A stretch of DNA of 64,000 nucleotides from Macrostomum lignano (taxonomy: Eukaryota), in the NCBI GenBank assembly GCA_002269645.1, contig NIVC01003114.1, positions 31,373 through 95,372 on the forward strand, read 5' to 3'. The notes under the pieces are model-generated. The model was not told where the DNA came from. It saw nothing but the letters and a program-made list of their open reading frames with translations, and made no database searches. Both the position numbers and the translations under genes were made by a program. Each line of letters starts with the position of its first letter. Position 1 is the first letter of the stretch. Below, piece after piece: positions 1-64,000 of the stretch.

Positions 1-130
1 ATTCTCGACCCACTCGGAACAATTTGTGTCCTTGAGCAAGAACTTAACTCTGCATTGCTTCAGTTCACCCAGCTGTAAAATGGGTGCCAGCATTAGCTGG
101 GGTAATTGAGGCTGTGTGGCCAATACTGTA
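1..130 (+). mobile_element. SINE family 1 copy, 5' end outside the window and 3' end truncated
   Basis: Near-identical to 12690-12790 and 14250-14360 (ggaacaatttgtgtccttgagcaag...cagttcacccagctgtaaaatgggtgccagcattagctggg). Confidence 0.85.
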
Positions 131-300
131 CGGAGGCACGCACCCATGCACACGCTCACACAGGGTGTACAAGCGGCCCTGTGACTTTCCAATCATCAAG
201 CATGTACAATCTCTGTGCATTGGGGGGTTGGCCCTGTGAACGGATGTGAATCACACGAAAGCCCCAAATGAATGGTGGCCTCAAATCAGATAGGATTAGA
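121..300 (-). mobile_element. Diverged SINE family 2 fragment
   Basis: Reverse complement contains gccaaccccccaa...agggccgcttgtacaccctgtgtgagcgtgtg...gtgcgtgcctccgtacagtattgg, matching 54650-54740 and 13690-13785. Confidence 0.65.
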
Positions 301-765
301 TGCAGTAATATGTGCCGAATAGTCTGCAGATTGTTGTTTGTGTTTTTTTCAATGCTCTGAGCCAATTCCTGCAGAAGCTTAGCAGAACCCTCATCAGTTC
401 AAGGTCCGTAACGCATCTTACTTGTAGTTGAAAGTAGAAGCACTTAACTGATTAAAAATTCATAAAGTCAGTAATTATCTCCGTCTTTCTCACCTGTCAT
501 CCTTGCTTCGCGAGCCAAAGTTCTGTTTAAAATTGTACATATGGAGCTGGTCTCCCGACTCAAAATGACCGTGGAAGGCTCTGCTGCCAGAAGAAGAGCA
601 GGGGTTGCTGTGTTCCCAAAGACCGATCGTTGTACAGCAGAGCTTTTTAAAGCAGAGGCAAAAGGCAATTTGAGTTCAATTGGCTGCCTGCTCAGGGTGT
701 GCGCGAGTCGGCAGTGCAGAGGCAGCAGAGACAAAAGACTGAGTCGGGATAGAGATGAAGCTAGT

Positions 766-788
766 GTTTCCATGGCAACTCCACCTTG

Positions 789-823
<35 letters not shown>

Positions 824-886
824 AAATGAGGGGGAAGCTGGCTGGGTTGATGAAGATGACGCACCAACTCTAGTTTCCATGGAAAC
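766..886. promoter_or_regulatory. Two candidate RFX X-boxes flanking a (GA)n tract
   Basis: GTTTCCATGGCAAC (766-779) and GTTTCCATGGAAAC (873-886) both fit the X-box consensus GTHNYYATRRNAAC; (GA)15 lies at 791-820. Confidence 0.5.
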
Positions 887-1294
887 CACCAGTTGAGCAG
901 AGCTGAACGAGGATGAGGCTCCCAGGAGGGGATCGGGATAATGGGCCGGAGCGGCAGAGAGGAAATTGTTATGGGATAAGGGAAGCAAAATTTATGGGGG
1001 GGAGGATTTTTTTAAGGGAATGGCGAGAGACGTGGGACAAAGGAATAATGCAACATGGTAGAAAGAGGAGATTTGAGTGCCAGAGTGCGTGCATGAGCGG
1101 TTTGGATCGAAAATATGCCTGCTGAGAAAGGCTGGAAAGATTTAGTGCAATAGTCGGTGGTGCCTCTCTGCCCGACCCTCGGTTCCTTTGAAACTTCACA
1201 ATAGCAATCCGGCCCGCTCAAGGTCTGTGTCTCTTCTCTTCTCTCTCATCTCTTCTCTCATCCTATCTCCTCTTGAGGTAAAAACGAGGTGCAG

Positions 1295-1810
1295 AATGAG
1301 AGTGAAAATGAGATAGAAAGTGAGAGTGAGAGTGAGAATGAGGGTGAGATGGGAGTGAGGATGAGAGCGAGAGTGAAATAGAGATTGAGGGTGAGCTAAA
1401 GGGTGAGAGTGAGCTAAAGGGTAAGAAGCTAAAGGGTGAGAGTGAGCTGGAGGATGAGAGTGAGCTGGAGGATGAGAGTGAGGTTGAGGATGAGAGTGAG
1501 CTGGAGGGTGAGAGTGAGCTGGAGGGTGAGAGTGAGAAGGAGGGTGAGAGTGAGAAGGAGGGTGAGAGTGAGCTGGAGGGTGAGAGTAAGCTGGAGGGTG
1601 AGAGTGAGAAGGAGGGTGAGAGTGAGAAGGAGGGTGAGAGTGAGAAGGAGGGTGAGAGTGAGAAGGAGGGTGAGAGTGAGCTGGAGGGTGAGAGTGAGCT
1701 GGAGGGTGAGAGTGAGCTGGAGGGTGAGAGTGAGCTGGAGGATGAGAGTGAGCTGAAGGGTGAGAGTGAGCTGGAGGGTGAGAGTGAGCTGAAGGGTGAT
1801 AATGAGAAGG
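1295..1810 (+). repeat. GA-rich minisatellite, ~18-nt unit GAGTGAGCTGGAGGGTGA
   Basis: Tandem units visible directly; explains spurious ORF 1436-1756. Confidence 0.95.
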
Positions 1811-2465
1811 AGGGTGGGAACGAATTAGCGAAGCTGTGAAAACGTGAACTCTAATGTGAACGCAGAAGGACAGACAATCTCAGATCAAACGCAAACTACA
1901 CACGCGGTATTTCCTGTAAAAGAGAGAACTGATGAGATAAATGAGAGCTTCAAATCATTAATATAATTGTAAATATTTTCCACTAATTAGTCTCTGCCAA
2001 TAGCTTTTTTAACAGTTCCGTCATTGAACTTATTCTGCCCAACAGTCTACTAATAGTAGTCGAAAATAAATAAATTTTGCAGAAAATATGCAATTTGTAT
2101 CATAGTTTGTATTTCTTCTAGCTGCCTGTGCTGTGCTTCGAAGTGATTGGCACAGCTCAGAACAGCTCTCAGAGCCTTCATTTGGCTGAGGGGCGCGATG
2201 CTTTCAAGGGACGGGGATTGCTTAAGAATAGAAAGTACACTGACGGCAAGAGAAGAAGAATCAGAGGAGAGGAGATTGGGGGTAGGTTGCTCTGAGCAGC
2301 GTAGCCAAGCGAGGCCAGTGTACAGTGTACGAGCTGGGTGTGAATAGAAAAGCCTTGAGTACAAATTCACGACAGTTAGCGCTGCTCTCTAACTCCAAAA
2401 CAGTGTCTAGATCTCCAGCAGATTAAGCGAGAACTCCATGTCATGAAGGTGGATACTCGTATGCC

Positions 2466-14057
<11,592 letters not shown>

Positions 14058-14199
14058 AGTGCGCAACAGGTCTGCGTTCAAAAACATTCATATCGCAATC
14101 AAGCAAATCTCTTGTTAGCGTGCGCAAAAAGAACTCATTTTTCTTAGAAAATTCTCGTAATTGATCAACATCGACTCATCGGGAGTTTTATTTAAGTTT

Positions 14200-14452
14200 T
14201 AGCCAAGGGTTGTGGACTCACGAATTAAAGGTCGGGGGTTCGATTCCCGATTCCACCGGAACAATTTGTGTCCTTGAGCAAGACACTGAACTCTGTATTG
14301 CTTCAGTTCACCCAGCTGTAAAATGGGTGCCAGCATTAGCTGGGGTAATTGAGAGTGTGTGTGGCGACCCTGTGGAGTCCTTGGACTGAACAATAGCTGC
14401 GGTTGCATATCTGGCCCAATTGGGGCAGGTGTAATCCATTATTATTATTTAT
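14200..14452 (+). mobile_element. tRNA-derived SINE family 1
   Basis: TAGCCAAGGG head, GGGTTCGATTCCC B-box, same body and (TAT)n tail as the copy at 12628. Confidence 0.85.
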
Positions 14453-14929
14453 ACTAATAGTATCATAAGAAGGCTAAAAAATCAAGTAAAAAAGTTTATC
14501 AATAGATTTCTTTCTATGCGAATTTGAAGACAATCCTATTAGAGGTTTCTGTTTTAAATAAATAGAAATAATCATAAAAGTATCATACTCGTAGTATAGT
14601 TTAATAAAAAGTTCAAGCTAAATATTGATTTATCGCGTTTATTATTTATTTATTGTTTTTATCAACGACACAAGCAACCAGAATGACAACACCAAGGCAA
14701 CACCTGGAATAGCGAATGTCCAACAATGTCAACCAAAAGTTTTCCGAGATGGAGAGAAATATTTGTTTTAAATAGCTCAAACAAGTAAAACAAGAAAACT
14801 ATTTTCAAAATGCGAAAGACCAACTTTACCTGTATACAGTGGTGGTTAGTGTCCAGGGTAAGGACTGTGTTTTTTGACAATGTTGTTGGCGATTTCTGGG
14901 AAAATTTCCATATGCAATTCTCTGGGGAG

Positions 14930-15480
14930 ACTTCCGATTTTCTAGGAAACGTTTCTGTAAGGCGATTTTTTGGGAATTGCCAGAGAGGCGATTTTCTGGG
15001 GAGATTTTTAGAGAGGCGATTTACTAGGAAACGTTTCGGTAAGGCGATTTTCTAGGGAGATTTCTAGACAGGCGATTTTCTAGGGAGATTTCCTGACAGG
15101 CGATTCTCTGGGGAGATTTCCTGACAGGCGATTTTCTGGGGAGATTTCCTGACAGGCGATTTTCTAGGGAGATTTCCTGACAGGCGATTCTCTGGGGAGA
15201 TTTCCTGACAGGCGATTTTCTGGGGAGATTTCCTGACAGGCGATTCTCTGGAGAGATTTCCAGACAGGCGATTTTCTGGAGAGATTTCCAGACAGGCGAT
15301 TTTCTGGGGAGATTTCCAGACAGGCGATTTTCTGGGGAGGTTTCCAGAGAGGCGATTTTCTAGGAAATGTTTTTATTTATTTTTTTAAATAGGAAACGTT
15401 TCAGTAAGGCGATTTTTGGGGGAGATTTCCAGAGACGTTTAGGAAAGGCGATTTCTTCTAGAAGGGATTTTAGAAGGGTG
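14930..15480 (+). repeat. 28-nt minisatellite GAGATTTCCTGACAGGCGATTTTCTGGG
   Basis: Seen directly. Confidence 0.93.
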
Positions 15481-15519
15481 ATTTTAGGGGCACAAGAGGT
15501 CTAACTGTCTCTCCCAAGC

Positions 15520-16154
15520 TCACAGTCGGTAGTACAGATCGCAGTACGCATCAGCCAGCAGCCGGTGCAGCCCCAGCTGTGCGGTGTACCCGCCAGCCGG
15601 GTAGTCGGCAGGCAGACGGTCGGCCAGCACTGATACGGCGGCGTCGGCGGCCGCGGAGTCCAAGGACGGTCCGTTCAATGCCAGCCGGTGAGGCTTGACC
15701 AGCTCAGCCAGGGTGTCGGGGTCCAGACTGCTCGCAGGCGGTCGCGAGTTCTGTCCCGCCATGGAGGCCGTGGAGGCGACGCCAGCGGAGGCTGTGGATG
15801 AAGCGGTTGAGACGCTGGCAGCGGAACTGACAGCCGCCGCCGCTCCCGCCGCAGCTGCATCAGAGGCGGTCGCGCCTGCAGAGAGCGAGCAGCAGATCAG
15901 CTGTTTACGTCTTGAATTTGCCTTCTGCCCGAAATAATTTCATCCAAAAAACAATTGAAAGCTTTTGGTTTGACGGCAACATCTGCCGCGATTGTGCTTT
16001 CCCTCCGAGTGGAAGTGCACCGAATGACTCGTAGCTAGCGAGCAGGCAAACAGTCATGCCCCTGGGCACGCGCACAGATACTGTAAGCAGGCATGCACTC
16101 ATACACACGCTCACGCGGGGTGTACCGCGCCCCTAAAACATAAAAGCACATAAA

Positions 16155-16235
<81 letters not shown>

Positions 16236-16238
16236 CTA

Positions 16239-16303
<65 letters not shown>

Positions 16304-16462
16304 CTAAGACAGACAGACAGACAGACAGACAGACACTAAGACAGACAGACAGACAGACAGACAGACACTAAGACAGACAGACAGACACTAAGACAGACAG
16401 ACAGACACTAAGACAGACAGACAGACACTAAGACAGACAGACAGACAGACAGACAGACACTA

Positions 16463-16503
<41 letters not shown>

Positions 16504-16506
16504 CTA

Positions 16507-16579
<73 letters not shown>

Positions 16580-18374
16580 GGTGTCGTCAGGCGCGCTGAG
16601 CAGCCCCTTAGCAACAAACTATATGCATACCGGCAGCTGAGATATAGACAATTTCACTGCTAATAAAACAGATTGTACCCTCACCTATCTCGGTAATGCA
16701 TTTTCAACTCATTTCACGTACCTGCCGCTGCCGCTGCCGCCGCCGTCTCCACGCCGTTGCTCCTGCCTGAGCCCGACGCCTCCGACTCGATGACATTGTC
16801 CAGAGCGGCCAGCTCGGGCCTCCGCCGCAGCCGGTTACTCTTGATGGCGTCCGCGTGCGCCTTCTTGAACTCTTCGACGCTGCGCTTTGTTGCTTCAACA
16901 TCGATCTCGTTCGCTAAGTTGAACACGGCGGATTCAACAAACTCCAAATAGTTGTTGTACTCGGCTAGGCTGGAGAAATTGTCCTCGGATAAGTTCAGAT
17001 CCTTCATCAAGCGCTTACGAATGTCCAGTTCCTTTTCCACCTGGGGAAATTACATTTCAGAATCGCACCGTTAGTCCTTCAAATTAAATCACCTGTTTTA
17101 GAATCTCACCCCAATATCTCAGCCGTCTGAATCTCACCCTAAAATCTCAAGCTTCAGAATCTCACCCCAATATCTCAGTCGTCTGAATCTCACCCTAAAA
17201 TCTCAAGCTTCAGAATCTCACCCCAATATCTCAGTCGTCTGAATCTCACCCTAAAATCTCAAGCTTCAGAATCTCACTCTAAAATCTCAAGCTTCAGAAT
17301 CTCACTCTAATATCTCCGTCTCAGAATCTCACCCTAAAATCTCAAGCCTCAGAATCTCACCCTAAAATCACAAGTCTCAGAATCTCACTCTAAAATCTCG
17401 TCTCAGAATCTCACCCTAAAATTTCCAAGTCTCCTAATCTTATCCTAATATCACAAGTCACAGAATCTCACTTTAAAATCTTAAGTCTTAAAATCTCACT
17501 TTAAGATTTCAAGTCTCAGAATCTCACCCTAAAATCAGTCTCAGAATCTCACCCTAAAATTTCAAGTCCCAGAATCTCACCCTAATAGTTTCATTCTAAT
17601 ATCACAAGTCAGAATCTCACTTTAAAATCTTAAGTCTTAGAATCTCACCCTAAAATCTCAAGTCTTAGAATCTCACCCTAAAATCTCAAGCTTCAGAATC
17701 TCACCCTAAAATCTCAAGCCTCAGGATCTCACCCTAAAATCTCAAGTCTCAAAATCTCACCCTAAAATCTAAAGTCTGAGAATCTCACCATAATATCTCA
17801 AGTCTTAGAATCTCACCCTAAAATCTAAAGTCTCGGAATCTCACCCTAATATCTCAAGTCTCAGAATCTCACCCTAAAATCTAGTCTTAGAATCTCACCC
17901 TAAAATCTCAAGTCTTAGAATCTCACCCTAAAATCTAAAGTCTCGGAATCTCACCCTAATATCTCAAGTCTCAGAATCTCACCCTAAAATCTAGTCTTAG
18001 AATCTCACCCTAAAATCTAAAGTCTTAGAATCTCACCCTAAAATCTAAAGTCTCGGAATCTCACCCTAATATCACAAGTCTCGGAATCTCACCCTAAAAT
18101 CTCAAGTCTCAGAATCTCACCCTAATATCCCAAGTGAATTACCAAAACACATGTAATCAGGATGCCAAGTCACCTGGCTGTCCTCAAACATCTGGAAGCG
18201 GAACTGGCCCCTGCGCAGAGGAGTTTTGCACTGCGGGCAGGCGCCGCTGCCGCGCGAGAACAGAATGTCTACGCAGTTCTCGCATAGCGCGTGGCCGCAC
18301 GCGTTCACCATCATCTTCAGACTGGGATTGGTGTACTTGGTGGCCTTGCATTCTGGGCACTTCTGCTTGTCCAT
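15520..18374 (-). CDS. MNAT1: CDK-activating kinase assembly factor MAT1 (TFIIH RING subunit), 3 exons
   Basis: Exons 18374-18174, 17040-16722, 15875-15520 with matching phases 0 and 1. [35 protein letters not shown]...CPQC; [10 protein letters not shown]...YNNYLE; C-terminal [21 protein letters not shown]. Confidence 0.96.
15990..16135 (-). mobile_element. SINE family 2 relative, fragment
   Basis: Reverse complement ggtacaccccgcgtgagcgtgtgtatgagtgcatgcctgcttacagtat matches the family-2 core. Confidence 0.55.
16156..16580 (+). repeat. (GACA)n microsatellite with CACTAA interruptions
   Basis: Seen directly. Confidence 0.97.
17099..18133 (+). repeat. 28-nt minisatellite GAATCTCACCCTAAAATCTCAAGTCTCA, MNAT1 intron 1
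   Basis: Seen directly. Confidence 0.96.
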
Positions 18375-18822
18375 GGGAGCCAATTGTGACGCTGTGGGCA
18401 ATAACAACCGGCTGTTTCTAGATATGCTATTGATGACAAGTTCGGTGCGATCTATTACAGATAAGATTTTTTCTAGTCAGTAGTACACCGGTATATCATG
18501 GTAAATTAGATATTATAGCAAAAACTAACCAAAAATTATGATCAAAATACTTACTACTAACAAGTAGGCGGTATAAACCACCACTCAAGATGGTACAAAG
18601 TATATTTATAAACTTTTTATATCAAACTATTCATACATTAACTTGAACAAGTAAACAAATTGGATGCATCAGTCTATGCGGATAGCAGCTACAGAATGCG
18701 ATTCAAGTTGTACATTTCTGCTTGTTGACAATTGCAGATTGAATTGCAAGAGGGCGGCATGCAAAGGTCAGAGGGTCACACTGGTGCAGCTAACACTCTG
18801 GCACTGACAGAACGATTGAAAT

Positions 18823-19305
18823 GACAGACAGACAGACACAGTCACTCGGACACAGACATACAGTCACTCGGACGCAGACATACAGTCACTTAGACACAGA
18901 CATACAGACACACGGACACAGACATACAGACACTTAGACACAGACATACAGACACTCGGACAGACATACAGACACTCGGACACAGACATACAGACACTCG
19001 GACACAGACATACAGACACTCGGACACAGACATACAGACACACGGACACAGACATACAGACACTTAGACACAGACATACAGACACTCGGACACAGACATA
19101 CAGACACTCGGACACAGACATACAGACACTCGGACACAGACATACAGACACTCGGACAGACATACAGACACTCGGACACAGACATACAGACACTCGGACA
19201 CAGACATACAGACACTCGGACACAGACATACAGTCACTCGGACACAGACATACAGACACTCGGACACAGACATACAGACACTCGGACACAGCCAGTCACT
19301 CAGAC
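18823..19305 (+). repeat. 22-nt minisatellite GACACAGACATACAGACACTCG
   Basis: Seen directly. Confidence 0.96.
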
Positions 19306-19352
19306 AGCCAGAACCCAAAACTCAGCCAGCAAGCAGCTCATCCCCCGCAATC

Positions 19353-19778
19353 TCAACGGCCCCCAGCAGCGCCGCCGCCGGTCGCCTTGACGCTGGCAGC
19401 GGCGCTCAGCCGCCGGCCGAGCCGGAGGGCCTCCAGCTCGGAGCTCGGATGAATGGGCAGCACGCCAGCCAAGCCAAACAGCCGAGCCACGCCAAGCGAA
19501 GGCCGAGCTCCGTGGGCCATCCAGTGCATGAGGCGCCCGATGTCCACTCCAACCAGCTGCTCTCCGTGCGTGTTCACCAGCGGATCCCAGCTGCCCAGCT
19601 GCTCCAGTCCTGGGTCGTTGGCAGCCTGCAGGTGATTTCTAGCCTGAATGGTGAAGAACGGTCTGTTAGTGCAGCCCTCGTGCACCATGGAGACGGTGAG
19701 CTGCGGCGCCGGCTTCTTCGGGTACATCAGCGCCACCCGGTAGCCTTTGAGCGCCGGAATTGTTCGCCAGCCGCGCAT
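19353..19778 (-). CDS. MRPS16: Mitochondrial ribosomal protein S16 (bS16m), single exon
   Basis: GCTNRPFFTI...EQLGSWDPLVNTHGEQLV...HWMAHGA...LFGLAGVLPIHP closely parallels metazoan MRPS16 (GCTNRPFYRI...EQLGSYDP...LLGLAGFFPLHP). Confidence 0.93.
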   Translation of the reverse strand: MRGWRTIPALKGYRVALMYPKKPAPQLTVSMVHEGCTNRPFFTIQARNHLQAANDPGLEQLGSWDPLVNTHGEQLVGVDIGRLMHWMAHGARPSLGVARLFGLAGVLPIHPSSELEALRLGRRLSAAASVKATGGGAAGGR

Positions 19779-20317
19779 CGCCCGGGTTTTTGTGTGCTTG
19801 TTTTTTAATTAAATAAAAACTCTAATAGTACTACTGGCGGATCAGCTTGGCAGTAGTGCAGTTCGGCGGAGAAGCATGCATTATGTAGAATTCGAAAAAT
19901 ATTTATTTTAACCGCAAAATACTGGCGTTTGACCTTCAAGTTAAGCAGAGTCGGTCGCGGTTAGTACGCGGTAGATTATAGATAAATCGACAAAAAAATC
20001 AAACCATCATGGCTATAGCAAATAATTGAAGATTAAATTAAGAAAGAGAATTTATAGCACCATGGTAGTTGAACCGGCAGACTTTTATTTCTCTTCAATT
20101 TGTGAGATACGCGTACAATGTAAATATAAAATGGAAATATTCCTTAACTTTTATTCAACCTTAGCATTGAAGTTGACATACAGTGTAAGAAGCAGAACGG
20201 CATGACCTATCTATTGGCATTTGAAAGTGTTTACAACTCGCATTTGTGACTCTAAAGTCTAAATTCACCCAGAATTTATCATAGCTAAAATATATCGCTA
20301 AGAAATGGCACTCAGAG

Positions 20318-20682
20318 GGTAGGAGTGACATTGAGAGGGCAAGAGTGACACTGGGGGGTAGGAGTGATATTGGGAGGGTAGGAGTGACACATAGAGGTTA
20401 GGAGTGACACTGGGAGGTTAGGAGTGACACTGGGAGGGCAGGAGTGACACTGAGAGGTTAGGAGTGACATTTAGAGGCTAGGAGTGACACTGGGAGGGCG
20501 AGTGACACTGAGAGGTTAGGAGTTACATTGGGAGGGTAGGAGTGACACTGGGAGGGTAGGAGTGACACTGAGGTTAGAAGTGACATTTAGAGGCTAGGAG
20601 TTACATTGTGAGGTTAGGAGTGACATTGGGAGGCTAGGAGTGACACTGGGAGGCTAGGAGTGACACTGGGAGGAGTGACACT
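20318..20682 (+). repeat. 20-nt minisatellite GGAGTGACACTGGGAGGGTA
   Basis: Seen directly. Confidence 0.94.
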
Positions 20683-20721
20683 ACAGATTGAGAATCAGGC
20701 TATCTAGCCAACTGTTTTATT

Positions 20722-23605
20722 CTAAGAGTGCAGATCAAACGGATGCGACACGTAGACATCATCGAAGCGCTGCTGACTGACTGCACTGTCGTAGCGGAAG
20801 TACACCAGACGGGCAATCTGGCGTAGCAAGCGGCCACCGGAAGCGCATTCGGCTTTGTGACGGGCCAAGTCGCTGAGCTGACAGTCGCGGCTGCAGTAGC
20901 GGGCGTAGCCGCAACCGGTGCAGCGGTACAGGCTCTGCCTCTGCTGTCGGGCAGACTGGCACTCCCAGCACCTGCGAATGTTTGCTCATAGAATATATAC
21001 GAGGATAGGTGTGATCTATCCGCCCCTGCAATCTGATCTATCCACCCCTGCAACCTGATCTATCCGCCTCTGCAACCTGATCTATCCGCCTCTGCAACCT
21101 GATCTATCCGCCCCTGCAACCTGATCTATCCGCCTCTGCAACCTGATCTATCCGCCCCTGCAACCTGATCTATCCGCCCCTGCAACCTGATCTATCCGCC
21201 TCTGCAACCTGATCTATCCGCCTCTGCAACCTGATCTATCCGCCTCTGCAACCTGATCTATCCGCCCCTGCAACCTGATCTATCCGCCTCTGCAACCTGA
21301 TCTATCCGCCTCTGCAACCTGATCTATCCGCCTCTGCAACCTGATCTATCCGCCCCTGCAACCTGATCTATCCGGCCCTGCAACCTGATCTATCCGCCTC
21401 TGCAACCTGATCTATCCGCCTCTGCAACCTGATCTATCCGCCTCTGCAACCTGATCTATCCGCCTCTGCAACCTGATCTATCCGCCCCTGCAACCTGATC
21501 TATCCGCCTCTGCAACCTGATCTATCCGCCTCTGCAACCTGATCTATCCGCCTCTGCAACCTGATCTATCCGCCTCTGCAACCTGATCTATCCGCCTCTG
21601 CAACCTGATCTATCCGGCCCTGCAATCTGATCTATCCGGCCCTGCAATCTGATCTATCCGCCCCTGCAATCTGATCTATCCGCCCCTGCAATCTGATCTA
21701 TCCGGCCCTGCAATCTGATCTATCCGCCTCTGCAACCTGATCTATCCGCCTCTGCAACCTGATCTATCCGGCCCTGCAATCTGATCTATCCACCCCTGCA
21801 ACCTGATCTATCCGCCCCTGCAACCTGATCTATCCGGCCCTGCAACCTGATCTATCCGCCCCTGCAACCTGATCTATCCGCCACTGCAACCTGATCTATC
21901 CGGCCCTGCAATCTGATCTATCCGCCCCTGCAACCTGATCTGTCCGGCCCTGCAATCTGATCTATCCGCCCCTGCAACCTGATCTATCCACCACTGCAAT
22001 TCTATCTATCTGGCCCTGCAATCTGATCTATCCGGCCCTGCAATCTGATCTATCCGGCCCTGCAACCTGATCTATCCGCCCCTGCAACCTGATCTATCCG
22101 CCACTGCAACCTGATCTATCCGGCCCTGCAATCTGATCTATCCGCCCCTGCAACCTGATCTGTCCGGCCCTGCAATCTGATCTATCCGCCCCTGCAACCT
22201 GATCTATCCACCACTGCAATTCTATCTATCTGGCCCTGCAATCTGATCTATCCGGCCCTGCAATCTGATCTATCCGGCCCTGCAATCTGATCTATCCGCC
22301 CCTTCAACCTGATCTATCCCCCCTTGCAACCTGATCTATCTGCCCCTTCAACCTGATCTATTCCCTATTGCAACCTGATCTATCCGCCCCTTCAACCTGA
22401 TCTATCTGCCCCTTCAATCTGATCTATTCCCCATTGCAACCTGATCTATCCGCCCCTTCAACCTGATTTTCAACCTGACCTATCCGCCCCTGCAACAGAG
22501 ATCAGCTCACTTGTGCACAGAGCAGCCATGGACGAGAGCCGCAGTGCGCCGCACAGCCGACAGCGGCAAGTGCAGCACCCGCACAGTCTCCAGCTGTTCC
22601 ATTCTCAGACCGATCTGACCGTCCAGGAACTGATGCTGGACAGGGCAGAACATCACCATTGTGCTGCCCTTGCGCAGACTGCGATAGTCGAACTGACCGC
22701 TGTCACTGTCGGGATAGAAGAATATCCGGAACTCCCGGCCTCTTCTGTCTCTGGCTGTGACCGCGTTGCGCAGAAAACTGATGCCAGCGTGCGAGGCGTC
22801 TGAGATTTCCGCCAGTAGGACCCAGAATTTGCGGTAGAAGTTGCTGCGGGAGGGGAATCAACCCAAGCAATGAGCGCGAGGATGGCAACCCCCAAATACT
22901 CGTACACTTCTGCATCATCCGCCCCTAGCTACCTGGCTTTATCAACCTGTAGCTACCGACCTACATCATCCGCACCTAGCTACCTATCTCCCTTCATCAT
23001 CCGCTCCTAGCTACCTACCTTCCTTCATCATCCACCCCTAGTTACCTCCCTTCATCATCCACCCCTAGTTACCTCCCTTCATCATCCACCCTTAGCGATC
23101 TCCCTACATCATTCACCCTAGCTACCTCCCTATATCATCCAACCCTAGCGATCTCCCTACATCATTCACCCCTAGCTACCTCCCTACATCATCCACCCTT
23201 CCTACCTCCCTACATCATCCGACCCTAACTACCTCCCTACATCATCCAACCCTAGCTACCTCCCTACATCATGCGACCCTAACTACCTCCCTACATCATC
23301 CACCCGTAGCTACCGCCCTACATCATTCTCCCCAAATTTGCAATGTTAGCAGCCAAAAAATCAACCAACCCCTCATAAAAATCCTCATCATAATCGTTAT
23401 CCATCGGCAGCCTGTCAAATGTCGGAAAGTACAGATCATCAATCAGGGGATTGCTGGACGGCCGTTTAAACCAATCGGTGGGTCTCTTCACTTTGTGGCG
23501 AAATTTGGCCACGTTGGCCGCCTCGTTGGGGTGATGATTTTTCGGATACGAATCGGCCGCTCGCATCTGCTGCAAGATGTCCGGGTGCTGGCGCAGCTGA
23601 TCCAT
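20722..23605 (-). CDS. MYND zinc-finger protein with an uncharacterised N-terminal domain, 3 exons (not shown as one ORF in the track)
   Basis: Exons 23605-23370, 22843-22511, 20971-20722, both introns phase 2. Translation ...YFPTFDRLPMDNDYDEDFYEG/NFYRKFWVLLAEI...EFRIFFYPDS...LRKGSTMVMFCPVQHQFLDGQIGLRME.../CWECQSARQQRQSLYRCTGCGYARYCSRDCQLSDLARHKAEC...; AATAAA directly follows the stop. Confidence 0.88.
21008..22497 (+). repeat. 22-nt minisatellite CAACCTGATCTATCCGCCCCTG, fills MYND-gene intron 2
   Basis: Seen directly. Confidence 0.97.
22913..23323 (+). repeat. ~26-nt minisatellite CATCATCCACCCCTAGCTACCTCCCT, MYND-gene intron 1
   Basis: Seen directly. Confidence 0.9.
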
Positions 23606-23744
23606 CGAATTTGAGAGCGGCGAGCTCGAACTGAAAAATCCAAAATCTCTGGAGATTAGCATCTTTTAAAATTGGTCATTGCTCGCTGATTATTATCCTA
23701 TTGTTGTTTATACCCTGTCTGTGGTTTCCCCGTATCATATGGCT

Positions 23745-24650
23745 TGTCTTTATACTGTCTATGATTGATCATTGATCTGGCTATGATTGGTTATTCTCTT
23801 GTCTATGATTGGTCATTATCCTGTCTATGATTGGTCATTATCCTGTCTATGATTGGTCATTATTCTGTCTATGATTAGTCATTATCCTGTCTATGATTGG
23901 TCATTATCCTGTCTATGATTGGTCATTATCATGTCTATGATTGGTAATTGTTCTGTCTATGATTAGTCATTCTCTTGTCTATGATTTGTCATTATCCTGG
24001 CTATGATTGGTCATTCTCTTGTCTATGATGGGTCATTATCCTGTCTATGATTGGTCATTATCCTGTCTATGATTGGTCATTGTTCTTTCTATGATTGGTC
24101 ATTATCCTGTCTATGATTGGTCATTATCCTGTCTATGATTGGTCATTGTTCTTTCTATGATTGGTCATTATCCTGTCTATGATTGGTCATTATCCTGTCT
24201 ATGATTGGTCATTATCCTGTCTATGATTGGTCATTATCCTGTCTATGATTAGTCATTATCCTGTCTATGATTGGTCATTATCCTGTCTATGATTGGTCAT
24301 TATCCTGTCTATGATTGGTAATTCTCTTGTCTATGATTGTTCATTGATCTGGCCATGATTGGTCATCTCTTGTCTATGATTGGTCATTGATTTGGCTATG
24401 ATTGGTCATCTCTTGTCTATGATTGGTCATTATTCTGTCTATGATTGGTCATTATCCTGTCTATGATTGGTCATTATCCTGTCTACGATAGGTCATTCTC
24501 TTGTTTATGATTGGTCATTATCCTGTCTATGATTGGTAATTCTCTTGTCTTTGATTGGTCATTGATCTGGCTATGATTGGTCATCTCTTGTCTATGATTG
24601 GTCATTAACCTATGACTGGTCATTATTCTGTTCTACAGTTTGGTCATTAT
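23745..24650 (+). repeat. 22-nt minisatellite CTGTCTATGATTGGTCATTATC
   Basis: Seen directly. Confidence 0.96.
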
Positions 24651-24929
24651 TCTTTTTTATTTTGATCAACTAGATGCAATGATAAATATCACTTATTTTG
24701 CATGAAGTACGTTAATATACTTTACTGAACGATTAGACAAATCCTTGTGTATTTACAAACATCAGTTTTAGAAAGTGTAGAGCATTTGCCTGATGCCTGA
24801 TGATGCCTGAGGTATGATTATTTAAATAGCAGAAATGTTTTCATTACAAAAAAACTCAATATAAATGTTAGTTGAGCCCTTCAAAAAACAACGATTGGTA
24901 CTTTAGTTTATGTAACTCAGTAGGCACTA

Positions 24930-24930
24930 T

Positions 24931-25006
<76 letters not shown>

Positions 25007-25249
25007 GTCAGTCAGTCAGTCAGACAGACAGACAGACAGACAGTCAGTCAGTCAGTCAGACAGACAGACAGACAGACAGGCAGGCAGACAGACAGACACA
25101 CAGACAGACAGACAGACAGACAGACAGTCAGTCAGTCAGTCAGACAGACAGACAGACAGACAGTCAGTCAGTCAGTCAGACAGACAGACAGACAGACAGG
25201 CAGGCAGACAGACAGACACACAGACAGACAGACAGACAGACAGACGCTA

Positions 25250-25298
<49 letters not shown>

Positions 25299-25337
25299 GT
25301 CAGTCAGACAGACAGACAGACAGACAGTCAGTCAGTC

Positions 25338-25378
<41 letters not shown>

Positions 25379-25395
25379 GGCAGGCAGACAGACAC

Positions 25396-25446
<51 letters not shown>

Positions 25447-25449
25447 GGC

Positions 25450-25510
<61 letters not shown>

Positions 25511-25535
25511 GGCAGACAGACAGACAGACAGACAG
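24930..25535 (+). repeat. (GACA)n/(GTCA)n microsatellite
   Basis: Seen directly; explains ORF 24872-25756. Confidence 0.97.
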
Positions 25536-25540
25536 GCAGC

Positions 25541-28500
25541 TCAGCAAGCCAAGCCGGCAGTCAGTCCCAGCACAGCGCAGCCAGAGCTCAGAACTCGGCC
25601 AGCCGCAGCAGCCAGAAGGCGCCGGCCGCACAGCCAGTCGCCATGGGTCAGCTGAACGAGCCCGGACAGGTAAGCCACCAGGTGGGCGGGCTCATAGGTG
25701 AGGTAGGCCAGCCCGGCAGCGGTGGGAAACTCAGCCAAGTAGCTGGCCAACGCTGACTCATTGCTGGGCTCCCAGCTGCCGGGCTGGGTGCCAGCCGCCG
25801 ACTCGAACTCCATCAGTCGGTCGCGAGCCTGTCGCAGCATCGCAGCGGTCAGCGCTCCGCCACCAGCCGCAGAGCTCCGCAGCTGCACAGCGAGGCTCCT
25901 GGACTCGGCCAGCAGTTGCAGCAGCAGATTGTCGCGACTTTCGCTGCAAAATTCCGACAGAAGATCTTCTAACCCGCTGGGCGTTCCTGTTGCCATAGCA
26001 ACCGGCCCGACGCTGACGTGCATCGGCCAAGGCGACGGATTAGCGAGCTCTCGATAGCCCAGATGGCTCAGGCCCGCTGCCAGATCGGCGAATCGCTCGG
26101 CCTCATCGCTGCCGGCCACCCAGTGCAGGCGGCCGCAGCCGGACCGCTCGGCGCGGGCCAGGGCTGCCAGCAGGTCGCCAAGCCGCCTGCTGCACCAGGA
26201 CTCGCTGCCTGCCAGGCGGAGCCGGCTCAGGGTCTGCGGAGTGCGGTCGGTTCGATTCAGTGGCATCAGATGCGTGCAGTTTAACACTCTGGCCGCCAAT
26301 CCGCCCCCCAAACCTCCATTCCGCCCCTTCATTTCACCATTCCGCCCCTTTATCTCATCATTCCGCGACTTTATATCTCCATTCCGCCCTTAAAACCCTC
26401 CATTTCGCCCCTAAAACAATCCGCTCCGCCCTTATACCCCTCATTCCGCCCCTGACAACCTCCATTCTGCCCCTGAAACCCTCCATTCCGCCCTTAAAAC
26501 CCTCCATTCCGCCCCTGAAACCCTCCATTCCGCCCCCGAAACCCTCCATTCCGCCCTGAAAACAATCCGCTCCGCCCTTAAACCCCTAATTCCGCCCCTG
26601 ACAACCTCCATTCCGCCCCTAAAACCCTCCATTCCGCCCTTAAAACCCTCCATTCCGCCACTAAAACCCTCCATTCCGCCACTAAAACCCTCCATTCCGC
26701 CCCTGAAACCCTCCATTCCGCCCTTAAAACCCTCCATTCCGCCCCTGAAACCCTCCATTCCACCCTTAAAACCCTCCATTTCGCCCCTAAAACAATCCGC
26801 TCCGCCCTTTTACCCCTCATTCCGCCCCTGACAACCTCCATTCTGCCCCTGAAACCCTCCATTCCGCCCTTAAAACCCTCCATTCCGCCCCTGAAACCCT
26901 CCATTCCGCCCCCGAAACCCTCCATTCCGCCCTGAAAACAATCCGCTCCGCCCTTAAACCCCTAATTCCGCCCCTGACAACCTCCATTCCGCCCCTAAAA
27001 CCCTCCATTCCGCCCTTAAAACCCTCCATTCCGCCACTAAAACCCTCCATTCCGCCACTAAAACCCTCCATTCCGCCCCTGAAACCCTCCATTCCGCCCT
27101 TAAAACCCTCCATTCCGCCCCTGAAACCCTCCATTCCACCCTTAAAACCCTCCATTCCGCCACTAAAACCCTCCATTCCGCCACTAAAACCCTCCATTCC
27201 GCCCCTGAAACCCTCCATTCCGCCCTTAAAACCCTCCATTCCGCCCCTGAAACCCTCCATTCCACCCTTAAAAACCCTCCATTCCGCCACTAAAACCCTC
27301 CATTCCGCCCCTGAAACCCTCCATTCCACCCTTAAAACCCTCCATTCCGCCACTAAAACCCTCCATTCCGCCCTTAAAACCCTCCATTCCGCCCCTGAAA
27401 CCCTCCATTCCACCCTTAAAACCCTCCATTCCGCCACTAAAACCCTCCATTCCGCCACTAAAACCCTCCATTCCGCCACTAAAACCCTCCATTCCGCCAC
27501 TAAAACCCTCCATTCCGCCACTAAAACCCTCCATTCCGCCACTAAAACCCTCCATTCCGCCACTAAAACCCTCCATTCCGCCACTAAAACCCTCCATTCC
27601 GCCACTAAAACCCTCCATTCCGCCACTAAAACCCTCCATTCCGCCACTAAAACCCTCCATTCCGTCACTAAAACCCTCCATTCCGCCACTAAAACCCTTC
27701 ATTCCGCACTTAAAACAATTCATTCCGCCCTGAAAACAATCCGCTCCGCCTCCAGACCCCTCCATTCCGCCCCCAAAACCCTCCATTCCGTCCCCAAAAC
27801 CCTCCATTCCGCCCCTCGCGCACCTGAGCCAGCCGGTGCGACTCCCTAGCATAGCAGTCCTCGCTCTCCACGCGGCACTGCCGCAGCCCCAGCCGGTCAA
27901 CATCGGCCATCAGTCGCGATTTCCGACAATCCCCTGCATCGTCCCAATTCAAGCCGCTCGGATTCGAACCATCGACTTTGCCCGCCGGCACGGAAGCGAC
28001 CAAGTCGTCAACCCGATGACCGAACGCTCTGTTGATTTGCAGCACAAAATTTGCTACCAATGCGACTCGTACGCCTTGGGGGGTCAGGCGACCACCCCGT
28101 GGACACGGCCAGGTGATCAGCACGGACTGGCGGGGACACGGCTGGACGCCCGGCGGCAGCGACTCGAACCCGAAAGCGGGCGCCTCGGCGCTCAACACTC
28201 GGGACAGCAGCTGCCGTTGGCGACGCTGCTCGAAGCCGCCTCGAAGGCGAGGAAAACTGAAGGCAGCCGCAGGCGGCGGCGGATGGCCGGCTCGGCTCTG
28301 CCGGCTCGACAGTCTGAAATGCCGGGCACGGTTTGGGGCGGGGAAGTGGACTAACTGTCTCATTGTATCTAAACCCCATCTAACCCTGCCTCATCCTATC
28401 TCACCCTGCCTCATCCTATCTCAGCGTCTCATCCTATCTCACCCTGCCTCATCCCATTTTACCCTGTCTAATCCTATCTCACCCTGTCTAATCCTATCTC

Positions 28501-29081
28501 ACCCTGCCTCATCCTATCTCACCCTGTCTAATCCTATCTCACCCTGCCTCATCCTATCTCACCCTGTCTAATCCTATCTCACCCTGTCTAATCCTATCTC
28601 ACCCTGCTTAATCCTATCTCACCCTGTCTAATCCTATCTCACCCTGTCTAATCCTATCTCACCCTGTCTAATCCTATCTCACCCTGTCTAATCCTATCTC
28701 ACCCTGCCTCATCCTATCTCCTCCTGCTTCATCTTATCTCCCCTGCTTCATCCTATCTCACCCTGACTCATCCCCTCACTCTGACTCATTCCATCTCACC
28801 ATGACTCATCCTATCTCACTCTGACTCATCCTATCTCACCCTAACTTATCCTGTTCGATCCTATCTAAAGTTTATCTCAATTTGTCTTACGCTCGTGCCT
28901 GTCCTACAGCCTCGTTGAATCCAGACCTTTGTCTCACTATTACTATCTCAATCCAGTCTTACATTATCTTACATACATGTAAGTAAAACACAAAAGTCCC
29001 ATATCGCAGGAATAAAAGGCTTTCTTTCCTAGCTATAAGCGCTCACCTCTGGTAGAAGCGGTCACTCCACGAGTAGCTCAT
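25541..29081 (-). CDS. DALRD3: Degenerate arginyl-tRNA-synthetase-like protein with C-terminal DALR domain (DALRD3-like), 3 exons
   Basis: Exons 29081-29047, 28313-27824, 26233-25541 (phases 2 and 0). VLITWPC...GVRVALVANFVLQINRAFGHRV aligns by eye with the ArgRS HIGH region but lacks HIGH; LHWVAG and HVSVGPV follow; the C-terminus ESALASYLAEFP...YEPAHLVAYL...LLAAAAGRVLSSGCAVLGL fits a DALR anticodon-binding domain. Orthology is not established. Confidence 0.6.
26310..27816 (+). repeat. 21-nt minisatellite ACCCTCCATTCCGCCACTAAA with ~377-nt higher-order duplication
   Basis: Seen directly; the landmark tcgcccctaaaacaatccgctccgccc recurs at ~26405 and ~26780. Confidence 0.95.
28375..28865 (+). 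repeat. 20-nt minisatellite ATCCTATCTCACCCTGTCTA
   Basis: Seen directly. Confidence 0.95.
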
Positions 29082-29624
29082 TCGGTTTCAACCAATCAAT
29101 CAATAAATCAGTCAGTCAATCAGTCAATACTAAGCCAAAACTTGAACTCTTTAAAAAGTCCACACAGAAGTCAGCTGACGCGGTGGCCGGGGGTGCTCAC
29201 AAGCGCACTAATTTTGCACAATGCTTTTATAGTGTACTCGAAATTTTATAATGCCGATCTCACTGGACCCTGCGGGCTTGTTCTCTAGTTGGAGTTCTTA
29301 ATAAAAAGGCCTGTTTAAAAGAAAAGTGGAGGTGGAGGGCCTGAGCGCAGTTCTAGACATTTCCAAAACGAGAAAAGAGAGAGAGAGAGAGAGACGAAGA
29401 GAAACAAGAGGCATGGATTTCTGGAATAAAGAGTCTGGACTGAGTGAATTTCACAGACACTACTCATACGAAGTTATGTAACTAATCTTTAATCCATCCG
29501 ACTTCATATCTTTGAGAGAAGTCTTGAGAACTGCTGAGCTCACTATGACTCAAAAATTGAAAAACAAAAAGTAACAAGTGAGAATTCTCAAAGATGTGAA
29601 CCGTTGTGAGCTGTTGTAAAGTTT

Positions 29625-30125
29625 TGAGTCTGTGAAGATTTGAGTTTGTGAAGATTTGAGTCTGTGAAGATTAGAGTCTGTGAAGGTTCGAGTCTGTGAA
29701 GTTTCAAGTCTGTGAAGATTTGAGTCTGAAGATTTGAGTCTGTGAAGATTTGAGTCTGAAGGTTTAAGTCTGTGAAGATTTGAGTTGTGAAGATTTGAGT
29801 CTGTTAAGATTTGAGTCTGTGAAGATTTGAGTCTGTTAAGATTCGAATCTGTGAAGATTTGAGTCTGTGAAGGTTCGAGTCTGTGAAGATTTGAGTCTGT
29901 TAAGATTCGAATCTGTGAAGGTTCGAGTCTGTGAAGGTTCGAGTCTGTGAAGTTTCAAGTCTGTGAAGGTTCGAGTCTGTGAAGGTTCGAGTCTGTGAAG
30001 TTTCAAGTCTGTGAAGGTTCGAGTCTGTGAAGGTTCGAGTCTGTGAAGTTTCAAGTCTGTGAAGATTTGAATCTGTGAAGGTTCGAGTCTGTGAAGATTC
30101 GAGTTGTGAAGATTCGAGTTTGTGA
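29625..30125 (+). repeat. 16-nt minisatellite GAGTCTGTGAAGATTT
   Basis: Seen directly. Confidence 0.95.
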
Positions 30126-30680
30126 AGGTTTCGAGATGGTGCAAGCAGCTCTCTCCTCCACATTCAGTGCAAAGCAAGGAGTTATTTTCCTATCCAGACA
30201 GTCATTTTCATAATCACAAACTCCTTGGCGAAACAGCACAGAAAAAATCAACAATAGACAGAGCAGCTCTCAAAAGTGCACCCGAATTTGCACACGGCGC
30301 CTGAGGGTCTTAAGCTGCCTAAGTCTTTTGAACGAGAGAGAAAAAATGCAGACTCAAACTGATGAAACAACTCTCTATTAAACCGTGTTGCAGTTTTGTT
30401 TATTTTACATGAACTGGTTATGCAGATGACCAGAAACTGAGCTGGGTAAAAAACAGCTAATAGCAATACTGACAAATAAATATGCTAAAATATACGTTTG
30501 ATAATTAATTTTGTTATTTTGTAACAACTTGGCAAATTAGTGAAACTTTATATTAGTAACAGGTTAAATTTATTGCAGGAAAAAATGGTATGGTCGAATT
30601 TTAAAACTGTTCCATTGTGATCAGCTAATAACATATGATTGGGTGCGATCTGCGAATGCAAAACAGAGATATGCTGCAGT

Positions 30681-32430
30681 GAATCTACCAGTGAACTTTC
30701 AAATCTACCAGTGAACTTTCAAATCTACCAGTGAACTTTCACATCTACCAGTGAACTTTCAAATCTACCAGTGAACTTTCAAATATACCAGTGAACTTCC
30801 ACATCTACCAGTGAACTTTCAAATCTACCAGTGAACTTTCAAATCTACCAGTGAACTTTCAAATCTACCAGTGAACTTTCAAATATACCAGTGAACTTCC
30901 ACATCTACCAGTGAACTTCTAAATCTCCTAGTGAACTTCTAAATCTACCAGCGAACTTCTAAATCTCCTAGTGAACTTCTAAATCTCCTAGTGAACTTCT
31001 AAATCTACCAGCGAACTTCCAAATTTATCAATGAACTTCCAAATCTACCAGTGAACTTTCAAATCTACCAGTGAACTTTCAAATCTACCAGTGAACTTTC
31101 AAATCTACCAGTGAACTTCCAAATCTACCACTGAGCTTCCAAATCTACTACTGAGCTTCCAAATCTACTACTGAGCTTCCAAATCTACAACTGAGCTTCC
31201 AAATCTACTACTGAGCTTCCAAATCTACCACTGAGCTTCCAAATATACCACTGAGCTTCCAAATCTACAACTGAGCTTCCAAATCTACTACTGAGCTTCC
31301 AAATCTACAACTGAGCTTCCAAATCTACAACTGAGCTTCCAAATCTACTACTGAGCTTCCAAATCTACAACTGAGCTTCCAAATCTACTACTGAGCTTCC
31401 AAATCTACAACTGAGCTTCCAAATCTACAACTGAGCTTCCAAATCTACTACTGAGCTTCCAAATCTACAACTGAGCTTCCAAATCTACAACTGAGCTTCC
31501 AAATCTACTACTGAGCTTCCAAATCTACAACTGAGCTTCCAAATCTACAACTGAGCTTCCAAATCTACCACTGAGCTTCCAAATCTACCACTGAGCTTCC
31601 AAATCTACTACTGAGCTTCCAAATCTACAACTGAGCTTCCAAATCTACTACTGAGCTTCCAAATCTACCACTGAGCTTCCAAATCTACAACTGAGCTTCC
31701 AAATCTACCACTGAGCTTCCAAATCTACAACTGAGCTTCCAAATATACCACTGAGCTTCCAAATCTACAACTGAGCTTCCAAATCTACAACTGAGCTTCC
31801 AAATCTACAACTGAGCTTCCAAATCTACCACTGAGCTTCCAAATCTACAACTGAGCTTCCAAATCTAGTACTGAGCTTCCAAATATACCACTGAGCTTCC
31901 AAATCTACAACTGAGCTTCCAAATCTACCACTGAGCTTCCAAATATACCACTGAGCTTCCAAATCTACAACTGAGCTTCCAAATGTACCACTGAGCTTCC
32001 AAATCTACCACTGAGCTTCCAAATCTACCACTGAGCTTCCAAATCTACTACTGAGCTTCCAAATCTACTACTGAGCTTCCAAATCTACAACTGAGCTTCC
32101 AAATCTACCACTGAGCTTCCAAATCTACTACTGAGCTTCCAAATCTACCACTGAGCTTCCAAATATACCACTGAGCTTCCAAATCTACAACTGAGCTTCC
32201 AAATCTACCACTGAGCTTCCAAATCTACCACTGAGCTTCCAAATCTACAACTGAGCTTCCAAATCTACCACTGAGCTTCCAAATCTACCACTGAGCTTCC
32301 AAATCTACAACTGAGCTTCCAAATCTAGTACTGAGCTTCCAAATATACCACTGAGCTTCCAAATCTACAACTGAGCTTCCAAATCTACCACTGAGCTTCC
32401 AAATCTACAACTGAGCTTCCAAATCTACCA
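30681..32430 (+). repeat. 20-nt minisatellite ACTGAGCTTCCAAATCTACC, ~1.75 kb
   Basis: Seen directly; begins a few nt past the DAGL stop codon. Confidence 0.98.
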
Positions 32431-32433
32431 TTC

Positions 32434-35400
32434 TTAAGCACTCAGCTGCAGCTGGCCCTCCCTGTCCAACTGCTCAACAAGCTGCTCCAAAGCTTCCAGC
32501 ACGCAGTCTGGCAGGTGATCTCTCAGCATGGAGGGCGACACTAACAATTCGTCGAAATCGTCTCGATCAGCCCAGACCGCGCGCCACAACAACGGCGCCG
32601 ATTTAGTAGGCCGCGCCGGCCTCACCAAATGAAGAATTCTGCCTGGCAGGTACAGCGGCGGTCGGCCAGTCTCGGCCGCGGCCGCCGCATGCCAGTCCCG
32701 ACGTAGTAGGCCTTCGACAAAGTCGTCAACTTCGATGCCATCTAAAGAATCGCTAGCTGCGCTGCTGACGCCGTTGCCGCAACATATGATGCGCCATTTC
32801 GGACGGCGCGCCCTGCCCAACAGGGAAGTCATGGTGGCCCGCATGCCGTCCAGCTGGGCGAGGCCCAGCCGACAAACGGCGTCCTTGCCGACCACCACCG
32901 AGGTGACGAATTGACGAGAAACTTCGGTTCCGGCGGCGCATAGAAGGCCGCCTGGCGGGCTGAAAGCTAGAACGCGCGGTCGACGATCGGAAGCGCGACA
33001 GGAAGCGGAACCGGAAGCGGAACCGGAAACAAAACCGGAACCGGCGGCTCGCATCCGCAATCCAAGGACTACGGCGACCCCGGCTCCGAGGCTGTGTCCA
33101 GTCAGCAGCAGAGGCAGATCCGTAGGCGTTTCCGTTAGCCAACCGGAAGACAGCAACAGTTGGTGAACTTGCTCGGCTGCTCGAGCGATGCCGCTGTGAC
33201 TGGAACAAGTGGCTTCCGGGTGCGGGCGATCAACCTTCATTTTCGAATTTATTTGAGATTCTGAACGTGTTTTGATTAGTTCTTCGCTGTAGTGCACAGT
33301 TTTTGGTCTGAAGTCTGTCGAATCTGGAGTAGATCGAACAGCTTCCGGTGTAGATTGAACAGATTCCGGTGCAGATTGAACAGCTTCCGGTGCAGATTGA
33401 ACAGCTTCCGGTGTAGATTGATTAGCTTCCGGTGTAGACTGAACAGCTTCCGGTGTAGATTGATTAGCTTCCGGTGTAGATTGAACAGCTTCCGGTGTAG
33501 ATTGATTAGCTTCCGGTGTAGATTGATTAGCTTCCGGTGTAGATTGAACAGCTTCCGGTGTAGATTGATTAGCTTCCGGTGTAGATTGATTAGCTTCCGG
33601 TGTAGATTGAACAGCTTCCGGTGTAGATTGAACAGCTTCCGGTGTAGATTGAACAGCTTCCGGTGTAGATTGAACAGCTTCCGGTGTAGACTGAACAGCT
33701 TCCGGTGTATGCACCTCCTCAGGTGGCGCCCAAATTCGTTCAGCATCGGCCCTCAAATCGGTGAGAACGTCACGCATAGACAGCGTGCCCCGGATAGCCA
33801 CAACCAGTCGGTTTCGCCGCTTATCCAAGCCGACGTAGAACGGCGTGCAGCCTGCGGCCTCAGGCAGCTCCTGGCTGACGTGCAGCAGCTGGAACGCATC
33901 AGGCCCGATGCCGCTGCGTCGGAGCAGGGCTTCCACGCTGGCGCGGGCGACGGCGCCGGGATCGTTGCGGCAACGGCGGAAGTCAAAACAGCAGCAGCAG
34001 CAGCAACCGGCGGTCTGCTTGTTGTTGCCAGGGCTGTCGTTTGGAGGGGGATACGGGGAAGGGATTACCACATAAATTTCTAAGTTAATAACAAAGACCT
34101 GTCGATCCGATAGTTGAATAATCCCTAGTTCAAGATGACATTGTCCAGGTATTAATCCCCAATTAGAGATCCCATTATCCAGGTATTGATGCCTAATTAG
34201 AGATCCCATTATCCAGGTATTAATCCCCAATTAGAGATCCCATTATCCAGGTATTAATCTTTAATTAGAGATCCCATTATCCAGGTATTAATCCCCAATT
34301 AGAGATCCCATTATCCAGGTATTAATCCCCAATTAGAGATCCCATTATCCAGGTATTAGTCCCCAATTAGAGATCCCATTATCCAGGTATTAGTCCCCAA
34401 TTAGAGATCCCATTATCCAGGTATTAATCCCTAATTACAGATCATATTATCCAGGTATTAATCCCTACTTAGAGACCCCATTATCCAGGTATTAATCCCT
34501 ACTTAGAGACCCCATTATCCAGGTATCAATCCCTAATTAGAGATCCCATTTTCCAGGTATTAGTCCCCAATTAGAGATCCCATTATCCAGGTATTAATCT
34601 TTAATTACAGATCATATTATCATCCAGGTATTAATCCCTACTTAGAGATCCCACTATTCAAGTATGAATTCAAAATTTCGATGTTCTGAAGCGACACTGA
34701 CTACTAGACTAAAATCGCCTAAAGACTATAGAGATACAAAGACTGAAGATTTATAACAAACAGATAAAATGCAAAAGTTGATTAACCTGAGCTGGCACAG
34801 CAGGCAGCAGCAATTAGTAGTGTAAGCCAGCATAGGGCAGCCATAAGCTGCCAATGCCAGCTTCATTCCGAATAACAATTCCGGTAGGAGGCTGGATGCT
34901 TCATCGCTGTCGGCGCGAAGGAACCGAGTGCTGGAAAGAATCGGCCTGCCAGACATGAAGGCCTGCACGTCGGCTGAACCGCTCTGTCGGTGTGAGAATT
35001 AATAAATTTGACTGTCAATATTAAATATTAATTGTAGTACTGTAGATAGGCAGAGTGCATTTCTAAGCCTAACCTAAACCTAACCGAAAACCCTAAACCT
35101 AACCTAAACCCTAAACCTAACCTAAACCTAACCAAAAACACTAAACCTAACCTAAACCCTGAACCTAACCGAAAACCCTAAACCTAACCTAAACCTAACC
35201 TAAACCTAACCAAAAACACTAAACCTAACCTAAACCCTAAACCTAACCTAAACCTAACCAAAAACACTAAACCTAACCTAAACCCTAAACCTAACCGAAA
35301 ACACTAAACCTAACCTAAACCCTAAACCTAACCTAAACCTAACCAAAAACACTAAACCTAACCTAAATCATAAACCTAACATAAATCCTGACCTTAACCT

Positions 35401-38400
35401 AAACCCTAACTAATGTAAACCCTGACACTATACCATAATCTAACCTGAAACATAACTTAAACCCTAAACCTAACCTAAATCTATCCTAACACAAACCCTA
35501 AACTTAAACCGTCAGTTAAGTGGCTGGCAGTCGATTCGTGTCTGTCCATCACGCCTACTCCCTGACTTGACCTTAGCCCAGCAGTGCCCAATTTTCAACC
35601 AACTGCTACACGAACGCACCTTCAGAGCCATCCTGGCCCGCTCTTTCTGATAGCGCCTGACCAGCACCAGCCCAGCAGCCACGTCGGACGGCACAACGTC
35701 CAGGTCGCGGAAGAAATCCGAGAACAGCCTAGCAACGTCGCGAAATGTCGCCTGAGCGTTGCGATCGTCGCCATTCAGACAGCAGAATAACCTGCGGCAG
35801 CGCTGGTCCCAGATGGCCTCGTACTGCACCAGAGCGTCTCTACCGGCATTGGACAGGGGAGGGAGTTGCACAACAGTAATTAATTCAAGTTATTATTAGC
35901 TGATTACAGTTACTGTGAATTTGTGCAACTTTCACTCTCACATCCCAGTTCACTCTCACTTTCCTATTCACTCTTACATCCCCGTTCACTCTCCCTTTCC
36001 TATTTACTCTCACATCCCTGTTCACTCTCACTTTCATATTTACTCTCACATCCCCGTTCACTCTCACATCCCCGTTCACTCTCCCTTTCCTATTTACTCT
36101 CACATCCCCGTTCACTCTCACTTTCCTATTCACTCTCACATCCCCGTTCACTCTCACTTTCCTATTTACTCTCACATCCCCGTTCACTCTCACTTTCCTA
36201 TTCACTCTTACATCCCCGTTCACTCTCACTTTCCTATTCACTCTCACATCCCCGTTCACTCTCACTTTCCTATTTACTCTCACATCCCCGTTAACTCTCA
36301 CTTTCCTATTTACTCTCACATCCCCGTTCACTCTCACTTTCCTATTTACTCTCACATCCCCGTTCACTCTCACTTTCCTATTCACTCTCACATCCCCGTT
36401 CACTCTCACATCCCCGTTCACTCTCCCTTTCCTATTTACTCTCACATCCCCGTTCACTCTCACTTTCCTATTTACTCTTACATCCCCGTTCACTCTCACT
36501 TTCCTATTTACTCTCACATCCCCGTTCACTCTCACTTTCCCATTCACTCTCACACCCCTGTTCACTCTGCAATTCACTCCCACATCCCCATTCACTCTCA
36601 CATGCCCGTTCAATCTCACACCCCCATTCACTCTCACATTCCCATTCACTCTCGCTTTCAAATTCACTCTTACATCCCCATTCACTCTCATCCCCATTCA
36701 GTCTCACTTTCCCATTCAATCTCGCATCCCAATCCACTCTGGCATCTTTATTTAATCTAATTCACCATCTATCGTTCCCCTTACTTTCATTACCCTGTGA
36801 AAAGGAAAGCTTTTGACTCATTACTCATTACTTCCGCCCACCTTTCACTCTTCTTATCACTCTTTCCTCACCCTTCTTCTCACTTTTCTATTCGATTCGC
36901 TCTGACATTTGTTTCCCTAGCTGCTATCGACTATGCCCAAAAGCATTACCATTTTTCCCAAAGTAGACAGCGGGACACGCACCGCTGCTTCCAGCTGTTC
37001 CGCCTAGCAAAGGACGTCCTCGACGTGGTGACAGCGTGATGACCGACTCGGTGATCCACAGAGTCGGCGGCAGCGGCGGGTGCAGGAGGGTTGGGGCGCA
37101 TTCGCAGCCAAACTCGGCCAGACCGATCGAAAGCGCACCAGACTGACAGCAGAGTGAGCAGCATGGCTGACCAGTTCAGACAGACGATTGCTGTCGATAA
37201 GAAAAGGGTGCAGGATTCATTTTTCTCTAAAGGGGGTGGAGGGCCCTGTGTGAGCGCACGTGTCTGTGGTGTCAGCGGAATCCCCTGACCTCCAACGCCT
37301 CAGCGAGCAACCGCTCCTTAAACGCATAAGGACCCCGTTGAAAATTTTACCGCGACAAGAATCGCTAAAGAGTCATAATAAACAACTCACAAGTGACTTT
37401 GGGGCGACTCTTGTAACTTTTTAAGCACCTCAAATCGACTGTAATGCGACGGAGAGGCGACTGTTGCGAAAAAAATTCGTCCAAGAGTCTAAGTGTTAGC
37501 GCTTAACTTTCTACTAACTCAAGTAGACTAAATAGAGTTGTTATCATAAATTCTAAATGCGATTCTACAGCGAGTCCAGCACGCCTCAGATCTGACTCTA
37601 CGGCCCCAGAGTGGTTTCAGAGTCGCAGACAATATGAGAACGTCTCAAATTGACTTTCAAGTGACATCTTGTCGTTTAAATAGAGCCGTCTATGGTCACT
37701 TCTTTCCTGTTGCTATCTAGGGTTGTTTGCTATATGGGGGTTCCTTGCTCTCGGGGAAGGGGGATACTTGCTATCTGGGGGATGCTTGCTATCTGGGGGA
37801 TGCTTGCTCTTGGAGGGTGGGTACTTGCTATCTGGGGGGGGGTGCTTGCTATTTGGGGGGGGGTGCTTGCTATCTAGGGAACATTTCTATTTAGGGATGC
37901 TTGCTATTTAGGGATGCTTGCTATTTAGGGATGCTTGCTATTTAGGGATGCTTGCTATTTCGTGGGAATGCCTGCTTTATTTAGGGGTTTAAAAAAATTA
38001 GATTTATAGCAAACGTCTTTGTCCGTGACAATTTTACTCGAATAAGGTGATTTATAAAACCGAAGGAATTGGTTCTTAAGAAAATTTGCTTTTGTATTGG
38101 ATTTGCACAAATAACATTTGCTCCTTGCTTATGGGCGCCTCGAAGGGGTGCATTAGATTGCTAGTCTTTCCTATTTCACCTGTGTTACCTGCAATGACTC
38201 TGGGGCATTGCAAGTGACTCTGAGACGCTTCTTGACCTGGATACCGTGACGCAGGCACGCTCTCACACAAGGTGCACAGCGGCCTGTGATTTCGGTGAGG
38301 GGGGGGGGCCTTAAAATCCAGATTCGCACAGCGCAAGCCTATAATTAATGCGGCAGCGCGCAAGGAATCGAACCTAGGCGGTGCTTTGACGCAGACTAAA

Positions 38401-40488
38401 AAGCTCACCAGTGAGAGCTCGCACGGGCCACAGCTGGTTGGTGCAGTCTGGCCATTTCAGGCCCAACTGCCAGAGACTCACAGCGCAGTACAGCAGCCAG
38501 CATAGCTCGACCAGCATGAGCGCTAAAATTTTATATTCTCTATTTAGTGATTTTTTTAGCCAGGCAACTCATATTTATAAACTTTAATTACGATCCCGAG
38601 TCCTAGGTCAAGTACATCACGACCTTTTCATATGAAGTACATTCCGATCTCCTCATCAAGAGCATCCTAAGTTCATCAAAAGTACATCTGGACCTCCTAA
38701 GCAAAAGTACATCCCGACCTTATCAAAAGTGCATCCCAACCTCCTCAACTAAAGTACACCCCAACTTTCTCAGATAAAGTACATCCCGACCTTATAAAAG
38801 TGCATCCCAACCTCCTCAACTAAAGTACACCCCAACCTTCTCAGATAAAGTACATCTCGACCTTATAAAAAGTGCATCCCAACCCCCTCAACTAAAGTAC
38901 ACCTAACCTTCTCAGATAGAGTACATCCCGACCTTATAAAAAGTGCACCCCAACCTCCTCAACTAAAGTACATCCCCAACCTTCTCATTTTAAAGTACAT
39001 CCCATCCCCCAACTCTCACCCAATCGGCAATAGAGCAGGCCAGGTACGGGCCACCTGTCCCGGGCCCTGTGCAGCACAGAACCCAGCAGGCTGAATCTCA
39101 CAAGCAGAGCCTCAACCAGCAGGCACAGGCAGACGAGTGCTAGATAGGCTAGCGCATAAAACTGAACGGAGATTCTGCACCGCTCTAGCGAAGCAGCAGC
39201 AACCACGGCAAGTTGTCCAGTTCCATTGGAACTGCGATTGCCATCTAGCAGGGCGGCAACTGCAGAGCTTGAATTTTTGCCATCTAGTTGCCATGGCCAA
39301 TTAACCTCTGAAGTAGCGTTCGATACGGCAATGAAAATCGACGCTCTGAAATGAAACCGATTGAGGTTATTATTAATCTTCGGGGGAAACTATACAAATT
39401 AGAGGGTAAAAGTTTTCAAAATAAAAATTTTGAAATTAAAAACACAAAATTCATTAAGACTCTTATCGGACTTCATGTGGGGCCATTTGTGCGATTTTAG
39501 CCTATAAGGGTCGAGCCCCAAGGCACAGTGCGTGCACAGCCTGGCAATGGAAGAGCCAGTTCTGCTGTACACCCTGACTGACTGACTTGAGTGAGTGGGT
39601 GACTGACTGACTTGAGTGAGTGGGTGACTGACTGACTTGAGTGAGTGGGTGACTGACTGACTGACTTGAGTGAGTGAGTGACTGACTCACTGACTTGAGT
39701 GAGTGACTGACTGACTGACTTGAGTGAGTGGGTGACTGACTGACTGACTTGAGTGAGTGGGTGACTGACTCACTGACTTGAGTGAGTGGGTGACTGACTC
39801 ACTGACTTGAGTGAGTGACTGACTGACTGACTTGAGTGAGTGGGTGACTGACTGACTGACTTGAGTGAGTGGGTGACTGACTCACTGACTTGAGTGAGTG
39901 ACTGACTGGCTGACTTGAGTGAGTGGGTGACTGACTGACTGACTTGAGTGAGTGGGTGGGTGACTGACTCACTGACTTGAGTGAGTGACTGACTGACTGA
40001 CTTGAGTGAGTGGGTGACTGACTGACTGACTTGAGTGAGTGGGTGACTGACTCACTGACTTGAGTGAGTGACTGACTGGCTGACTTGAGTGAGTGGGTGA
40101 CTGACTGACTGACTTGAGTGAGTGGGTGACTGACTCACTGACTTGAGTGAGTGACTGACTGACTGACTGACTGACTGACTTGAGTGAGTGGGTGACTGAC
40201 TGACTGACTGATTGACTGACTTGAATGAGTGGGTGACTGACTGACTGACTGACTGACTGACTGACTGACTTGAGTGGGTGACTGACTGACTGACTGACTT
40301 GAGTGAGTGGGTGACTGACTGACCGGCCGACTAAGATGGGTATTCCTTCTCCAGTCCTGCAATAATTACTGGTCCGGTGCACTGCAAACTCACAGCACCA
40401 GATGGTAGATCAGCAGCAGGACTCCCGGTACAACCATATCGTCGCTGCCGATGGCCCAGCGCCGGCGAAACAGCACTAGGCCTGGCAT
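32434..40488 (-). CDS. DAGL: Diacylglycerol lipase (DAGL alpha/beta family)
   Basis: Phase-consistent exons 40488-40394, 39345-39020, 38522-38409, 37190-36983, 35839-35620, 34983-34787, 34033-32434 (the last possibly split by an intron at 33714-33235). MPGLVLFRRRWAIGSDD start; FFRDLDVVPSDVAAGLVL; LAAYGCPM; TPFYVGLD...IRGTLS; nucleophile GHSLG; GKDAV; RDHLPD. Confidence 0.95.
33335..33710 (-). repeat. 21-nt tandem repeat encoding (PEAVQST)n in frame within the DAGL ORF
   Basis: Unit ACCGGAAGCTGTTCAATCTAC on the minus strand; no in-frame stop. Confidence 0.95.
34145..34665 (+). repeat. 34-nt minisatellite CCAGGTATTAATCCCCAATTAGAGATCCCATTAT
   Basis: Seen directly. Confidence 0.95.
35066..35510 (+). 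repeat. Telomere-like (AACCT/AAACCT/AACCCT)n tract inside a DAGL intron
   Basis: Mixed TTAGG/TTTAGG/TTTAGGG units on the minus strand. Confidence 0.9.
35925..36720 (+). repeat. 18/36-nt minisatellite TTCACTCTCACATCCCCG
   Basis: Seen directly. Confidence 0.96.
37745..37965 (+). repeat. ~18-nt minisatellite GGATGCTTGCTAT(C/T)TGGGG
   Basis: Seen directly. Confidence 0.85.
38230..38398 (-). mobile_element. SINE family 2 relative
   Basis: B-box GGTTCGATTCC on the minus strand (~38365-38375) followed by ggccgctgtgcaccttgtgtgagagcgtgcctgcg. Confidence 0.6.
38620..39005 (+). repeat. Composite minisatellite with AAAGTACATCCC core (~60-nt higher unit)
   Basis: Seen directly. Confidence 0.85.
39574..40325 (+). 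repeat. (TGAC)n/TTGAGTGAGTGGG composite satellite, DAGL intron 1
   Basis: Seen directly. Confidence 0.96.
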
Positions 40489-41614
40489 TGCTCAGCTAGT
40501 CAAAATCGAAGTGAATTTCGCGCACCCCTACCAGCAGCTCACGGTGTATTTTACCCAGTTCGGTTAGGTCTGCCTTTTTTGAAGCCTTAATCCAGAGCTG
40601 CATGGCCTCCGGGCTTAGGATTTACACAGGCCCTGACTGCGCGGACATGAACATTGAAGGGGGAGAAAAGCAGCCAGTCCCCTCTTCCCTTTACCCTATC
40701 TCACTTCCCCGTCCCAGCGATTGCATTCCCCCTCGCCCAACCACCCTTGATCCCCTCCCTTCCACTGCCTCGTCTCGCGCTCCCCTGCCTCCGATAGTCC
40801 CTCCGAGAGCACCAACCCCATTACATGCATACCGGCCTGAAGCCAGCAGCCAGCGCACACACGAGAGGATGGGTGAATGAACTTTGCTAGGGGGGGGGGG
40901 GATGATGTCTAATCGAGAAGCCAATTCAAGGCCAGGAAGGGGAAGAAATACAGGCAGATAGAAACAGCCCCTACCCTGATAAATATTTCCTTTCCTCGAC
41001 AAAAAAAATAAATTTACCTTTAAAGACAAATAGATGAGCCAAACTACAGAACTACAGACTACTTACAATAATATAATATAGTAGTATCAGTACTTAAGTA
41101 TCATGGACACTGGTCAGACAGTAGGCACTACTTTCTTAAATAATTAAAAACATTAAACAAGTATTTGGAGCTCTTAAAGTCACAGATTGGCTCCAGTAGA
41201 TTAATAAAATATACTACTAGATACTATACTACTTACTCTAATATTCCATTAACAGTATTTTAAAAAGTACTTTAAGCTATAATTTGACCAGGCTCCTCTT
41301 AATAACTTAAAATAAACTGGTTCTTTTAAGCATAAAAATTGCTAGGTCTAAAAAGATCTTAATTAAATAAAAAATCAAAATCTCTATAAGTCTCAGTTTA
41401 CAGATTCATCAAATTTCACAATTGATAGGAAATCTTAAATCTAAAGAATACCAATATTTATAAAATTATTAGTAATTTAAATGAAACCATTTATAAAATA
41501 TAATGACTAAACTAAACTGCATCAAGCTAAAAAAACAAGGTACCATCTATGGACATAAAAAGCAAAGGCCTATACATAAAAGGGATAAAGTACACATGGG
41601 AAAGAGAATAAAGG

Positions 41615-42915
41615 AGAGAGAGAAGAAAGGGGAGAGAGAAGAAAGGGAAGAGAGAAGAAGGGGAGAGAGAAGAAAGGGGAGAGAGAAGAAGGGGAGAAAG
41701 AAGAAAGGGGAGAGAGAAGAAGGGGAGAAAGAAGAAAGGGGAGAGAGAAGAAAGGGGAGAGAGAAGAAAGGGAAGAGAGAAGAAAGGGAAGAGAGAAGAA
41801 AGGGGAGAGAGAAGAAAGGGGAGAGAGAAGAAAGGGGAGAGAGAAGAAAGGGAAGAGAGAAGAAAGGGGAGAGAGAAGAAAGGGAAGAGAGAAGAAAGGG
41901 GAGAGAGAAGAAAGGGAAGAGAGAAGAAAGGGGAGAGAGAAGAAAGGGAAGAGAGAAGAAAGGGGAGAGAGAAGAGAGGGGAAAGAGAAGAAAGGGGAGA
42001 GAGAAGAAAGGGGAGAGAGAAGAAAGGGGAGAGAGAAGAAAGGGGAGAGGAGAGAAGAAAGGGGAGAGAGAAGAAAGGGAAGAGAGAAGAAGGGGAGAGA
42101 GAAGAAAGGGAAGAGAGAAGAAAGGGGAGAGAGAAGAAAGGAGAGAGAGAAGAAAGGGGAGAGAGAAGAAAGGGAAGAGAGAAGAAGGGGAGAGAGAAGA
42201 AAGGGGAGAGAGAAGAAAGGGAAGAGAGAAGAAGGGGAGAGAGAAGAAAGGGAAGAGAGAAGAAAGGGAAGAGAGAAGAAAGGGAAGAGAGAAGAAGGGG
42301 AGAGAGAAGAAAGGGAAGAGAGAAGAAGGGGAGAGAGAAGAAAGGGAGGAGAGAAGAAAGGGGAGAGAGAAGAAAGGGGAGAGAGAAGAAAGGGGAGAGA
42401 GAAGAAAGGAAAGAGAGAAGAAAGGGGAGAGAGAAGAAAGGGGAGAAAGAAGAAAGGAAAGAGAGAAGAAAGGAGAGAGAAAAGAAAGGGAAGAGAGAAG
42501 AAAGGGGAGAGAGAAGAAAGGGAAGAGAGAAGAAAGGGGAGAGAGAAGAAAGGGGAGAGAGAAGAAAGGGGAGAGAGAAGAAAGGGGAGAGAGAAGAAAG
42601 GGAAGAGAGAAGAAAGGGAAGAGAGAAGAAAGGGAAGAGAGAAGAAAGGGGAGAGAGAAGAAAGGGAAGAGAGAAGAAAGGGGAGAGAGAAGAAAGGGAA
42701 GAGAGAAGAAAGGGGAGAGAGAAGAAAGGGGAGAGAGAAGAAAGGGGAGAGAGAAGAAAGGGAAGAGAGAAGAAAGGGGAGAGAGAAGAAAGGGAAGAGA
42801 GAAGAAAGGGGAGAGAGAAGAAAGGGAAGAGAGAAGAAAGGGGAGAGAGAAGAAAGGGAAGAGAGAAGAAAGGGGAGAGAGAAGAAAGGGAAGAGAGAAG
42901 AAAGGGGAGAGAGGA
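41615..42915 (+). repeat. Pure-purine 16-nt minisatellite AGAGAAGAAAGGGGAG, ~1.3 kb
   Basis: No pyrimidines seen across the tract; source of three spurious 470-510 aa ORFs. Confidence 0.98.
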
Positions 42916-44434
42916 AAATAAAAAAGGCAATAAAAGTTGATAGGTATTGAGTGCCACAGATTCAGATTCAGACAATATTCAGATGTGTCCCTGCAACTAT
43001 AATAGACAGTAGTAACAGATCCCAGTATTCCATCTTTGACATTTATGCTAAGTGTTGCTAGCTGATAGTACCCCCTGGTACATTGCACACTGCAAGAAAG
43101 TTACAAGAAGTTATGGAAGATTTATTCCTCATAGCTATATAGTATATATAGATACACAACACATGGGAAATTAGGTCATAGTAAAACTCTACTTTATAGT
43201 CTATACTAGCAATCAGTGCCCCCCATTTGGGAGGCAAAAAATGCAGTACAAGTTTTTTAATAAACTGCATGTAGCATCTCATTGCAATAACCTCAGCAAT
43301 CCCTTGTTAAGCCTTGACACCATGGCAATCCCTCCCACAAGCCTTAACATATCAACTTTCCTCTTTAAAATCTTAGCCATGACCCTAATAAGCCTTGAAA
43401 TCTTGAAAAATCTGTCAAAAATTCTAACCCTAACTCTAACCCTAACCCTAAAGCATTGACATTTTAGTAATTTTTCCCAAGAGTCATTATAGCATTATGG
43501 CATTATAGCAATTCCTTCCAAGCCTTGACATTGCAGTGATTCCCAAATGAATCTCTTAACTTTGACATGACACTTCTTCTATCAGCAACCCCCTGTGAGG
43601 AGCCAAAAAAATTGTTATAAAAACTTTTGAATAAACTATATGTACTTCTGACTTTAGCCTTGACATCTCAGTTATTCCCCCATAAGCTTTGGTATCATAA
43701 TAGTTCCCCCCAAGAGTCACAACACAGTTTCACGTGACATTTTTTGACATGATGCTAATGTATCTATCAATGCTAATATAGTTATTTGTTAAATGTGTAT
43801 AATGATGATAATAGAAGGAAAAACAATTATTATATAATGTTAAGCTTGTTAGATGTATATCAAATATAAATATGATACTATTGTAGTCACCAATAGTCAC
43901 AAATCTTGACTCTTTTGAGATCTTAAAACTGAGATTAAGATTTAAAAAAGTGCTAAGATCTTGACAATTAAGATTAAGATCAAGATCTTGATTGACCCTT
44001 AAACTTTAGTATAGACCATTTTAGCAGTAATAATGCTGGCAATAGACTAAATATGATAGCTTTCATTTGTTATATATTTTTTAATACATAGAAATATATA
44101 GACAATGACAGAAAATGATTATAAATATCAAGGGTATTGTAACTTCTAGTTTCAAAGAAAGTAATTTCTAGTACTTGTTCTAGTACTAATAAAATAAAAA
44201 AGTATAAGTTAAAGTAGCTTGCAGTATTTTTGTTATTGGTTTCTATTAATTTTAAAGAACAACCAATTAAAAAGTGCTAAAACAGGTCTTTGTAGAAAAA
44301 AACAAACATGTGTTAGTCTAGAGGTAAAAAATGCTATTATTCTTCAAATAGAGATGCTACATAATATTTTTTATGGCATCCAAAATTTGAATGAATAAAA
44401 AAGCCATTTTACAAAACAAGGATTAGCAATATAT

Positions 44435-46785
44435 GTTGGCGATTTCAGTGCTGGGATACTGGTGCTGTAATTGCATTTAGCTAACAGGATAGTCACCTTT
44501 GTGCATGCTTGCGTGGGCTGTTTTTTGTGCTGGCATGTAGGGGGTAGGGGTGCACGAGATGCTGGGGCAGTTAGCCTTTTGGCGATTGGTCTTTTATGTG
44601 TGTGTGCGATGGTCTAATCAGTGCATTTGCCCTTGCATCGCTGCCAAGATGAAACCCAAGTGCCACCTGGCCTACTACGAGCTGCGTGACCTGCTCACAA
44701 GGCTCAGGTTCACCATTAATGAGAAGAAGAGTATGACGCCAATGACCAAGCTGAGGTTCCTCAGGACTGATATTGACACCGTGCAGGTGAGCCTGTCTTT
44801 CCCTCCCAACAAAGCTGAAAAACTCTAGCTTCTGCTCAACACCAGCATCTTTAAGAAGACTATCAGCAAGTCCGAGCTACAGAAGCTGCTGGGGCACCTC
44901 AGCCAAATGTGGCGCAGCATGGCCGGACATTCTTGCACCCACTGATCAAGTTTGCCAATAGCTTGTCATACCTATCTGATCGGCTCCTAGTTGCTGAAGA
45001 TCTCTAATCACAGCTGAGATGGTGGAAAAACGCCCTGAGCATGCTGCTGGCTAAGGCTGCCTGGCCTTCCCACCGGCTGGTGGCTGCTAAAAAATCCAAT
45101 TCCTGTGAAGCAGGCGGAGGCACTGTGTTGCACTTTGGCAACAGAGGCTTGACTTGGCTCTACTTTGACTGGCAGATTGACTGCAACAGCACTTTTAACA
45201 AGCTCCACATCTATGGCACCTGCTACATGCTGACCAGCTTGCTTGCCTCTGCTTGTGTGAGTCCTGCCGCTGCCTCCTATTTCCTTTTTTAGGTCTGCCT
45301 CCTGTGGTCCCAGTTCCCAGCCTCACTGCGCTTGCCCGCCAACTGCTTGGCCAAGGCTTCGCCAGCTCAACTCGCTTTGCCTACACTAGCCAATATGCAT
45401 CCTGGCACTGATTCTACGCTGCCCATGACATTTGACTGCTTGCAGCCTGGCCTGCCAATGTTTGCAACTACCTGGCTGAGCTGGCCAGCAACCGGCTATG
45501 CTCTGTCAGCAGCCTGGCATGCTATATTGCCGTTGTGTCCTGGTTGTATAAGGCAAACAGTCTGCCAACCCAACCAGGCAACCACTGGTCTAGCTTGCCA
45601 TGTGCGGAGCCTACCAACTCCTAGGGACCACCCCAAAGGCCAAACAAGCTCTGTTCCTAGCCAACCAACATTATCTATACAGTGTGCTATGGCTAGGCAA
45701 GCCCCACGACTGCACGTTCTAGTATGCCTGCATTGTTGGCTAGTGGGCCATGTTGCGGAAAGCCAACCTGTAGGTCTCTGACTGGTTTGATCCGCGGAGA
45801 GACCTCTGCATGAGCTATATCCAACCATCCCATGGCGGTGCCACCCTTGTCATCCCGAGGTTGAAAACAAACCAGTTCAGATTGCACCAGCACCGCATCT
45901 TTTTGCTGCAACTCCCAGCCGGCAACCTGCTCTGCCTAGTTGCAGCACTCCAGAAGCAGCTATTGCTCAACTGACCACAAGCTGCCCAGCATCATCTCTT
46001 CAGCATTTCCTTAAGACAAGGAGTCAGACCACTCAAGCTGTGGGTCTTTGCTAAGGCCTTGTGTGCTGCCCTGCATTGAGGCAGCTTTGCCGACCCATCT
46101 AGCTTTTCTAGGCACTCATTGCATTGAGGGGGCATGATGTCTGCAGCCAATGCTGGCATCCCTATCAACTCGGTCATGAGAGTTGGCAACTAGGCCAGCA
46201 GCGTAGTAGAGCAGTACCTGCCACTACCTGTTACTGAGCGCCATGCGCCACTCTGCCTTGCGGCGATGCTCTTGTTCCCTGGCTCCATCTTTGACTCTTG
46301 ACTCTCCTACATTAGGGTTTTGGGCTTGCTTTGCCTTGCCCTTTGTTGTCCTTGCCATCCCCGCACCTTCCGCCTTTGTCCTATTGGCTAAGTTAGCAAT
46401 TTTAGTGCTGGGGTACTAGCACTGTAATCACATTTAGCTGACAATATGGTTGCCTTTGTGCGTGCGTGCATGGGCTGTTATTTGTGCTGGCATGTGGGGA
46501 GTGGGGGTGTGCGGGATGCTAGGGCGGTTAGCCTTTTGGCGGTTAGCCTTTTAAGTGTGTGCACAGTGGTCTGATCAGTGCATTTGCCCTTGCAATTATT
46601 TTTTCTGCTTTTCCTAGCTTTTTCTTTTATCCTATGATTTTGGTTCTCCTCTTATTTTATTTAGCAATTTTGTTTCTTTTAAGCTTAAATACTATCGAAA
46701 TATACTTTTAATTGCTAGCAGGCTCACTTTGCCTGCCCTTTGTTGTCCTTGCCATCTCCACGCCTTCTACCTTTGTCCTGTTGGA
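44435..46785 (+). mobile_element. Decayed, internally deleted Ngaro/PAT-type tyrosine-recombinase retrotransposon with split direct repeats A1-[RT/RH/YR relic]-B1-A2-B2
   Basis: A1 ~44435-44627 matches A2 ~46392-46584; B1 ~46325-46388 matches B2 ~46722-46783. RT thumb relic YYELRDLLTRLRFTINEKKS...LRFLRTDIDT; YR C-terminal relic SRHSLH*GGMMSAANAGIPINSVMRVGN*ASSVVEQYL. Confidence 0.85.
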
Positions 46786-47884
46786 TAATAAGATGGTACA
46801 GTTGCGATTAGTAGAAAAAAGTTTGGAGGCTGATTTTCAAGTGTTGATTCTAACTTTAGAAATATATAAAAAGATAATTTTTGTCCAATGGCAATAGTTG
46901 TGTAACAATAAGAAGAATAGGGGGAAGGCTACTTCAGCTGACTTTTAGTTTGTATAGGTCATTTTCATTGTCCTACTAGTGTGTTATAGTTTTATAGCAG
47001 CTATACTTTATAGTAGTATAATACTTTTGTATTGTTGACTCACTTAGAATCAATGATAATCTTCTTGCAGCCTTGGAAATACTAGTTAACAATTAAGAAA
47101 ATAGATATCAACATAACAAATGGTTGCAATTTGAAAGATGGACCAGTGTACAAGACTAAATAACTTGGTTAATGCTTTTGCATTGCAATTAGAATATTAT
47201 AATTGGCCTCAAGAGTTAAAAATCAAAATACACTTAACATATATCACTAATATCATTCATTCTACATAAATATTAAAATGAAAAAATTAGCTTTTGTTTC
47301 AAAAAAATTTCTACAAATTGCACATGAGCATCATACTATATTACTATAATAGGCCTACTAGTGATCTTTGTTAGAAAACTTGCAAGGAATTGATAAACAA
47401 GAATGTTTATTGTTTTGAATGTATTAATAGTTTTAACATTAGTTGTGTCTTGCATTAAACCTGGCATAAACTAATACACAATCCAAACTATGGCCTGGGT
47501 TGTATACTTCTGCTATTAGTTTAAAAAAGAGATTCAATGCAAACATCTTTGTCTAGGCCTATGACAACTTTACTTGAATAAAGTAATTTAAAACTAAAGA
47601 AAGAATTGGTTCTTTAAAAAACTATGCTTTCTTAATGGTTTTGCATGAGTAATTTGTTGTTCCTTGCTTATTGGACACCCAAAAGAGGGGCACTAGATTG
47701 TTAGTCTATTACTAAAACTGCTAAAGTGCTAGAACTTTGCGCAACACTAATAAATATAAGTATTAAGTTAAAAGAATATTTGGCTTCTATATAGGCCTAT
47801 GCAAAATTGAAATATATCAATGCATTTTAAATATATTTATTGATGATAAAAGAGATTATTTTAATTCATTTAGATAGGCCTAGA

Positions 47885-48679
47885 GGCTCATTCCATATTT
47901 AAGCATGGTCGTAACATGACAGGTTATTTTTACTTATAAAATGAAATCTAATAATAGAATATACTAAACCAATATTTTAAATGAAAGATTATTTTGTCTA
48001 GAATATATTTATAGAGTTTCATATAGATATCATCATTAGTATAGATGCTATTAAACCTTAAATGACACTTATGGTCGTAACGACAGGATTTTTGACATAT
48101 AGAAACTAAAAGGTAAAAGTCTTATAACATTTTTCATTTTTTATATTTTGCAATACATTTTTAAAATTTGACTAAGAACATCTTTAGAAATCATACTCTT
48201 TTATTAGAATATATAAACTCAAAAGGCAACAAAGATACAAAAGAAAAGGCAGCCTTATGGTCGTAACATTATGGTCGTAACATATTTTTTTCTGTCAATT
48301 CAGTAACTTTGAGGTACTAATACATTAAAAATATAATAGATTATTTGGTCACCAATGCTTTTATCTGATGATGCAAGTACTATACTTTTATCTATAGTTT
48401 GTTTCAACCTTCAAAAGCTTTCTATTTGTTTTTAAAAGGTACAAAATCTTAATGATGTCTTTTGCTTCGAAAAATGTCCAAATTCTTACAAAAATGACTT
48501 TTTGCCAATGGCAATTGATAACATACTAATCCAACATTTTACCATTCCTTTATTCTTAGATTGTATATATTGCACAATATAAACATTTGGTAAAAAAAAT
48601 AGGCTAATTAGGCAATGGCAAGCAAAAATATTGACTTTTTTCTATTTTCCAAATATGTCCATCTTATATGGAATGAGCC
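47885..48679. mobile_element. Non-autonomous DNA transposon (MITE), ~795 bp
   Basis: TIR GGCTCATTCCATAT (47885-47898) and its reverse complement (48666-48679); TAGA on both flanks (47881-47884, 48680-48683); internal repeated motif ATGGTCGTAAC. Confidence 0.8.
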
Positions 48680-49259
48680 TAGAACGTTTTGTTATTGTTA
48701 TCAAATAGAAATTAGTTTATTTTTAGGGACTCTCAATAATTAATTTTTAAAGTTATTCCTTTAGCATTTTTTGATTGATAAATCTTAAATCTCATATGCC
48801 TAAATGAAAACAGATTAATTTTGAAAATTTATCAAGAGATAAAAGTTATAAAACTTTTTTTCAATTTAACATTTCTTGAAAAGCTGTTAAAAATTGAAAA
48901 TTTCATTTTATTGGCTTTGCATTGTATGACTTTAAGTCAAGCCTAGCCCTAGAACTTAGGCCCCCTACCATTATTTTAATTTTTTTAAATATAGATAAAA
49001 GCCTCTACTCTAATTTTTATCTTTCCTTCTATTGCATAATTATATTACTATTTGTCAATAATAAAAATAGATAAAATGTGATGTCACTAAAATGGTTGCT
49101 GCAGAGATGGTCTACCTATTGCCAAAATTGACTTTTATCCTAATTTTTATTTTTAATAGAATAATAGATCTTATATTATAGCACATCTGAAATCGCGGCC
49201 TTTTTTACTATTTCTAGGAAAGTGCATGCATTGTCGAAGTTAAAAACTAAAAAAAACGA

Positions 49260-52200
49260 CAGCTAGTAAAGTAAAAGATAGTAGGCGTGTAAAGCGGGTG
49301 GCTTTAATTGCTTTTAATTTTTGAGCGATCTGCCTCGCTGTCTTGCACCTTCTATCGTTCCGAACCATTTTCTCACATCGCTGTACTTCTCCTTGCCCTT
49401 TGTACAAAAAATCCACGGAGTGCGCGCGTACAGACCAAGGACCACTAGGAACACTTCGTTACAGTCCAGTAGTCCCCGTGCGCACCATGGGGTTTTATAT
49501 ACGTCGCTCACCTCAGCGAGAGAGGCCGTGTCACTGCTGCTCTAAAATTGCATTGCATGCATTTTGCATGCCCGGAATGAATCAGCTACTATCGAGGCGA
49601 CAAAAGAGGAGAGTAATCCTGACAATGCAAGAGGACACCAGCGCTTCAAACGGCTAAAATTTTCAAGCACGAGTTGACCAGCTAGAGACGGCTGCTAGCG
49701 GAGGTTCATCAACGGAGCAGATCGACACCAACAGGACGGGGGTCAATGCAGCGGCTATAGACCTGGTGTCGAGGAGATTCGGTCTGCGGCAGGAGCGCAT
49801 CCGCCTGTTTCAGCTGAGGCAGCTGAGAAAGCTGCGCTACATGAACGTTCTGAGCCCAAAGTCCCGTCCAGCCGCAACGTATAGTAGCTGTAGCCAGCTG
49901 GGAATACATGACCTGGATGAGTGGCAATCGATTCTTAACACTTCGCTGTCGCACGACGCAGGGGAAAGTGCAAAGGTACGGGACCCCCAGCCATCTAAAA
50001 CCCTGTTAGTCACCGACTTTCTCAGCAAAGAAGGCACGGTGGTGCACGCCAGGCACCTGCTAGCTTTAGACAGCGTCAGCGACACTCGCTCCCAAAAGCC
50101 TAAGGCTTCGCAGTATCTAGCAAACAGACCCATCAGCAACAATATCAACGTCAACAAACGCTTCCGCAGAGCCAGCCATTTCCAACATACTGTATCTGCC
50201 GAATCTTCAAAGGCAACCATCCGGCCTGGGCGCACGAGTCGGGTGCAGAAGCTCGGTGACGGTCACCTGGCTGGCCCAGCCTCCAATTTTTAGTCTTTTA
50301 AATCCTCAAGCCATGTCCGAAGTCGCGCTTTCCTGCTCCGGGCTGCACAACGAGTTATCTGTTTAGATGGAAAACAAGTCGGACAAGTTCTTTTCAGTCG
50401 GATCCCGACGCCGAGTTCAACTTGAATGACATCAGAAGAGGTTTCTAAATCACCAACCAGAGCAACATTCTCGCATCTAGCGAAGAAAACCACAGATCTG
50501 CCACTTGTCCTGAGAACCGTGAGCAAGTTGAGAAGCTGATCCTGGAGGAGCTGAAGAACAGCAGATACATGCTAGTGAAGGATAATCAGCCCCCTGAGAG
50601 TGGTGGCCAAGTCCTCTGGTGGCCTCCGGCTGATCCACACGACTCCAGTCTGCTTCGGGGCCGGAGCATCAATGAGTACTTTAAGCAGAATAAGAAGCTT
50701 CGCTTTTCGACTGTCAACGCGTTTACCAAGAAGCTGAAGCCGGGCTGGTTTATGGCTAAAATCGATCTGGCCAAAGCTTACCGCTCCTGCCCCGTCAGCT
50801 CTACAGACTACTCCATCACAGGCCTCCGGTGGATCTTTAGCAGCGAGAGTGATCCCAGGTACCTCGTCGACACCTGCCTCGACTTAGGGTTTGCTGCTAG
50901 CGTCAACATCGTCAACCGGTTGTAGGAAGTCGTAAAGCGTACGATGGTTCGGCGAGGGCACCACGTCATCTGCAACTACCTCGATGACTTTGCCGTTGCC
51001 GCGAGCACGCTGGAAGCCTGCCAGGAAGCTTATCGCACTCTTATGAGTCTGCTACGCCGCCTGATTTTTTTTCCATCAACTGGGAGAAGCTATATCCACC
51101 CAGCAAGTCCATGGTCTTTCTCGGCATCCACATCAATACGGCTGCAGGCCGTCTGACTCTCCCGCAGGAAAAGACCTCGCAGCGTATCTGCCAGGTCGCG
51201 CGCACTGGTAGATCGTTACTTCAGGGCCTCATCAACCGGACCAACAGCCTGGACTCGCCTCACCACAAGATGCGCATCGAAGGTCAACTTGGTGAGCAGC
51301 TGCATTGCTGGCGATCAGCGATGAACTGGACGCATTGACTGCGGCCGGCCTTCGCGAACCGGCTGGTGGTTGCGACGCTTGCCTAACAGGTGGCGCCGCT
51401 GTCATTTCTGACGGAACCAAGACCGACTGGATGCATGTCAACTGGTTGGTTGACTTTTATGGTGCTTTGCACGGACTACATCAGCTACACTAATATACCT
51501 GGAGTGTTTGATGACTATGCTTTTTATTATACTTTTCAAGGAGCACCTAGCTAAATGCCACGTCGTTTTTGCACCAACAACTCGTCTGTTGCTGGGATGC
51601 TGCGCAAGGGCTATGCCAAGCCCCCGATGGTTCGAGAGCTGATGTGCACAGCTATTTTACTCGCACTGAAGCACCGCATTCACGTCGATGCGTTTCATGT
51701 CCCAGCTGGCCTGTTTCAAATTTTTAGTGACCCAGCTTCTCGCCTGAGCCATTTAGCATAAACTAATTAACATTTTATTTCGTTACTATGGCACTGTCTA
51801 TAGCTCGTATTGACCCATCTGTTATAGCATCGCACGCCCTGTCTGCTGCTTCCTGTCAATCTCAACTACTCTCAGCTGCTCAACTAAGCTCTGGCACCGA
51901 ATACGAGACGAGCCCTCAGATCCCAGCTGTTGGGATCTTCTGCAGCGAGATCAGCGTGCACCCTCTAGAGGCCGACAGACGGCGATGTCACTCTACGTCT
52001 CCCACCTACACCTCAAGCAACTGGCTGCATTCGCCAGCTTCTCCGCCTACCTGCAGGCGGTGTCGTGGCTCTACAAGCTGGCTGGGAGGACTGGCCCGAC
52101 TGTCGACCATGCGAGACAGAAAATCGGATTGACTCACACCATGCTGCGGCAGCTCAGGTCACACATCGACACAACATTCTGCCGTGGCGCGGCCTTCTGG

Positions 52201-52410
52201 TGCTGTCTGCTGGTCGGTTTCTGGGGCTTGCTGGATGGCGGACATCTGTGCCTCCCTTCTGTGTCAGCCGCCCAGAGCCCGCAGTTGTCATCCGGAGCGG
52301 TGCGGCTGAATCCAGTTCAGTTTGAGACCATCCAGTTCGCTGAGTGTCAGCACAAGGTCTGGCTGCCGCGATTTCCCGCTGCGAATGGGTCTCCACATCC
52401 GCTTTTGCCC
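49260..52410 (+). mobile_element. Younger, defective Ngaro/DIRS-type retrotransposon (gag-like, RT, RNase H, 5' part of YR)
   Basis: MAKIDLAKAYRSCPV, YLVDTCLDLGFAASVNIVNRL, CNYLDDF, HVDAFHVP...SDPASRL, YR-like AAFWCCLLVGFWGLL; several stops and frameshifts; the 5' end is approximate. Confidence 0.85.
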
Positions 52411-54402
52411 ATCGGAATATACCGCGCTCTGTTGGACACCCGCGTGAAGCGTCAATTCGCGGGCGCTTTCATCGGCGCGCTTGGAGACCAGCGCGAGGCG
52501 GAGTATTCCGACATCAGCACCGCCGTTAGAGCCGCTGCAGAGCAGACAATCCCGCTGGTGCGGCCAGCGCAAAAATCGCTGCCTGTCTGGCAGAGCGACC
52601 CGACCATCCAGGCAAGCGCGGCTCAACATCGAGCGACTCCACAGAAACCGGCGGCCCACAGGCGACGCTGAAGACGCGTTTGAGCGCCTTCTAGACGAGC
52701 GGCAACAGGCCGCTGTCGACGACGCCGTCCGGTCCATCACTGCAGCCGGCCCCGACGTGAAGAGCCGGGCAGTGTGGACGGCCGTGGTGCTGAATCTGGC
52801 TGGCGACACCCCGGCGACACCTCGGAGGAGCGCAGGAATGAACTGCGCGACTTCTTCGCCGGCATCGTGAACGCGCCCGCGTCGCCGCTGCCCGCCAGCT
52901 TTGCGCTCCCACTGGACACGCCGCTCCCAGCTGAGGAGGAATTCTGCACCAGACCAGTCATCACGGAGGACGATGTGCTGTTCGCTCGGAAAACATCAGG
53001 CGGCAAGGCGCTCGGCACAGACGAGGTCCCGGTCGAAGCGCTGCGGCTCCGCTGTGTGGCCTCCCAGGTCGCAGGCGTGTCATGAACCGCGTGCTCGCCG
53101 GTGCTCCTGCGCCCACCGATTGGACCGTCGCGCCGATCCCGAAGAAGGCAGGGACAACGCGGAAAGAAGACCACCGCAGGATCTCGCTGATGTCCTGCAC
53201 CGCGAAGCTCTTCAACCGGCTGCTGCTCCATCGTCTGTAGTCGGTGCTGGATCCGTACCTGCGGTACGAGCAGAACGAATTCCGGCCGCAATGCGGTACA
53301 GTGACACAGATCCTCGCACTCCGCCGTGTCATCGAGGAGGCGCACATCCGCCAGTCTACGCTGATCATTGTCTTCGTTGACTTTCGAAAGGCGTTTGACT
53401 CGGTGTTGAGAGCCGCGCTTCCCTTTGTTCTTCGAGCCTACCGTGTACCCCAGCAGCTAATCGACGCTGTCATGGCGCTGTATCGCGACACTCGAGCTGC
53501 TGTGGTGACAACGGACGGCCTGTCTGGCGTGTTCGACACTTCATCAGGAGTTCTGCTGGGCGACACGCTGGCGCCGTTTCTCTTCGTGCTGCTGCTGTAC
53601 TGCGTGCTTCGGACCGCTCTCCTATCGGCTGACGACGGCTTCCTGCTGTGCAAGATGCATCGGTTGCCGCCACGGCGAAAAGCGCCTGAGCGTGCTTGGC
53701 TACGCCGACGACCTCGCCCTTCTGTCCTCGCCCGTTGAAGGCGCCCAGCGCGAGATCGACAGGTTGGTCGAGGTAATATCGAGCGTCGGACTGGTTGTCA
53801 ACACGCTGAAGACTGAGGTGCTGACTGTGCCGGCCGACATCCCAGCGGACCTGACATGCCGCGGCGCAGACGGGCAGACGACCAAGCTCGCACGCTGCCA
53901 GCGGTTCACCTACCTCGGCGGTCTGGTTCCTGACGTGGAGAAAGACCTTCGGCGGCGCAGAGGACTTGCCTGGGCGGCCTTCCGTTCGATCCGGGCCGTC
54001 GTCCAGTCCGAAGCGCTGCCCAACCGCCAGAGGGTTCGGCTGTGGCAGGCGGTTGTCGAAACCGTCCTGCTATACAACGCCGAGACGTGGACGCTGACGG
54101 CTACGCTAGAGCGGCAGCTGGACTCGGCGCACTCAGGGCTGCTTCGTGCGGCCTTTCGAGCTGACGAGAGCGTCGGGACCGAGGCCCTGTACGATCGGGC
54201 CAAGCTGCAGCGCCCGTCCATCATCCTGCGCTGGCGGCGACTTCAACCGGGCCCCGTGATCCGGGCCGAGGGCTACTGCCTCCAACCTGTTTAGGACGTC
54301 CTGCTGCTCACCCTGCAGGGCCCGTTCAGGTGGGGTCAGGCCCGAACCATCTGACGCACCCTGCTCTGTGACTTTGCTGCGTATTTCGTTGTTGTTGTTG
54401 TT
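52410..54402 (+). mobile_element. 5'-truncated non-LTR retrotransposon, RTE-like, frameshifted
   Basis: RT motifs EQNEFRP, VFVDFRKAFDSV, GVLLGDTLAPFLFVLLL, LGYADDL, FTYLGG, VETVLLYNAETWTLT; (GTT)n 3' tail at ~54388-54402. Confidence 0.9.
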
Positions 54403-54514
54403 TATTCTTTTGAAAGGCACAGCATATCAAAAGATGAACATTGGTTCTGCCTACTATCGAAAGCATTGACAACTTTTGTGCTGAAAAATGAAAACTTCCT
54501 ATCTGTGTAGTGTA

Positions 54515-54879
54515 GGGGGCCGTAGCCCAGCGGTAGCGCAGCTGCTCTGGTGTGCCAGCGACCCAGGCTCAATTCCAAGTGCAGTCACATTAATTTGGGG
54601 CGGAATTGGAATCTCGGCTTGGCTCTGCTCGTGCAATTAACGGCCTTGAGAGCCAACCCCCCAAGGCGCAGTGAAGTATACATGCCTAACGATAAAATAA
54701 AGTTAGGGCCGCTGTACACTCCTGAGTGAGTGTGTGCCTGCGCACGTATCCACGCGCTTGTATGCCTGCTCAGGGGAGTCGGCGGAATGGGCAGCAATGC
54801 CTCTCGCCAGTTGTGTGCCTATGTCGCTTAAAGTGCGCCAGGGTGCACACAACCCCCCTCCCCTGCCTCTAATAAAAAA
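54515..54879 (+). mobile_element. tRNA-derived SINE family 2, full length with target-site duplication
   Basis: Head GGGGGCCGTAGCCCAGCGGTAG, A-rich tail, 14-bp TSD ATCTGTGTAGTGTA (54501-54514 and 54880-54893); close copy at 58980-59320. Confidence 0.92.
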
Positions 54880-55555
54880 ATCTGTGTAGTGTATTTTTCG
54901 GCGAAAATCAGCCTCACAAACATTTTCCTAGAAACTTAGTTTCCCTTCCTTCTAATCAGTATTGTAGTCCTTGGCATAAACACATGCAAGTACATGTATG
55001 ATTACATGCAGTTAGAGTTTGTACCAGACAATGCGAGGTAAAGTTCACTCACTTGGACTCAACTTAACTAGCTGGAGCCATGGTCATCTTTGCTGCTCTC
55101 TGATTTACATGTACTTGCAAATTCGTTTATTGAGCATCTAATTGTCCCCTAACTATCAGATTTTTTATCAACGGGCGCCTTTATAAAAGACGGTTGGTGT
55201 CGACATCTGATCTCGATACATGTAAATAATTTATACAGTTATCAACGACCAAATAGAACAGAAGTACAAGACAGATCTTATTCAAAATCACGTACGCGTG
55301 GATCGAACATTTGACCTTAAATGTTAGATTTTTTATTATTATAGTATCATTTTAAGAGTACGTACACTGTACACACACACTGTCATAGTGTTCCTTCGTG
55401 ACCTTTAAATCTTAAATTCATGCCCATAAATATGCATATACTGTATACTATAGCTATACATATTTATTGAGCAAATCGTAAAAAATCGATTATAGATGTG
55501 TCTATTCAGCGAAAACCTCAATTATTAGCAGAACAGTAGTATTTATAGCTAAATT

Positions 55556-56451
55556 CTATCGCAGATGCGTTGGAAACTGACTGTCAAACTCGGGATGAAG
55601 CAACGGTCCCCGGATATAGATAGCCAGGTAGGTAAAGCAGTAGAGAGTCACCATGGCGAATGCGATGCCTGGCAGCAGGAATAGAATCCCCAGCGGCAGT
55701 TCTCGCTCCAGTAGTCTCTCTGGCAGCGTCCATGCAGAGGTGGGTGCGTGCATAGGCCTCTATAACAGTGGACTACCAAGGTGGAGATCCCCGCCCTGGC
55801 CATTTTTTCTGCACCGGAACGGAGCAACGCAGGCAACGAAATTCAAGTTGCCTGCTGACATCACTCGATAAAGAAGTCGAAAGCGTCTGGATGACGACTA
55901 AATTCTTGAGAGACTGGGTCAAATAGTCACCTGATGCCACTTATTGAAGGCCCAGAAGCTCCGCCTGGGTGAAGGCCAGAAGGCCAGCAGGCGAATGCAG
56001 GCACATGCGTTCGATGTGCTGATGAAATTTGGAGGCTTGGCAAAGCTGCACTAATGCACTATAGCGTTTATGGGAAAAAGCCCGACCTTCTGGCAGAATC
56101 GTTGAATATCTCGACAGTCCAGAGAGCCGGCGACCTGATTCTTACTTGAGAATTGTTGCGCAACAAAAGGTTGGCCCGTGTTCTTGAATTTCGTGTGCCT
56201 GGGTTGCTCTGCTATCCCCTCCCCGGTAGTTCCCCTCCCGGGAAGAAAATGGTATCCCTATACTGTTAGTAAACTTTCGCGTTCAGAACAGTATATAAGG
56301 ATTACAACTTACGCATTTCTTTAATAATTTTGGCATCTTCGGTTTTGCACGAATTCGCCTCGGCGATGGCTGAGTCAAGTAAGGTGACGAACATTAACAG
56401 AGTGATTGTCAGAACCGGGCCTTTGGCTGGCAGACTCCATTCAGCGGCCAT
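55556..56451 (-). CDS. Unresolved small gene: signal-peptide exon plus downstream exon(s) that are transmembrane or Cys-rich
   Basis: Exon 56451-56313 (MAAEWSLPAKGPVLTITLLMFVTLLDSAIAEANSC..., donor GTAAGT); candidate exon ~56211-56146 (donor GTAAGA); hydrophobic ORF 55753-55556. I could not build one consistent model. Confidence 0.35.
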
Positions 56452-58119
56452 TTTCGGCCTGAAATCGCTGCAGATATTGAACAATTAAGAATTAACAACA
56501 CAGGTTTCTCACAAAAGCTTTGATTTTTAGGGCATGCATTTTACCAATATCGAGTATATGGAATTTATACACGGTTTTACCATAGACAGTCATTTCATAA
56601 TCTTAAGTGCTATAAATAGCCGACTTTGTATCAGAGAGGGTCTAGTCTAGACAGTCATAACCATATGGTCACAACAACGTCTGGCCGTTTAACTAACAGA
56701 ATCCAAGTTGGTAATAGAAAATATAACGGTTTTTTCTTGTATGAAATAAACATAATTTTAAATGATATATGATTTTCTGTGCTTGTATTTTCTGCTCAAA
56801 ATTGACACTGAGAATGGTTCTAGATCAGGGTTTGACAAGCTCCGGCCCTCGGGTCCGATCAGCGAGTTCACATGATAGCATCCGGCCCGCTCAAGGTCTC
56901 TTCTCAGCTTCCTTCTCTCTAATCTCTTCTCTCTCCTTTTTCTCTTCCATCTCCTCTCCTCTTGACTCCTCTCTTCTCCTTTAGTCCCTCTCCTCTCTCT
57001 CCGCCTCTGGCCACAGACGCGCTGGGCACGTCGAGGGTCAGAAAGTCGAGCGACCGACCAGAATTCGGGGCGCCGACGTCAGCCAGCAGGCAGTCGACGA
57101 GACGAGGTAGGCTGCCTTCAGTGTCAACAGCAGCACTGATCCTAACGACTGATGAAAACTCGAATTTTCAACTCTTCAACGAGGATTTAAATGTCTTCCT
57201 GTCATCCCGGACATAACAAAGCTTGTAGACTAATCTGAAAAGTCACCTTGAGAAAAACTTTGGACGGGAAATTTCGTCTGAACTTGTCCCGCAAACAGTT
57301 GGGATTTCGGGATTCGACTGATCTCTGCTTTCTAAATCTCATATTTCGAAGTTATGTACCCGCGCCTTTGCTCAGTTTCTTCTATTTACATATTTTTCCG
57401 TTGGTTTCATCATAGTTTTGGCTCAGTAAATACAGCTTGTTAACAACCGGCGCCACAGATACGGATTTCACTTATAAACTCTAAGATAAGGCAAGACTTC
57501 AATGACGCAAGAGTTTTTCTGATAGTTGCAGAAAAAGATCAAGTGAAGGGTTATGTCCACAACCATGAAGATGAGATGGTTCTGTGCAAGAGACGGAGAG
57601 ATGAGAGACTAAAACAACCTGGCTTGCCGGTCTGCTGTTTCATTTTGGCCAGAAGAAAAACACTGCAAATAAAATGCATAATCGCGCAGCCACTGGATCT
57701 ACTTGGCTGCTGCCACGAACTCCAACGCCATTGTTTGCTCTCGGCCCCCGTCCCACGCCGAAAGACTTTGGGTATTCTCTACAGCTCGGGACTGCAGATG
57801 CAGAGCAATGAATGAACGAACGACTGTGTGGCTCTAGCTCGTATTCACTGCTGCACAGGCGCGCACAACTCGTAAAAAAGGCACAATGGCATCTCATTCT
57901 CTTAGACAGAGCATAGCTATTTCACAGAGACCCTCAATTGTAGAAGAAACAGAAAGGCAGAGAGGCTACGTTTTCGCATTTTTGGATTATAAAGTAGAGA
58001 AGACAGTCCAATTTTGACGCTGCCTAACCTATAAGTTTGACACTAGAACCCACACAGATTTTTTGGCAAATATCAAAACAAATTTTTAGCACTCTTTTAG
58101 AGACAATCCGGGTTAACCA

Positions 58120-61100
58120 ATGCCTCGTGTTCAGATCGTCTACGACACCTCCGGTTCCACCAGCCTGTGGTCCGGAGGCAACAACCCATTCTACGATCCG
58201 TACTACAAGGGCTACACATTTGATGCGGACCAAATCTAACAATGGCGGCGCGCCGGAACATCTTCGATTACCTGGACAGGCGCAGCAAGTCCGTGGTGAT
58301 CGATGGAGACGCCTCGTGCCGCGAGCGCTGAAGGACCCGGGCCGCCGCGCACCATCTACCGTCAGGCCGGCTCCGACCGGCCCAAAGTGACTTCAATTCC
58401 AAGCGAGACGAGCAGAAGCTGTCCGGCAGGCTGTTCGAAGACCCTGACTTTCCAGCCGACAACCGAAGCATCTATCCGTCGCGATCCTACTCCAGGTTCG
58501 AGTGGAAGCGCCCGAAGGAAATCTGCTCGGATCCGTGTTCATCAGCGACGGTGAGCAGATTCGATGTCAAACAGGGCGAACTGGGCGACTGCTGGCTTCT
58601 GGCGCAGTCGCTTCGCTTTCGATGCACAAGAAGCTGTTCGACCAGGTTGTGGTGCCCGACCAGGACTTTGGCGCCAACTACTGCGGCATGTTTCGTTTCG
58701 GTTCTGGCAGTTTGGCGAGTGGAAAGACGTTGAGGTATGAAGTTTATCACCGTGCATGCCGCAGGCCGGCCATTTTGTGACCATGTTGGATGCATTTTAT
58801 GTATGCAAGCCAAAATAAAATTATAGCTATACTTGGGTTGTATAATAAAATTTTGCAATAGTTACACAAAGTACAAAGAATTCGAGGAGAACGATTGAAA
58901 ACAGCCTTGGAGAAATAGAATGACGAATTTTTTCTATCAGTTTACGAAGTACATGCGGAACTAATTAACATACAGTCTGGGACCGTAGCCAAATGGTCTA
59001 TCGCGGCGATCTGATGTACCAGCGGCCCAGGCTCGATTCCAAGTGTAGTCATTTAATTTGGGCTAAATTGAAATCTCGGCTTGGCTCTGCTCGTGCAATT
59101 ATCGACCTTGAATGCCAACCCCCAAGGCACTGTGAAGTTTACATTCCTAACGATAAATAAAGTAATGACCACCTGTACACTCCTGTGTGAGTGTGTGCCT
59201 GTGTGATGACTTGTGTGCCTGCTCATGGGAGTCGGTGGAATGGGCAGTAATGCCTCTCGCCGGTTGTGTGGCGCTTAAGTGCGTCAGGGTGCACACAGCC
59301 CCCTGCCTCTAACTAAAACTAACATACATGTACAGGTTATTATATGCTACATGTACAACCAGTCCCCCAGAAGCTTGCAATCAACATGCTTCCCTCAAAT
59401 AATGAAATCGACAGATTGACGACCGCCTGCCAACCAAGTACGGCAAGTTGTGCTTCATGCGCAGTGAGGACCGCAACGAGTTCTGGTCAGCTCTGCTCGA
59501 GAAGGCCTACGCCAAGCTGAACGGCAGCTACGAGGCCCTCAGCGGTGGCAACCAGGCCGAGGCCATGGTCGACTTCACTGGCGGCCTGTGCGAAACTTTC
59601 GACATGAGAAGGGCGCCACCGAACCTGTACAACATCATGGTACAGGCTAACAATGCCTGCTCCTTGATGGGATGCGCTATTGAAAGCGAGCAGTTAGAGG
59701 GTCACCTGTCCAATGGCCTGATTACAGGGCACGCTTACTCCGTGACAGACGTGAAAAAAGTGCGACTCAACAACGGCATGGAGGAGTCCCTCGTGCGAGT
59801 CCGCAACCCCTGGGGCAACGAGTGCGAGTGGAAGGGCGACTGGAGCGACCACAGCCACAAGTGGAGCAGCGTCAGCCAGGGCGAGAAGGACAAGCTCGGA
59901 ATGGACCAGAGAGACGACGGCGAGTTCTGGATGAGCTACAAAGACTTTTCAAGCCAGTTTCAACAAGATCGAGATTTGCCATTTGGGCCCGGAGTCCATG
60001 TCCAGCAGCGTCAAGGGCGAGGCAGCCAAGAAGCGCCGATGGGAGATGTGCCTGGAGTCAGGCCAGTGGAAGCGCAACGTCAGCGCAGGCGGCTGTCGCA
60101 ACAACATCGACAGCTTCCACATGAACGAACAGTTTCGCATTGAGATTGTGGACCCGGACGAGGACGACGACGAGAATATGGGCACCATTATTGTGGGCCT
60201 GATGCAGAAGGACATCGCAAGATTCTAAAGGGGGCCGACTTCTTAACGATTGGTTACGCAATCTACTCGATCAAGGATCCGAACATACCTCCGCTGGACC
60301 AGAAGTTCTTCCGTTCAACCGTCAGGTGGACAAGTCGCCCTCCTTCGTGAACCAGCGCGAGGTGTGCGGGCGTCACAAGCTGCCGCCCGGGCACTACGTC
60401 ATCATCCCATCCACCTTCAGCCCCAACGAGGAGGCCGAATTCATTCTGCGCATCTTCTCCGAGAAACCGAACGAGTCCGGCGTGCTGGACACCCCAACAC
60501 CATGGACAACGTGGTGGACGGCGTGTACGGGCGCAAGCATCACAGCACCGTGATGGAGAACGAGGAGCCTTTGAAGAAGGCGTTTATGGAGTTTGCAGGT
60601 GAGTGTTTGCATAAATTTTTATTAAATAATTTATTTCTGATTTTCTAAACGCTGACCAACTGGCATTTTGTGAAAATTTGCAGGAATGCAGCGTACGAGT
60701 TTTAATATCATAGATGGTTATCTTAACGTATTTATTATCAAATCAAATGTTATATCCGCCCCGCTTTGCGTAATTACAAACGTATACTCCGTATTCTTTT
60801 TGATTATTTTGCTGAAAATAATATTAGCGTAAACATAAAATAGCTCATAAAACGCTGCATAAACAGAGGCATGCATTACATGCATGCATTACAAGTATTA
60901 AAGCGCTAACACATTATTAGACTACAGATCTCGCGCATCATGTGTATCTAGTAAGCTTCTTTTCTCTAGTTATTAAAATGGCATATAAAAGCAGCAAGAA
61001 GACAAAGGTTCATGAGATTCAGGTAACGATAGAAGAGACTCACTAACACCAACAAAGATCATTTTAAACTTTTAAAACCCAGGCAGCACGGCCAAGATCC

Positions 61101-61559
61101 ACGCCAAGCAGCTACAGCAGATTCTCAACCGTTCATTCGGCCGCGAGATCAAAGAGTTTCAGGGCTTCAGTCTAGAGGCCTGTCGCAGCATGCTGGCCCT
61201 CGTGGACGCCAACATGTCTGGCTTCATGGAGTTCGACGAGTTCAAACACCTGTGGAACGAGATCCGCCTGCTGAAGACCATCTTCAAAGAGTACGACGCC
61301 GACGGTAACGGCTACTTCGATTCGTTCGAACTGCGAGGCGCACTCCGCGTTGCTGGCTACAACCTCTGCAACAAGGTGTTCGAGTCCGTGGCCATGCGCT
61401 ACATGGACCCCAGCAGGGCAGAGTCTGCTTCGAGGACTTCATCCTGCTGTCCATCCGGCTTAAGACCGCCTTCGAGACTTACAAGGCCATGCCGAAGACA
61501 ACGAAGGCTTTGGCGTGGTGAAGCAGGACCACTTCCTGCTGCAGACCCTGTACCTCTGA
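58120..61559 (+). CDS. CAPN: Classical calpain (CysPc, C2-like domain III, penta-EF-hand), 3 exons, many single-base frameshifts in this sequence
   Basis: Exons 58120-58734, 59415-60598, 61083-61559. [20 protein letters not shown] (catalytic Cys), [25 protein letters not shown] (His), RNPWG (Asn), [18 protein letters not shown] domain. The N-terminus MPRVQIVYD recalls schistosome calpain Sm-p80 (from memory). Confidence 0.85.
58980..59320 (+). mobile_element. tRNA-derived SINE family 2, in calpain intron 1
   Basis: Colinear high similarity to 54515-54879. Confidence 0.9.
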
Positions 61560-63031
61560 AGTCTCCATTTGTACTCGCAAGCCAATTCCTAGACAACAAC
61601 CATTGATATAAGTGGGCTAACGACTTTCCCGAATAGACAAGCAGTTTTCCATATAGGCCAATTTGCACAGAGAACCGCTACATACCCAACAAATTTCCTC
61701 CATATTAGAACTGATTTTGAATTTTTCATCATATTTACTCAGCTATCAGCAAAATGTCTAAACTACCGACCTTTCCCATTCAAGTTTCCACAGAATCAGG
61801 CTCCTCATTTAGCAAAGACGAGAGTTGAGAGAGAAATTGACAAAAAACTATTAGCCTTTGTAATTACACGTCTTTTATACTCATTTGGTTCCTTATCTTC
61901 ATTTGAAATAAATCAATAATTCTATTTTTAAACTTCCGTCCGAAATCCAAGCAGACTCTTTGAAGTCTGTATCAACTTTCCAATTTCTAATGACTAAATA
62001 ACAAATTGAAACAAAAGCATTCGGGGAAATTTCGCTTTATTGAATACAAATAGTTTTTAACAAACACAGGCTTAGCAGCTGATATTTTTATTGTTATTAT
62101 TTGCAACTGTTTGATGTTATTATTTAGAAAAAACAGCACCTGAATCAAGTAGTGCGAGTTAAAATACAGTTTGTTTACTAGCACACAGGAACAACACTGC
62201 AGGAGTACATTAGAGACAACAGACAAGCCAGCAAAGTGATAAAAATGCACTGTAGGCGCTGATTGCACAGCAAATTCACATCGGATGGATGGCAAAGTGA
62301 TCCTACAAAATTATCAAACTCTTGCAACACAGCACAAAACAAAAATAAGTTGCCATCTAGTTGACTATCTATGAGATATCTATCGACAATATAAATGCAA
62401 TCGTTTTGTATTCCGTTTGTGAATTTTAAATACTAATATTACAGCGGACATTGTGTATTGGCTGCTTGACTCTAGGATACTTTTGCCTAACCTGACGAGT
62501 CTTCTTTCTCTAGTACTAATCGATTGATTCTATTCGAATCCAGGCGGTAGCTGTGGCCATTGCACCTGGACTTTCTGAACTCTGGGACTTCTGCTTCCAA
62601 GCAACTGTTGTAATTCTCGTATACGTTTCTGGATTCATGAATATAAATGCGAGCATTGAACCAATAAAAATAACTACAAGCGTAAATGTACCTTAATAAC
62701 CTGTCCCTAGGATAGGTTTTCGTTTTAAACTAGATTGAATAAGCCAGAAAATTCAAATGAAATTTATACTTAGCTAAATTTCCCTAAAACATTCCCACCT
62801 TGACATCAATATTGCAAGCATTGTATAACAACCTAAAGTTCAAGAGGTCCTTAACAATCTAGAGTTCAAAAAGTAGATAACAGCCTAAAGTACAAGGAGT
62901 ACTTCGAGAACTCTAAAACTTCAAGGAGTCCTCTAAATTGTACCTAACCATTAACCAACAACGAAGAAACGAAGCGAAGAAAAAACGGAGCAAAATGCAA
63001 CTCAAACTCGGCCATGTTGTCACTTGGTCAT

Positions 63032-64000
63032 TCAGTCCTTGTCCAAGCACGAGTTCACGTGCTCCTGCATCGAGGCCTGCTTCGGCACCGGACAGTTGCA
63101 CACCGGACACACCGTCTCGTGGTATTCGATTTTGTTGACGGCTACCGCCGGCTTCTTCTTCCTGGGATTCTTCGACACATTGGAAGTCGATTGATTGTTC
63201 TCATCCTCGCTAGATGACGAGCGAATCTCGTACACGGCGTCGGCTCCGCTGCACAAGGAGATTCGGGCGCCAGCTAACAGCTTCTGGCGGCGGCCAGAGC
63301 TCCAGCAGGAGAAACTGCAGCGGCGGCGCTGGGGGCAGATTGCGCGGCCCAGCCGAATGTATTCAGTCTCTGCTGGCTGTTGCTGCCGTGGACCAGCGGC
63401 TGACCTGCGCTGTTATTCGTATTTGTATTGCTAATTTTGCTCCTAGAAGACGGAGTGAAGTCAGCATCGTCCGGGTCCTGATCATTTTTATCGTCGTTGC
63501 TCAACAGGCGCTTTCTATTAGGCTGCAGCTTCAAATTCGAAGGACCAGAAGTTGCGGGCGGATCAACGACAATTACACCGGGCTCCGACTGCTGCGACTG
63601 ACTAGCAGAAGACGACTGAGACTGGCCCAGGAATTCGGCCATTGACATGTTCGGGTCGCTGTGTGCGTACGTAATCAACGGGCCAATCAGCTTCGGACGA
63701 GGCGCCGCCTCTCTTGGCCAGCGCCAATCGGCGCGCGACCTCCTCGGCGCGGAATGCGCGCAGAGCGGCTAGGCGCTGTTCGATAGACGCGGCCTGGCGC
63801 CGGGGCCCACGGGTCTGAGGGCACTCCGGCCGCTCTGAGTTGGCGCAGGCGCCACTCGTCAGCGGACCCGGGCCGGCTTTGTGGCGCCGCCAGGCCAGAG
63901 CTCCGGCACCAGGCGCAGCGGATCCAGCGCCGTAGTCGACAGAAACGACGAAGAAGACGCAGCGGACGGCTGCTGACGGCCAGCGAGGGCTGTAGCAAAA
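63032..64000 (-). CDS. 3' part of a protein with a PIP-box-like motif and C-terminal UBZ4 zinc finger, frameshifted; 5' end outside the window
   Basis: CPVCNCPVPKQASMQEHVNSCLDKD* (C2HC UBZ) and QQRLNTFGW (QxxLxxF); coding sense is spread over ORFs 63687-63998, 63274-63678 and 63032-63256. Confidence 0.7.

What the first reader, a model, noticed from the sequence alone, without database searches (positions are those of the whole stretch)
41000..49180. Sharply bounded ~8 kb block with RIP-like C>T hypermutation at CpG and CpA
Seen: CG is nearly absent over long stretches (e.g. 41040-41600, 42900-43700, 46870-47700, 48700-49180) and TA/TAG/CTA is conspicuous, while similarly AT-rich DNA elsewhere in the window (14460-14900, 55000-55550) keeps normal CG. 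By-eye alignment of the two ~190-nt A repeats of the retro-relic (44435-44627 vs 46392-46584) gives about 36 mismatches: ~15 at ancestral CpG (CG/CA, or TG in one copy and CA in the other, e.g. ggTGctgtaatTGc vs agCActgtaatCAc), ~10 TG/TA or CA/TA, ~7 other transitions, only ~4 transversions. The YR relic is killed by CGA>TGA and TGG>TAG. Established: CpG decay follows 5mC deamination; CpA>TpA on duplicated DNA is the hallmark of fungal RIP (RID methyltransferase-like protein) and is not described for animals as far as I know. Inference: a transposon-targeted methylation/deamination system acting on CpG and CpA may operate on discrete domains of this genome.
Basis: partly seen in the sequence, partly recalled or inferred. 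Interest (0 to 1): 0.88.

Follow-up and report, generated by a model that had tools for sequence, protein, structure and literature searches.

The report
Flatworm repeat island with local C-to-T hypermutation
An 8-kb island of dead repeat DNA in the flatworm Macrostomum lignano has lost almost all its CpGs and keeps gaining C-to-T changes about ten times faster than its neighbours, which looks like the footprint of local DNA methylation rather than fungal-style RIP.

Summary
With tandem repeats masked, window 40999-49193 has CpG o/e 0.26 against 0.93 elsewhere, and both edges are sharp. The window is Macrostomum lignano (NIVC01003114.1). Two further contigs carry the same block in the same syntenic place, so it is neither a chimera nor a contaminant.

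Window-versus-homeolog comparison gives a direct rate test:
- Flanks (21,159 sites): transitions 1.1%, ts/tv 1.4, CpG changed 3%.
- Retroelement relic (44435-46790): transitions 10.8%, ts/tv 5.2. Changed: CpG 66%, CpA 16.5%, CpT 8.9%, CpC 8.4%.
- CAG/CTG is twice as mutable as other non-CpG cytosines.

The process is strand-symmetric, equal in both lineages, evenly spaced, and polarised C>T. It spreads into adjacent AT-rich DNA and stops at the compositional edge.

It is not RIP. CpG dominates over CpA, the RIP indices are negative, and the equally duplicated flanks are spared. The dependence on the +1/+2 base (CG >> CWG > CHH) points to methyltransferase targeting, not APOBEC-type editing. 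M. lignano retains DNMT1 and DNMT3.

Best reading: a discretely methylated repeat island decaying by 5mC deamination, possibly with a non-CG component. This rests on one locus, with no methylation data.

The parts
40999..41597 (.). Left AT-rich, CpG-free edge of the block (26% GC, 0 CG). It is shared with the homeolog up to 41368.
   Evidence: The alignment across the boundary shows the compositional switch at the same base in L002 and L003. Non-CpG C sites here are at baseline (2/95 changed).
41598..42913 (+). 16-nt GA-only satellite (GGGAGAGAGAAGAAAG), 82.6 copies. The homeolog has about 20 copies.
   Evidence: TRF; homeolog alignments.
42914..44223 (.). AT-rich segment with 1 CG, absent from the homeologous contigs (an insertion here or a deletion there). 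It contains a short CTAACC telomere-like run and degenerate repeats of about 58 bp.
44224..44434 (.). AT-rich DNA just upstream of the retroelement, shared with the homeolog and hypermutated (6 of 51 non-CpG C sites changed).
44435..44627 (+). Direct repeat A1 of the DIRS/Ngaro-type element.
   Evidence: 82% identical to A2; 32 ts, 4 tv; four-copy comparison.
44649..45205 (+). Relic of the reverse transcriptase C-terminus and RNase H. It has two frames, lineage-specific stops at 44826 (TAG, CAG in the homeolog) and 45005 (TAA, CAA in the homeolog), and a 288-bp deletion at 45205 relative to the homeolog.
   Evidence: The homeolog copy gives Pfam RT_RNaseH at E=0.007, below threshold.
45313..46253 (+). 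Relic of a Cre-like tyrosine recombinase ORF. It has one frameshift near 45618. Stops include 45409 and 45433 (TGA), 45591 (TAG, window only), and 45720, 45741 and 45771 (TAG). The HSLR>HSLH* box lies at 46113.
   Evidence: The homeolog copy matches the N-terminal domain of Cre recombinase at E=8e-7 and Pfam Phage_int_SAM_1 at E=0.011-0.025. The window copy itself gave no database hit.
46337..46391 (+). Direct repeat B1, directly abutting A2.
   Evidence: 87% identical to B2.
46392..46584 (+). Direct repeat A2.
46734..46788 (+). Direct repeat B2, separated from A2 by a 149-bp AT-rich spacer that is also present in the homeolog.
46791..47877 (.). AT-rich DNA to the right of the element, shared with the homeolog and hypermutated at non-CpG C sites (41/295 = 13.9%; CpG 3/5).
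47878..48702 (.). 826-bp segment absent from the homeolog. It has repeats of about 172 bp with four TTATGGTCGTAACA motifs, which hold most of the residual CpGs of the right arm.
48703..49193 (.). Right AT-rich, CpG-free edge. Non-CpG change is intermediate (7/116). The compositional switch falls at the same base in the homeolog.

Best explanation
The block is a discrete island of old repeat DNA in the Macrostomum lignano genome. It consists of AT-rich CpG-free DNA, a GA satellite, and a 5'-truncated, dead DIRS/Ngaro-type retrotransposon that encodes a tyrosine recombinase.

Shown: since the homeologous copies separated, cytosines inside the island have mutated to thymine far faster than in the flanks. 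The changes occur on both strands, in both lineages, and at independent sites. The context hierarchy is CG >> CAG/CTG > other CH. CpG mutability collapses at the compositional edge.

Inferred: the island is cytosine-methylated in the germ line or stem cells by the DNMT1/DNMT3 enzymes this flatworm retains. Methylation would be dense at CG and lower at CWG/CH, and spontaneous 5mC deamination would convert it to T. This erodes CpG first and drives the sequence towards AT-richness.

The consequence resembles RIP, because the element is riddled with stops after only about 2-3% neutral divergence. The mechanism is not homology-triggered RIP. How the island is chosen is not shown; piRNA guidance or heterochromatin spreading are possibilities.
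For: Identity and reality of the block:
- The window is M. lignano NIVC01003114.1.
- The same block lies in the same synteny on NIVC01000150.1 (L002 and L005) and NIVC01003332.1 (L003).
- Both edges fall at the same bases in the homeolog, and the homeolog block has CpG o/e 0.24 against 0.94 in its flank.

Rate test:
- Relic, n=2258: ts 10.8%, tv 2.1%, CpG 116/176 changed, CpA 70/424, CpT 33/369, CpC 24/287.
- Adjacent AT-rich DNA: CpA 14.7%, CpT 9.4%, CpC 10.1%.
- Flanks, n=21159: ts 1.1%, tv 0.8%, CpG 3.2%, CpA 1.8%, CpT 1.6%, CpC 2.0%.
- CWG 61/318 against other CH 120/1224 (p=1e-5); in the flank both are 1.8%.
- A G at position -1 is disfavoured in every context.
- The CpG-changed fraction drops from 55-69% to 9% across 49194.

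Nature of the process:
- Strand symmetry: 21.0% against 20.5% changed. Lineage symmetry: 87 against 83 events.
- Poisson spacing.
- Direction is C>T. Lineage-specific CAG>TAG and CAA>TAA stops, plus TGG>TAG in one copy and TGG>TGA in the other. In the four-copy A/B comparison I hand-sorted the events: about 18 non-CpG C>T, about 4-5 T>C, and 5 tv. The polarised flank baseline is 10: 7: 14.

Literature: M. lignano keeps DNMT1 and DNMT3 and has low-level 5mC (PMC11292947, PMC9246332, PMC10658182, all citing Wasik et al. 2015).
Against: - No methylation data were available for this locus, and the primary paper (Wasik 2015) could not be read.
- This is one locus and one homeolog pair.
- Transversions are also 2.5-fold higher in the block. 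Normalised to transversions, the non-CpG excess shrinks to about 3.6x (CpA), 2.2x (CpT) and 1.6x (CpC).
- The left AT-rich edge (40999-41368) shows no non-CpG excess (2/95).
- Another retroelement relic in the window (51788-54294) is not affected, so 'TE-targeted' is not a general rule.
- A CpA rate equal to about 17% of the CpG rate would need unusually high non-CG methylation for an animal germ line.
Confidence: 0.58

Rival explanations
1. Only CpG is methylated. The non-CpG C>T excess is then a by-product of the island being heterochromatic and unconstrained: a higher general mutation rate, poorer repair, or less gene conversion between homeologs. There would be no non-CG methylation.
For: Transversions are 2.5-fold higher in the block than in the flanks, and divergence varies along the flanks (tv 0.3-1.6%). 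The CpC excess is only about 1.6x after normalising to transversions. The left AT-rich edge is at baseline.
Against: - Non-CpG ts/tv is 2.7 in the relic against 0.86 in the flanks.
- The polarised data show a C>T-specific rise, with no matching rise in T>C.
- The excess depends on the +1 and +2 bases (CAG/CTG 19% against 9.8%, p=1e-5), and that dependence is absent in the flanks.
Confidence: 0.22
2. An active enzymatic C>T genome defence marks repeats. This could be true RIP-like mutation by a DNMT-like or RID-like enzyme, or an AID/APOBEC-type deaminase.
For: The element was inactivated quickly: 13% divergence against about 2% in the flanks. TGG>TAG and CAG>TAG stops recur. CpA exceeds the other non-CpG contexts. 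There is marginal strand clustering of non-CpG events (combined P=0.044).
Against: - CpG dominates over CpA, and the RIP indices are negative.
- The duplicated flanks are spared.
- There is no strand asymmetry, event counts are equal in both lineages, and spacing is Poisson.
- Specificity sits at +1/+2 rather than at -1/-2. The -1 preference is A~C>T>G, which fits neither TC, CC nor WRC.
Confidence: 0.08
3. Artefact or inherited composition. The block would be a misassembled or contaminant piece, or a horizontally acquired AT-rich, CpG-poor element with no ongoing process. The apparent hypermutation would then come from comparing paralogous TE copies, or from gene conversion with diverged family members.
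For: The assembly is PacBio-based and repeat-rich. L003 looks like a mosaic relative to L002. Two segments (42914-44223 and 47878-48702) are copy-specific.
Against: - Three contigs share the block, with identical junctions to unique flanks on both sides.
- Alignments run continuously from the flank through the AT-rich DNA into the element.
- Differences are evenly spread rather than in tracts.
- ts/tv of 5-7 and 66% CpG turnover cannot come from paralogy alone.
Confidence: 0.04

Closest known systems
CpG decay of methylated DNA by 5mC deamination (vertebrate transposons; low-CpG compartments in mosaically methylated invertebrate genomes)
   Same: Low CpG o/e with TpG/CpA excess, strand symmetry, a clock-like and independent-site character, CpG transitions far above all other changes, and sharp domain edges.
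   Different: The low-CpG compartment here is a repeat island, not gene bodies; three gene exons in the window have CpG o/e of 0.85-1.07. Non-CpG cytosines are also elevated, with a CAG/CTG preference. The organism is a flatworm whose genomic methylation pattern a 2022 review describes as unknown (PMC9246332).
Plant transposon methylation in CG, CHG and CHH contexts, with elevated C>T at methylated cytosines
   Same: The mutability ranking CG > CHG (CAG 24%, CTG 14%, CCG 21%) > CHH (about 9.5%) mirrors the plant context hierarchy, and it is confined to repeat DNA.
   Different: Animals lack chromomethylases as far as I know (from memory). No methylation data exist here, and the resemblance is inferred from substitutions only.
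Fungal repeat-induced point mutation (RIP; RID-dependent, Neurospora crassa), and the CpG+CpA variants reported in Aspergillus (from memory)
   Same: C>T transitions that kill a transposon and drive it towards AT-richness. CpA>TpA nonsense mutations occur. The result is a sharply bounded AT-rich block next to GC-normal DNA.
   Different: CpG is preferred, not CpA. There is no CpA/TpG depletion. The process is not triggered by duplication, because the duplicated flanks are spared. It is not bursty or strand-coordinated. The host is an animal.
APOBEC3G/AID-type cytidine deaminase hypermutation
   Same: Recurrent TGG>TAG (GG>AG) changes in a retroelement.
   Different: There is no plus-strand bias. 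The changes arose in situ after integration, because syntenic copies differ. Specificity is set by the base 3' of the C, not 5' of it.
DIRS-order retrotransposons of the Ngaro/PAT type (for the element itself)
   Same: Split direct repeats in the order A1 ... B1-A2 ... B2, and RT/RNase H followed by a Cre-like tyrosine recombinase.
   Different: The gag region and most of RT are missing. There is a 149-bp spacer between A2 and B2. The element is dead, with at least 9 stops, frameshifts and a 288-bp deletion.

Membership tests
Fungal RIP | Mutation is triggered by sequence duplication: any duplicated segment of a few hundred bp is hit and unique DNA is spared | tested here: not met
   The flanks exist in 2-3 copies at 97-99% identity over more than 10 kb, yet show ts 1.1% and CpG change 3.2%. 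The local A1/A2 duplicates are no more mutated than the single-copy interior of the element (12% against 14%).
Fungal RIP | CpA>TpA preference with substrate depletion: (CpA+TpG)/(ApC+GpT) below about 1.03 and raised TpA/ApT | tested here: not met
   The substrate index is 1.33-1.86 in three of the four block parts, and TpA/ApT is 0.88-0.99, the same as in the AT-rich controls. Only the 598-bp left edge has RIP-like values (0.87 and 1.30). Per-site mutability is CpG 66% against CpA 16.5%.
Fungal RIP | Processive, strand-coordinated bursts of C>T | tested here: inconclusive
   The runs test against a composition-aware null gives a combined P of 0.044. Events per 50 bp have variance about equal to the mean. 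Both lineages carry equal loads.
Fungal RIP | RID/Masc1-type DNMT-like enzyme in the genome | not testable with these tools
5mC-deamination decay of a methylated domain | CpG depletion with TpG/CpA excess relative to the flanks | tested here: met
   CpG o/e is 0.26 against 0.93. In the relic, CA o/e is 1.40 and TG o/e is 1.52.
5mC-deamination decay of a methylated domain | Orthologous comparison shows CpG transitions greatly elevated inside the domain, on both strands, stopping at the domain edge | tested here: met
   116/176 against 88/2723 CpG sites changed. The plus strand is 0.69 and the minus strand 0.67. The fraction falls from 55-69% to 9% across 49194.
5mC-deamination decay of a methylated domain | 5-methylcytosine actually present on the domain in germ-line cells | not testable with these tools
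   No methylome data are accessible. Reviews state only that M. lignano has low-level 5mC (PMC11292947, PMC10658182).
5mC-deamination decay of a methylated domain | DNMT1 and DNMT3 present in the organism | not tested
   Taken from the literature (PMC11292947, PMC9246332) and not verified here.
AID/APOBEC editing | Specificity set by the -1/-2 bases (TC, CC, WRC), with strand-biased clusters | tested here: not met
   The dominant dependence is on +1 (G >> A > T ~ C) and +2 (G). The -1 order is A~C>T>G. Strands are equal.
DIRS-order (Ngaro/PAT-type) retrotransposon | Encodes a tyrosine recombinase instead of an integrase | tested here: met
   The homeolog copy of the ORF matches Cre recombinase at E=8e-7, query residues 14-116. 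The window copy is its syntenic counterpart at 87% nucleotide identity. The window copy alone gives no hit.
DIRS-order (Ngaro/PAT-type) retrotransposon | Split direct repeats A1 ... B1A2B2 | tested here: met
   A1 is 44435-44627, B1 46337-46391, A2 46392-46584 and B2 46734-46788. The arrangement is conserved in the homeolog. A 149-bp spacer between A2 and B2 is atypical.
DIRS-order (Ngaro/PAT-type) retrotransposon | Reverse transcriptase and RNase H upstream of the recombinase | tested here: inconclusive
   Only RT_RNaseH at E=0.007, below the Pfam cut-off, on the homeolog copy. The motifs are recognisable by eye.

The most novel reading that the evidence does not exclude
Macrostomum lignano may run an animal genome defence that mutates repeat islands at cytosines in all contexts. 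This would work either through plant-like CG/CHG/CHH methylation by its DNMTs or through DNMT- or deaminase-catalysed C>T conversion. Gene bodies and duplicated unique DNA would be left untouched. Such a system would be a functional analogue of RIP that inactivates a retrotransposon within about 2-3% of neutral divergence.
Probability: 0.25. Interest if true: 0.8.

Novelty: new variant of a known kind. Interest (0 to 1): 0.6.

Why it matters
A 2022 review describes the genomic pattern of DNA methylation in free-living flatworms as unknown (PMC9246332). Most invertebrates methylate gene bodies rather than transposons.

This locus gives a sequence-only footprint, calibrated internally by the homeolog. 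It suggests that in M. lignano methylation is confined to discrete repeat islands, that it is strongly mutagenic, and that it may extend to CAG/CTG. The three gene exons in the window show no CpG loss.

If this holds genome-wide, the recent genome duplication of this species becomes a natural experiment for measuring context-specific, methylation-driven mutation in an animal. It would also show that TE inactivation by C>T decay can be as fast in an animal as RIP is in fungi, without homology sensing.

Tried and rejected
Searches that found nothing:
- A word-indexed homolog search with the stitched window recombinase relic gave no hit at E<=1e-3.
- Pfam and PDB searches on the window relic gave nothing.
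- An exhaustive HMMER search with the longest stop-free 66-aa piece gave 0 hits.
- The recombinase identity was finally obtained only from the less-decayed homeolog copy.
- Rfam and tRNA scans of the block found nothing.
- The primary M. lignano genome paper (PMC4603488) is not held. The Macpiwi paper does not mention methylation.

Readings rejected:
- Contaminant or chimera, for example diatom food DNA. Three contigs share the block and its junctions.
- APOBEC editing of cDNA before integration. The differences are between syntenic copies and are strand-symmetric.
- ADAR-type A>G editing, because UAG is the preferred ADAR triplet. Polarisation by outgroup copies and by in-frame stops shows G>A, not A>G.
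- Dcm-like CCWGG targeting. The TGG sites are not in that context.

Corrections made along the way:
- A first flank estimate had an inflated CpC class from tandem repeats. I fixed this by masking the TRF intervals.
- A first estimate for 40999-41600 was contaminated by misalignment beyond 41368.

Full report
**1. The observation**

The CpG desert is real and sharply bounded. No CG occurs between 40997 and 43733. From 46806 to 49193 there are nine CGs, and CG density jumps to the expected level at 49194. With all TRF arrays masked, the block 40999-49193 holds 57 CG against 218 expected (o/e 0.26). The rest of the window has o/e 0.93, and every 500-bp bin below 0.45 lies inside the block.

Two parts of the observation are weaker than stated:
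- TpA and TAG/CTA are only mildly enriched, and no more so than in the AT-rich controls.
- The classical RIP indices are not RIP-like. (CpA+TpG)/(ApC+GpT) is 1.33-1.86, except in the 598-bp left edge.

In the A/B repeat pairs alone, CpA is not significantly more mutable than CpT+CpC once site numbers are counted (p=0.20).

**2. What the DNA is**

A calpain exon at 59448-60143 is 100% identical to a Macrostomum lignano protein. The window maps to NIVC01003114.1:31373-95372 of assembly GCA_002269645.1.

The block is a composite, from left to right:
- AT-rich CpG-free DNA.
- A 16-nt GA satellite.
- A 1.3-kb copy-specific AT-rich segment.
- A 2.35-kb dead retroelement.
- 2.4 kb of AT-rich DNA, which includes an 826-bp copy-specific segment.

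The retroelement has the split direct repeats A1 ... B1-A2 ... B2. It carries an RT-C-terminus/RNase H relic followed by a recombinase relic. The window copy gave no database match at all. The less decayed homeologous copy matches the N-terminal domain of Cre recombinase at E=8e-7. It also gives sub-threshold Pfam hits to RT_RNaseH and Phage_int_SAM_1 in the expected order. The 'YR retro-relic, Ngaro-like' label is therefore supported.

**3. Homeologous copies: the key evidence**

I used a diacylglycerol-lipase gene on the left and a 100-aa gene on the right as handles. With these I fetched the syntenic region from two other contigs:
- NIVC01000150.1, as loci L002 and L005, which overlap and together span window 22000-64000.
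- NIVC01003332.1 (L003) and NIVC01004409.1 (L006).

These contigs are colinear with the window and contain the block. Both compositional edges fall at the same bases. The homeolog block is equally CpG-poor, at o/e 0.24 against 0.94 in its flank. This excludes a chimeric join or a contaminant. It also shows that the island and the dead element, which shares stops at 45409, 45433, 45720 and 45741, predate the separation of the copies.

**4. Rate test**

I compared the window with its homeolog, with tandem repeats masked, using only gap-free pentamers.

| Region | Sites | ts | tv | ts/tv | CpG changed | CpA | CpT | CpC |
|---|---|---|---|---|---|---|---|---|
| Flanks | 21,159 | 1.1% | 0.8% | 1.36 | 3.2% | 1.8% | 1.6% | 2.0% |
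| Retroelement 44435-46790 | 2,258 | 10.8% | 2.1% | 5.2 | 65.9% (116/176) | 16.5% (70/424) | 8.9% | 8.4% |
| Adjacent AT-rich DNA (44224-44434, 46791-49193) | 1,619 | 3.6% | 1.7% | 2.07 | 4/6 | 14.7% | 9.4% | 10.1% |

The raw excess in the relic is about 20-fold for CpG, or about 33-fold after a simple saturation correction. It is 9-fold for CpA and 4-5.5-fold for CpT and CpC.

Transversions are also 2.5-fold higher, so I normalised to them by hand from the counts. The conservative excess is then about 13x (CpG), 3.6x (CpA), 2.2x (CpT) and 1.6x (CpC).

Context effects inside the block:
- CpA exceeds CpT+CpC in the relic (OR 2.1, p=1.5e-4). The flanks show no such difference (OR 1.0).
- CAG/CTG sites change twice as often as other CH sites (61/318 against 120/1224, p=1e-5). 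In the flanks both are 1.8%.
- A G at -1 is disfavoured in every context.

Assigning TG-versus-CA double mismatches to CpG makes the CpA count conservative. Multi-hit paths through an ancestral CpG still need one true non-CpG hit to produce TpA.

**5. Character of the process**

- It is strand-symmetric: 21.0% against 20.5% of C sites changed.
- It is equal in the two lineages: 87 against 83 events.
- It is evenly spread along the element, with variance about equal to the mean per 50 bp.
- Strand clustering is only marginal against a composition-aware null (P=0.044).

The direction is C>T. The evidence is:
- Lineage-specific stops are CAG>TAG (44826, 45591) and CAA>TAA (45005).
- One Trp codon became TAG in one copy and TGA in the other.
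- In the four-copy A/B comparison I hand-sorted the events. About 18 are non-CpG C>T, about 4-5 are T>C, and 5 are transversions.
- A polarised flank baseline gives 10: 7: 14 for the same three classes.

Spatially, non-CpG change is 10-14.5% from 44.2 to 47.8 kb. It falls to about 6% at 48.4-49.0 kb and about 4% just outside, then to 1-2% further out. CpG change falls abruptly, from 55-69% to 9%, at 49194.

The left AT-rich edge (40999-41368) is at baseline for non-CpG sites (2/95). The non-CpG effect is therefore centred on the element and its right arm, not uniform over the 8 kb.

**6. Interpretation**

Dependence on the base 3' of the cytosine (G >> A > T ~ C), and on a G at +2, is what DNA methyltransferase target contexts look like: CG, then CWG. 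APOBEC/AID enzymes instead read the 5' bases.

Reviews state that M. lignano, unlike planarians and parasitic flatworms, retains DNMT1 and DNMT3 and has low-level 5mC. They also state that the genomic pattern is unknown for any free-living flatworm (PMC11292947, PMC9246332, PMC10658182).

The simplest account is a discretely methylated repeat island that decays by 5mC deamination. Methylation would be dense at CG and weaker at CWG/CH. From memory, mammalian DNMT3 non-CG methylation favours CAG/CAC with an A at -1. That fits, but it is a recalled resemblance and not a test.

The three gene exons in the window have CpG o/e of 0.85-1.07. A second, GC-rich retroelement relic (51788-54294) has o/e 1.07 and only 5.8% CpG change. 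The mark is therefore neither gene-body methylation nor a blanket over all TE relics. How this island is chosen remains open.

**7. Why it is not RIP**

- The context order is CpG-first.
- There is no CpA/TpG depletion.
- The flanks are just as duplicated as the element and are spared.
- The local A1/A2 duplication confers no extra load.
- There are no bursts.

The outcome does resemble RIP. The element differs by about 13% from its homeolog, while the flanks differ by about 2%. A1 and A2 differ by 19%. Much of the element's apparent age therefore comes from C>T hypermutation.

**8. Limits**

This is one locus and one homeolog pair, with no methylation data and no access to the proteome or to other copies of the family. 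Divergence between homeologs is heterogeneous along the flanks (tv 0.3-1.6%). Part of the non-CpG excess could therefore reflect a general heterochromatin effect. Because of that, the non-CG methylation component is held at moderate confidence.

Noticed in passing
window 47878-48702: This 826-bp segment is absent from the homeolog. It is built of degenerate repeats of about 172 bp, with four copies of TTATGGTCGTAACA (0.24 expected by chance). These motifs carry most of the residual CpGs of the right arm. CpG o/e is about 0.6 here against about 0.05 around it (rough hand estimates, not from a call), as expected for a younger insertion that has decayed for less time.
   Followed up: partly
window 42914-44223: This 1.3-kb AT-rich segment has a single CG and is absent from both homeologous contigs. 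It contains a CTAACC telomere-like run (43423-43451) and degenerate 'AGCCTTGACA' repeats of about 58 bp. Whether it is an insertion here or a deletion there is unresolved.
   Followed up: partly
window 41598-42913: The GA-only 16-mer satellite has 82.6 copies in the window but only about 20 in the homeolog, so the array size changed quickly inside the island.
   Followed up: no
window 51788-54294: This GC-rich (63%) frameshifted relic resembles a reverse transcriptase (RVT_1 E=0.002). It keeps a full CpG complement (o/e 1.07) and shows only 5.8% CpG change against the homeolog. A dead retroelement that is evidently not in the hypermutated class.
   Followed up: partly
window 1-40400: About 40 separate mini- and microsatellite arrays (units of 4 and 14-36 nt) fill roughly a third to half of the sequence. 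They share a strand bias: C-rich on the + strand, with negative GC skew throughout.
   Followed up: no
window 32434-34230 (minus strand): A single 598-aa ORF encodes a diacylglycerol-lipase-like protein (Lipase_3). It contains a 21-nt (7-aa) tandem repeat of 18 copies at 33329-33709 inside the coding sequence. The homeolog protein is 94% identical.
   Followed up: no
L002 691-978 (homeolog of window 45205): The homeolog retains a 288-bp RNase H-coding piece (with ...TDN... and ...ADLLSR motifs) that is deleted in the window copy.
   Followed up: yes
L003 versus L002, window 22000-32433 equivalents: L003 is about 100% identical to L002 next to the block. It is much closer to the window than L002 is further left (ts 0.3% against 1.3%). 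This suggests recombinant haplotypes, gene conversion between homeologs, or an assembly mosaic.
   Followed up: no
window 49194-64000 versus L005: Transversion divergence between homeologs falls from 1.0-1.6% (49-54 kb) to 0.3-0.5% (54-64 kb, the calpain gene region). This could be constraint or recent homogenisation, and it matters for any clock-like use of these copies.
   Followed up: no
window 50890-64000 (window, L006, L005): In the polarised flank baseline, 10 of 41 events are CpG C>T. Unmethylated-looking flank DNA therefore still shows a mild, roughly 3-fold per-site CpG effect.
   Followed up: no
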